Assembly (NCBI GenBank): GCA_015680685.1
Contig: MNCI01000273.1
Coordinates: forward strand, 90,324-154,323
Length of the DNA stretch: 64,000 nucleotides
Direction of reading: 5' to 3'
Source of the DNA: Gnetum montanum
Taxonomy: Eukaryota; Plantae; Gnetophyta
In this document: piece after piece, positions 1 to 64,000 of the stretch
Position numbering within the stretch: the stretch's first letter is position 1
How the letters are laid out: each line of letters begins with the position of its first letter
Translations under genes and position numbers: made by a program
The notes under the pieces: generated by a model
Seen by the model: the letters and a program-made list of their open reading frames with translations, nothing else
The model's database searches: none
What the model was told of the DNA's origin: nothing

Positions 1-1818
1 TAGAAGTAGGATTATTAGTATAGGTAATATTATAGGATCTACCATGACTTATCTATGACTAACTAGATATTCCACCTTGCATGCCATTAGGAAGTAGGAG
101 CTACTATTGTTATTATTGGAAGCTTGGTTGGTATAAGTATTTGAAGTAGGTAGGTATTTTTGAGGTATTATCATTGAGGTATGCATTTTATAAGTAACAA
201 TTAGGTATTAATGTCATCTTTTATTACATTAGAGTAGGAAGATTACATGGAGTAGCACAATAAGGATTTGAAGCTTGTCATCATTGCTACTATTGCATGG
301 GCTACGAATAAGCACCACCAATATAGTATGAATGGCTTGGGTATGGAATCATTCATGTTTACCTATTGATGAAATTGGGATTTAAAGGTATCCTATATTA
401 TACCATCTCACCAATCATGTGACCCATAACTAGATAACACTATGAATCATGAGAGTCTACATAGTATTCAAATGGATCCTTATATTCAGATGATGATGAG
501 GAAGATCCATTGGGATATCCTTGAATACTTTTAGAGTGGGAGATATTTCCTTTATAATTATGATGATATCTCTTTCTCTCTTTATATGGTGCAATAGCTT
601 TCACTATAGCTTCAACCATCTTACCTTTAATATCCTTGAGAGTAGTGGTAATCTCAAGGATATTAAAGGTAAGATGGTTGAAGCCAATATTTAAGTCTAT
701 CAAGGTCTTATTTATTCTAATATAATATTATGTTCAAGCCTCAAATGTAGTAGGAGGTTTAGTGACACCTTCAACATTTTTGGACTCTCAACTATATGAT
801 GAATCATGATTGTAATCCTTAGCTAATTGTTGCTTTCCCCATTCATCTTCCATGCTAGTAATGGTACTAATAGTGCTTTGATTTGGGCCATAAATGTTTT
901 GTACATATGGATGATCATGTACATGTTCATATGCTCTCTTGTTTTGTACCTTAACTCTTCTATAATATGCATCAATTGCTTCCTTTGGTGAAAACCATGG
1001 TTCACAAAACAATGAGCACTTTTCATGTACCTTTTCATGGTGATGTTGAGAGGCTCATAGTCCCCTTGCCTTCATTTGGCCATTTCCTTCTAGATGTTTG
1101 AAATTTAGACATATCTTTAAAATTTTTTATAGAAGATCTTGATCATGTCTACCCATATTTGATTTAATTAAGGAGGTAAATAATTATACCAACTTTCTAC
1201 ATGTTTAATGAAGGTGAGTGAAAACAACCATAACTTCTTCTAATCACTCATGATCCCTTGGATATGGAAAGCTCTGTCAAAGGCTTATGCATGCATTTGG
1301 AGATCATCACTGATATACCTTCTATATATGGATACATCAATAATGTTAATTCACTTGATTCTACTATCACAAACATGATTTCTTAGAATATGTACATCTA
1401 TCATCTACTGGTAATAATCACTCCAATCAAACAAATAAATATCATCATTGCCATTGACATGTATAGAAAAATGCAAATGTTAGAAATTGGAATAGAGATC
1501 ATCATGTTGAGCTATAGTTTAGGTGAATTCCCTAACCATGGATCTTGATGATGGGCTAGCCATTTAACTTTCTTATTTTCTATGACATCTTGCTTCTCAT
1601 TTAAATGATCATATGAGAAGATACAATCAACCTCTTATTTTACTACTTGATCTTGAAGACATTGCATTTTAAAGGACTCATAATCACCAAACATGGACTC
1701 ATGGTCCTTGTACACCATACCCTAGACTCATATTAAATAAGGCATCATAAGGTCATTTGCTGTAGCCACCACTAGGTTCCTAGAGAACTAGCCATGAGAA
1801 TCTCTTTGTCTTTCCTAC

Positions 1819-2680
1819 TAATGAGTGGAGAGGTAGCCCTAAACTCAATCATATGAATATAATCATATATGCATGATTAGGTTGAACTCTACGGATGGAC
1901 TAGTTGTGGCACCTAGACAATTATATGTTGATTGTAGTTTGCAATCTTCCCACATGGACTAGTAGTAGCTTTTTCATGTATGGTTTAGTCTAGAGTGAGG
2001 CATAAGATTTTTATTATGTTATGTTTTATTAATTTGATCAGCTAAAACAAGAATAAATGTGAGAGTAATTAAGTGCAAAGTAAATTATTGCCTAATCTAG
2101 CCTAACATAAGTAACCATTCCATTTTCTGGACACATCTTGAACTTTGAGAAACACTGCTGGGATATCAAATGCTAATCAGTTCTAAACTACCAAGTGTCA
2201 CATGTATGTTCAAAGGGGTCATGCTTGTGTGTTCTAATTAGTGTACTAATTAATCAAAACTAATTATTGAATGAATAACATTAATGTAAACTACATGAAA
2301 TCATGATATATATAAATGCATAAGAAAGAGAATCTTAAGTGCTGCAAGGTGAATCAAAGAGATCATATTTATTTCCAACAAAAATATGTTCAAGTACATC
2401 AATGATTAAATCAAGATCTAATCACACTTAGACTTCCTACTATAGGGAGTTGGAAAATATTCTAACTCTCATATGAACAAACTGCAAGAGTTTCCCTACC
2501 TGGTTTCCAAAACTACCCCTAAATCGTGTGCCCAAGGGCTATATTTATAGGCCCAAGAGTAACCTTGCGATATTGAATGTATGATATCACATATTGGGCT
2601 ATGATATCGTGTACCCGATATCATGTACCAGATATCATGGCCATCCCAATATTGGAGCTCATGTAAAACAAAATTCATCA
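1819..2680 (-). repeat. 3' LTR of element D
   Basis: Colinear with 7290-8150 and abuts the PPT. Terminal TG appears mutated to TA on the + strand. TATA-like rc CTATAAATA near 2540. Confidence 0.92.
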
Positions 2681-4699
2681 TACCCCCACAACTAAATGAA
2701 AACTCATCCTTGAGTACAGAAGAAGAGGAACAAGTTCTTTACAAAATATATTAGGAGGTATGGACTATTTGACTGACATGCAAAGTAAGATAGAGAAAAT
2801 AGACAAATATAGAAGTGCCTGAGCATAAAATATTATAATTGTGTATAAAATTGGTGTTCATGACAATAGGAAAGAACACCAACAGATCCAAATGACATCC
2901 AACCCCTCTAGGAAATATAAGAATAAGGGAGAGGTAGAAGAGATCTAGTGGTCATGAAAAATATCCCATAAGTGATATGGTTGCATCCTCCTTGGTAACA
3001 ATAGTCCCACTTCTAGTCCATGCTTTCCACTACAATCACAAAAAAACCAAAGATTAGTATATATAGTACAATAGATAATGGTTGAATACCTTCTCTCGTC
3101 AATGATTTTATTTAGCCACATTATGATTGTGATAGATTGGTTGCTTAATATTGTTAGTGGAAAGACTGATGAATGGGTTAAGTAAGCGAAGCGATCCATA
3201 CAATTTAGAAAAAGCTTAACACAAGGAATATTGGAACAAGTGTATTCACAATAATAAAAAGGATTTCACTACAAATAGTTGTGAAGGTGCACACAATTGG
3301 ATGACATAGATGGGGTAAATAAATAAATAAATTTTGATTGTAATAATGTCTGAGGATGAAGAACTTAACTTAACCTAACCAAAAGATATGCAAGTGGGTC
3401 CTCACCAAAGTAGGCACCGGTCTTTTATGCCTAAGCATAACTTCAAACCAAGAATTCCTTGGGCTTCATGGATGATTAATGGTTATGGAAAGTTAAGTAC
3501 AAAAACCCAAAAGTAACTGATTGAGAAGCCTGAAACATCAAACTAGAACATTGAATCAAAACATGAACCAACAGTGAGGTGAGGCATGAAAAGCATAGAT
3601 GGATGACAAAGAAAATGGTATGGAGTTCCTAATTATGGTCACATGAAATCCCTTGTGAAGTTTGTGATTAAATGACTTGGTAGGATCCATCCTTAGTTGA
3701 GACCAAAACCAACCACTTTCAATAACTTCACATTGACATTCTAAGGCTAGTCCATCCCTTGAGATACAAGAATTCTTCTACAAAGCAACCATCATTCCAG
3801 ATTGGGGAGAAAGTAGGAAGTAAGAAAGGGCCTTAGTTAGAGGAGGCAAGACAAGTCCTATAACCAGTGCTTGTAGCTTTTTTACTTGGTCTAAGGGATG
3901 TGCTTTGAATTCCCATGTCCTTTTTTGAATGGGAACCACACCAAGTAAACACCCATGCATTCTTTCATTTATTTTGTCCAAGGGATGTGCTTTGAATCCT
4001 CATCTCTCTCTCTCTTTTCTCTTTTTTTTCCTTTTTTTTCTACTTTTTTTGATGAGGACCACACCATTCAAGGACTTATTTGACTTCCTATTGTGGAATG
4101 ACACGGAATGGTGAGAAGCTCATGAGAACACTACCACACATAGGAAAATAGAAAAGAATGAGGAATAATGCATCCCTTTGAAGCCACACCTTGTCTGAAC
4201 CTTTGATCCCTTCCCAATTCTAGAAACTACACTAGCCACAAATTTATTAAAGTTGCATTAATGAAGAAGGGACTGCATGTTTCCAAAACAAGGAAAACCA
4301 TAGATTATGTGGATGGGTTGATGGTGTGGACTCACTACCTATTACATGAAAAGAAATCATGTCCCAATCATCAATAATGACATTGAAACTCAAAAACTAG
4401 ATATTAACAATCAAATTACAAATGAAACATACCACCCTCGAGTAGCACATTACCATTGCACCTGACATCTTATTAGTAGAAAGAGTAGAGAAACATATCA
4501 AACACAAGAAGATATATAAAAGAAAGTAAAAGATTATGCAATAAATATCAAATATATTAACGATGGTGTAAAACAAAAACTTAGAAAAGATCAATATCCT
4601 GGAAAACAAAAATATGTAAAACAAAGAATATGAAAACAAAAATTTGTAAAACCAAAAATGTGTAAAAAAAAATTTAAAAAAAACTTAAGAATCCTAGAA

Positions 4700-7230
4700 A
4701 TTAGAATGAGGGGTGACCCCCACACATAAAAACCTTGGTCATGACTAGGATTAATAAGTGGATGAATAGGATCCATGCATGTATGAAACGTTAGGGGTTC
4801 ATCATGCCCTAGCCACTGGGTGTCTATTGGTGTTATGGTGGCTAGGTAGAGAAATCGTTGATCACACACTTGATTATAAAAAGCATAGTGAGGTAGGTTA
4901 GATGATGTGTGTACATTATGAGGAAACCTTGACTAGATGGTAGCATGTATAGATTTGTGTGTCCCTTCACATTGGTGAATTCACTAGATGTTGAAGTGTG
5001 AGGTGAAGGCCTAGGTATGGTGATAGGGGCTATTGATGGGGGTAAGGAAGGTGTGGCACTAGGTTTTCCTTGGCCTATTTTAGAAGGTGAAGTAGATTCA
5101 GAAGTATGATTCTTCTTCTTACGATCATGTCTAAATAAGGGAAGCTTTCCATGTTGCGGAGGGAACCTACTTCCATTAATAGTAGTAGCACAAGTTACAT
5201 TCATTGGTTGACATGGTGGTGTAGAAACATCTAATGGAAGTGTAGAAGGAGATGAAGGATGATAATACCAAGGGTGAGGAGGAGTGTGAGAGGTATGAGG
5301 TGGTGATCCATCAGGAGAAGACATAGGTCAATGGTACTTGGGAGAGTGATAACAGTAATTGGAAGTAGAGGATTTAGAACTAGTTGGAGAAATAGGATGT
5401 TGGACATAGTAGGCATTTGGGTTTTGTCAATAGGAAGGATGTGGCTGACTAGATGGTGGCCTTTCCCATGCCTGTGAGTTTTGCCACTACGGTGGAGAAA
5501 AGTGTTGAGGCTGGTAATATTTCACCTCACGATAGTATAATGGATCATGGGGTTGTCCATACTTACCTTGTGGAAAAGGGATGTGCCTAAATCAATACCT
5601 TTGTATGAATTTTTGGTGCAGCCTCCCTGCCCAATGCTCCTATAGATGTCGCAAGACTGGGTAGCAACCCTTTGGATGATCATATAAACAAACCTCACAT
5701 CCATCCTCATTATCTATAGTTGAGCCTTTGGCCTCATTACCATTAGTCATACTCCTTGGTTACTAAATAGTGTCCTTAACTATTTCTAATTTCTATGCGC
5801 TATATTTGTTTTGATTGCTAGGTTTATTTTGGATGATCCTCTCCCTAATAGTATCTTCTAAGTTCACACTTTGTTCATTTTCCCATGTGGTCATCTTGTT
5901 ATGCTTCACCTCAATTTCATCTATTCATTTCTATATTGGCAAAGGTTGGGACTGTATCACCCTTTCAAAATTACTTGTTTCCTTTTCATTGTGTCTTTGG
6001 ACCCTTGTTATTTCTAGAGTTGGATCCTGCTCAAATGCTATGGCATTCTCCCATTTAGATAATTCTCTCTCTTCTTTTTCTAGACACTCTATTAGTTCTT
6101 TGACCTGTTGGCCTTGGAGCTTATATAGTTGTCCTTGGACATACTTTCCAAGGTTCACCCTTGTTTCATTTCTAAGACCATCTATAATATGGAGTATTTT
6201 CTCTTTCTTGGAGAACCTATGACCTAGACATTTATTTACTAAGGCATAGTATCTATCCAAGGTTATGTCTAAGGGTTCCTATTATTCTTGTTTCCATCTT
6301 GAATTTGTCTCCTCAAGGTAGACACTTGTGCATAAGTCTAGTATCTTTTAGTGAAAATTTATAGCATGGTTGACCATTGTCTGATCGAATTTGATTCCAA
6401 TGATCTATACCACACTTTGGCTTTATCGATTAGTGTGCTAGGAAAGAGCTTAATATATTTTCATTTAGTTTCCACATTGTTGAGCATACAAGCATCATGG
6501 AAGGCTAGTAAATGATGTTGTGGATCTGAATCATAGCCTCCTAAAAATTTTAAAATATTATTCAAGTTGAGCTTAGGTAGTTGACTCTTCTTCTGATGCC
6601 TGTGAGATATCTTAATAGCCTCTATGATGTGCATTAGGCTTTTAGGGACTAATATGGGTTTATTATCATCATCAGATAGGTGGTGATTAAAATATCTATT
6701 TGATCGATGGTGACAATGGGACTTGTATTCATGTTGATGACCTTGAATATGTTCATGGGTTTGATTTTTATTTTACTCTAACCCTTTCATGGAGATCTAT
6801 CTTTATTCCTACGTTCATCTTCATTAGAACTAGATGTTGAAGTTGAGGTGGAAGATGAAAAGGAGGAACTGGTAGGACAACCATGGCTTCTATACTGTTC
6901 CTCATGGTCCCTTGGTTTATCATTTCTAAGTACTGAGAAGGTCTTAGGCCTTGAGTCCTTTCCTAGTTTAGGATTGATGTCATCTCCTTCAAGATTTTCT
7001 ACCTTAGGTAAATGTAGTCTTTGAGTGTTGTTAGGGTGGTCATGGTCATGAAGAACCCCTTCATAAGATGGATTGCTCCAATATTTTTCATTGTATACTT
7101 TGTTAGTTCTCCAATGAATAGTTGTGCTATGTAGTTCATAATCATTTCCACGTAAGTGAGAAATTGTTATTGATTTGTAGTGTGTGTTTGAATAATTTTT
7201 GAAAGATATATTGTTAATACCATTTTATAG
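4700..7230 (-). pseudogene. gag: Decayed gag of element D (retrotransposon gag domain plus Pro-rich C-terminus)
   Basis: Minus-strand translation LPKLNLNNILKFLGGYDSDPQHHLLAFHDAC...KLFPSTLIDKAKVWYRSL..NSI fits Retrotrans_gag. ORF fragments 5931-6260 and 4842-5324. Stops and frameshifts present; boundaries approximate. Confidence 0.85.
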
Positions 7231-7289
7231 AGATCTTGTATGATATAACTAATCTAGATAACTAGCACCATCCTCAGCAATAGTGCCAA

Positions 7290-8150
7290 TGATGAGCCAC
7301 GAGGTACTACACTCAACCATACAAATATGAGCATGTATGCACGATCCAGTCAAACTTCATAGATGGATTAGTTATGGCACCTAGATAGTTATATGTTGAT
7401 CATAGTTTGTTGTCTTCCCACTTGGACTAGTAGTAGCTTTGTTACATATGGTTTAGTCTAGAGTGAGGCATAACATTTTTATTATTTTGTGTTTTATTAA
7501 TTTGATCACCTAAAATAAGAATAAAAGTGAGAGTAATTAAGTGTTATGTAAACTATTTCCTAATCTAGCCTAACACAAGTAACCATCCCCACTTTCTAGA
7601 AACATCTTGAACTTCGAGTAACATTGCTAGGCTGCCAAATGCTAATATCTTCTGAGCTACCAAGTGTGAGACATATGTTCAAAGGGGTCATGCTTATGTA
7701 TTCTAATTAGTTTCTTAATTAATCAAAACTAATTACTTAATGAATAATATTACTATAAATTACATGAAATCACGATATATATAAATGCATAAGAAAGAAA
7801 ATCTTAAGTGCTGCAAGGTGAATCAAAGAGCTCATCTTTATTGCCAACACAATGGTGTGTTCAAGTAAATCAATGCTTGAATAAAGATCAAATCACACTT
7901 AGACCTCCTGCTGCAGGCACTTGGAAAATATTCTAACTCTTAAATGAACAAACTGCATGAGTTTCCCTACTTGGTTTCCAAAACTACCCCTGAATCGTGT
8001 GCCCAAGGGCTGTATTTATAGGCCTGGGAGTAACCCTATGATATCAAATGTACAATATCGCATCTTGGGAAATGATATTGAGTACCCAATATCATGTACT
8101 CGATATCGTAGCCACCCCAATATCGAAGCTCATGTAAAAAAAATTCATCA
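7290..8150 (-). repeat. 5' LTR of element D
   Basis: TGATGAG...TTCATCA. Abuts the PBS and is followed by TSD CCTAC. Confidence 0.92.
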
Positions 8151-9079
8151 CCTACTTATCTTAATGTTAAGCAAGCACAATTGGTGGAAAGGTCTTATGT
8201 TTTGAATGCTCAAAGATAACAAAATTCCTTCATCTTTTTGGTACATTATTAGAGGCCTTTGATGAGCTCTTGGCATTATCTACCATTTCTCTTATGTTCA
8301 CAACCTATGCACACAACACTAAAACACACATTTGATTTGAATAATAATTAAAATCAAGAATGTATAGTTATTTTTGGATAATTAAAAAACAAAATCCTTG
8401 GAAATGTTATAATGATAGGATCTCACCCATTTTGGGCCAATGGGATATATCATACAAATCATAGTGTGATCCAATCATAATCTTCAAGGATGATGTTGAG
8501 TGGATTACTAAGAAGACTCATGTGTATCATTATATTTAATAAATATAAAAGATATTATAATACATATGATATGAATAGAAACCTATGTTGCAATGGTGTA
8601 AGATTGAGAAAATGTTTATAATTTTTTGTTTTATAATTTTTATGGATTTTATTCTTATAAGAAACAAACAAACAATAATAAACACACACACATTACAATA
8701 CCACCTAGTGATAGTAGAAATGTTCATGTTACAATCCCTCAAGGAATAGGTGCAACACCACATGTACACACATAAATACAATATAAACAAAATGGCTCTT
8801 AGTCATAACCTTGATGACTCAACATAATGAATTACAGATATGATCTCCTTGGGTAAGGTTGAATCATCATAGCTTATGAAAAGAAGAAATGAATAAATAT
8901 TTTTATGGATTTAATATTTTATAAATTTTTTTGATTTTAATGTTTAAGTCATTAATAGTGAAAAAATGAGGAAAAATCATAAGCTTTATTCACCATGCAA
9001 TCACTGGACCCCACATTGATTGAATGGTTTTGAGATACATAAGCATGGTGGTGCTCTGATAGAGTCTAGCCATACTTGT

Positions 9080-10136
9080 TGATGAGTGGCGAGGTACCTC
9101 TACACTCAACCATACGAATACAAGTGTGTACGCATGATCTGGTCGAACTCCACAGACTAAATGCCTTAACGCCACAAGAAACACTTGGGGTTAATCATTC
9201 GTTGTCTTCCCAGGCTTGCTTGTATGTCTCATGGTGTATGGTTAAGCAAGTTTGAGGTATATGATTTTTTTGGTATTTCTTAGTTTATCTCCTAAGCTAT
9301 GAGGGAGAGGCTTGAGAAACTAACTAACTCTAACTAATGTCCTAAGTCTAAATTAACTAGCGTCAGCATCCGTTCCCACTTACTGGACACACCCTGAACT
9401 ATGCAACTGTGGCTACTAAACGCTAATCATTACTGGGATCACCACACGTAACGCAAGTGCTCGAAGTGGTCATACTGAGGCACCTATTTAGCCTAAGTGT
9501 GATAAGTAGCCGATTCCTTGGCTAGCTGTACACACCCGTGAGTGCTCGTAGCCAAGTCGTACTTATCACACGTTCTAGCCTAGCGATGAGTAGCCGATTC
9601 CTTGACCAGCCGTACACATTGGACTACTATTGGGATTGCCAAGCGAAAATCCTGGAATATGCTACTGGGTTATCAAGCAGTGACAATGCTCATAATCAAG
9701 TCGTACTCACGCGTTGCGATGAGCAGCCGATTCCTTGATTAGCCGTACACACCCGTAGGTGCTCGTAATCAAGTTGTACTCGTGTGCACTAGAAAAGCAA
9801 TAAATAACAACAAAATAAAACTATGTACCACAAGGTTTATCCAATCAAGTTCATATTTATTACCATACACAACTTGTGTTCAAGTTACAAAGTTGCTCAA
9901 ATAAAGAGCCGTTCACTCTAGGACTCCTACTGTGGGCACATGGGAAATTAATCTAACTCTGGAGTGTTCAAACTGTCAGAGCTTCGCTACTTCTAGCCAA
10001 GATTGGGAAATGAAGGGAGTGCTACCTCTTATTTATAGATATGGTGGTAGACCTCGATATTGTGTACGTGATATCGCATGGAGAGACGTGATATCGCGTA
10101 CGCGATATCGCAACTTGTGCAATCTGCGTCTCATCA
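9080..10136 (-). repeat. 3' LTR of element A (1057 bp)
   Basis: Direct repeat of 15323-16427. TATA-like rc CTATAAATAAG at about 10028-10038. Poly(A)-like AATAAA (rc) near 9857. Confidence 0.95.
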
Positions 10137-10172
10137 TACCCCCATGACTGAATGAAAACTTGTCCTCGAGTT
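10137..10172 (-). promoter_or_regulatory. Polypurine tract with upstream CTCGAGGAC motif (element A)
   Basis: rc AACTCGAGGACAAGTTTTCATTCAGTCATGGGGGTA immediately before the 3' LTR. The same block occurs in B, C and D and resembles the Athila GAGGAC...TGGGGG PPT context. Confidence 0.85.
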
Positions 10173-12058
10173 CCTTACAATGATATCAGGTAGGTATGGG
10201 ATTATTAAGGTAAATGAAACTAATGGAATGACATGTGAACGGTTCATTATTACAAGACTTGGCAAACTGGTGTTCGAGACAATAAGCATGAACACCTTAT
10301 TACAATGACATCAGGCCACATTTGGCAGCTGAGAGAAAAGAGGAGAGAGAATAGAAGAGAAGAAGAGAGAAGAGTCTTGTTGCTGCCAACGCCTAGATTG
10401 CGCCTTTCGTTGTCCATCTGTAAGCGCATTATCAATTCCACTCCTTGCATGCTGCTTCAGCGCTGCTCCATTCCAAGTGTCTGCTCCAGATCCATTCTGT
10501 TGTTGTATGATTGCCATCTGCACACACAACACCATCATATATTAGCAAGGGTAATTGAATCATTAAGTAAAGCATACCTTGCTTCGGTTTAGGTTCCTTG
10601 GCTAAGTTGTGGTATGGCTGATATGGATCTAGGAAAATGTAGATGATGACTACCGAAGGCATAGGGGTTAGGAAGAAAAACGAAAAAATCCGGGGCTTAG
10701 GATAAAAATCGAAAAATCAGGCCCCGTACCCCCATGACTAATCGCGAACCTCCGGTAGCGTTAGAATGGAGAGAGAAAAGGAATAGGAATGATAGGTAAA
10801 AAGGGACAACTATGGCATCGATAAAAAGGATGTCATGATGGAAATGAACAAAAATGTTAATTAATTGCAAAACGTTAAGGAAAAGAAGTTAACTAATGTT
10901 CCAAATAGGAATGTCAGTGGGTCCTCCCCAAAGCAGGCTCATGCCCTTAATGGCCTGACAATCCCACATGCAAAGAGTCCATAGGCTCTGGAAATTTCCT
11001 TTGGAACAAGAGTTAAAGTCTTAACAGTAAGAATTTACCAAAAAGAAAACAATGCATCAACCAAAATATATACACTAATGATACAATTAGCAATGAGTTG
11101 AATAGTGGAGAGAAGGGTGGAGAGAAGGGAAGTGGAATGGAATCCCAAGAACAAGGTGGTGTACAACCCCTTGTGTGTTTTATGATAAATGTGACTTGGT
11201 GAATCTCATTCCAATTCTGGCTCAAACCAACCACTTCCAGTGACTTCGCATCAATGCATTTGGTTAAACCATCCAATTGGATAACAAGGATGCATCTTCA
11301 AAGAGACACCACCATTCCAACGAAACAACGGAGAGAATGGGAAGTGAGAAGGGCCTTAGTTAGAGGGAACACTTTGGTTCCATAACCAGTGCTTGCAGCC
11401 CAAATTTTATTTCGTCTAAGGGGTGTGCTTTGAATCCTCACTTTGGTTTTTTTTTTTTGTGTTTTGTGTTTTTATGTGCAGGGACCACACCATGCAAAGA
11501 CTTCTTTATTTTTATTGTCTCAACTTCCGAAGAATGGGTAACATCAGAATGGTAAGAAAACTCAAGAAGAAAACATCCAAGCACCCAAGTGAATGACCAA
11601 CACAAGAGCACCAAGTTCCCTTGAAGTCATACCCTTTGCAAGCCTTGAGTCCGTCCTTAGTTTGAGAAATACCCAGTCACCAGTTCGTTAAAGTTCTTAT
11701 TAGAAAAGGGGACTATACATTTCCAAGCCAAGAGAAACCATAGACTCTGGTGGATGGATGGATGAAGTGATCTCATTGCCTACCATATCAAAAGAAACAT
11801 ACCTTAGTATTAACATTGGAACTTAAAGGTAAAAACCAAACATTAGCAATTAATGAAAAATAGTTCATCCCATCGGTCTAAACACTTATTGGGTGATGAA
11901 CTTACATGGTGGATAACACACACACACACATAAAAAATAGAAAAGTATAACGATGGTATAAAAAAAAACATCAAAAGTTAAAGAAAGTTGTAAAAAAAAT
12001 GTGTAAAACAAAAATGTTGTAAAACAAAAACCAAAAAAGAACTGAGGGCCCCATATGG

Positions 12059-15024
12059 TTAGCATAGGTGGCCATCTCCCCAATGACTGAGTTGTAAGGG
12101 AGAGATCCGAAATAGTGAGCGCCTATTTGAATTTCTAAGAAGTGCCCAACTTCTCCCAATTGATGATCTTAAGTTGAGGGGTGGAAGTTGGCGACGCTCA
12201 CGTTCCAATGTGTCTATGCCACGGTTGTTGGCATGAGTTTCCTCAGTTCGTTCCATGCATATTTGTTTGCCCCTATGAGAAGCTGTCAACCACAGGGTGT
12301 CTACTACTTCTTGTGTGGTTGCTACATACAGGCATCTTTGTTGCAGAGTTTCTTGGGCACACCTGTTACATGGAGACATTTCCTCCATGTCATCACCCGA
12401 TGAATCACTGTATGTGATGCATGGAACTATCCTCTTCTCGATCTTTCCACATATGTTTATCTTAGAGATTTCCAAGGAAAGATCGCGGATCCTAAGGCAT
12501 GCATCTACTGTGCTTAGCCATGCCCTTCCCATTATAATGGGGAAGTCCCCTTCGTTGTTGTTCACTTTGATCACTAGAAAGTTAGCTGGGTAGGACCAAC
12601 CACACCCAGTGGTAATAACGTCCTCCACCAATCCCAAGGGAATGGTGATGGACTGGTTTGCCAGCTCTAGTTGGATATTGCTCTTCTTAAGTTGTGGTAG
12701 GTTCCAGGCGTGATACATCTTTTGCGAAATTAAGTTGACTCCAGAACCTGAGTCAAGAAGAGCTCGATGTGGTGCATTTCCAGTGATTTGCAAATAAATA
12801 AATGGACTCCTAGGGTCAGTTAGTTTCTTGGGAAGGTGGCCTACCTTGATCCAGTCAGTTACGGTATGTGTTAACATAACTGTATGCATTACACTCCTTT
12901 GGATTGAAGGGTTCTTCGAAGCCTTAGTGGTTAGAGGCCTATACATGTACCCATCTACTTGTTGTTGCGAGAGTTTGTCTGGGCTCCTAGTTCTGGAAAA
13001 AGGTCTCTTCTTTGTACAGTTGTAGCCAGAACTAGCACTCGGTCAGATATTTACATGCTGAATATTTACAGCTCTCGCAGCATTACATTGCTACGGTTGG
13101 GTAGGCAATTCCCCCTGCATTGTTAGAATAGGTTGTATGGGAACTATAGGTGGAAGAGGTGCGGGTGGAGTTAGAGGATGGACAAAATGTGAGATTTCTC
13201 TCGGAGGAGAAGGAGTCCTTCTGAAGTACTCCCGAGCTTGGTAGTGATGTTGGGGGGTAGTGTGACCCATAGAGTCACCTAGAGAAACTGGCTGCTGCAC
13301 ATAATAACCATAAGAATCAGGCTGCCGGTAAGGGTATTGATGTGTTGGCAGTGGCATCGATGTTGTCCAATGGTTTGTGGAGGCATTCCACTTGGATAGT
13401 ACGTCAAGGGTTGGTGGAACTGCCTTGGATTACCTTGTGGGTAAGGTAACCTTCGGGGTGTTTGTCATTGATTAAGTCTTGGATTTAATGCATACACCCT
13501 AGACTCCTACAGATGTGAGATAATTGAGCAACATCCCTTAGGATGGTCATAGTAGTAGACCTCACATCCACTATCATTGTCTGAATCAGAATTTACAACC
13601 TCATCGAAGATAGGAATTTTTCCCTTACCCTTGTTATGTGCAGGGCTTAANNNNNNNNNNNNNNNNNNNNNNNNNNNNNNNNNNNNNNNNNNNNNNNNNN
13701 NNNNNNNNNNNNNNNNNNNNNNNNNNNNNNNNNNNNNNNNNNNNNNNNNNNNNNNNNNNNNNNNNNNNNNNNNNNNNNNNNNNNNNNNNNNNNNNNNNNN
13801 NNNNNNNNNNNNNNNNNNNNNNNNNNNNNNNNNNNNNNNNNNNNNNNNNNNNNNNNNNNNNNNNNNNNNNNNNNNNNNNNNNNNNNNNNNNNNNNNNNNN
13901 NNNNNNNNNNNNNNNNNNNNNNNNNNNNNNNNNNNNNNNNNNNNNNNNNNNNNNNNNNNNNNNNNNNNNNNNNNNNNNNNNNNNNNNNNNNNNNNNNNNN
14001 NNNNNNNNNNNNNNNNNNNNNNNNNNNNNNNNNNNNNNNNNNNNNNNNNNNNNNNNNNNNNNNNNNNNNNNNNNNNNNNNNNNNNNNNNNNNNNNNNNNN
14101 NNNNNNNNNNNNNNNNNNNNNNNNNNNNNNNNNNNNNNNNNNNNNNNNNNNNNNNNNNNNNNNNNNNNNNNNNNNNNNNNNNNNNNNNNNNNNNNNNNNN
14201 NNNNNNNNNNNNNNNNNNNNNNNNNNNNNNNNNNNNNNNNNNNNNNNNNNNNNNNNNNNNNNNNNNNNNNNNNNNNNNNNNNNNNNNNNNNNNNNNNNNN
14301 NNNNNNNNNNNNNNNNNNNNNNNNNNNNNNNNNNNNNNNNNNNNNNNNNNNNNNNNNNNNNNNNNNNNNNNNNNNNNNNNNNNNNNNNNNNNNNNNNNNN
14401 NNNNNNNNNNNNNNNNNNNNNNNNNNNNNNNNNATCTTCCCTTTTACTTTTACTCTCTCCATTATGCTCACGATGGTTGCGCCCAGATGTGGAAGGAGAG
14501 TGTGAATGGTGAGATGAAGGAGAAGAGGAAGGGGATCCATCACCATGGTGATGTTTCTTACCTTCTCTTCGGCTACTTTGGCCTCGATTGTTGTAATGAT
14601 CTAAGTGTCTATCCTTAGTATGAGTGGTTGTTCCTACCGTGAACAGTTGGTGCTCACGGGGATCAGAGCCTATAGCATGTATAGTTGATCGAAGGCCCTG
14701 ATGGTTAACCTCTCCACTAGAGTGAGGAGGAGGAACATCATTTTCTAAGAAACCCATTGTGAGGGGTTCCTCGTCTTCTATTTCACTAATGACATGGGGG
14801 ACCTTTCCCTTCAACAATGAATGTTGGCTCTCTTGCCTTGCATCCCTCATACGTTGCAAAGCGGTGGGATGATAATCCCTTATATGGTATCTTCCAGCAA
14901 CGTATTTAGCGAATAAGTCCTACATGTCAATCTGTGCCAATCCACGGAAAAGCATGTTTGGAACAGATCGATCTGGTGGTAAAAATATATTACCAAACAA
15001 ATCTCTCTCCAGCCAACTATTCAT
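12059..15024 (-). pseudogene. gag-pro: gag-protease polyprotein remnant of element A (interrupted by the N gap, stops and a frameshift)
   Basis: ATG at 15024 (MNSWLERDLFG...). The 12059-12946 ORF has an aspartic protease: LPKKLTDPRSPF...RALLDSGSGVNLI...PIIMGRAWL. Zn-knuckle-like GCEVYYYDHPKGCC near 13530-13570. Confidence 0.9.
13651..14433. other. Assembly gap (783 N) within the gag of element A
   Basis: Run of N. Its flanks align with element C at about 48560 and 49545, i.e. within gag. Confidence 0.99.
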
Positions 15025-15303
15025 CCTGATGGAGGGTAAAAGTGTAATCAGGAATATACTCATCGAGATGAGTATAAGTTATCGTATACTGTTTAGGACA
15101 TGGCTGGTCTCGGTTATGCATGTGATGCTGACTGTCTCCTGTGTTGTCCTTAGGTGAGTTAATTTCATGAGAAGAAGCCATCCTAATGGTGTGCTGTTTT
15201 TTACCATTAATTAATTTTTATTGATTAACTCGAAGGTTCGTTGGGGCTCACAACGATGTGAGTGATATCCCTTATGTTTACTTGGTGTAAAAAACACTTA
15301 GTC

Positions 15304-15321
15304 TCCCCGGCAACGGTGCCA
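15304..15321 (-). promoter_or_regulatory. Primer binding site, tRNA-Asp type (element A)
   Basis: rc TGGCACCGTTGCCGGGGA, one mismatch to the complement of the plant tRNA-Asp(GUC) 3' end. This PBS is typical of Athila. Confidence 0.9.
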
Positions 15322-15322
15322 A

Positions 15323-16427
15323 TGATGAGTGGCAAGGTACCCCTACACTCAACCATACGAATATGAGTGTGTACGCGTGATCCGGTCGAACTCCATAGAC
15401 TAAATGCCTTAACGCCACAAGAAACACTTGGGGTTAATCATTCGTTGTCTTCCCAAGCTTGCTTGTATGTCTCATGGTGTATGGTTAAGCAAGTCTGAGG
15501 TATATGATTTTTTTTGTATTTTTCAGTTTATCTCCTAAGCTATGAGGGAGAGGGTTGAGAAACTAACTAACTCTAACTAATGTCCTAAGTCTAAATTAAC
15601 TAGCATCAGCATCTGTTCCCACTTACCGGACACACCCTGAACTATGCAACTATGGCTACCAAACGCTAATCATTTCTAGGATCACCACACGTAACGCAAG
15701 TGCTCAAAGTGGTCATACTGAGGCACCTATTTAGCCTAAGTGTGATAAGCAGCCGATTCCTTGGCTAGTTGTACACACCCGTGGGTGCTCGTAGCCAAGT
15801 CGTACTTATCACACGTTCTAGCCTAGCGATGAGTAGTCGATTCCTTGACCAGCCGTACACATTGGACTACTACTGGGATTGCCAAGCGCAGATCCTGGAA
15901 TACGCTACTGGGTTACCAAGCAGTCACAATGCTCGTAATCAAGTCGTACTCACGCGTTGCGACAAGCAGCCGATTCCTTGATTAGCTGTACACACCTGTA
16001 GGTGCTCGTAATCAAGTCGTACTTGTGTGCACTAGGAAAGCAATAAATAACAACAAAATAAAACCATGTACTGCAAGGCTTATCCAATCAAGTTCATATT
16101 TATTGCCATACACAACTTTTGTTCAGGTTACAAAGTTTCTCGAATAAAGAGCCGTTCACTCTAGGACTCCTATTGTGGGCACATGGGAAATTAATCTAAC
16201 TCTGGAGTGTTCAAACTGCCAGAGCTTCGCTACTTCTAGCTAGGATTGGGAAATGAAGGGAGTGCCGCATCTTATTTATAGATATGACGGTGGACCGCGA
16301 TATCGCGTACATGATATCACATGGAGAGACGCGATATCGTGTACGCTATATCGCAGGGGATGCGATATCGTGTCGGCCGCGATATCGCGTACACGATATC
16401 GTGGCTTGTGCAATCTGCGTCTCATCA
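15323..16427 (-). repeat. 5' LTR of element A (1105 bp)
   Basis: Direct repeat of 9080-10136, 48 bp longer because of extra GATATC palindrome units. Confidence 0.95.
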
Positions 16428-17039
16428 CTTGTGAAAATGATGATTTGAAACACACAAAAAATAGGGAAGGGATAACTTAGCTAAGGGAGGAATAGCTCTT
16501 CACATTAAACCATATGAAAAATTTCAATGAAAAATGCATGAAACCTAGTTCTTTTTATATGGAGCATGAAACCATATGGAAAAGTTGAAAGGATTCGCTA
16601 GAACCTAGACATCAATAGTGCTCCTTTAGAACTATTATGATATGCTAGATTGTACCCAAGGAGGAAAAACATCCAAACCAAGAAACCAATGGGGTTGCAT
16701 TAGTTCCCCTAGGTTGATGTAATGGGTGCACTAGTATAGGGAAGCTAGCATACCCTTGCCATCATACTTCATATCCATTTTTTTTGAATGAATGTTGGGA
16801 TGCATAGGAACATATGATATCTTTCCAAGGGTCTCTTAATGAAGCTGGAAAATTCCTGAGAATCCTAAAACATGCTCCAAAATAACATATCTGAACTAAA
16901 AGGTAATTATGCAAATGTGGTAGATAGAAACCTTAGCCATGCACATGAAAACCACAAAAACTAAGTGCTTGAGACGCATCCCAAATTCAAGGCTTAAAAT
17001 GGCTTCCAAAACTCCAATGGATGATTCATCAACTAGGTC

Positions 17040-17230
17040 ACAGATACTAACTAATACTAATTGATTTTATTGAGAGAGAATAAGAAACAAAAAATTGGCA
17101 TATTTTGGATTATAAATATCAGTTGATACTAATTAATTTTGATGAGAGGAAATAAGAAATAAGAAATTTATAGGTGATGGATTATAATTATCAACTAATA
17201 TTGAATGATTTTATTGAGAGGGAATAAGGC
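17040..17230. repeat. Degenerate tandem repeat, about 70-bp unit, about 3 copies
   Basis: Recurrent ACTAATAYTRAWTGATTTTATTGAGAGRGAATAAG-like unit. Confidence 0.65.
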
Positions 17231-17649
17231 TCAAAATATGATCATTCAAATCTCACAATTTAATGCATATTGTAGATGTACAATGAATGTATATAAATAT
17301 TTTTTTATAATAGTATTAGGACAGTAGCTAAATTCTTAAGATGACAAAGATATATGTTTGTGTCAGGTATGATAAAACTTACTATTATTTAGAATCTAAT
17401 GCACTACTTATAATATGAATAATGTCATCATTCGACATAAGTAAGTACTAATAGATACTAAACTAATATAAATTGAGCACACTTACAATATATGTAATAT
17501 TAAATGAATTTTTAGTGAAATTATGTAATTAAAATTATAATATTTGCAAATAAATTCATTGTCTTAATGTTAAACACTAAATCCAATAATAATGAAACCA
17601 AAACATTTTACCACAAAAATCACTTACTTGAAAATCAATTAATTAACAA

Positions 17650-17830
17650 TGATTATTTACCCACATAGTTACAATGACCATTGTATGAAACATTATTACA
17701 TTGATCATTTCATGAAACATTATTACACAATTCATTTTCCAAAACATTATTGTAATCATTATTTTTAAAAAATAGTTACACTAGCCATTTTACCAAATAG
17801 TATTACACTGATCATTTTATCAAATATTTT
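17650..17830. repeat. Degenerate minisatellite, about 27-bp unit
   Basis: Repeated TGATCATTT...AAACATTATTACA-like units. Confidence 0.6.
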
Positions 17831-19599
17831 CCAAGTTGTAAAGTTTCAAAAATAGAAAAAACTAACTATTTGTAATAGTCAAAAATAAGATTTATGACCA
17901 CAAAAAAATAAAATTTCAAAGAACTTATAAGCTCAACTATGTTGATTGTTCATGAAAATTTTGAAATCCTTCCTAAGTTAATTGTACATGTAAATTTAAA
18001 CTTAGAAATCCTTACTAACCCTAAGGAAATGCTAGAGATCATAGAGAATTAATTAAAAATATCAAAGACCATATGGAAATAGGGAAGAAAATGCTTTGAC
18101 ATACTATGTTAGGTAGTGACAATGATGAGATGATAGTGAGAATTAGGTGAGGAGATGAGGACAAAGATGTAGCAAAGTAGACAACAGTAATAGTATAGGC
18201 AATGGTAACAAAGAAGGCAATGATGATAGCACAAGAGACAAAAACTACACCAATAATGGAGATGATAGGAGAACTAATGGTTGGTGATGATGATGTAGTA
18301 GGAAATAATGATGGAAGGTAGATAATGATGAAGATAAGAGAGGGTGGAAACAAATGATTCTTTGAGTAGGAATCTAAATTTTCAATGTCTAATTTGAAAA
18401 ATAGAATGACTATATGTTATGATATGTTCCCATTTTTAATTATAATTTTCATAGGATTATTAATTTATAAATTTATTTACTTAAAATTTTTCTTTTAAAA
18501 AATAAATTTTTTTACCAAATCTAACTTCATGACTGATGCTTCTATTTTGTTATGCTATGTTAACTATGTAAAATTTGTTTTTTCTCAAAGAAAAATTCAT
18601 ATTCATAGGCAAAAATATGTATGCTAGCTCTTATACCAAGGAGGTAGTAAGCATAATTTTTACTATTGTTTGTTAATTTCTTGTGTAATTATAGACAATA
18701 ATTATCTTCAAAATTACATGCATAATTGTAACATAGTGTAACATGTGTACATCCAAAGTAGCATAAGGAAAGATATTTTTCCTTTACACAAGTCCAACAT
18801 TATGAATGATTAATTTATTCATCATTATAGGGGGATGTTAGAACTTGAAATATTTTTTAAATAATATTTACTCTCGAAGCCTTTTAAAGCATGTAATTAA
18901 TCCAAGACTCCAAGGGTTATATCTAACAAAAGCTTATAAAAGATATAAAAGCTTTAAGAGCTATATTTATCATGATACATTAAAACCATAAAACCTTAAC
19001 ATTAGTTTTAGGAGTTGAGGATTAAAGATAAACTTATACCATATGTATTTTAAAAATATAAAAACTAAATCCTCACAATTTGATATATAGTATCCAACAT
19101 CAAACAATTAGCTTTAGGCTTAGTGCTAAGATTATAGACTTGGTAATTCCAACTCATATGTTTAACTACACTAGCCATTTTTGAATAAAAAGTTCATTAA
19201 AAGAAACATATGAGTTGTTTACTATGCATACTTAGCTTATAATATATACTTAGTTTATTCTTGAGTCCACATTGTCTTTTCAAACACATGAGTTATTTTG
19301 TATTTGTAATTAATTTATAAGTGTCTATTATGCATAATTACCTTCCAAGTTGGGATGAACATTAGGCATTGATATTTCTGTACATTAGTTTTGGGATTAA
19401 TAGGCATATGATTGATTTCTTGTTATATGTAAGACAAGTGTATGCACATAATGTTGATTTATCAACCAATACATATTATTAGTGTAGTTGTAGTTAAGTA
19501 ACTACTTATGATTTTGGAATAGCCCCTAAACCGTAAATCCTAAATACATGATACATTCATCCATACTTATTTTATTTAACAATAGTCATATTGTATAAA

Positions 19600-20340
19600 T
19601 GAGATGGTAAAGAGCTAAATAATCCTATGTTCAATATCATGGTCTTAACTTCTAGTGAGAATCACATAAGGTCAATGATCTCAAATGAAGAGTATCATGG
19701 TCTTAAATAAATAAACCTAGATTTGGTACTAGGGCCTCCAATTCTAATAAGAATCACATAATTTCAAAATCCATGTGATGGTAATGGGATGACTAATCCT
19801 AGTTATGGAACCAAGGTCTCTACTTTTGATTTGTGCAATTACATATGGTTGATCTATGAAGAATCATAGATCATAAGTATCATGATAATAGGATGACTAA
19901 ACCTAGCTTTAAGACTATGGTCTCTACTTCTAATGAGAATCACACCATGCTAAATCCATGTGATGATACCAAAGTCTCTATCAAAGTCTAAGAGTCTCAT
20001 TTGAAGCACTAATTCAAACATCAATAGGCTTGAAAAATGCTATTTTCATGTTTAAGAAGTTGTAGAGATCATTGAGCATGATTAGGAATCTTATCTTTTT
20101 AGTGTTGATATTCTATAATGTATTTCCTAGTGCATTTTACAAAATATGCTATGAAAAAATTTACATTGAATATTTTTACATTGAATAGATTTTACATTTT
20201 AAGCTAAGATTACATTAAAAAAATTCCAAGCAAAAATGCCACCAATTAAATTTTTGAAAATGAGTTAGAGGCCTACTTTCATGCCTAATCTCTACTTCTG
20301 AGTTATGAAACAAGGCTTTTGTATTTCAAACAATAAATAA
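19600..20340 (+). repeat. Degenerate 80-85-bp array (X) followed by a roughly 360-bp block (Y); homologous to 43090-44050
   Basis: Block Y (TATCAAAGT.TAAGA.TCT.ATTTGAAGCACTA...AATTTACATTGAATATTTTTA) recurs at about 43092-43460. The array unit recurs at about 43480-44050. Confidence 0.7.
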
Positions 20341-21589
20341 ATTTCTTTTGATGTGTTTCATTGATTTTTATTTGTTGTTTTTTTGAGACCCAAAGAATTT
20401 CAACAAAGAATGATAAAAAAACACTAAAAATCTACTACACAAGCTCTTACATCACACTTTCTTTCATAGATGTTGAATCATGTTGATAAAATAGGATGTA
20501 AAGTTGATATTTGGAATTGAAAAGGTATGCAAGAAATATTTTCATTATGAAAGGAATGACATCTATGACTCTGACACACAAGTTTCTGGCCACAATATGG
20601 TTCTATGGATTATGTGTCAATCACATTTTTCTTTTCTTTTCTTTTCTTTTCCTTTTTCTTGGTAGGTCATAAAAACTAACTATAATTTGTTCATAAAAAG
20701 CTATTATTCTAGAAACAGTGATCCATTGTGATGAACTTAGCATTTTTTTATGATAGTTATAGTCCAACATTTGTTGAACTTCATGATGGTTTTCTCTCTT
20801 CTTTTGAGAGGTAAAGATTCTTTTACCATTCCTGCTAGTGTTCGTCAACAAGTTTAAATGACATTTTTATAGACATTAGGCTATTAAGACATTATAGTAT
20901 TAGTATATTTGTATTGGACATTTAAGCACGTGCAATTCCTACTTTCATGTGGCATAGGGTTAGTAATTCATATGAGTGATATTGAATAGGAATAGGTGGA
21001 ATGATATGAAAGGTAAAGTTTGATAGTTGATATTATGATGAAAAATAGTATCATAGAAGGAGATAAAAAAGGAAAGGAGGAAGGAAACTTTAGTTAACAT
21101 AGCCAAATAATCTAATGAGGTACAATTTTCCAAAGTTACAAGGTAACATGATGCTTTGATGAATATCATCTTCATGACACCTTTCAATGAAACTTGTCAA
21201 CACAACCAGGATGTAACCAATTAGCCACTTCAAAGACATACAAACATTTAAATATAGAAAGAGTAGTGAAAATAGAAAACAAGTTGTGTTTGTGTTTGAA
21301 ACATATGTTCGATGATTTAGATACCATCAATAGAGAGCAATCTTAAAGGCTCTATTAGCATGCATGCATGATAAGATTAATAATGCTTATAGTAGTTTGT
21401 AGTTCTTTTGAAATAGAACTAGGAATACAATGTGTTGAAGGAGATGTATTTGCTCACTTCTCTGTAGTTGAATGAAAAAATTATTTATTTCAACTATGCT
21501 TAGTTTAATATTTAACAAAATAAAAAATGAAACTAAGAGAAATAAGATCAAAATTAGATGTAATATTATTGTAGATATGAATGGTTGAT

Positions 21590-24500
21590 TAGATTGAATA
21601 GCTTAGTTCCATTCATATTAGAAATTTTGAATGTGCCACTGCCAAAGGCCTTAGTGACTAGAAATGGCCCCTTCTAATTTGGCTCTAACTTGTTAGCAAG
21701 TTCAGGAATAACTTTTACAACTATGTCACCTTCTTTAATTTTTCACTAATTTAGGTTGATGTGTTGTCATTGCCTTTTCGTTTCTTGGTATCACTTGATA
21801 TCAACAAGTGCTTGTAAGTAGTGTTTATATGCAAAGTCAAGGTTGATGATGTCCTATGTATAAATTTGATCTTTATTAATATGATCAAATAAGACTACTC
21901 TCAATGATGGATCTATAATTATAAAGGAAAGATATTGTTAGATTCATATACAAGGTTGTAAGATGTGATAGTAGTTATGGTACAAAAAGTTTTTCTAAAA
22001 TCCTATAGTATGTATAATAGTTGTTGATGTCATTTTCTTTTGTTACTAATTATGATCTTCTTAAGAAGGTTGATTATAGTCTTGTTACTAGCTTGTACCT
22101 AACCATTTTCTTGTGGGTAATATGGTGTAGAAAATGAATGTTGGATACCTAATTATTTATAGAAAGATTTTGTTTTACTACTACTAAATTAAGACCTAGT
22201 ATCCATAATGATAGTAAGTGATAGGTCAAATTAGGAAATGGCCAAATCATGAAACGATGTTATTAAGTATAAACTAGCAAACTTGTTGCAATGTTATCTA
22301 TCTTAATGAGATGTCTTCTACCCATTTTGTAAAGTATTCTATGGTAGTAATGATGAAACTATGACCTACAAATGACTTAGGTGTTATGAGTACACTAATA
22401 ATGAGACCCCAACATTGGAAGGACCAAGTTATCTATATTGTATGTAATTCTATTGGTGGAACATGAATAAGGTCACTATGTCATTGATAAGTGTCATAAG
22501 GTTTTACTTTTTTCATGTAGTCATGCTTCATATAAAGCAAATAACAACCTAAACACCCAATCTTGGTAGTCATAGATCTAGCTCGAGTATGTCCTTCACA
22601 TAGACCTTCATGCACTTATTGTAAATTATCTAAGCTTGATATTTTTCAAGGAAAACTAATAATATAAAATCATATAATTTTTTACATAGTATGTTATTGG
22701 CTATGATAGTACATTATTCAACTCTCTTGCATATAACATCCTTTTAGGTTGAACCTAAATGTTGAGGAAGTTCATCATATGGTAGGTAATACTTAATATC
22801 ATCAAACCACTTAGGTTGAATATCATTATTTATAATGGTGATAAAAATGTCTTTGTGTTCTTGCATTATGGGTTAAGATTAGGCTACTATCATTGATGGT
22901 AATTTATATAGAACTTCAAGAGTTACAATTAACAGGAAAGTAGCTATGGCATCTACTTAGGCGTTTTCATTATAAGAGATATGTTGGATGTTAGTGTATT
23001 TAAAGATTTCAATTAAATTTTATCCAAGTTATGGTATGATAATAGATGTTTAACTTTACAAGAAGAGACATAACAAGAAGTTAAAAATCACCCTTAATAA
23101 TTAGCTAAGTAAACCTTTGATTATGAGCCACCATGAGCATGTAAATAAGACCTTCATACTTACCAACATTATTAGTACATGGGAAGTGAAACATAAAAAT
23201 AAAAATAAAAGATGTCACCTAAATGAAAGAGGAGAATGATTGTAGTGCTAGCCTCATGTATGTTAGATGCCCCATCAAAATTGTATATGACTTCAAATCG
23301 TTTGGGTAGACTTTTAATAGCTTTGATATGCTCATCTAGAAATCCAAGTTCTATGGTACTATTGTCTATGATAGGGAGTGCAACCATTTGACTAGTGATA
23401 GCCTATCCTTTAGTTGTAGTTTGTGAAATGAAATGTAAATCAAATTGGACTACTATGGATTTATATTGAGCTATCTTATTGTTTTGATATATATTAGAGA
23501 TGATAACCCTTAATACATTGTCTTTACAAATAATGTTTGCCTTTTCTTAGAAAAGGTAGTCTCGCCACTTATTTATGGAATAAACTAAAGATAAGTAATT
23601 CCTTTCAACTATGATGTAGTAGGTTTCATAGGCCCCAAGGGTGTGAGTTAGAGATAATAGATAGGTGTGTAGACCCATCTTATTGTCTTTGACAAAGTAA
23701 TAAAGCTATAGACATGTAAGAATGCCAAGTATATGTAAAATAAATTTTCTTTTTATGACAAGTACATTGTTAAAAATCAAGTTAATTCTTGCTTGTTTTC
23801 ATCAAAGGTAGTTTGGCGCTTGTCATCCCAATTAAAATTGACATCCCTTTTGAGTAAGTGTTACATAGGTTGTAGTTTATTACTTAATATAAATATGTAC
23901 TTATGAATGAATTGCAAACTTCCTTCTATACATTATAGTTCTTTAAGGTTATTAGGGATTAACATGTTCATTATGACTTTGAATTTATCTAGGTTAATAT
24001 GTATTTCTACTTTTGAGACTTAGAAACCAAGCATTTTTTTTATTTTAATAGTAAAAACACATTTCTTTAGACTAAAGATCATACTCAAGATAGCATTGTA
24101 GAACAACATGTAAGTGTTCAACATGGTTGCTAGCTATTTTTAATTTCACTACTATTTCATCTACATAATCATTTACTAGGCTATGCATAAGATCATTGAA
24201 AACGTATGTCATAGGTCATTGATATGTTGCCCCAATATTCTTTAATAACAAAATGTCCCCCAAGGTGTCATGAAAATTATATATAACTAATGTTATGGGT
24301 TAATTCTAATTTTTTTATATCCTAAAAACTCATCCATAAAGGATAGTAATTCAGGACTTGCTATTATATCAACAAGTTGGTCAATACATGGAAGAGAAAA
24401 TCATCTTTAATTATTTATTTGTTAAGGTTGTAGAAAATCTGTATATATATATATATATATATGATTTCTCTCGTTTTTCTTAGGTACTATAACCATATTG

Positions 24501-24900
24501 GAAATTCAATCTATGAAATTCATTTCTCTGATGAAACCAACTTAATATCATTTGTTAATTTTATCATGAATGTCCAAGTCTAGGTCACGAAAAAATTTAC
24601 AAACATTTTGTTTGACTAACCTAATCTTAGGATCTAATACTATATTATGTTGGATCATCCACAAGTCTCATACTAACATGACATCATAGGACTATGCAAA
24701 GACTTCAACATTCTTTTATACTATCTTAATAAATTTGTGTATGTGCTCTAACTTTAAGGTAGAGCTTAGTTTTAGGATTTCTTTTTCATCTTTTTGATTA
24801 GCAACCAAGGTTTCTATGAGGGTATCCTCAATTATATCATCAACTTCTATGTCTAGCATTCGTATTAGATGTTTAGGCCACTTGGTAGGCTTGTCAATAG
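21590..24900 (-). pseudogene. pol: Decayed Tat/Ogre-type Ty3/gypsy pol (RT-RH-aRH-INT)
   Basis: RT KNIGATYQ*PMTYVFNDLMHSLVNDYVDEIVVK at about 24150-24245. Extra RNase H YNFDGASN at about 23270. INT WSFQCWGL..LITPKSFVGH at about 22360-22430. C-terminal KLEPN*KGPF at about 21660-21690. Confidence 0.9.
24442..24462. repeat. (TA)n microsatellite inside the RT remnant
   Basis: TATATATATATATATATATAT at the position expected for the R.C.DF motif. Confidence 0.9.
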
Positions 24901-25425
24901 TTGAGATATATTCTTGAAGGTTAATAGAATTAATATCTAAATAGCTTTGTTCTAACTATCAAATGATGTTGTAAAATTATCAAAAAATACATAATGGATT
25001 TATCAATTGCTTCCACATTTCCATTAGTAAGCCTTGGACATCATAGAATAAAAACAAAGATCACATAGCATCCATTTACATCATTTTGAGAAAATAAAAG
25101 TCAACGAATATACTACGTATATAAAATAATCATGCTTTCATCAACTACATTATATGAGATGGTTTTAACATTAGGATGGACTATAAAACATCATACATAC
25201 TTCCAAAAAAAGCATAGGTCTTCACTAGAAATCATAATGTAGAAAAATTTTCATGGGTAAATATTATAGATAACATAGAATATACAAATCGAAAGAAATG
25301 TGCTATTCATTATAACAATATTGCATTCTAAAGTTTATGCTGATTAGTATTGCCTCAACATATTTCATGCAATTTATGCTAGTTACCATAAATACATTTA
25401 ATGCTATGCAACATAAATACAATGT

Positions 25426-26302
25426 TGATGAGTCATGATTTGATCTACTTTGATATCGAATATCCAATATCGGAGCCTCGATATTGGATACCTGATATTG
25501 GAGCTCAAGAAGCGATGTCGATATTCAATATCATCTCCTTTGTGCCATCCTTTAAATACAACACTTGGGGACATAGTTAGTTTTAGTTTTTGATAGCCTT
25601 TCTTAGATTTCTAAATTTAAGTTCCAGTATTCCCAATGCATGTTTGCAATGTGATTTTTGTGATTGTATGACATCCTTATTCGAGTGCGATGTACTTGGA
25701 TACTTAACATGATTGGAAATAAAGATAGAGATTACCTCCATCATTACAACATCCACTTAGATTCATTATTTATTTAATTATTTAATTATTTAATTATTTA
25801 TTATCTTATTTAGTTAATGCTTCTATTTATTTCTATTTACTATTCTTGTCATTAAGCAAAATGAGTACAACCTAATCACAAGCACTTAAGTGTAATTACT
25901 TGGTACCCTAGCAGTGTATCATTTGGCAAGCTTAGTGACATATGCTTGGTAATCCTAGTAGTAGGCTCACAAAGTCCAAGGTGTGTGTGGATGATTAAGA
26001 ATAATTACTCATCTCACGTAGGCTAGTTTAGACTTTACTTTCCATTGTTACTTAGCTTAACTAATTAATCTCTTTATTGTCATTAGGTGTAGCATAGAGT
26101 TAAACAACATCATCATATGCCTCACTTTGGACTAAACCATACATAATAAAGCTACAACTAGTTCATGTGGAAATACAACAAACTATGATTAGAGCATAAT
26201 GATTTAGATGCACAACTAGTCCCATCAATGAAATTTGACCAAATCATGCATGGACACTTGTGATTTGTATGGTTGAACATAAGGATACCTTGCTACTCAT
26301 CA
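25426..26302 (+). repeat. 5' LTR of element B
   Basis: Direct repeat of 32111-32987, followed by the PBS. Confidence 0.92.
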
Positions 26303-26349
26303 TTGGCATCATTACTAGGGATGATGCTAGTTATCTAGATTAGTTATAT

Positions 26350-28910
26350 TACACATAATCACTATAAATTCACTAACAATCTATCTTTTAGAAAATATTA
26401 AATCATAGACATCATTAATTAAAAACAATGTCTCTTTCACAAGGAAGTGATAATACATTATACGGTGAGAACATCCATTGGAGAAATAAAGAACTATATG
26501 TTGAAGAAATTAGAGTAACCAACCTTATGCAAAGGTTTCATATATTCATGAGCATCCTAACAACACTCAAAGACCACATTCACCTAAGATAGACAACCTT
26601 GGAGGAGATGAAGTAAGTCGTGGATAGGGAAAGGCCTCAAGGCCTAGGACCTCCTTGAAATCTAGAAAGGATAAATCATAGGACCATGGGAAACATCATA
26701 GAAGCCATGTCATCCCTCCTTGTTTCTCATCTTCCTTTTCCCCCTTTGCATCTAGGTCTAGTGAAGATGAACATAGGTATATAGGTAGAGCTTCACTATG
26801 GGGTCAAGATAAAAAAAAATGGAATATGCAAAAATACTCAAGGTCATTAACATGAACAAAGGAAAAATCATTGTAATCAATCAAATAGAAACCTTCATTA
26901 CAACATGATCGATGATGATGAACCATTTTTGGCCACTACAAGCCTAATGTAGATCACAAAGGTAGTTAAGATCTCTCACAGGCATCGCAAAGAGAGTCAC
27001 CTACCTAGGCTTGATATGAATAATATTCTTAATTTTGTAGGAGGCTATGATTCAAATCCACAACATCATTTACAAGTCTTCTATGATGCCTGTATCTCCA
27101 AAAAAATTGAAAGTGGGTGGCAAAAGCTCAAGCTTTTTCCTAGGATACTAATTGATAGAGTTGAAGTGTGGTATAGATCATTGAAACCAAATTCAATCAA
27201 ATGGTGGTCCAAAATGGTAGAAATTTTCAACAAGAAATACAAACCTATGCAACGGTGTCAAACCTGAGGAGACAGATCCAAGGATGGAAGTGGACATGTC
27301 CTTAGATAGATATTATTCCTTATTTAATATATGACCATGTCATGATTTCTTTAAGGAAAGGAAACTTTTCCACATCATAGATGGACTTCATAATGAAATA
27401 AGGGAGACCCTTGGGATATATGTCCTAGGTCAATTATATGAGCTATGAACCGATTAGATCTAAGAGTAAATCAAGTATGTGGCAAAAGAAGAAGGAGAAA
27501 TATGCAAATGGGAGAATGTTGAGAAAAATCATTGGGACCCACCTCTCCAAAAGAAGAAGGTCCATATCTATGGTAAGGAGAAAGAGACTGCTCTTGATCA
27601 GGTAATCCTGTAACAAACCTTAACAATACAAAAGTCTATTGATGGACTTGAAGCAAAGTTTAATAGGATGTGAGAAGGGATATATGAAAATGTTACAACT
27701 CTCATAGAGATGGTAGAGGAGAAGTTAGTGCAAACCAAACTAGGAGATCGTTATAAATAGAGGCCACAATACCACAAAGTAGCTAGGAACACTTTTTCCA
27801 TGTAGGAAAAATGGTTGAGAAAAGTGAGGTTATAGACTCAAACACAAACAAAGGCAATGGATGTGATATCTACATATATGACCATCCAAAGGGTCATTTC
27901 CTGATCTTGTTGCATCTACATGAGTATTGGGTAGGTGCATTAAATCTAAAGTATGTACAGAAGCACATGCCCAAGAGATTTCCTTTTTCACATAGTAATG
28001 ATAGATAGTTCCACAACTAATCGTACAATCCAAAGGGGACTTATTACCAACCTCAACACTATCATCAACTACTATGGTAAGAAGCATAGCCATGGGGGAG
28101 GCCACCACCAAACAAGCCCCATTCTTCCTATCAGTCAAAACCCCACACGTATTATGTTCAACACCCTATTTCTCCAACTAGATGTATGTCCTCCATGTCA
28201 AATCACTAATACCACTCTCTTGAGTACCATCAACCCATGACATCCCCTAAGGGATCACCACCTCATGCCTCTTACCATCAATTCTACCCTCGATATTTTC
28301 ATACTCCACCTCATCACACATCACCGCTGGTAGCATAGGAAGGTTTGGAATCACACTATGAACTAATGAATATCACTTATGCTACAAATGTGCATAGAAA
28401 TGTTTATGCGAGTAGATTCCCATCAAAAAATTGGAAACATGCTTTCTTTAGGAAGGGATGTGGGTAGAAGTAAAACACCCATGAACTAACCACATCATCC
28501 AAACTAGCACAATGCCAATTTGGTGCAATGCCTCCCTTGTCACCACCATCATCCTCTAATCTCACACAAGGACCACCATCCACTATTACTCCAATCCCAA
28601 ACCTAAGCAATGAATCTAAAAATTTGAGAAGAAAAATTAATCCATGCATACCATATCATGATCAAGGATGTAATCATGAGTTAGAAATTCATAATGTTAG
28701 CACACCTTTTACTCTGATCTATCATACATTTAATAATCAAGTGTGTGATCAACGATTTGTCTATAAAACCATTACAACACCAATAGACACCCAGTGGCTT
28801 GGAAATGAATGATTACCAATGTTTTACACATGCATAGATCCTATCTATCTACTTATTAATCCTTGTCATGGCCAAATGTTTAGTCATGGGGGTCACCCCC
28901 CATTCTAATA
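26350..28910 (+). pseudogene. gag: Decayed gag of element B
   Basis: ORF 27016-27267 MNNILNFVGGYDSNPQHHLQVFYDAC...LKLFPRILIDRVEVWYRSLKPNSIKWW. Colinear with the gag of D. Confidence 0.87.
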
Positions 28911-30173
28911 TTCAAGATTCATACATGCTTTTCATCTTTTTTTAACATTTTTTTATCATTTTCTTATTTCTTGATATAATGTTTCTATTCCTTTCAACTT
29001 TTTCTATATTTTCTTTTCATTTTCTTTGTTACATAATCTCACTCGCAAATAAAATGATGATGTAGCCCATTGAGCTAAGGTTTTCTTTATGTTTTCAAGT
29101 CATAAGTGACTAATTAGTTAGATAGTGAGCCACATCATCCATCCACCCATTTCATTAATAAAGAGATTCTAACCATGGTTATAAAGATATTCTTTTCCAT
29201 CATCAAAACTAAAAATAAATTCATAATCATTATGCCTAGACTAAAAAGTGAAGAACCAAGGGGGAATGTAAAGGGTGTGACATCAAGGGGATTTGTGGAT
29301 TCTCTTTGACCACTTTTGTATGTTTTACCATGATTGCTAAGGCTGTAATTATATCCTTGTAGATCTAAGAAAAAATGGAAGTCAAAATGAACTAAATGGG
29401 CACTAAATAAATTTCTAAAGGTCCCACTAGAAAGATATGTACCCATGCCTAAAGGTTGGTCGCTTCTCAAAACATGTTAAAATAATAATAATAATAAAAT
29501 CATGTGCCATTACTAAAGTCCTCCCTTGGAAAAAACACCAAGTGATGCTACTTCTTCCAACTATGGTAGTCTTATGGTTGTCAGCTGAAGTGATGAAACA
29601 ATGCGATGTCATTGACATGTGGTTTGAACTTGGTTTGAATCTTTGAAATAAGGGCTAACAGTTATTTAACCATTAATAGCACATAAGGATTCATTATGAC
29701 TTTGGTAAGATACCTCATGTCCCAATTTCTACAATCCTTTCTATAGTCCATCTCATCTTGTTGTCCCTATGATCCTAACTTATGGTTTTGTATAACATAG
29801 GGTTATTTCCTCACCTTGGTGGTTTTAACATGTGTGTTTTGTTTCATGGGTATGTGTTGCATTCAACTCATTCAATTCCGGCAGGCATTTTTAGGTGTAG
29901 TTACACAAGGGAATTATGGGATTAAGCCTACTTTGGGGAGGACCCACTTGTGTAAATATTGTAACTTGTACCTCTTTGACATAGCTGCATCACTCTTTAC
30001 CTTCCATGTGCATTATTGTTAAATTCCATGCTTTCCATTATCATGTAATAATTCTATTCCATAACATTGATATAATACCCAATTTCTTTCACTGTTCAAA
30101 AATTTCAACATCGATGACTCCATATTCTACCACCTTCAATGCCTTCATATGATTTTCTACTTATCCTAGAACT

Positions 30174-31917
30174 ATGGCCCTAACCTCAAACCTTCCAACT
30201 AATCCTAGAGCTTCATTCTCCATGCTCAGTTCCCTCATTAAATGCACTTTCATGGACCTTGATATCGTGTCAACCTCAACATAAAACACACAATATTGGG
30301 TTGCAAAAAACCTATATATATGATTCCCATGATGTCCAAACTCCATTCTCATCATTTGCAACTAGGGGAGTTTTTCAAATTTTCTTTCATGACTTGTAGC
30401 TCCATGCAAACTACTTCCACTTGGGATATCTTGCTCACTACTGCTCTGATTCTTGTACTATTTGAACCTAGAATGTTTGACTTAGTTGTGGAAGGGTGCT
30501 TGTGTAAAAAACTCATTCCATGTTTTCAAAGTTTTCTATCACCCAAAAGGTATTAAAATGGTAAGAAGGTTAAAAACCTCAAGTGTTATAATGATAAATC
30601 AATCATATTAATGCTAGAAACATTAATTTTTTCTATCCAAGGAACCGTAATCTTTACAAAAAATCATACAGAAGCAAAAAGGAACCAATTACGAAGGGTC
30701 ATAAACATGGAAAGTTGGTCATGGCTGAGGTCAGGGCAAAACATGTGGAAGCAAAAGTGCAATGGTTGCAACAAGAGTTGGCTACTCTAGGAGCTAAAGG
30801 ATGGGACCCTACTTGATTTGTTGTGCTTGACGAGTAAGATTGATTTAGAACAAGGCTACTGGAAAAATTACTTAAAGAAAACAAAGACACTAAGTAGGAA
30901 AAGAAGAAGGTGGTTTGAAATGCCTCTATTGCAAATGCACAAACTCATGCTCATAAAAAGGCATTGATGATTACCTAGAAAGAGAATAAATCACTTGTTG
31001 TAGAGAAATCAAGGTTGACCACCATTGAAAAATAAAAGAATATTTTGGAAGAAAGTGTCTATCAGTTGAGAGAATAGCTAATGAGGATCAACCAGAATAT
31101 CATCAGATTAGCCAAGGAAAATAGAACTCTCTCAATGGAGGAGGGACGTACCATTTGACAAAAGTCTATAATTGAAATAGGCACATGGAAGAATGAGGCT
31201 AAAAAGCATAAGAATATGAAAGAACACTTCCAAGACAAAGTATGCATGTACAAGAAGATTAATAAAAATGAAATAAAAATGGCCAAAGCCCACATTGGAT
31301 CCATATCAATGCAAAATATTAATAGGTAGGCCATCATGGATAGTTATGCCTTGGTCCATCAAGCTGAAGTGAAGAACAAAGACCTACAAATGAAGGAATT
31401 GAAAGAATACATGGCATTGGCTAACCTTAGATATGCCAACCTTACCATGCTAATAGTAGGTTGGCCTAGAAGTGAGCTGAAGAAACAATTAGTAACCACC
31501 TATGCATTATACAAGAAAGAGTTTGTAGGCAGAAAAATTGTTTTGTAGAAACTCCATGTTGCAAACTTAGAACTTCAAGTGGTTAATTCCTAATACCATG
31601 TATAAGAGGATCTTGCTTTAGACCTAGATAGGAGACTCACAAATTATCATGAATTCAAGAAAATGATCAAGACATTTGAAGAGGAGAGATGGTAATTTGT
31701 AGCCTAGAACATGAAGGCTAATAAAATGTTTCTGCAACTACCATGCCCTTGCGATGTACTAATGCTAGAACACATTAATTTAGTAGCCTGGATAGTGAAA
31801 AATTAAAGGATGAAAGAGGAGAAGTTTTAGGTGCTCCTCAACTATTACAAGTTTCAGAGGCCTAGCGATAAATGGAAGTAACTAATGGAGGAGCCACCAC
31901 CTCTAGGAACTACATGA
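30174..31917 (+). pseudogene. Decayed extra ORF of element B, predicted coiled-coil protein of unknown function
   Basis: One frame from about 30716 to 31548 reads LVMAEVRAKHVEAKVQWLQQELATL...LEESVYQLRE*LMRINQNIIRLAKEN...KNKDLQMKELKEYMALAN. It is broken only by TAA/TAG/TGA stops consistent with C>T decay. Start and end inferred. Confidence 0.7.
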
Positions 31918-32110
31918 GCTTCCCTAATTTTGTGTCTTGTAATATTGTGTTCTAATTTTTGTAAAAACACCACTATGACATGTAAGAGTACATTTGGTTG
32001 TTTCTTTGTTTGAGTTAATCAATAATTTCATATCTTCATAATATTTTGTAAAAAACTTGTTCCTCATTTTGTTTAACTCAAGGATGAGTTTTCATTCAGT
32101 CGTGGGGGTA

Positions 32111-32987
32111 TGATGAATTATGATTTGATCTAATTTAATATCAGATATTTGATATCATAACCTTGATATCAAATACCTGATATCAGAGCCCATGAAGCAA
32201 TGTTTGATATTTGATATTGTCTCCTTTATGCTGGCCTATAAATATAACACTTGGGTGCACAACTAAGACATAGTTTAGTTTTAGTTTTTGATAGCCTTTC
32301 TTACATTTCTAAATTTAAGTTTCATTATTTCCAATGCATGCTTGCAATGTGATATTTATGATTATACAACATCCATATTTTAGTGTGACATACTTGGACA
32401 TGTTACATAACTGGAAATAAAGATCGTGATTACCTCCATCACTGTAGCATCAACTTAGATTCATTATTGATTTAATTGTTTAATTATTTAATTGTTTACT
32501 ATCTTCTTTAGTTAATGCTTCCATTTATTACTATTTACTATTCCTATCATTAAGTGGAATGAGTACAACTTAATCACGAGAACTTAAGTGTAATTACTTG
32601 GTAACCTAGTAGTGTATCGTTTGGCAAGCCTAGTGATGTATGCTTGGTAATCCCAGTGGTAGTCTAACAAAGTCCAAGGTGTGTGTGAGAAATTAAGAAT
32701 GAATGCTCATTACACATAGGCTAGTTTAAAATTTACTTTCCATCATTACTTAGCTTAATTAATTAATCTCTTTATTGTCATTAGGAGTAGCATAGAGTTC
32801 AAAAACATCATCATATGCCTCACTTTAGACTAAACCATACCACTAGTCCAAGTGGGAAGACAAAAAACTATGATTAGAGCATAATGATTTAGATGCAAAA
32901 CTAGTCCCATCCACAAAATTCAATTGGATTATGCATGAATGCTTGTGATTTGTATAGTTGGACATAGGGGTACCTTGTTGCTCATCA
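32111..32987 (+). repeat. 3' LTR of element B
   Basis: Preceded by the PPT. TATA CTATAAATA at about 32237 and AATAAA at about 32416. Confidence 0.92.
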
Positions 32988-33689
32988 AATGTGAAGGATG
33001 GTTTACATAGGGTAGTGTGAAAGTAATATAGAGGTTTTCACATTGGGTAGCATAAAAGAAATATGAAAGTATTTTATGCATAGTAGAGAATCTTTCCTCT
33101 TTCTAGCATCAACACAATGTAAAGAATTTTATGCAAGGTATGAGTAAGAAAGTAGGATTTAAAAGGAAAACCATAGGTCAATGATCATTACTTTTACATA
33201 TTCAATAACAAAAGAATGACATCAAAGGTAAGGAAAGTGATGGATGCTAACAAGATGAAAAGAAAAAATATAAGATCTAGTAATATAATGAAGGAGGCAT
33301 GTGATGTGAATGTAATGATCTAGGAAATGTTGCTAGACACTAGGGCCAATTTGCTAGAGATTTCATTATCCACTAGATTCCTACTAACCATTTTTTTGTG
33401 ATTTTGGATTTTCTTGTCATAGTTTTCTAGTTTTACTTTTGGTTGAATTCCATTTTATGCCATTGTGTAGTCCTAGCATGAGATAGTTTGCATGAAAAAT
33501 GTTTGTGATTATTCTTTCCATAAGTTCACATTAGGCCTTAGCATGTAATTATTTATACTACAATTTCTATTTCACACTAAACTTAATTTTCCCTAGAGTA
33601 TTTTCATTTGCATGCTAAATATTTGCTGAAATGTTAATGTATATTCTAGTGTTTCTTTTTGTTTTCATGTTATTGTTGTTTTTTCAGGT

Positions 33690-36600
33690 TGATGCATAGG
33701 TTACACTAGCACTTAGTCAAAAATATGTTGGTAGGCATAAACTTAGCATTATCCAAATTTCATGCTATCAACTTGTTTGACACTAATGTTGTGATCTTAT
33801 CTAAAATACACTATTTTTATACTTTATGCTAAGCTATAGTAGATATGCTAAATTTTATTATTTTTAGTCTTCTATCACTTTTTATGCTGATAATTGTTTC
33901 CAACATAAAATATGTTAGGAAATTTTTTGTTCTATATTAGATTTGTTTCTACTCTATCCAAATTGTACTCTCATGTTGCATTTTTATTTTACAATGTTCT
34001 TATTTATACATTTTTGTAACTCTATACTTTATTATTATGATGGTATGATTTAAGTTAGAAACACTTGAGGTTGTAGGTCATTTCATAAGAAGACTTTAGA
34101 AGTTGTTGAGTTGTTTGGCATTCTGTGATTTATGGGAATCATGGTGTTGATTTGTCCTATCCCTAATATGACTATTAACAACAATACACAAGTGTGGTTT
34201 AATCTTGAAGAAGCTAAATTTCTATGTTATCTACTTAAGAACTTTAGTATGATCCTTTGGTCACATCTAATTGTGAAAATAATGGGTATGATATTTGAGA
34301 TCATCCTTTTTGGGGCTTCCAACTATGTTTTATAGTATATGCAAGATGAGGATTTTTTTTTTGAATCATGTTAGAGTACTAGGGAAGGTCATATCAATCT
34401 CTAGTTTGAAAATTATCTAAGATTTGGCAAGAGGATATGTATATTAGCTTCAATGTAAATGATATGGTTTCTCTAATCTAGAAGACTTTCAAATGGTTTT
34501 GTAATCCACCAGTGCATGCCTACTTGGTTGGTGTGTAAGTTTATTCATAACATGAATACTATATATTACTTAAATAATATCTAAGGCTACATGGTTTGAT
34601 ACTATGCATGTTCTATAGTTATAGGCTCAAGAAAGACAAACCTTTTCTAGTGGATGAAACTTTGATTTTTATGTAGATAACATTGGATGAATTTTCTTAA
34701 AGTGACAATATCAAAATTTAGATAGTGATCCAAATTGAGTCTAAAATAGAAAACTATAAGAAACAATACTTCTAATTATACCAAAGATGTATCAATGCAG
34801 GCTTTGTTCATGAACTTTGGAAGTATCCTAATTTTGACATAAAAATCTTATTCCTAATAAAGACATCATAATCAAATGAAGAAATATGGTAAGTAACCTA
34901 TAGTTTGGCTTCCCATTGATTTATTGACCCATAAGCATGGCTAAATGGTTGTGCTTTTCTAGACATTATAAGGAAAACTACTATCATTGTCATTGAATTA
35001 GGCCATGCTAAGAAGAAATTCCTACTCAAATGGGATGAAGTTGACAAATATTAAGAATGTTTAACCAATTTTTCCCTTGTAGAAGTGATGGAGAAAATGG
35101 TTTAATACTATGCATGATCTATAGTTGTAGGGTTAACAAAGAAAAACCTTTTCTAGTGGATGATACTTTGATTTTTGTGCAAATAGCATTAGATGAATTT
35201 TCTTAAGATGATAATATCAGAGTTTAGATAGCAATCCAAATTGTATTTGATATAGAAGACTATAAGAAATAGTACTTGCAATTGTACCAAAGATTTATCG
35301 ATGCACGCTTTTGTCATGAACTTTGGAAGTATCCTAATGTTTACATAGAAATATTGTACCTAGTAAAGATATCATAATTGATGAAAAAATATGATGAGTA
35401 ACCTATAGTTTGGCTACCCATTGATTGATTGACTCATATGCATAACTAAAAGTTTGTACATTTCTAGACTTTATAATGGAAACTACTATCATTATTGTTG
35501 CATTAGGCTATACTAAGAGAAAATTCCTACTCCAATGGAAGGAAGTTGATAAATCTTAAGAATAGTTAACCAATTTGACACCTGTAGAAGTGAGGAAGAA
35601 AAAGGTTAAAAGTAAGCTATTTGATTTGTTCATGGTGCTAAGTCTTTCTATGTCATTGGTTGAAATGATTATTATATGGATTCACTCAATGGTGTAGGCT
35701 CAGAATTTTGCATGTGAGTCCATAGTTTGCTAGTTGTGCAAAAAATTAGCAAGTATATATTTTGCAAATTGTTTTATGTGCCTTAGTATGATGTTAATGT
35801 GGTAGATTGAGGAGACAAGAAGTTAGTAAAAAGAGGCATCATAAAGGTGTAGCTAAAATTCCTTCCAAGTGGGTAGTTGTTGTTGAAAATGTGCTAGGAT
35901 TAGATAATCAATGGGGTTTACATTCTATTTTATGCCAAGGCCTTTTCCATACTACTTTCTTTATGCAAGAGCATAGGCATGCAACAAGAATGGATTATGA
36001 AAACGGCCATATCTAATGAAACAAACTTCATTTGTGCTATTGTATTAATCATAGAGCTTTGAAGAGAAATTCAAAAACTTCATGAAAAGGCAACTTTAGT
36101 TTACGATGTAGATACAATTTGCCTTTTTCATCTACTATCTAGGGATGTCTATAGAGTTCCTAGTTGTTAAGCATAATAAGACATGGATTGAGAGGGATAC
36201 TACCTAGCTTTCCTAATCTTGGGTAAAATATTTCATGGATGTGGTTCAAGTTCATGACTTATGTTTAGAAGATAAAAGGAAATCCACATCAATCATAACT
36301 AAAGGGCTAAGTGGACAATAAAGATCTTCTTTTGATAGTTGTGGCACTAATCCAATGGTTAGAAGGGATCAATTTTATCATGCCAAGAGGATACATGAGA
36401 AAGAAGAAAGAAATAAAAAGAAAAAAAATTAAAACTACTAAAAGTGGAGAAGGATATTTCTTCTCCTACTTAGCTTGCAGATCTAGACCTTAAATATTAA
36501 GGTGACTAAAATTTAATAAGAGCTAGAAGATATGTTCATGAGCCTAACTATTATTATTTTGTACATTTTAAGTTATCTTGACTTAGTCTATAATTTATGA

Positions 36601-38034
36601 ATTTAGAGCATTAAGAATTCAAGGCTAAATGACCTATAGAGATATAATAAAGAAATAATGAGGAGGAGGAAAAAGCTAGGCACAAGACAAAGAGGCTTTT
36701 AGAAGAAACATCTTCAACATTTGATGAGAGGAGTTCAATGTCACTATTAAATCTTCTACCAATGGATATGTCCCCAAGCTACCTAGGTACAAATGTTACA
36801 TGTTCAACATAATAGCAAATTTCTAAGTTAATTTAGCTAATACTATATTTTATGGTTGAATATAAGTTAGGTTCCCTAGGAATCTTGTTTTCCCCATATC
36901 ATAAATAAAACCTTAGGTAGAGATGCCTAACAAGGTGGAATTTATGAGAGGGATGATAGAGGATCTAAGTGATAGGATATAAAATGTGACACCTAAGGAT
37001 AGTAAGTATTAGAGATATTCTTATGTCTCAAAATTACATATAAAACTATTATAATGTTAAATCATGTCATTTTTTTAGTTTTGGGTAGCTTCAAAGATCC
37101 ATTGGAATCCTTTAAGCTATGTAGAATTTGATGATCTTCCACTTGGACCACCAAAACATGCAATCATGCTACATGAATTGTATGAGAGAGCTATGAATCA
37201 AGCTTCTTCATGTGTAAAATCTATTTGAAAAGTAGTTGGGAAAAAAAGACTCTATGAGAATATATTTTTACCTAGAGTCTCAAGTTCAAGCTCTTTCAAA
37301 AGAGAACTAGAGCTTGAAGGATCATAAGGAATTTGTAGAAGTGCAAGTTGTTGTGGACCAAGGAATTTAACTAGATTCATATTAATCAATGATATAGGAA
37401 AGAGTGTTTGTGACAAAATAAATCTTCAAAAGGCCCTCAAGGTGGAATTAATGGCTTAGAAATTTGTGGAACTACTATGCATTGATCAAGAGTTGGGTAA
37501 GACTCAAAGGCCCAAAAAATCTATATAATACCAAGAAGGAAGAGTGCAATAAAGCTTAAAATTTTTAAGTCATTGAAAAGCATAAAGTAGAAATTTTTAT
37601 CCAAGGAATTGGAGCTAGTAATTATTTCTAGCTATTTAGTTAGTCTATGGAAGTTACAAGGTCTCCAGAAGCTCAAATCATGATGGAATCAAACCAAACT
37701 TCCATGGTATCCTTAACAAGTAAAGCCCTATAATGGATAAGTATATAATGAGAAAATATTCTTGAAGGGATAAACTCGAGAGACATTGACTAGGAAAACA
37801 TGTTAAAATAATAAATCACGCAACACATGGAAGAAGGTAGACTCGAGGATGTATTTTTTGGTTCTCTATTTAAGATATGCTATATAAAGTTTTTACTCCT
37901 AATAGTGTTATTATTTATCACAACTAGTAATTACATGTTTTTCTTTGATTTTGAAGGTCACTAACAATGGCAGTGGTAATACTAATAATAATGAAGCTCA
38001 TGGTAAAGATGATCCTCAGGCTCCTCCAGCTTAG
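33690..38034 (+). pseudogene. Decayed, probably intron-containing gene of unknown product (possible retroelement antisense accessory gene)
   Basis: Coding-like purine-rich stretches. Candidate short intron 37002-37088 (GTAAGT...TAG). Acceptor at 37956, last exon NNGSGNTNNNEAHGKDDPQAPPA* ending at 38034. Confidence 0.4.
34593..35603 (+). repeat. Tandem duplication, about 506-bp unit x2
   Basis: GGTTT(G/A)ATACTATGCATG... at 34593 and 35099. The copies are colinear through TGTAGAAGTGA.G.AGAAAA. Confidence 0.9.
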
Positions 38035-38439
38035 TTTCTGGTGTTCATTACTTATTTATTTTTGCTTTTATTTCTAAATGGTCATGTATGACCCTATTCA
38101 TTTTGTTGTCTTAAACTTTGATAATGTAAACTCGCATTGTTTGTAATAAGTGGTAAGAAATTATGTTTTTTACATTTATTGTTGTATTTTATTTTGTCTT
38201 CATCAAGATGAAAACATGTGTAAACATTTAAAACATAAAGAAAACCAGCAAAAGTGTAAACACTTAAAACATAAAGTAAGAAAGAGTACAAATATTTGAA
38301 ACATAAAGGAATAAAACGAAAATGACTATACTTACCAAAAAAAATATTAAAAACATAATTACAAAAGCAAGGAAGAGCACTAAATGAAAAAAGGGAACTT
38401 AACTATGGAGTTATTTCCAAATCTTAGACAAATTGAAAA

Positions 38440-41250
38440 CTCCTTTCTCATGATCTTGTAGTCTGTATTTTCTTTATTCATTAATGAAAAAGGTTACTAA
38501 TCCCAAGCATTATCGAGAGAGGAATGGTAGGTTACTCATCATTCTTGGTTTCATTCACTCTATTAGGCTTACTATTGGCCCCTGAGTTATTGCTATTTTT
38601 TTCTAGTTTTTCTATATATTCGATTATCGACTATTCATTAAGATTAAAATTATTAATGAAGAGATGGATAGCATGATTATCATAGATGATAACTTTAATA
38701 CCTTTATAGGGAAGATGAATTTCTTAATGGATAGGTGATGAAACTGCACATAGTTTGGCTTTCCATGGCATTTCTAGAATCAAGTTGAAACTAGTGTCTA
38801 TTCAAATATTAAAAAGTTAGTTGATGTAGAAAAGTATTTCCTATCCATGGAATTTAATGATATGGAATCTCACATTGTTACTTGTGATCCATTAAAGTAT
38901 GTAAGGGTGACAATGAAAGTCTCTTATATGATATCTACCGAGTCCAGAAGTTTAATGATAGAGAAAAGAGTAAGGTTAGTTGTGACTGCATCATCAACAA
39001 AAACCTTATGTACTTTCTATTGATCAATGCGTATGGTTATGAAAAGAGAAACATACAAGACTTATCCATTTTGAGTGTTCATCTTTATCTCACAATCATG
39101 TAAAATAAGTTTTTTTTCTTTTATCATTTTTCTAGCATAAGTTGTTGTGATGATAGAATGAATAACTTTCTCTTTTGGAAGGATGTCTTCATTTATGATA
39201 ATAGAAGATAGTAGCTTAATTAATGTGCCACGATGTGTTTGAGAAATCATGACTGGATCATAGAGGCTTAGTGATGTATTCTATTATTTTAGTGATTATT
39301 TAACTTATTATATACAAATAATAAATTCTTTATTATTAATCTAATCCTTATCACTTTTAGTAGCTTTTACTTGATCTAACTTGCTAATCATTTTTAATTA
39401 CTGCTTTGACATAGCTTTTTTATTTTGTTTGTTGATCCATGTTTTGAAATATGGTTTTAGTTCACTTGATGATGTAGGTTTGGATGATGGGTTCATTACT
39501 AGTGCTAATATAGGCATGGGCTTAGAAAAACCTATTCGTTATTATATTTCATTTTCCTAATAGCTATCCTCTAGTTTGGATAATGACTTAGTTTCATTAG
39601 GATTCTTATAGACTTGTGATAAGGAAATTTTGCTAGTAGTTGGGGACAAAGTAGATGTGGTGCCTACAATGAGAAGAACTTGCTTAGTTATGGTTGTTTA
39701 GTTTGGGGGTGTTTAGACAATAAAAAATTATTTAGTAGTTGGAGGTACTATCGTAATTCCTTGGGATTTCATAGGAACTATCAGTAGGACCCTTTTGAAA
39801 AAAGGTTATCTAGGAACAAGAGGTGATATTTTAATGATGAATGAATTTTTAGGTTTTGATGGTGGAACTTGGGATCAAGAGTTGTTAGCAACTTTTTTTA
39901 ATAGTTGCTTGGATCATAAAAATTTTCTAGATGTGGTACAATCACTTGTTTTAGAAAACATCACTATTAAATATAGATTGTAACTAGTATTCAATGTGTC
40001 CTTGAACACTTGCATACTCTAGTTTTGAATTCAAATAGGATTGGATTCATCTAACATAAGTTCTTAATTATTAATAATATTTTTCAATTCATCTTTTAAG
40101 GCTTAGTAAAAATCAATCTTGTAACTTGGTAGTTGATGATAATTAAAAAACCTATCTAGACGAAAGTACTTATGTATTGGTAAGTTGTCCTTAATGCTTA
40201 AAGTGGGATCTCAAGCTATTTTCCAAAGACAATTATTTATTTTCTTATCATTTTCAAATAATTTCTTATTTTGAATATAGTTGTTTTAAAGCAATTGATC
40301 TTGAAGTTCAATGGATTTTATGGGTAATTTAGTGTACTTAGACTAGGTTTTTCATTCAAAGTTTGATCTTATTTGCTTTGAAGTAGAAGAGATTGATGGT
40401 TGGATGGAAATAGAAAGTGTTGATTATGGTGATTTTGGATATAGTGATTGGCATTTTGATTTGTCCTCTTGTTTAGATTCTTTAGCTACAACAACCATAG
40501 TTCTATGTGTTGATTATTTAGCTTTGTCTTTATCATTGTTAGCATGTTGGCTATTGTAGGCTGGATCATTGGTATCTTTAGTCAGGTCTTCAATTTTTTT
40601 GATCTATTAAAATACCTGACTAAGTATGTACAAGTTCAAGTAGTAAAGCTTAGACTTGATGAAGTCATTGATAACTCTCTTAAAGATGGTGAATAAGTGA
40701 ATCTCAAAGATGAACTCAAGAATTTCATTTAAGGTCAATTTTCACCTTTGAATAAAACTTTGCACTGGATTTAGATAACCTTAACTTACAATAATAAGCT
40801 AATCTAGCATGGTATCTAGCTTTAAGTTTTATTTGAAGTAATAAATTGGATGAGTAGGTCATCTAGGGATTTGATGGAATTCCTAGGTAAAAAATGCTAA
40901 TAGTTTAAGGCTTTACCCATTAGAGACATAGGAAACACTTGTAATATTATATGAGGCCAAGATTGTAATAACAGATAACTACGGTCAAAAGTAGTTAAAT
41001 GAACATTAGGGTCTCCTTCATCAGTGTACTTGGAGAAATTTTGGATGGGAATTCCAACTAGTAAGGTTATTTGTGATACATGGGGGCTAATGAGATCATC
41101 CTAGTAGAAGTCCATTATTTTGACAATTTGGAATGTGCTTATCTTAAGCTTTTCCAATTATTTGAATAGATCTTATATATTTGGAAAGATTGATCTTGAC
41201 CTTAAGATATCCTAGTAGGTTAAATAGGAGATGAGTGAGAAGTCTCTAGG
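38440..41250 (-). pseudogene. gag-pro: Decayed Tat/Ogre-type gag-protease
   Basis: Gag VGIPIQNFSKYTDEGDPNVHLTT at about 41000-41060. Protease-like FVDDAVTTNL at about 38975-39005 and TSFNLILEMPW..LCAVSSPIH*EIHL at about 38710-38795. G-patch-like MMSNLPFLSR*CLGL at about 38500-38545. Confidence 0.78.
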
Positions 41251-43089
41251 TAACTGACCTAGTGGGATGCATAGAGGTAGTGAAGTGATTTTTAACTAAT
41301 AAAAATAAGTTATAAGGATGAATATGTTAGTATGAAAACATGGAATCCATAGGCATAACATGTTCATGCATGGATGAAGAAGGCTAATAGTGGTAAGCTA
41401 AAGACACAGTTGTCACATGTGAAATACAAGGTATATTATAGAAAATGGTGTTCACATATTTTATTTTTTCTGTGGTTTGTGTAGTAGGTAAGATAAAACT
41501 TGATAAATAATTATGGTAACTTGGGATATGTTGATTATAAATTCATTTGAAACTTTCTTGTATGAGTTCTTATATTTATGGATTAGCTTCAAGAAAATTA
41601 CCCAAATTAGCCAAGTCATATTGAGTTTGGCTTTGAACCACATCCTTGTTAATAATGGCTTCCTTATTAGCATTGATAATTTAGGCTAACATGTTAACAT
41701 AAATATTGGTAAGTTTAATCTCATCATATGGGAAAGATATATAGTCATTGTCATTCCTATAGATTACCTTATATTAGCACTTGGAGTTAAGTTCTTTATG
41801 TGGGATAAATAGGTTAGCTAGTATTTTGGAAAAAATGAAATTGTAGAAATCTTTAGTGATATTTAAAAAGATAGGATCATGGCCTAAATACCTAAGGGAA
41901 TGATGATGTTCTACAATGGTAGGTTCTTTGAGGTTGTAGATACAAATGGAGTTCTATTCATTTTCCATGTTGATGATCATGTATAGTAAGAGAGAGGAAG
42001 AATAATTCATACAATGATAAACAAAGAAATATTTTGATATGGACATATGACAATGTGTAAGGTGAATGTGGAAGGACAAATAACATATTTTTTTGTAGCA
42101 TAATTATGGTAGCATGATTATCATGGTGTGGATGATGCAAGGTAATTCATGTGGCATATTTTTATAGTGTGATTTCCAATGACTCTAGAAATAGAAAAAT
42201 AATAATCTTTCATTAGAGAAGATGATATCATTGAATGAGGATTCTTATGGTGCAATGTAATAGAGTAATCAAGAGTTTATTTTATATAGCATAAACTAGA
42301 AATGGGGTGACATAAAAAAGATAATGTAAATAGTAACATTGAAATAGAAGAGTCAAACAACATGAGATTTATACTAAATGATAAGAAACATAGTGGTTAT
42401 GTAGGAAAATGTTGAGGGGCCTCCTAGTACTAGAAAACTATAGCAATAGAAATATTTGGGTGCTTTATACAACTAAGATAGTTCTAACCCTAGATCTACA
42501 TGAGCCTAAGAAGTAGGTTTGGAGTGCCTTAGATGGCTTGATGGGTAGCTTGATTACCTAAGAACTAACAGACTAGTAAGGAATACAATAGATATAAAAA
42601 CAATGAAAAGCATGTAGATGTAATGGGCTTATTAGATTTGGTAAATATTTGAAAAGAAATGAAGTAATGAAAATATAAAGTAGAATAATGTTGAAAAATA
42701 CTATAAACTTATATTTAAGCATGAATAAAATTTGAGAGTGTATAGATATGGGCATAAAGGGCCCAAGGAGTGTCAAATGCTTGGCTTTAAGGGAAGGCCT
42801 CAAGTCTAATCTAATCATAAAATTTCTTTAAATGCTCACTAGCTCTATGATGGATTTTTTCTTAAAAATTGCAAAAGAACTATTTCACATGTGGGGCTTG
42901 ACAACTTGCCTAAAGATCCTCTTGTGAAGGCATTTAGCTTCAAGATCCTCCTTTGGAGAGAAATTACTTCACATTACAAGCTCACTTCAAATCAAGGTTT
43001 AGGGTAAACACTATTGATCTATACTATTATATGCTTTGGAAGATTGGCTAAGTCTATCAAAAGGTCTCTCTATCGACCAAATGTCTAAA

Positions 43090-44050
43090 AGTATCAAAGT
43101 GTAAGAATCTTATTTGAAGCACTAGTCCTAACTTTTATAGGTCTAAGACATGCTATTTTCATGTTGAGGTGGTTATGATGATTACTTAGCATAATTAGGA
43201 ATCTTGTCTTCTTAGAATATACATTTTGTAGCATATTTCTTAGCACATTTTATAAAATACATTGTAAATAAATTTACATTGAATATTTTTATGTTGAGTA
43301 GATTTTACATTTTATAGTAACATTACATTAAGAATATTCTATGAAAAAAGACCAAAAAATGACTTTGCAAAAAGGATTTACATGGATTCTTTCATGCTTG
43401 ACCTCTAATGTAGAGTTACAAGTGAAATATGTAAACAAGACCTTCATGTTTCAAGCATAAATGATTTTTTTAAGCTATTTTACCTAGCTCTTATACCAAA
43501 GCCTCCATTTCTAAGAAGAACTACATGGTTTCTTAATTCTTCATATGGTAATGGGGTAAATAACCATAGTTCTAGGTTTAGGGTCTCTTCCATTCCTAAT
43601 ATTCATATATTTTCCAAACCTAAGACACATGCAATCACACATGGTTAAGTCATCAATGGTCATAGATCATCATTGTCATTGTATCAAGATGACTAAATTT
43701 AGCTCTAGAATTAAGTTATCCACTTCTAACTAGAATCACACCCTTGTCAAACCCTTTTGAGGGTACCAACGTCTCTACATGTTATCAAATATAAGGCATG
43801 TGCATTCACATGTGGTTGATTTATGAAGGATTATAGATCATCAATATCATGGTACCAAGCTCCAATTCTAGGGTCTCCACTTCTAAGAAGATCCTCAGAC
43901 CTTTGCCAATCCCATGATATGTGTAGCTAGATATGGTTAATTTGTTTGCAAGTACATATCATCATTATGATGGAAAAGGAGTGACAAATGTTTCTTCTAG
44001 AACCAAGGTTTGTATTGTTGATAAGAATCATATACTTACCAAATATAGAT
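43090..44050 (+). repeat. Block Y followed by degenerate 80-85-bp array X (homologous to 19600-20340)
   Basis: See 19600-20340. Unit CTAGCTCTTATACCAAAGCCTCCATTTCTAAGAAGAAC...GGTAATGGG. Confidence 0.68.
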
Positions 44051-44057
44051 GACATGT

Positions 44058-44874
44058 TGATGAGTGGCGAGGTACCCCTACACTCAACCATACAAATACA
44101 AGTGTAGCACACACAATCCAGTCAAACTCCATAGACTAAGTGCCTACACACCTCATGGAACACTTAGGGCTGATCATTCATTGCCTTCCCAGACTTACTT
44201 GTAGTTGTCACAGTGTATGGTTAAGTAATTTCGAGGTATATGTTTTTTATGTCTTTTTATGTTTTATCACCTATGATAACAAGGTGAAGGGTTGAGAAGA
44301 CTAATTAACTAACTATAACTAATGAAATAAGTCTAAATTAACCTAGCATCAACATCCATTCCCACTTACCATACACACCATAAACTGATGCAACCTTGGC
44401 CACCAAACGCTAATCGTTGTTGGGATCACCAAGCGTAATACACGTGCTCGAAGTGGTCATATTGAGGCACTTAACTAGGAGAGAAGGGTTGAGAAATATT
44501 TAACAACTAATAAAGCAATAAATAATAGATAATAAATAACAGTAAATAAAATCCTAATTAGCCTATTCCATGCACTGCAAGGTTTATCCGAAAATCTCGT
44601 CTTTATTACCGTACACAAACTTGTGTTCAGGTACAATGTCTGCTCGAATAAAGATCCGTTCACTTTGGGACTCCTACTGCAGGTGCATGGAAAATATTCT
44701 ATCTTTAAAGTGATCAATCTTCCAGAGTTTCACTATGGTCTAAGCGTAGGATTAGGAAATAAGAGAGAGCTGCCTCTTATTTTTAGATATGACGGTGCAC
44801 CGCGATATCATAGGGAAAGATACAATATCGTGAGGGATGCAATATCGCGGCCCATGTGATATCACATCCCATCA
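44058..44874 (-). repeat. 3' LTR of element C
   Basis: TGATGAG...CCCATCA, direct repeat of 50430-51257. Confidence 0.94.
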
Positions 44875-46664
44875 TACCTCCATGACTAAATGAAAACTCA
44901 TCCTTGAGTTCCTTACAATGATATTGAGAAGGTATGGGATTATTGACTCAAATGAAACTAATGGGATGACATGTGAACGGATCATCATTACAAGACACAA
45001 CAAAACTGGTGTTCATGACAACAAGGGTGAACACCTTATTACATTGACATCAAGCCTCATTTGGTAGCTGAGAAAGAGAGAGAGAAAGAAGTGTTGCTAC
45101 TACCAACGACCAAATTGTGCCTTTCGTTATCCATCCGTAAGCACATCATCAATCGCATTCCTTGCAAAGCTGCTTTAGCACTACTCCATTCCAAATGCTC
45201 CCTCTAGATCCAATCCGTTGTTGCATGATCACCATCTGCACACACAACATAGTCTTATATTAGCAAGGGTAAATTAATTTCAATGAAGTTGATACCTTGC
45301 TACGGTGAAAGGACCATTGGCTGGGTTGTGGTATGGCTGATTGTGGATCTAGAGATGTATTAATGGTGATTACTGAAGGTGTAGGGGCTAGGAGAAAATC
45401 AAAAAAATTGGGCCCCGTACAGCCATGAATAATCATGAACCTCCGATAGCGAGAGAATGGAAAAAGAAAAGGAATAAGAAAGATGGAGACAAAGAGACAA
45501 CTAGGACATCGATGAAATGGATGTCAAGATGGAAATGAAAAAAATAAAATAGATTGTAAAATGTTAAGGAAAATAAGTTAACTAATTCCCAAATAGGAAT
45601 GTTAGTGGATCCTCCCCAAAGCAGGCTGATGTCCTTAATGCCCTGACAAACCTACATTCAAAGAGTCCGTAGGCTCTGGGAATGTCCTTTGGAACAAGAG
45701 TTAAATTCTTAACCATAAGAATTTAGCAAAAAGAAAACAATGCATCTACCAAAATATACACTAATGATACAACCGGCAATGAGGTGAACAATGGAGAGAA
45801 GGATGGAGAGAAGAGAATGGAATGGAGTGTCAAGAACAAGGTGGTGTATAGCCCCTTGTGTGTTGCATGATTAATGTGACTTGGTAAATCTCATTCCAAC
45901 TCTGGCCTCAAACCAACCACATCTAGTGACTTTGCATCAATGCATTTGGCCAATCCATCCACTTGAATAACAAGAATGCCTTCACCCAAGAGCCACCGCC
46001 ATTCCGATGAAATGAATGAGGAGAGAATGGGAAGTGAGAAGGGCCTTAGTTAGAGGGAACATTTTTATTTTTGTTCCATAATCAATGTTTGTAGCCCAAG
46101 AGATTATTTTGTCTAAGGGGTGTGCTTTGAATTCTCACTTTCTTTCTTTCCTTATTTTTTTTTATGTTTTGTGTTTTTATGCGTGAGAACCACACCATGC
46201 AAAGACTTATTATTTTTATTGACTCAAATTCCCAATAATTGGGTGACATCAAAACGGCAAGAAAACTCAAGAAGAAAACATCCAAGCACCTAAGAGAATG
46301 GCCAACACAAATGCATCAAGTTCCCTTGAAGTCACACCCTTTTCAAACCTTGAGTCCTCTTTAGTTTGAGAGATACCTAGTCACCGATTCGTTAATGTTC
46401 TTATTAGAAACAAACTATCTATTTCAAAGCCAAGAGAGACCATAGAATTCTATGGATGAATGGATGAAGTGAACTCATTGCCTACCATATCAAAAGAACA
46501 TACCTTAGTATCAACATCATAACTTTAAGGTAAAAATCAAACATTAGCAATCAATAAGAAAATAGTTCATACCATCATGAAAAACACTTATTAAATGACA
46601 AACTTATAGGATGGGTAACACACACACACACACACACACAAAGAAATTAAAAAAGTATAATGAT

Positions 46665-46950
46665 GTTGTAAAACAAAAACAAGAAAAGTTAAAGAAATTT
46701 GTAAAACAAAAATTGTAAAACAAAAATGTGTAAAAGAAAAGGGTGTGAAAAAAAATGTGTAAAACAAAAACATATAAAACAGAAAGGTGTGAAAAAAAAT
46801 TTTGCAAAACAAAAATGTGTCAAACAAAAATGTGTAAAACAAAAATGTGTAAAAAAAAACATGTAAAACAAAAATGTGTAAAATAAAAATGTGTAAAATA
46901 AAAAACTGTAAAACAAGAACATGTAAAAAAAATGTGTAAAACAAAAACTA
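46665..46950. repeat. AAATGTGTAAAACAAA-type minisatellite (about 16-bp unit) in element C
   Basis: More than 12 imperfect copies. Shorter versions occur at 11980-12040 (A) and 4565-4680 (D). Confidence 0.9.
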
Positions 46951-46979
46951 AAAAGAACTGAGGGCCTCCAATGATTAGC

Positions 46980-49900
46980 ATAGGTGGCCATCTCCCCCAT
47001 GACTAAATTGCAAGGGAGAGATCCGAAATAATAAATGTCTATTTGAATTTCGTAAAAGTGCCCAACTTCTCCTTGCTGATGTTCTTAGATTCCAATGTGT
47101 CTATGCCTTCATTGTTAACATGAGTTGTTTCCTCCTCAATTCGTTCCATGCATATTGGGTTGCTCTTTCATTTAGCTATCAACCATGTGGTGTCCACTAC
47201 TAGTGTGGTTGCTACATACAGGAACCTTTGAATTTGTGTTTCTTGGGCATACTGATTATATGGAAGAGATGCTGAGTATTCTTCCATATCATCACCCTTT
47301 GAGTCACTATATGTGATGCACAAAAATTTCTTCTTCTTGATATTTTTATATATGTTCACCTTAGATATCTCTAAGGAAAGATCGCAGATCCCTAGGTACG
47401 CATCTACTGTACTCAGCCATGGCCTTCCCATTATAATTGGGAAGCCTCTATTGTTACTATTGACTTCTATCACCAGGAAGTCAGCTGGGTATGATCACCC
47501 ACACATAGTGGTAACGATGTCCTCCACCAATCCCAAGGGAATGGTGATAGACTGGTCAACCAGCTCTAGTTAAAATTTGCTCTTCTTAAGTTGGGGCAAG
47601 TTCTAGGCTTGATACATTTTTTGTGAAATTAAGTTAACTTTGGAACCTGAGTGAAGAAGAGCCTTATGTGGTGTGTTCCTAATGACTTGTAGATAGATCA
47701 AGGGGCTTCTAGGATTAGAGAGTTTTCTGGGAAGGTGGCCTACCTTGATCTAGTTGGTTATAGTATGTGTTAACATAACCGTATGTGTTAAGCTCTATTG
47801 TTGGACAAAAGGGAGCTCCAAAGTCTTGTTTGTTAGAGGATCGTACATAGACTTAACCTCTTGTTGTTGTAAGAGCTTGTTTGGGCTTTTGGTTCTGAGG
47901 AAAGATCTTCTCTTTTTACGGTTGTCAGAACCAGCAACGAGTTGAATGTTTATGACTCTCATAGCGTTATGTTGCTGCGGTTGAGTGGGGAGTTCCCCTT
48001 GCATTGTTGGAGAAAGTTGTATGGGAACTATAGGGAAGAGGTGCGAGTAGAGTTGGAGGATGGTAGGTATGTGGGGTGCCTCCCAGAGGAGAAGGAGTCC
48101 TCCTAAAGTACTCCCAAACTTGGTAGTAACGTTGGGGAGTTGTGTGACCCATAGAGTCACTTGGAGAAACCGACTGCTGCACATAATAGGAATAAGGATC
48201 AGGTTGCCAGTAAGGATACTATTGTCTTGGTAGTGGCATTCCCCATGACTGTGGGTATTACCACTACTGATGTTGTTCAATGCGTTGTGGTGGAGTTCCA
48301 CTTGGATAGTACGTTAATGGTTGGTGGAACTACCTAGGGTTACCTTGAGGATAAGATAACCTTCAAGGTGTCTACCGTTGGTTAAGTCTTGGGTTAAGTG
48401 CATACATCCTAGACTCTTGTAGATGTAAGATGATTGGACAACATCCCTTAAGATGGTCATATTGGCAGATCTCACATCCACTATCATCATCTATGTCTGA
48501 GTCCACAACCTCATCGAAGATAGTAATTTTCATCTTACCCTTGTTATGTGCAGGGCCTGAATTTCTCCACTTTGTCTTACCTTTGTCAATACTTCATTCC
48601 TCCTTAGACTCCTCCACAATTTTAAAGACAGTTTCAAGTCTAGAGTCTAAGGAATCCCACAATTGGTCTACCTTAGCCGATACCTCTGTTGTTAGTTTTT
48701 GAATTGGCAAGGTTTTTCTGTTCACCAACTCTTCAAGTGGTGACTCATCCTCCTCATCACAAAATCGTACTTCCTTCTTTCAAAGGGAAGGATCATGGTT
48801 GTATTCTTCTGCACTCTCTCTTTTTTGTAGCTCACCTTCTTCTTTGGCTACTTGCTCCAACAAGTGATGTATTTCATGGGCTCTAAGTTCTAATAGTCTC
48901 CCTTGGGCATAAGTCCCAAGGGTTCTTCTAGTCTCATGTCTGAGCCCATCTACGATGTGGTGGAGTTAATCTCGCTATGCATAACCATGGCCTAAGCAAC
49001 GATGTAACAATGGGTAGTAGCAGCCCATGGTAGCATCCAAGGGTTCATGATTACCTTACTTCCATCCTTGGATCTTCTTATGCAAGGTAGACACTCTGGA
49101 GTATGTTTAATATTTATCGTTAAAGAGTTCTAACATCGTACTAAACCTCCTAATGGTCTCTGGCTCTAAGGACTGGTACCAACTCTCTGCTTCTTTGATG
49201 AGTATCCTAGGAAGCAACTTAAGATTCTGCCACTTGTTTTCTCTATTTTGCAAGGTGTAGGCATCATGGAATGCCTATAAATGATGTTGTGGATCCGAGT
49301 TGCATCCCCCTTCAAAGCATGGGATATTATTCATGTCTAAGCGTTTGATCCGACTATCCTTTTGATGCCTTGTTGGGATTCTTACTACCTCCATTATATC
49401 AAGCATACTTTGGGTGGCAAGTAGGGGCTCATCATGATCATCTATTTCATGATGCCTATGATGTCTTTGTTATTCCCTACTGTCCCTTCATTCATGCCCT
49501 TGTCCTCTCTCTCAACTCTCTCATCGAGGTCTCTCATTTTGTCTACTTCTATCCTCACCGTTATGCTCATGATGGCTATGCCCAGATGTGGAAGGAGAGG
49601 GTGAGTGATGAGATCAAGGAGAAGAAGAAGGAGAACCATTGCCATGATGATGCTTCTTACCTTCTCTTCGGCTGCTACAGCCCCGATCGTGATGATGATC
49701 TAAGTACCCATCCTTATCATGAGTTGTCATTCCCTTAGTGAACAGTTGATGTTCACAGGGATTAGAACCAATGTTGTGTATTGTGGATCATAAGTTCTAA
49801 TACCCTACCTCTTCACCATCATTAGGAGGGGGAACATCATTTGATAGAGGACCTGTTATAATGGGTTAATCATCTCCTATTTCACTAAGGACGTGCGGGA

Positions 49901-50126
49901 TCCCTTTACCCTTCAACAGTGTATGTTGGCTCTCCTACCTTGAATCCCTCATACATTGCACTGTTGTGGAATGATAATCCCTTGTATCAAAATCTACTAT
50001 AATGTATTCAGCATAGATTTGTGTCATGCCAATCTGTGTCAAAGCACGGAGGAGCATGTTCAGAACTGATCGATCTGGAGGTAACACTATGTTAACTTGC
50101 AAATCTCTCCATCGCAATCATTCATT
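46980..50126 (-). pseudogene. gag-pro: gag-protease remnant of element C
   Basis: Gag LDMNNIPCFEGGCNSDPQHHL at about 49280-49340. Zn-knuckle-like GCEICQYDHLKGCC at about 48440-48480. Protease ALLHSGS (catalytic Asp changed to His) at about 47645-47663 and FPIIMGRPWL. Confidence 0.88.
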
Positions 50127-50429
50127 TTGATGGAGGATAAAGGTAAAGTCTAGTATGTACTCATCAAGATGAGTATATACCACTCAGTATTGTTGAGGAA
50201 CTGGCAAATTTCAGTTATGTGTTTTTGATTACCGACTGTTCCTTGTATTATCCCTAGGTGGTGAATTACTTTTGTTAGAAGAAGACATTGTTATTTATCA
50301 GTGTGCTAATTAACAGTTATATAAATTTTTCTTAATTAACCCTAAGGTTTGTTTCAGCTTCCAATGATGTGAGTGATATCCTATGTTCTACTTAGCGCAC
50401 AAACACTTAGTCCCCGGCAACGGTGCCAA

Positions 50430-51257
50430 TGATGAGTGGCGAGATACCCCAACACTCAACCATACGAATATAAGCGTAGCATGTGCAATCTAGTCGAACT
50501 CTGAAGACTAAGTGCCTACACGCCTCATGGAACACTTAGGGTTAATCATTCATTGTCTTCCTAGACTTACTTGTAGTTGTCACGGTGTATGGTTAAGTAA
50601 GTTCGAGGTATATGATTTTTATGTCTTTTTATCTTTTATCTCCTATGCTAACAAGGTGAAGGGTTGAGAAGACTAATTAACTAACTCTAACTAATGAACT
50701 AAATCTAAATTAACCTAGCATCAACATCTATTCCCACTTACTGTACACACCTTGAACCGATGCGACCTTGGCTACCAACTGCTAATCGTTGCTAGGATCA
50801 CCAAGCATAACACATGTGCTTGAAGTGGTCGTACTAAGGCACTTAATTAGGAGAGAAGGGTTGAGAAAGATTTAACAACTAATAAATCAATAAATAACAA
50901 ATAATAAATAATAGTAAATAAAATCATAATTAGCCTATTCCATGCACTGCAAGGTTTATCCGAAAAGCTCGTCTTTATTTCCGTACACAAACATGTCTTC
51001 AGGTACAATGTCTACTCGAATAAAGATCTGTTTACTTTGGGATTCCTACTGCGGGCACATGGAAAATATTCTATCTCTGGAGTGATCAATCTACCAGAGT
51101 TTCACTATGGTCTAAGCCTAAGATTAGAAAACAAGGGAGAGCCGCCTCTTATTTATAGATATGACGGTGCATCGTGATATCGTGTATGTGATATCGTGAG
51201 GGATGCGATATCACGACGACCGTGATATCATGGCCCATGTGATATTGCATCCCATCA
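50430..51257 (-). repeat. 5' LTR of element C
   Basis: Abuts the PBS and is followed by TSD CATGT. Confidence 0.94.
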
Positions 51258-52699
51258 CATGTGAAATTACATATTTTATTATTATCATAAATAAAAAGAT
51301 TCAGATGTAAATAGAAAGACAATTATATTAAGAAATGATTTTTTCTTAATAATATAATTTCTACACTTTCTTATTAATGTATGGCTTATTTCACATATTC
51401 ATTAAAAAGCACTTGAAATTTAATAAATATAGTGGGATTCATAGCCAAAAAATATGCTTTACCAAAATCCAAAATCCTAACATCATAAAAATTTGAACAC
51501 AAAACCCACAAAAATTGAAATCCTAACTTTATAAAAATTCAGACATAGAACCATAGTAAAAATGAAAAAAGAATGGGACGTGTAATAAGTGATAGTAATA
51601 GATCATTCTTTTGCAAAAATATATTGGCACTTTATAGAATTATCATAGATCATAGTAACATCAATATTCCATATTATGCTTATCATTGATAAAGAGTAAA
51701 GAAAGTTTTAGGTATCATTTTATATTTTTTTATTATCATTGAAGAAGACTAAAAGAAGTTTCTGTTTTACATTTTCTTTTTCATTTTGATTCATTTATCT
51801 TAGTTTTCATAATTTTTCAACCATAAAACTTGTATTAGATACTATAAAATAGATCTCTTTCCTATGTTTTCTCTTAGGATTTTCATGATTGCTAGATATG
51901 TTTGATATATTACTATATTCTATCCTAAAGAACTAACAAGAGAACGTAGAAAGGTATGATTTATCCTAGCATAATTATATCATCATATTCAAATTATTAT
52001 AAGTAAAATGATTGATCTTAGACTTTATTACATAGCTATAAGAAGAGATATCACATGCTATAAGGAATTCAAAAATAAAAATAAAAATTGATCTTACAAG
52101 TGCCACATAAAAATGATATTCCTTTTCATGACACTTCCATAATTCATAGTGTATATATTTTCATAATAAATCATTTTATTATTCCATTGAAATTTTATTA
52201 TTTTACATTATAGTTCTATACATCATATTTATGCATGGTCAACAGTATTGCATACTCTATGTTTTATTGTTAACTACACATACTATGTATATTTCTTGTA
52301 TCCAATAGATCCTAATGGTCTTTGAACATAATAAAAAGATTTTTAGTTTTATATTTTTTCAATATAATTTTATTCAATATATGTTCATATTATATTTTAT
52401 AAAATTCTCATTAATTAACATGCAGATTCTGTAAAACTATAAATATACCAATATTCCAAAAAATATTAAATAATTAAACATTTGTACATGATAAATTTCA
52501 TGAATTTATGTAAACTCATATCATACAAAAAATTAATAAATTGATATAAGGTTATTATTGATTAGATGATCCTACAATATTAAATAATAATGCTAGTAAT
52601 TTTGCTCAACCATGTAAGATTCATTTTTGTAGCCTAAAAAATAAATGAACGATTATAATTTTTATTGTAGTAAATAATTTGTTAGAAGATAGATAGAAA

Positions 52700-53640
52700 T
52701 ATTCATGAAATTATGAAGGCTCCTTGGTTATTCATGATTCATATATGTTGATCCTAAAATATACAGAGAAATACTAATGAAATTATGAAAGATTCTTAAT
52801 CATGCATGATTTGAGATTATGTAGGGTTATTTCTGATTCATGAGATTTCTTCTTCTTGAAGCATATGAGAAATTTCCATTGAAATTATGAAGGTTTCTCA
52901 ATCATGCATGATTCATATGTATTAATCCAAAAATATACATATAAATACCCATGAAATTATGAAAGTTCCTTAATCATGCATAATTCAAGATGATACAAAG
53001 TTATGTGTGATTTATGATGTTTCTTATTCATGAATCATATGAGACGTTGCGTGATTATGCATGATTTATGAGAATTATCATTCTGTCATAAAGGATAGTC
53101 ATACAAAGTAATTGAATCCCACCTAGATATTATTGATTATGTAAACTTATAATATTAAATAATTGTTCTCCTTAGGTTTATAGAAAATGAATAATTTGTA
53201 TGTGTTAGTTAGAAAAAAAATGATAGGGTTTGATTTTCACATTAATTCATTATTGATTATAATGTTCAAATAAGAAGTATAAAATGTTGGAGGTTGCCCT
53301 ACCATGCATGATTATCAAGCTCACTCATGTATGCTTGATTTAAGAGGTTTTTCTATTATGTATGATTCATATATTTTGATCACAATATTAACCAAATGTT
53401 GTTTGATAAAAAATCCATTCATGAATAGTATGTATCTATTATAATAATAAATTAATATATTTGAGTTTTTATGGGAGCCCATTATATCTTAAAATGTTTA
53501 AAAAAAGATCATGATATTATGGAGGTCGCTTAGTCATGCATGATATTTAATTATTCTTTTCTATAGAGTTTCTTAGTCATACATGATTCATCTATTTAAC
53601 TCACAATATCAAACAAATGTCTTAAGATAAAAAATCAATG
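52700..53640. repeat. Degenerate higher-order tandem repeat containing the palindrome AATCATGCATGATT
   Basis: ATGAAATTATGAA.G.T.C.TAATCATGCATGATT units at about 52705, 52778, 52878 and 52951 (alternating about 73 and 100 bp), with more decayed copies up to about 53640. Confidence 0.75.
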
Positions 53641-53749
53641 AATCTTATTTAATTTTCTTTTTAGACCATTAATTTGGTTTCATTGATTGATAAAATTATG
53701 AAATTATATTTTCTTTCTCTCATAAAGAAAGAAAGGTGATGATAAAGCA

Positions 53750-55130
53750 TGAATGTATAAAGTAAGGCTTCCTTATGTCTGGGAGTATATATACAGTTTA
53801 AATAAAAATAGAAAAGAGGAAATATGTAATTTAGATGACACGATAGATTGTTCTCTTATTTAATTATCTAATAATGAGGTTGGTATTTACATTGAATCAA
53901 TTGACGAGGAATGTTATCTATTATTCAAGGATCTTTTTTTAATAATAGTATGGGGGGAGGATCATGTATATCATTTATTAAATTCTCAATTCCTTTTTCT
54001 TTTATAGAATAATGTATTTACTCCTACTAAGGTGAATATTTGGTTAGAAATTGAGGTTGCCAAACTATTTAGGAGTAGGCTAATGCCCTTTATATGAAAT
54101 GCATTCATAGATAAGAGACTTTACATGGTTAGTAGAAATATAGAAACTATTAAGAGTAGTGAATCTCATAGTACATCTACAATAAGATTAAATTACCAGC
54201 TAAATAATTTGATATTCATTTTCTATACTGATTGCTACAAGAAGAAATATATGTAGAGTATTACATTGGATGATAATATAAGGACTTGAAAAATGATATT
54301 GATAATGAACTCAAATAATAGAATCATGTAATCTAGAATAAAAATCATGTTGCGAAGACAATGAAATATTTGAAAGATAAGATTTGTACGAAGGCTTGGC
54401 ATATAATTCATGAGATTCCAAGTGGTACATTCTACAATAACTTATTTAATTTTAAGAACGTACATGTATTCTTTGAGCATAGAAATACATGAAAGATAAA
54501 GACATGATATAGCAAGATTATAATAATAACAATTCTTAAGAGGGTTGTTGATAAGATGATTGATCCATCATCATTAGAATATAGATAGGTGATGAGAGAT
54601 GAAACATCTAAACTAATTAGAACATTACCTATAATGATGAGTTAATTCACTTTATTGAAAAATTATATTAACCATGAATTAGTTGATCTAGGATTGCCTC
54701 CTATTATTAAGAGTCAATTATTGAAGATTATCAAAAAATATTATTTAAATGTAAGTTTTAGTAGAAAACATGATTTTTTTAATTTGTAGAACCTAGCATA
54801 TATTAGACAAAAAAAAGAATTAATTACTAGAAATAAAATTTTTAAAATTCACATTTTTATGAGGTGACATTATGTTGGAATGAAATTACATAAATATTTT
54901 TGTCAAGAACTATTCAAGAAGATATTCTAAGCTCAAGATTGAAAAATGATGAAATTCAAGTGGAGGAATAGGACAATGCATATGTTGGCTTACAAAATAA
55001 GAAGCCATGGAGGTTATTTAATTAGTCCTTAATATTATGAATTAAATGATTCTATTGGTAAGGCTAAGGAATTAAAATGAATTAGATGTTATATAGGTGG
55101 ATAGAGCTAGAATCATTGAATTTAGAAAAG
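53750..55130 (+). pseudogene. Decayed ORF of unknown protein (about 450 codons)
   Basis: Long near-open frames: PYVWEYIYSL...KVNIWLEIEVAKLFRSRLMPF...MKYLKDKICTKAWHIIHEIPSGTFY...LLKNYINHELVDLGLPPIIK...HYVGMKLHKYFCQELF, with sparse stops and a few frameshifts. Confidence 0.55.
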
Positions 55131-55989
55131 ACAAGATCATCAATATAATAGTGGATTGGCTTCCTCTATAATTGAGATTAAAGGAAAAATTGTATGATTA
55201 TGAATAGATATATAATTCAAAAGATATTTAGATTAGAATAGTGTGATCTAATTTAGTGATTTATGCATAAATAAGTAAAATATGAGATGAAACAAAGGTA
55301 AAATTATATACAAAATCAAACTCAGCAATCAAAGACATATTGTAATGAAATGTTAAAGAGACTAAATAGGATATGCATCAAAATTAACATAAGAAATTAT
55401 AAGTTTGAATGATATAAAAATAAATTTTTGATTATGGTAACTTTCTGTTGAAATAATATAGACTATTTTTTAATATGATATATAGAGGTTAGATTCCATT
55501 AAATAAAGGTCATAGTTATTACATGATTTCAATAACATATAAGTAACTCAAAATATATTTGTTTTGTCTTTATGTTGAGATGGTAGGAATTATTTCCTAA
55601 CAAGATTAAATATTGTAAAAAATGTAGATATAAAACCATAAATTTTAATACATAAATGAATCTCTATGTTAGGTATGTTATGATTTTATTATTGAGTATA
55701 AAGAAGAAAACACCAGTAGAAATAACTTAGTTATGATGAGAGATTTATAACATTAACATATTATTAATAACTAATTATCAAAAGATAACAAATATAAAAA
55801 TTTAAAAATTAATGGTACATTCCAAATATAATGAAACCTCTCTTGCTACTTTCTACTCTACTCAACATCAAAGGAAATAAAGATGAATATGTTGGAAGGC
55901 ATACTTTCACACGATTTTCAACACATCCTTCTTTACTATGTAATGTGTAATAATAATGAAGTTGAAGTTTTGTTGATCTCCTTTTCTTG

Positions 55990-56465
55990 ATTCTTTGTCT
56001 TTGAGATGCCAATTGTCTTCAATAGATAATTTAATTTATATGATTAACATGGATTTTTTAGAATGTTAGCTAATTTATCCCAAGTAGGTACATTCTTGGG
56101 TAAGATTTTGCCCTACTTCACATCTTGCTTAATGAAGTAGTACTTGATGTCAACATGCTTGGACTTCTTTTGAAGGACATGATCCTTTGAGAGTTAAAAT
56201 ATTGATGTGTTGTCCATCATGAAGTGAATGGATAAAAAGAGTTGACAACATAATTGAGCAAAGATCTTCTTAATCCATAAGATATGTTGATTCAATCTAC
56301 CATTGTACTAAATTTATTTTCACATGATGATAGAGCTATGAACAATTGCTTCTTTCTACTCTAATTGATGCGATTGATCTCATGAAATATGATTGATCCT
56401 AATGTTGAGTTCCTTTTTTGAAGATATTCTCCCTAATCAAAATCACAAAAAGCATAAAAGTTGTC
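55990..56465 (-). pseudogene. Ty1/copia RNase H remnant (truncated)
   Basis: YAFCDFD*GEYLQKRNSTLG...N*SRKKQLFIALSSCENKF...HVLQKKSKHVDIKYYFIK matches the copia SDADW/ALSS.EAEY/KHIDI motifs. A PPT-like tract and TGTTG occur at about 55923-55936. Confidence 0.85.
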
Positions 56466-56833
56466 ATTTCATTAGAAGGATTTTATGAAAAATATAGTAG
56501 ATAACATTTAATTATAGAGAACCAAAAATTCCATCATAGTACAATTTAACCACAAATCCAACAAGCCTAAAAAAAAGGATCCGAAATCCCTCAAATGATC
56601 TTGCCGATCGATTGAGGACTTAGAAGTCTATTACTATATTACAAAATAAAAACCAAAAGCGTATGAAATAGTGGTTCAAATGCTAGATTCAAGAATAGAG
56701 AAATGAATGAAATAACATAGCAAATAAAGACAACTATAAGTTTGTATTAAATGCAATATGAAAACAATGTTTTAGGGGATATAGATTATGGGTTGTAAAA
56801 ACTCAAGAACATAGAAATGTCTTTGATGTCTAT

Positions 56834-57426
56834 TGTAGTTGGTAGGGTGTGTTTTGCCACTAGATCTACACTTGTCCTTCTCCAATCAATCTAATCGTAA
56901 GATTTTCTTACCATAGGTTCTCTCTACTTTGGTGATCTATAATGATTAGATAATGGCTATGAATGTTTAAATTTTTTCTTTACTTTGAAAGTCTCTATTT
57001 TGGTTGAAAGAAAAATGATTCAAAAGTCCCAAAAAGATGCAAAATTTTGCTTAAATAGGCTATGAATGTCTAGATTTTTTGCTAGTTAATTTTGCCTAAT
57101 TTTTTACTTTCCTTGCATATTTTTTGATGTCATTTGGTGTTCAAAATCTATAACATATGATGCACCAATGTTTTTCACTTTTTAGGCTAAATTACCAATG
57201 TATTTCACACCTTCATGACCCAAAAATTATAGAATATAAACCACCAATGTTTTTTTTGACATTTTGGACATTGAAATACAATGTATTTGGCACTTTCACC
57301 ATGCAAAAAGTGTAGCCCATGACCCACCAATGTAAGAATCTTTCCTTGACAAATTTGATGGCATATTTGGGCTATTTTCATAGTTCAAACTCCAACATAT
57401 ATGCCACTAATGTTTTCACCACTACA
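56834..57426 (-). repeat. Probable 3' LTR of the second Tat/Ogre element
   Basis: Inverted ends TGTAGT...ACTACA. TATA-like rc CCTATTTAAG near 57052. Purine-rich rc CAAAGAGGA just outside. Lies about 350 bp past the integrase end; no partner LTR in the window. Confidence 0.55.
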
Positions 57427-57774
57427 ATGAGTCAATCCTCTTTGATGAATTTGAGCTTTGTCCTATAAGCACAACTTCAAGAGGATAAGAAAAAAAGTCA
57501 AATAACACATGCGATTACAAGAGATTGCATAAGGTCACATGAGATAATAACTAGACACAATCCATCACTAGTTACAATTGGTAAACCATGAGATATGTGT
57601 ACCCTATTTCATAGATTTATACAAGTTTTTGGTAATCTTGTTATGTCAAAAAGAAATTCTAGGTCATACACGCTCTATTATTGTAGGTTACGAAGGCCAT
57701 CGATATCAATCATTCATCCATACCTACAAAAAAAAGGTAAATAAAGGCTATAGTAAAATAGATTACTATTAGAT

Positions 57775-60700
57775 ATAATAAGGTTTGAGATTGGAATGGT
57801 TGACTGGGTTGGTCAATTCAATTCCATTCATGTTTGCCAATTTGAATGTTCCATTGTCATAAGCTTTGTTGATCACAAAGATCCTTCCCAATTGACTGAG
57901 AACTTGTTTGCAAATTTGCAAAAAACCATAAGGACAAGGTCTTCTTAACTTTTAACCTATCTAGGTCATGATAATGCTATTGTTTCTATCTCTATTGATA
58001 TCGTTTGATGTGAGTAAGCATTTGTATTCACTACTCCTCCATTGAATCAAGGTTAATGTTATGTAGCTCCTTATTTTGCTCATCATTGTTGAAGTCAAAT
58101 AGATATATCCTTAGTGATGGAACCTACAATTCAAGATTCAAAACAACTTCAAATCCATAAATAATGCTATATGTGGTGGCTTTTCTTGTAATTCTAAATG
58201 TCATCCTATATGCATAAAGTATATTTATAAGTCATTCATTCCACTTGCATTTTCTATTACTAAAATATTCTTAAGGAGATGTTTCTAGATTCAACTTGTC
58301 CATTGTCTTGTGGATAATATGATGATGAAAAGAAATGTTTGATGCTGAATTATTGACAAAATATTTTTGTTTCCTGGCTACTAAAATGTAGTTCATTGTT
58401 CATGACTATAGTTAAGAGTATGCCAAAATGGGCCACTATGTTTTCTATTATGAATTTATAAACTTCTTGAGATGTTGTTTGTCTTAGAGAAATGGCTTTA
58501 ACCTACTTTCTAAAATATTTAGTTGTGGTAATGATGAAGCTATGCCCTATGGAAGACTTGAGCGTTATAGGTCCAGTAATGTCAATTATTCATCATTAAA
58601 ATGGACAAGTGATCTGAGTAGTATGTAACTCAATTTGTAACACATGTATTAAGTTATTGTATCATTGATAGGTGTCACAAGTCTTAACATTCTCCAAGAA
58701 TTTTTTCATATAGGACCAATAGTATCATAATCATGTAATATTTGTGGCCATGGCCCTAGGTTGCATATGTAATTCACATGCATCCTTGTGAATGTAGTCA
58801 AGAACTATGCAAGCTTTAGTTTTGCTCAAGAACACTAAGAATATGCCATCATAGGACATTTGACATAATGTATTATCAGCTACTAAGACATAATATTGAT
58901 CATTTACAGACAATGTCCTTTTAACAGGTAGTTAGATTCCATGAAGATTCACCATGCATCTAGTAAAACTTAATATCATCATATCACTCTTGTTTAGGAA
59001 CATTGTCAATAGTGGCTATAGAGGTACCTTTAGTGGTCTGCATGATGAAAGAATCATAATTCTTTATCAAGGAAGGTAACCTACTAAACACATCTAGTAT
59101 CATACTTAGGGATAATGTTGTAATGACATCAACTAAGATGTTCTTGATTCAAGGAATATGTTGGAGACTAACATCTATAAACTCTAGCATAAGTTTTTTG
59201 GCTGGGTCACAATAAGCTTGCAAATGTTTGGCTTTACATGTATAAATCTTAGTCACTTGGTTAACCACCAATTTTGAATCACATTTTATCATTAAACATG
59301 TGATTCATTACTTATGAGCTACCATCATTTCTCTAATTAACCTATTATATTCCACTACATTGTTGGTACATGAAAATTGAAAATGATAAGAGAAAGGTTG
59401 GAGCACACTAGAAGGTGATATTATGATGATAGCAACATTAGTTCCATAGGTAGTTAAAGCTCCATCAAAGTGCATGATGATCTCGTAACCTTCAGGTACC
59501 TTGTTAATTATTGACATGTTCATCAGGGAATTAAGGACCTCTAGCAATGTTGTCCTTAATTCAGGATTTTGTTAGTTAAGTGGCCATAGCTTGACCCTTT
59601 ATTGAGGCTTGGTGGATGTAATGTAGGTCAAACTTAGCTATTATGGCCTTCCATCAAGCTATTCATATACCTTCATATATATTGGTTGTTATGAATCTTA
59701 ATACATTATCCTTATATATGACATTGACTTGGCTCCTAAAGAGGTAGTTTATTCACTTCTTCAAGGAGAAGACTAGGGCTAGAAAATACTTTTCAACCTC
59801 TGTGTATCAGGTTTCATAGGCTATCAATGCATGGCTCAAGTAGTAAATAAGCAACTCCATTCCATCATCTCCTTTTTGATAGTGTAGATAAGCTATGCAC
59901 ATGTCAAAGATTACAAAGTATAGGTAAAAAGATTTTTCCTTCTAAGGTGGGTACATGATGGGTAGCTCAGCCAAGTCTTGCTTAATGTTGTTAGAGGATT
60001 CCTAGCATTGGTGAGTCTACTCATAGTGAAATTTCTTCTTAAGCAAGTACTACATGGATTGTACCTTATTTGTAAGTCTTGAGATGAATCTATGAATAAA
60101 TTACAATCTACCTTGTAATTCCCATATCTCCTTAAGAATAGTCAATGTTGCCAACTTGGATATGGCTTTAACCTTATTAGGATTGACACATATTCCTACC
60201 TCAAATACTACAAAACCAAGAATCTCGCTAATATAAATGCTAAATGTACACTTCTTAGGATTGATTCTAAGCTTATCTTTGAGACATCATTGGAGTACTA
60301 AGTCAAGGTTATGTGCATGGTCACTAGATATCTTGGATTTAATTACTATGTCATCAACATAATCATGAAGTAACCCTACCATGTGGTCACTAAATATGTA
60401 GGTCATGACTTGTTGATAGGTTGGCCTTGCATTCTTTAGATCGAATGACATCATGTTATAATAAAAGGCTCCCAAAGGGATCATAAAGGTTGTGTATAAC
60501 TAATCCTCTAGATCCTCACTTGGTTATATCTTGAAAACCCTTCCGTAAAGGATAGTATGACATGACTAGTCATAGGATTAATGAGTTGATCAATACCATG
60601 GTTGCCATGTTAAGATCTTGGAAGTCAATGTAGATACAAATGCTCCCATTCTTCTTGGAAACTACCACTATGTTGGACACCTAATTAGTGTAATTGATAG

Positions 60701-61208
60701 CTCAGATGAAATCAACTAGTTAATGTTTCTTGATCTTATCATGAATCACTAGAAACAAATCTAGTATAACATTATAGATCTTATGTTTAATAGGTTGGAT
60801 ACTAGGGTCTAGTATGATATTGTGTTATACTAAACAAGGGTCAAGCCCTAGCATATGTTCATATAACCAAGAAAAGTCTTTAATGTTATTTTGAAGGATC
60901 TTGGTGATGTCTTGAACCTACTATGGTTCAAGTGAGAAACTTAGTTTTAATGTTTTCTACTCACTATTTTGTGTTATAATAGGAACCTTAGCTAGAAAAT
61001 CCCCAATGATGTCACTAGCCTCAAGGTTAATGGTTTTAACTATGTACTCAAGCCATTCAAGGGACTTCTCTATCAAGGCTACATGATCAAATAGGCTCTT
61101 AGGCTTATGATCTAAGTAATCAAGGTTAATGGATCATTCAACATCAACATACAATTCAACCAGATTTAGAGGTAGGCTGAATTGCGGCTATGATTTCATG
61201 TTCTGATC
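57775..61208 (-). pseudogene. pol: Second decayed Tat/Ogre-type pol (RT-RH-aRH-INT)
   Basis: RT MSFDLKNARPTYQQVM...DYVDDIVIKS (60287-60484). aRH MHFDGA...CTNNVVEY (59308-59547). INT zinc-finger region (58731-58913). KFSVNWEGSF at about 57880-57905. Confidence 0.92.
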
Positions 61209-61823
61209 CTACATATCAAACAAAAGTAGATTAAGTGGCATTTGTGTGATATATTTTTTCAAAAAAATGTTAAGATTATGCAAAATAGTATAGTAATAAA
61301 ACACCATGAAGCATGACAATGTCAAAATATAGTAAAATGAGATATATAAGGCAAAGTAATGTCATAAATGATATCAACCTATGCCAGATGAAGGTGAAAC
61401 AAGGTCAAATGTGGTCAAAATGATAAAAACATGACATCAAATGGGATAAAAATGGTACAATATGATATCAAACAATGTTAACTGAAATTCTAACAATGAG
61501 AAAATGATATCAAATGATGAAAAATGATGTTAAGACAACGAAAAATGATGTTGAATGGTTTTTAACATGGCCAAATGAAGTCAAAACTATGAAAAATGAC
61601 ACCAGTGATATCAAATAATAAAAAATGATGTCAAAATAATGGAAAAAACTATTAAGTAGGGGAGAACAAGGTTGAATGGTGCCAAATATCAAAAAATGAT
61701 ATTAAATGATACCAAATGAGATCAAATGATGTTAACTAGGTCAAACTTGGTCAAATAAGATTATAGTAGGTTAGAAATAATATAAATAGTAATATTTTTT
61801 TTATTTGAAATTTTTATGATTGG

Positions 61824-62719
61824 TGATGAAGTGAATTTTTTCTAGCTCTAATATTGAATATTTGATATCAGAGACCTGATATCAGATACCCAATATTGAG
61901 GACCAAGAAGTGATGTTGGATATCCGATATCGAAGGATGTGTGTCGACCTATAAATATAACACCTAGGTACATGGTTTGGACTATCTGTTGTCATAGTGT
62001 AATAGAGCTCTTGCAAGTTTTCTTCCCTAGAGTTAGAGTATTTTCCCAAGTGCCCAAAATAGGAGTCATTAAGTATACAGATCTTTATTTAAGCACTATT
62101 GTACTTAAGCACAATAGTGTGTGCATTAATAAAGACAAGCTTTCTCATAAACCTTACAAAAATTTGGCTAGATTAAATATTTTCTTCATGCATTCAATGT
62201 TTTTAGCAAATTTATTTAATGCTTTTATGTAATTAAGGTAAATTAATCTAAATTAAGCTAGATTAAATAGCAATTAATTAAGCACATAAGTACGACCACT
62301 CTGAGCATGCACATGAGGCTTGGTAATCCCAATAATGATAAACGTTTGATAATACAACAATGTTATAAGTGTTTAGGAAGTGCATGGAAAGTGGAACCAA
62401 ATACTTATGTTAGGATTAGTTATACATTGGTTAGTTAGTTAGATTAAATTAGCAATTAAATTACTTCATTCTTTTCATCCTTTATTTTAAGCACCCAAAA
62501 CATAAAACATAAAAATAATAAAATTATGTCTCAATTACACTTAACCATACCTTTGCATATCAAAAGTGTAATTGGGAAGACAATGAATGACTGTTAGGAA
62601 AAATTCACTTTGTAGAGGCTACTATATCTGAATAAAAAGGGTCCATGGAATTCAATTAGATTGTGCTTGAATGCTTAGTGATTTGTATTGTTGAGCATAA
62701 GGGTATTCACTACTCATCA
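61824..62719 (+). mobile_element. Solo LTR E of the same Athila-like group
   Basis: TGATGA...CTCATCA, 896 bp. TSD ATTGG at 61819-61823 and 62720-62724. Contains the GATATC array, TATA CTATAAATA at about 61949 and the conserved U5 hairpin module. Confidence 0.9.
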
Positions 62720-63444
62720 ATTGGAATAAATAAAAATCAAATGAAAATAAGTTTTAAACTTCCAAAATATGTGAGAAGTTAAATAAAACATGTTAAAAAT
62801 TGTTAAAATAGGTAAAAAGCTACAAAATAGGGTGTAAACTATTAAGATTAGGAAAATGCTAGAGAAAATATGTTGTAAACTATCAAAATAATGGAAACAC
62901 AAGAAAATTGAAAAAATATTACAAAAAATAGAAAAATCTTATAGAAATAGAAAAATATTGTGAAAATTGGTAGTAAACTACTAGAAGAGAAGTTCTTTTG
63001 GTAAAAATAATTAAAAAGGATAAAATTTTATATTTTCAACATTCAGAGGTATTTTCTTCCATATATGAATATCCAAAAAATCAACCTCAATGTGCATAGG
63101 CCATTCCATCAATGTATAGGTAGTTTGGAATGGATTCTTAGCTTGTGAGATCCACTAGAATAGATTGTGACCACATTGGGTGAAGGCTTTGGCATGTAGG
63201 ATACACTGTGATGGTGCTTGAGCTTGTTTTGGCTTGGTTTTAGATGGCAAAAGTTTGGTACATTGGTCTACACATTATCCTATCTTGTAGGGATTGTTTC
63301 CAAAAGTATAAGGATCAAATATCAAATCTAGAAAGGAATTTGGCAAAGTTCTTGAAGCTTGAAATCTCCTACTGTAGCACCTTGGATTTGGTATAGAAAT
63401 ATGCTATTTTAAAGGTGTTATGAGGAAAGTGGATTTTTTTAGAT

Positions 63445-63900
63445 GTCCACACGTTTGCATATACATTGGTCAAACATGTATGGAATAATTACCAATGTAT
63501 CCCACTTTTGTAGTAAGGTTTGTGGAGGTTTTGACCACATCTTTGGCCTTTCTAAATTTCCATGTTGGCACTAAGAAGGAGGAGTAAAATCTGCATTGTT
63601 TGGAATTACATGAAACAAAAGTAAAGGATTTCCAATGCTCACACATTGGAATATACATTGATCAACATGTAGGACATAAATGTATAATGTATAGACATCC
63701 TTGGATAAGTTTGTGATGCTTTGAATGAGAATTTTGGAATTCCAAAGCTCCCAAGGTAGTGGCTAGGGTTTTGATAGAAGATCTATAATTTTCAAGGTTG
63801 TACAAGCCACGATACAGGTTTGGTTTAAATCCCACATTGGAATATACTTTGGAAAACATGTGGAGCATAAATTCATAATGTATTTATCATACTTAACAAT
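63445..63900 (+). repeat. Degenerate tandem repeat, about 190-bp period
   Basis: CAC.TTG.A(A)TATAC.TTG....ACATGT motif at about 63450, 63643 and 63833. Confidence 0.65.
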
Positions 63901-64000
63901 TTTATTAGACTTTTCAACTAAGTTTTTAACCACCCTGAGCTCCTAGTACAGTAGCTAGGATTTTGACTAAAAATCTATATTTCTTGGAACCATATTGATC

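Follow-up and report, generated by a model that had tools for sequence, protein, structure and literature searches.

A tandem hairpin module, probably a selected sense-RNA element, in the U5 leader of non-autonomous LTR elements of Gnetum montanum

Introduction

In the RNA of the LTR retrotransposon Ty1, Gag binds the structured 5′ end, and this region, which includes a pseudoknot and the palindromes PAL1 and PAL2, has been linked to packaging and dimerisation of the RNA as well as to Gag binding in the account of PMC6844567. Among plant reverse-transcribing viruses, CaMV and RTBV are described as having a long leader upstream of the primer-binding site (PBS) with many upstream open reading frames (uORFs), where a large stem-loop serves packaging, export and shunting (PMC5902531, PMC8421220), and in CaMV this leader contains a signal to which the coat protein binds (PMC5902531). 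The export elements CTE, MTE and RRE are reported to have irregular stems in common, in which purine-rich internal loops recur and offer proteins several sites to bind (PMC4488727). Within plant LTRs themselves, Sireviruses keep palindromes of changing sequence, that is, repeated hairpin units whose number and sequence vary among families and which sit in the cis-regulatory part of the copia LTR (PMC4728375), and retrozymes, which are likewise non-autonomous plant LTR elements, have a structured RNA, the hammerhead, in their LTRs (PMC4918200). Non-autonomous LTR retrotransposons with only GAG or GAG plus protease have been defined as TR-GAG elements (PMC6022998).

How the RNA of a plant LTR retrotransposon is chosen for packaging, export and translation, and how non-autonomous elements borrow the machinery of a helper, are largely open questions. 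A literature search, with most subscription papers outside its scope, returned structural work for Ty1, retroviruses and pararetroviruses, none for the U5 region of plant gypsy elements and no description of the motif reported here, and a 2026 survey of non-autonomous elements (PMC13570524) has no mention of hairpin, secondary structure or packaging.

The module analysed here lies in the U5 region of nine related LTRs in a stretch of 64,000 nucleotides of Gnetum montanum DNA (the window) and shares traits with several of these systems. As in Ty1, it would structure the 5′ end of an LTR-retrotransposon RNA, but it has no shared palindrome and no pseudoknot in its model, and its tandem array lies wholly in U5 upstream of the PBS. 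The leaders of CaMV and RTBV contain one long hairpin, whereas one to four separate short modules are found here, and no sequence likeness was noticed. From CTE, MTE and RRE the modules differ in their loop sequences, their U5 location and the absence of any Rfam match. Unlike the Sirevirus palindromes, they stand downstream of AATAAA, their loops are asymmetric and conserved, and they show a sense-strand bias; the counterpart of those palindromes is likely to be a GATATC block upstream of the TATA box. The carriers differ from retrozymes in having no hammerhead, a length of 6.4-7.6 kb and gag or gag-protease remnants, and the TR-GAG label covers the carrier only, no description of the module for TR-GAG elements having been found in the literature searched. 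Taken together, the module is real and undescribed and is probably a selected sense-RNA element of putative function, richer than first noted, which plausibly works like a leader packaging or transport element.

The carrier elements

The nine LTRs, in a window of 33% GC with depleted CpG, make up four two-LTR elements (A, B, C and D) and a solo LTR (E; Table 1). They had been taken for five separate families; all nine are homologous and form one lineage. LTR-pair identity is 93% in A, 88% in C, 84% in B and 85% in D, and A, B, C and E are flanked by 5-bp target duplications. CTCATCA ends all four 5′ LTRs and is followed by a common PBS, intact in A and C and decayed in B and D. This PBS we take to be of the tRNA-Asp type, which is typical of Athila elements. 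In the text of PMC6317226, a tRNA-Asp PBS is attributed only to non-chromoviruses.

Gag and the aspartic protease are retained in A and C, and gag remnants only in B and D. Eleven polyprotein queries gave no match to reverse transcriptase, RNase H or integrase inside A, B, C or D, 783 bases of A being N. The original prediction had called these elements enzyme-less, which goes too far, as A and C keep the protease and only these three activities are missing. Such a content, with GAG or GAG plus protease, is that of TR-GAG elements, which the carriers also resemble in their 5-bp target duplications and tRNA PBS; with a PBS that we assign to tRNA-Asp and 5-bp duplications, they likely belong to the Athila/OTA branch of gypsy (PMC6317226). 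An HMMER protein search matched plant gypsy relatives, with gypsy polyproteins of plants as the nearest named proteins (32-41% identity), and found no close autonomous partner, and a word-indexed search gave no longer protease homologue among 180 candidates.

Several minor features lie in or near these elements. The run of 783 N, at 13651-14433, falls within the gag region of A. Cys-His zinc-knuckle-like motifs (C-x2-C-x3-H) are seen in the gag regions of C (about 48440-48480, minus strand) and D (about 5675-5700, minus strand), and, in the non-coding 3′ part of three elements, the gag-protease region is directly followed by an A-rich tandem array of 15-nt units (C, 46640-46960; D, 4560-4690; A, 11980-12040). 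Decayed remnants of reverse transcriptase, RNase H and integrase at 58127-60594 and 21946-24589, both on the minus strand, belong to other gypsy elements, without recognisable LTRs of the nine-LTR lineage.

Table 1. Elements, LTR features and module copies in the window
Feature	Position	Strand	Remarks
Element A	9081-16427	-	two LTRs; target duplication CTTGT
Element B	about 25426-32987	+	two LTRs
Element C	44058-51258	-	two LTRs
Element D	about 1817-8182	-	two LTRs
Solo LTR E	61824-62719	+	target duplication ATTGG
A 3′ LTR	9081-10138	-	93% identical to A 5′ LTR
A 5′ LTR	15323-16427	-	93% identical to A 3′ LTR
TATA-like box, A 5′ LTR	16273-16281	-	same position in all nine LTRs
AATAAA poly(A)-like signal, A 5′ LTR	16099-16104	-	177 nt after TATA
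PBS of A	15304-15321	-	matches site in other three elements
Likely gag reading-frame start of A	15017-15181	-	frame broken in A; probable gag by inference
Aspartic-protease ORF of A	12062-13042	-	score under the Pfam cut-off; identity to plant gypsy polyproteins 27-41%
A 3′ LTR module 1	9360-9482	-	long form with a P2 of 6 bp; two inner units (about 9444 and 9418); held-out model match, E 4.5e-8
A 3′ LTR module 2	9499-9569	-	short; CACG loop; fold z -5.2
A 3′ LTR module 3	9583-9713	-	long form; two inner units (about 9675 and 9641)
A 3′ LTR module 4	9716-9786	-	short; C-UACG-G cap at 9758-9753
A 5′ LTR module 1	15603-15725	-	held-out model match, E 2.5e-7
A 5′ LTR module 2	15742-15812	-	C-CACG-G cap
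A 5′ LTR module 3	15826-15956	-	two-fold symmetric inner domain (in silico fold)
A 5′ LTR module 4	15959-16029	-	stem parse, model and RNA reads
B 5′ LTR module	25858-26015	+	three inner units
B 3′ LTR module	32556-32713	+	three inner units
C 5′ LTR module	50711-50841	-	held-out model match, E 5.3e-5
C 3′ LTR module	44346-44469	-	held-out model match, E 6.4e-5
D 5′ LTR module	7572-7700	-	decayed; held-out model match, E 4.4e-4
D 3′ LTR module	2104-2231	-	decayed; held-out model match, E 1.4e-3
Solo LTR E module	62283-62411	+	held-out model match, E 1.2e-5

Architecture of the module

A stem parse recovered all 15 predicted module copies, each in the sense orientation and with the expected reading, four per LTR in A and one per LTR in the other families; rare read or contig joints that drop or repeat units are, at their low depth, a hint only. 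The order of segments is common to all 15 (P1 - CGA - P2 - CGA - P3, which reads GCAY - insert - P3′ - a 7-nt loop strand - P2′ - a loop strand of 6 to 8 nt - P1′), where P1 consists of AGUA plus about 3 bp, P2 of 6 or 8 bp and the insert of 6 to 95 nt. The uniform pattern proposed at first stands in general, with exceptions: D has a C.U mismatch in P2 of both LTRs and AGCA in P1, and the short modules A2 and A4 are unbranched. The left-half pattern occurs five times in the window and in none of 100 shuffles. Coding overlap was rejected: the module is not coding, and no uORF that begins within an A module is longer than 16 codons.

One pattern recurs in both outer internal loops: CGA stands opposite G-W-M-(U)-C-G-G-N, and the CG can pair with CG. 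The short modules are closed by the caps C-UACG-G or C-CACG-G, exact in two of the four short copies and with one change in the other two, and RNA reads give mostly UACG for the loop of module 4 (position 15997: 37 of 48, 46 of 53 and 68 of 70 reads). We take these caps to be tetraloops of the UNCG/YNMG class, which are stable in RNA. Both the caps and a repeat within the insert had been overlooked. What had been described as a variable insert is not random: the long inserts carry a second motif, N-N-Y-U-UGG-(3-5 nt, mostly Y-R-A)-CCA-G-Y-A, present as two UGG-loop-CCA-GY units in A1, A3, C, D and E, as three in B and not at all in the short modules (the script that located them also printed four spurious overlapping matches and missed one decayed D unit).

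The helix joining neighbouring inner units covaries (AGCG/CGCU, AACG/CGUU, AGUG/CAUU). Their UGG/CCA pairs do not covary, so this part of the model is less certain. The minimum-energy fold of module 3 is a rod with a two-fold symmetric loop; an alternative inner domain, a junction with small hairpins, is possible and is the sole modelled arrangement that places the three units of B. No palindrome is shared across the module families, and five of the 13 modules tested have no exact palindrome of at least 6 nt, so that a dimerisation palindrome of the Ty1 type was set aside; the computed self-dimer gains of 5-12 kcal/mol, being at the level of any hairpin, were left out of the evidence. Inspection also ruled out that AGUA/GAA forms a bulged-G (sarcin-ricin) motif or a kink-turn, since AGUA is paired to U(A/G)CU and the register is set by P2. 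A kink-turn has a 3-nt bulge with tandem G.A and A.G pairs behind it; here the left strand does contain GA and the bulge reads GAA, but the GA that should follow it is missing.

Pairing, covariation and model search

Stems that change sequence and stay paired were the core of the original prediction, and the counts bear this out. Across the 15 modules, 254 of 271 stem cells pair (224 Watson-Crick and 30 G-U), the remainder being eight A-C and nine other mismatches, while module identity between families, at 45-82%, is no higher than in the remainder of the LTR; what is conserved in the module is pairing, not sequence. For eight representative modules, own partner strands pair at 93% and swapped partners at 62%, a difference reached by four of 40,320 permutations, phylogeny being ignored. 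Within the class with an 8-bp P2 (eight copies), 96.7% of 152 cells pair and seven of 19 pairs change on both sides; none of 500 shuffles reaches the cell count and five of 500 reach the number of double-changed pairs, whereas slid controls pair at 23-43%. These permutation and shuffle tests do not model descent, and the five families are not five independent witnesses because they have one common origin.

The measure of further pair types in the same class was not above shuffles (480 of 500). All double changes inside the 8-bp class are G-C/A-U transitions, which methylation-driven decay can mimic, and one apparent double change, in A module 4, coincides with CpG sites; transversion-type changes occur only between the 6-bp and 8-bp classes and beside P1.

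A covariance model trained on the eight copies with an 8-bp P2 recovered all seven held-out copies, next in rank and all in sense (E 4.5e-8 to 1.4e-3), with the best background match at E 0.1. All 15 copies score on the sense strand, and the best antisense score is 9.3 bits. The single weak match of note, at 57592-57676 on the minus strand (E 0.1), covers the outer P1-P2 part and lies just downstream of the decayed integrase end of an unrelated pol remnant; it may be due to chance and was left out of the module count.

Single-sequence folding was less discriminating. Only module 2 clearly beats shuffles (z -5.2 and -4.4), and its antisense strand performs just as well. Nine of the 11 long copies have z above -1, the whole A array gives -1.4 in sense and -0.5 in antisense, and for the short modules, folding differs little between the two strands, whether computed for RNA or for DNA. 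When the complete A leader is folded, modules 2 and 3 form as modelled and modules 1 and 4 mispair.

No Rfam 15 family matched the 64 kb at gathering threshold, and at E up to 10 only weak unrelated matches outside or across the modules appeared, which, with the literature search, is in keeping with the view that the motif is not a described one. A 5S rRNA-like segment, as in Cassandra, gave no match at E up to 10, and no hammerhead was found in the LTRs by the Rfam search or with the core pattern. A pattern scan of metagenomes gave 36 loci, all in one bacterial coding stretch of 70-73% GC unrelated to the window; in viral contigs a loose pattern gave 121 chance loci, one with a downstream complement, also by chance, and two strict patterns gave none.

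Evidence for the sense strand

Pair states common to both LTRs of an element predate its insertion. Among 114 such states, 99 are Watson-Crick, 12 G-U, one A-C and two other, in contrast to the 13 states that differ between LTRs, with five G-U and five A-C; C/T and G/A differences between LTRs are balanced overall (149 against 167). As the 12 common G-U states fall in only five columns, the G-U bias has p 0.11 (5:1), or p 0.055 (8:2) with population polymorphisms, and Fisher p 0.052. The argument first drawn from the G-U wobbles of module 3 is weaker than it appeared, one of the two (15850) being private to the element in the window: its G is replaced by A in 97-99.5% of contig depth.

Polymorphisms were taken from genomic contigs of four runs (3,179-7,113 contigs per run), with shares that stand for contig depth, not copy number. 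Thirteen positions in 15735-15965 vary at 12% or more, five of them in stems, and four of these five keep sense pairing via G-U exchange: 15794 (C-G or U-G, 58-70%), 15921 (G-U or A-U, 49-94%), 15828 (about 50%, except for one run with 0) and 15785 (14-25%, except for one run with 2.5%). The fifth, 15903 (13-24%), breaks pairing at a CpG. At unphased loose contig ends there are more variants of P2, the left-strand ones complemented by those on the right, and the read data contain a C-G to U-A double change within the family.

None of the runs listed for the LTR is recorded as RNA; the RNA reads come from runs with the same species label and stem from many family members. For the pair 16002/15995 both partners are changed relative to the element in the window, in 49 of 50 and 45 of 48 reads in run X21 and in 73 of 73 and 68 of 70 in X24. 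In two stranded runs 80% and 83% of the reads over the modules are sense, against 51% in an unstranded run, with strand assigned by the usual library convention and depth inside the element low.

Position in the leader

In all nine LTRs a TATA-like box and AATAAA stand 168-180 nt apart and the modules lie downstream of both, as originally predicted; the first module begins 258-340 nt after TATA and the last ends 280-314 nt before the LTR end. Sense RNA depth in the two stranded runs peaks at 16111-16338, drops three- to five-fold just past AATAAA and still reaches the modules, and nine RNA molecules begin at 16240. Being downstream of AATAAA and covered in sense, the modules therefore belong to U5 and would occur once in the leader of the predicted genomic RNA, near its 5′ end and upstream of the PBS, a placement expected of a packaging signal.

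The leader runs for about 1,070 nt before gag, with at least about 420 nt between the module end and the likely gag AUG (15181). Fourteen AUGs precede this start; 13 lie in the stretch from the TATA region to the end of the LTR, and the other is at 15207. In eight of nine LTRs the first uORF stops 141-214 nt short of the first module, in E 56 nt short of it, and a later uORF stops 8-11 nt before the AGUA of the first module in four of nine. Fifteen of 35 RNA joints were listed, and none of these has ends of the intron type in the sense direction; no pile-up of read ends was seen in the modules, which for RNA reads is a weak test.

Upstream of each TATA, in U3, a palindrome-rich GATATC(G) repeat block (16290-16410, 10050-10115 and equivalents) varies in copy number between LTRs.

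Function and alternative explanations

The covariation, a G-U bias with p about 0.05-0.1, the UNCG-type caps, the placement relative to TATA and AATAAA and the sense-biased reads together argue for the original proposal of a selected sense-strand RNA structure in the U5 part of the leader, which we regard as very probable. Drifting stems, fixed asymmetric loops, stable caps and two-level repetition suggest the anatomy of a multivalent protein-binding RNA, and from this anatomy the module is likely a docking site for the capsid protein of the element or for a host protein; the analyses run do not distinguish between Gag, an export factor and the ribosome as partner. Gag binding and packaging is the leading candidate for its main job, an attribution that we hold tentatively and short of probable. 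The hairpin array would fold in the sense RNA leader of the non-autonomous gypsy elements and serve as a multivalent Gag docking platform that picks the element's own RNA for packaging. The stems would be a scaffold free to drift, and the recognised surfaces would be the asymmetric CGA / G-W-M-(U)-C-G-G-N loops, twice per module, together with the UGG-loop-CCA-GY units. More copies would then give higher avidity, by which a helper-dependent RNA could compete for particles containing the Pol of its helper.

The carriers supply Gag but need the Pol of a helper, and carrier RNA must therefore enter particles; the zinc-knuckle-like motifs persisting in the gag regions of C and D are consistent with this assignment to Gag, for which the leaders of Ty1, bound by Gag (PMC6844567), and of CaMV, bound by the coat protein (PMC5902531), are precedents. 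The distance of the modules from the PBS, about 280-315 nt upstream, counts against packaging, retroviral packaging signals lying mostly downstream of the PBS. The widest form of the proposal is speculative and rather doubtful: a new class of retroelement RNA, namely a structurally defined packaging or export signal built as a two-level array of tandem CGA-loop hairpins with zero to three symmetric UGG-loop-CCA units, whose multiplication would let helper-dependent elements out-compete autonomous RNAs for particles and help to inflate a plant genome. As a compact motif of 60-150 nt with natural variants, covarying stems, copy-number variation and thousands of variant contigs per genomic run, the module is suited to the direct design of probing, binding and reporter tests.

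Two other roles for the same sense RNA seem unlikely as the main one, to about the same degree. The structure might recruit the translation machinery, by internal entry or shunting, for a gag reading frame behind a long leader, as the 14 AUGs, the heavy structure of the leader, the absence of sense intron-type joints among those listed and the later uORF ending just before the module in four LTRs would favour. Against it stand the about 420 nt that separate the module end from the gag AUG and the tandem multiplication, which is unusual for an IRES. A canonical shunt, in the terms of PMC5902531, requires a 5′-proximal uORF ending at the stem, and here it falls 56-214 nt short in all nine LTRs, on which ground the pararetroviral layout was rejected. 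Alternatively, the module might bind a host protein and act in nuclear export or RNA stability, in the manner of CTE, MTE, RRE or the CaMV leader. Its long stem and repeated purine-rich internal loops resemble RRE and CTE anatomy as presented in PMC4488727, the inner domain in the fold of module 3 is two-fold symmetric like CTE, and the CaMV leader is reported to enhance export and to bind ALY and MOS11 in vitro (PMC8421220). The likeness in symmetry is confined to the in silico fold of module 3, B having three units for which the junction fold is also possible. CTE has two-fold symmetric internal loops in a rod; its TAP/NXF1-binding loop word is absent from all nine module regions, and TAP is absent in Arabidopsis; a CTE-type element was accordingly rejected.

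A function of the DNA is improbable, whether in minus strong-stop DNA during reverse transcription, into which U5 is copied, or as a palindrome region that binds proteins or gives rise to siRNAs, comparable to the Sirevirus palindromes, themselves of changing sequence (PMC4728375). The equal folding of the short modules on both strands, as RNA or DNA, would suit it, but inherited states, unlike private changes, show more G-U than A-C on the sense strand, the UACG/CACG caps can be read on the sense strand only, the model scores every copy in sense, and upstream of TATA the nine LTRs contain a palindrome block of their own, separate from the modules. Equally improbable is that the module is left over, without selection, from an inverted duplication in an ancestor, template-switch correction and methylation-driven decay of G-C to A-U having held its arms similar. 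The single ancestor of all copies, the transitions that make up most double changes and the CpG sites under the apparent double change of A module 4 fit such a relic; arm correction should, however, erase asymmetric loops, yet these are kept twice per module across families 45-65% identical, with G-U pairs at fixed columns and P2 stems that differ between the two classes in length and by transversions. More improbable still is a self-cleaving ribozyme of an undescribed class, comparable to the hammerheads in retrozyme LTRs: conserved loops and covarying stems in the LTR of a non-autonomous element have that precedent (PMC4918200), but no Rfam family relevant to one appeared at E up to 10, hammerhead and hairpin core words are absent from the nine regions, the weak test of read ends gave no pile-up, and the element retains its promoter and poly(A) signals.

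Other structures in the leader and the window

In the fold of the A leader, AAUAAA pairs with a downstream GU-rich tract (16047-16109, minus strand; 11 bp, p 0.93), an arrangement that resembles a poly(A)-occluding hairpin. A possible second structure lies at the U5 end (15323-15500, minus strand, and the matching 3′ ends of eight LTRs), where two long-range helices comprise 18 pairs; 90.6% of 138 cells are paired, against 28-41% in slid controls, and the helices are unproven because they have no double changes. RNAalifold favours local hairpins with some covariation in this region. Elsewhere in the window there are unrelated tandem duplications of about 505 nt at 34591-35610 and of 174 nt at 52695-53044.

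What the first reader, a model, noticed from the sequence alone, without database searches (positions are those of the whole stretch)
9497..9787. Element A has amplified the U5 module to four copies, including two minimal versions and one resembling another family's module
Seen: C, D, B and E carry one module. A carries four in both LTRs: long 9360-9481 (C-like), short 9497-9571, long 9583-9712 and short 9716-9787. The short copies replace the whole variable insert with a tiny loop (GCACTCACGGGTGT), which defines an approximately 70-nt minimal core. The insert of module 3 (CTTGGTAACCCAGTAG...CTTGGCAATCCCAGTAGTAG in the 5' LTR) resembles B's insert more than A's own first module. Inference: module exchange between families plus amplification, possibly to compete for helper proteins. 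A also looks like the youngest element.
Basis: partly seen in the sequence, partly recalled or inferred. Interest (0 to 1): 0.75.

Follow-up and report, generated by a model that had tools for sequence, protein, structure and literature searches.

The report
Chimeric RNA-module array in retrotransposon leader
A plant jumping gene that lacks its own copying enzyme carries four copies of a predicted RNA stem-loop in its leader where its relatives carry one; three of the four likely came by recombination from a distant family, and the stem-loop likely helps the RNA get packaged for copying.

Summary
Confirmed. Element A (9080-16427, minus strand) is an Athila-like LTR retrotransposon with gag and protease but no reverse transcriptase found. 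Both LTRs carry four copies of a U5 module; B, C, D and solo LTR E carry one. The module is a predicted rod of three stems kept by compensatory changes (type II set: 9 of 23 pairs; the type I set alone does not beat shuffles). It comes in two types. A's module 1 is type I, like C, D, E; modules 2-4 are type II, like B, although A's LTR backbone is sister to C. Module 3 lies 0.46 changes per site from B's module against 1.06-1.44 for the backbones, while type I modules track their backbones: exchange, not slippage. The short copies end in YNMG-type tetraloops. The array is old (copies 77-87% alike) and a minority form (about 7% by rough contig depth), so an advantage from four copies is not shown. 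No ribozyme sign. Likely role: packaging or dimerisation signal, untested. The scan noted a similar three-copy motif in another genome (e1-7498856; homology not checked).

The parts
9080..16427 (-). Element A: non-autonomous Athila-like LTR retrotransposon (gag-like region + protease), 5-bp target-site duplication ACAAG
9080..10136 (-). 3' LTR of A (TATA box at 10037, AATAAA at 9861; modules lie downstream of it, in U5)
9360..9481 (-). Module 1, long, type I (6-bp middle stem); A's own, groups with C
9497..9571 (-). Module 2, short, type II (8-bp middle stem), CACG loop
9583..9712 (-). Module 3, long, type II; insert is B-like, lacking part of B's middle sub-repeat
9716..9787 (-). Module 4, short, type II, UACG loop closed by C-G
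15323..16427 (-). 5' LTR of A (TATA 16280, RNA starts near 16240, AATAAA 16104)
15603..16030 (-). The same four modules in the 5' LTR (1: 15603-15724, 2: 15740-15814, 3: 15826-15955, 4: 15959-16030), each 92-96% identical to its 3' LTR copy
15304..15322 (-). Primer binding site, one mismatch from the Athila Asn/Asp site
   Evidence: motif as printed in 10.64898/2026.03.20.713144
12437..12850 (-). Retropepsin-like protease region
   Evidence: Pfam gag-asp_proteas E 1.8e-4, below cut-off; tblastn E about 1e-12 with Ty3/gypsy polyproteins
25857..26017 (+). Single type II module in the 5' LTR of element B (3' LTR copy 32555-32715)
50718..50842 (-). Single type I module in the 5' LTR of element C (3' LTR copy 44346-44470)
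7572..7701 (-). Single type I module in the 5' LTR of element D (3' LTR copy 2102-2232)
62282..62409 (+). Single type I module in solo LTR E

Best explanation
Element A's U5 region is a mosaic array of a predicted RNA stem-loop: one module of its own lineage plus three that likely came from a B-like lineage by template switching during reverse transcription, and the module likely acts as a Gag-binding packaging or dimerisation signal in the 5' leader. Shown: four copies, two types, tree conflict between modules and backbone, pairing kept across types, position downstream of the conserved poly(A) signal. Inferred: two related RNAs were packaged together, reverse transcriptase jumped between their similar U5 regions out of register, and the incoming module was then copied and twice trimmed to its core, the insert being replaced by a YNMG-type tetraloop. 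Inferred by position and analogy only: because U5 is present in full-length RNA only at the 5' end, a structure there marks genomic RNA, which a gag-protease element without reverse transcriptase must get into particles that hold a helper's enzymes. That four copies work better than one is not shown.
For: Backbone trees upstream and downstream of the array join A with C (100/99 and 96/97) and reject A+B (AU p 0.001 and 1e-6). Module cores split into (A2-4, B) and (A1, C, D, E) at 100/99; AU rejects all A modules as one clade (p 0.005), and inserts alone reject module 1 + module 3 (p 0.005). Rate test: module 1 to C, D, E, B = 0.24, 0.65, 0.70, 1.30, like the backbones (0.25-0.30, 0.69-0.95, 0.79-0.90, 1.06-1.44), but module 3 to B = 0.46. 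Stems: 252 of 270 positions pair (222 Watson-Crick, 30 G-U, 9 A-C, 9 other), which favours the element's own strand; the middle stem pairs 91% with its own partner and 39% across types. Type II alignment: 94.6% of cells paired, 9 of 23 pairs with two-sided change, 0 of 500 shuffles reach the covariation score, slid controls 25-39%. In RNA reads the innermost pair of module 4 is U-A where both window copies have C-G (16002: 155 of 155, 69 of 71, 75 of 75 reads; 15995: 145 of 148, 61 of 65, 56 of 68; unphased). 21 of 162, 62 of 145 and 9 of 34 reads carry a 5-nt insertion at 15927 that makes module 3 still more like B. RNA depth in R over module 1 is 1.3, 1.8 and 9.5 against 0.43-0.46 in three DNA runs, as expected if many transcripts end before the modules (rough). 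No reverse transcriptase match inside A or C, though the same query finds remnants elsewhere in the window. Recombination between co-packaged plant LTR elements is documented (PMC5668417, passages); retroelement leaders carry packaging and dimerisation structures (PMC5454406, abstract; PMC5784592, passages).
Against: No binding, packaging or probing data. Only 15 modules from 5 elements could be aligned; no genome is held. The type I set alone does not beat the shuffles (114 of 500). With the middle stem removed the core tree does not resolve the two types. Most two-sided changes are transition pairs, and related rows can beat shuffles without structure. Modules 1 and 4 alone fold only weakly better than shuffles (z -0.8 and -1.9). 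Module type does not follow gag lineage: D has type I but its internal 5' region is closest to B's (69% over 2070 nt). The four-module form is a minority. C and E have direct repeats on both sides of their single module (0 of 500 shuffles), so they may once have had more copies.
Confidence: 0.5

Rival explanations
1. Same mosaic origin and same RNA structure, but the module serves another step: translation from a long leader (internal entry or shunting), nuclear export, suppression of the 5' LTR poly(A) site, or primer activation.
For: About 1050 nt between the RNA start and 15190 hold 14 AUGs; the modules sit just downstream of the AATAAA; structured export elements exist in mouse LTR elements (PMC12786077, passages).
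Against: Nothing direct. Free gain, loss and trimming of copies fits repeated binding sites better than one large entry-site fold (inference).
Confidence: 0.22
2. Old paralogy with birth and death: the common ancestor carried both module types in tandem, C, D and E lost type II, B lost type I; no exchange between families.
For: Direct repeats flank the single module of C and E; contigs of a related organism (run X13, records 14 and 15) join a type II 3' arm to a type I 5' arm although module 3's insert is almost absent there; modules 2-4 are only 77-87% alike.
Against: Module 3 to B is about a third of the backbone distance while type I modules track their backbones; B's module sits in the same place, before the same downstream spacer, as type I does in the others; at least three independent losses are needed.
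Confidence: 0.13
3. One module is functional, the extra copies are passengers: exchange and duplication happened but give no advantage, and part of the apparent compensation comes from hairpin-templated repair during reverse transcription.
For: Four-module form is a minority by rough depth; two- and three-module joints exist (9566-9788 and 9573-9715; 15806-16032, 4 reads); single-module families are abundant.
Against: All three extra copies keep all three stems after 13-23% divergence, both short copies end in a YNMG-type loop, and a two-sided change separates subfamilies in module 4. This rival overlaps with the best explanation on origin.
Confidence: 0.1
4. The module is a self-cleaving ribozyme of an undescribed class, making these elements retrozyme-like.
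For: LTR position, conserved internal loops between variable stems and a dispensable insert resemble how small ribozymes vary; plant retrozymes carry hammerheads in LTRs (PMC4918200, search listing).
Against: No Rfam ribozyme match at E up to 10 or at gathering score; no hammerhead or twister core in 9 of 9 arrays; in three raw RNA runs the only pile of ends is at 16240, the likely start, none in a module; cleavage in U5 would cut R off the genomic RNA.
Confidence: 0.05

Closest known systems
TR-GAG and other gag-only non-autonomous LTR retrotransposons (definition in PMC6022998; RLG_Quinta in PMC11302176; passages read)
   Same: LTRs, primer site, gag or gag plus protease, no reverse transcriptase; lineages shaped by recombination.
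   Different: The passages read describe shared LTR ends and primer sites, not a covarying U5 module in several copies and types.
Athila clade of Ty3/gypsy (PMC6317226, 10.64898/2026.03.20.713144; passages read)
   Same: Primer site one mismatch from the Athila site, 5-bp target duplication, Ty3/gypsy-like gag and protease.
   Different: No reverse transcriptase to place it on the tree; clade assignment rests on the primer site.
Packaging and dimerisation leaders of Ty1 and retroviruses (PMC5454406 abstract; PMC5784592 passages)
   Same: Conserved stem-loops in the 5' leader near the primer site, kept by pairing.
   Different: No sequence likeness tested or claimed; here the unit is a repeatable cassette inside U5, 280-700 nt upstream of the primer site, in 1-4 copies and two types; function untested.
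Recombinant Onsen copies in Arabidopsis (PMC5668417, passages read)
   Same: Pairwise recombination, LTRs included, between co-packaged RNAs.
   Different: Onsen members are near-identical and exchange in register; here the partners differ by more than one change per site in the backbone and the product keeps both versions in tandem.
Plant retrozymes (PMC4918200, listing only)
   Same: Non-autonomous LTR elements with a conserved RNA motif in the LTR.
   Different: No hammerhead core, no sign of cleavage, 7-kb gag-bearing elements.

Membership tests
Athila clade | Primer site for tRNA-Asn/Asp (TGGCGCCGTTGCC as printed in the paper) | tested here: met
   A and C differ at one position, B and D at more
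Athila clade | 5-bp target-site duplication | tested here: met
   all five elements; common to 93% of plant LTR elements, so not diagnostic
Athila clade | Placement by RT, RH, INT trees; no extra RNase H | not testable with these tools
   no such domain found inside the elements
TR-GAG | gag, or gag plus protease, between LTRs | tested here: met
   weak gag matches in B, C, D and protease in A, C; A's gag lies partly in a 783-base gap
TR-GAG | No RT, RNase H or integrase | tested here: inconclusive
   no RT match in A-D with 7 distant queries, one carrying part of RT; RNase H and integrase poorly covered by the queries; about 2.3 kb after A's protease leaves little room
Retroelement packaging/dimerisation signal | Lies in the 5' leader, outside R | tested here: met
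   downstream of an AATAAA conserved in 9 of 9 LTRs; RNA depth falls after R (rough)
Retroelement packaging/dimerisation signal | Stems kept by compensatory change | tested here: met
   type II set and across types; not in the type I set alone
Retroelement packaging/dimerisation signal | Self-complementary or kissing motif | tested here: inconclusive
   a palindrome of 6 nt or more at the inner stem/insert border in 7 of 11 long modules, chance 0.07-0.15 each, but in none of A's 4; found after looking
Retroelement packaging/dimerisation signal | Gag binding, dimer formation, need for packaging | not testable with these tools
   bench work
Hammerhead retrozyme | Hammerhead core in the LTR | tested here: not met
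   (core motif recalled)
Twister-sister-like ribozyme | 5- and 6-nt internal loops with a conserved CA cleavage site (PMC11620745, passages) | tested here: not met
   loops here are 3 x 7-8 nt, or smaller if the two CG pairs form, with no CA fixed across types
YNMG tetraloop | Loop YNMG closed by a pair (cUUCGg, uCACGg in PMC2346598, abstract) | tested here: met
   3 of 4 short copies by sequence; the fourth reads UACA, and most RNA reads have G there (15997: 143 of 148 in X24); fold not tested
Kink-turn | Tandem G-A, A-G pairs after a 3-nt bulge (recalled) | tested here: not met
   the long strand has CGG where GA is needed (by eye)

The most novel reading that the evidence does not exclude
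The module is a lineage-specific address label for packaging, and element A is a parasite that has collected the labels of two lineages, plus stripped-down high-density copies, so that it can be picked up by either helper: a modular, exchangeable packaging code in plant retrotransposons, with a natural 70-nt minimal version ready for testing.
Probability: 0.15. Interest if true: 0.8.

Novelty: new variant of a known kind. Interest (0 to 1): 0.5.

Why it matters
How plant LTR retrotransposon RNA is chosen for packaging, and how non-autonomous families borrow helpers, is poorly mapped: a search for six such terms together found no paper, and the passages of a 2025 review that mention packaging name no plant packaging structure. 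Here natural variation has done the deletion series: 1, 2, 3 and 4 copies, two types, long and short forms. That makes the question testable with short RNAs. It also shows exchange of a leader module between families whose LTRs differ by more than one change per site.

Tried and rejected
No whole genome is held. Rfam: 5 weak matches at E up to 10, none on a module as a ribozyme or cis-element of matching shape; none at gathering score in the window. Metagenome scan for the type II 5' arm gave 1 locus, L001, a 22-nt chance match in bacterial-looking DNA. LTR-end patterns found 0 in viral and 0 in prokaryote genome contigs. Run search: no RNA holder listed on record. Protein searches gave only 29-33% identical Ty3/gypsy-like proteins from Tanacetum, too far to place the clade; the protein atlas gave no answer. 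One search failed on a parsing error; the core alignment misplaced the outer 3' strand of modules 2-4 and was redone (its backbone tests are unaffected). A 20-nt loose end behind 15827 (137 reads, one run only) looks like a library adapter (recalled) at a site that resembles the adapter's end, so it was not counted as an RNA end. Whole-array folding recovers modules 2 and 3 but not 1 and 4 in the 5' LTR copy. The sub-hairpin motif is shared by all long inserts, so I tested whether it alone explains the module 3-B likeness: it does not, since spacers align too and other families score 27.5-45. Earlier scan notes by place and sequence: nothing. Supplements of papers were not opened.

Full report
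Setting. The window is AT-rich DNA with five related LTR units: D (about 1820-8151, minus), A (9080-16427, minus), B (25426-32987, plus), C (44058-51257, minus) and a solo LTR E (61824-62719, plus), each with a 5-bp target duplication. A and C have a primer site one mismatch from the Athila site printed in 10.64898/2026.03.20.713144 (passages). A and C carry a protease region, B, C and D weak gag matches, and no reverse transcriptase match was found inside any of them, although the same query finds remnants elsewhere in the window. This fits the TR-GAG definition in PMC6022998 (passages); RNase H and integrase were poorly covered by my queries and A has a 783-base gap. That the host is a plant is inferred from these features and from the nearest proteins. 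No genome is held, so all alignments rest on the window's 15 modules.

The observation. All nine LTRs have a TATA box and, about 175 nt later, an AATAAA. The modules lie downstream of it. A has four in both LTRs, the others one. A's LTRs are 93.1% identical, those of C, D and B 88.1, 85.0 and 84.4%. The short copies have a 6-nt insert, the long ones 64-95 nt.

Anatomy. On the element's strand each module is a predicted rod: outer stem, internal loop, middle stem, a second loop of the same make, inner stem, then the insert. Both loops have YGA on the 5' side and a strand ending in CGG-N or its methylation-type variants on the 3' side, which allows two C-G pairs. Over 15 modules, 252 of 270 stem positions pair; 30 are G-U against 9 A-C, favouring the sense strand, and all four 5' LTR modules fold better on that strand, with z -4.5, -1.9, -2.3 and -0.8 for modules 2, 4, 3 and 1. 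Long inserts hold two or three copies of a small hairpin motif. Three of four short copies end in a YNMG-type loop (PMC2346598, abstract).

Two types. The middle stem is 6 bp in A's module 1, C, D and E, and 8 bp of different sequence in A's modules 2-4 and B. It pairs 91% with its own partner and 39% across types. Within type II, 9 of 23 pairs show two-sided change and no shuffle of 500 reaches the covariation score; within type I the same test is not significant (114 of 500). The rows are related and few, so these counts are not probabilities.

Origin. Backbone trees on both sides of the array join A with C and reject A with B. Module trees join A's modules 2-4 with B (100/99) and reject a single clade of A modules (p 0.005); inserts alone agree (p 0.005); without the middle stem the core does not resolve the types (no rows left out; trees unrooted). 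The rate test is the strongest point: module 1's distances to C, D, E and B follow the backbone distances, while module 3 is 0.46 from B's module against 1.06-1.44 for the backbones. So exchange is the better reading. Direction and donor are open, and B looks mosaic too. Modules 2, 3 and 4 are 77-87% alike in the core, about as far apart as the A and C backbones (81-83%) and much further than A's two LTRs, so the array is old, not recent slippage. Template switching between co-packaged RNAs is the documented route in plants (PMC5668417, passages); that it acted here is inference.

Family-wide data. In four DNA runs laid as contigs the family is very deep. Module 3's insert and the spacer upstream of module 4 reach about 7% of module 1's depth in X1, X2 and X6, and 0.2% or less in X13, a different organism label, where type II arms stay at 30-54% and two contigs join a type II arm to a type I arm. 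Contig depth is not copy number, so this is rough. Joints for two- and three-module forms exist at low depth. In three raw RNA runs 2479-3507 reads were laid, nearly all from other copies (11-54 at 99% or more). Two runs are biased to the element's strand if the usual library convention holds (12- and 21-fold in R, 4- and 7-fold in module 1), depth in R exceeds that in module 1 more than in DNA, and the one pile of starts is at 16240, 40 nt after the TATA start (9 molecules). Almost all reads have U-A at module 4's innermost pair where the window has C-G, and 13-43% carry a 5-nt insertion that brings module 3 closer to B. No pile of ends falls in a module.

Mechanism. I commit to a packaging or dimerisation signal (0.5 for origin and role together; origin by exchange alone about 0.8, RNA structure about 0.85). 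The grounds are position in the part of the LTR that is read only at the 5' end of genomic RNA, pairing kept through sequence change, tolerance of copy number, and the dependence of these elements on helper enzymes; the analogies are Ty1 (PMC5454406, abstract) and retroviral leaders (PMC5784592, passages). Against a strict lock-and-key with Gag: D has type I but a B-like internal region. Against an advantage of four copies: the form is a minority. Translation, export or poly(A) control remain possible; a ribozyme is unlikely.

Novelty. Nine literature searches listed no description of this module; the library lacks most subscription papers and no supplements were opened, so absence is not shown. 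Papers seen as passages: PMC11620745, PMC5668417, PMC12786077, PMC6022998, PMC6317226, 10.64898/2026.03.20.713144, PMC11302176, PMC5784592; as abstract and outline: PMC5454406, PMC2346598; as listing only: PMC4918200. The scan's own notes hold analogous cases in other genomes (e1-7498856, e1-8074061, e1-8074075), not checked here. Structured leaders, LTR recombination and gag-only elements are each known; a covarying, exchangeable U5 cassette in two types, stacked and trimmed in one lineage, is a new variant. Interest 0.5.

Noticed in passing
window 25426-32987: Element B looks mosaic itself: its U3/R and module are far from D (1.33, 1.27) but its downstream U5 is close (0.63) and its internal 5' region is 69% identical to D's.
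   Followed up: partly
window 61824-62719: E is a solo LTR with a 5-bp target duplication (ATTGG), not a whole element.
   Followed up: yes
window 16290-16410 and the matching part of all nine LTRs: U3 holds a variable run of GATATC-centred palindromes just upstream of the TATA box; DNA contigs show many length variants there.
   Followed up: no
window 50850-50900, 44470-44520, 62245-62282: Sequence just upstream of the single module of C and E repeats sequence just downstream of it, a possible scar of earlier gain or loss.
   Followed up: partly
inner stem/insert border of long modules: Family-specific palindromes in 7 of 11 long modules, none in A's window copies; 43% of depth in run X1 carries a change at 9456 that gives one in module 1.
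   Followed up: partly
window 9379-9384, 15622-15627, and C: Type I modules of A and C contain GTAAGT, a splice-donor-like word; none of the 15 joints shown (of 36) starts there.
   Followed up: partly
window 46695-46947, 4603-4673, 11987-12030: A 15-nt A-rich tandem repeat in the internal region of C (17 copies), D (5) and A (3).
   Followed up: no
window 59945-60196 and 23780-24400 (minus strand): Weak reverse-transcriptase-region matches outside elements A-E; possibly remnants of another, once autonomous family.
   Followed up: no
window 13651-14433: A 783-base assembly gap inside A's gag region.
   Followed up: yes
window 609-684; 34591-35610; 52695-53044: A near-perfect 36-bp hairpin, a 506-nt tandem duplication and a 174-nt tandem duplication.
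   Followed up: no
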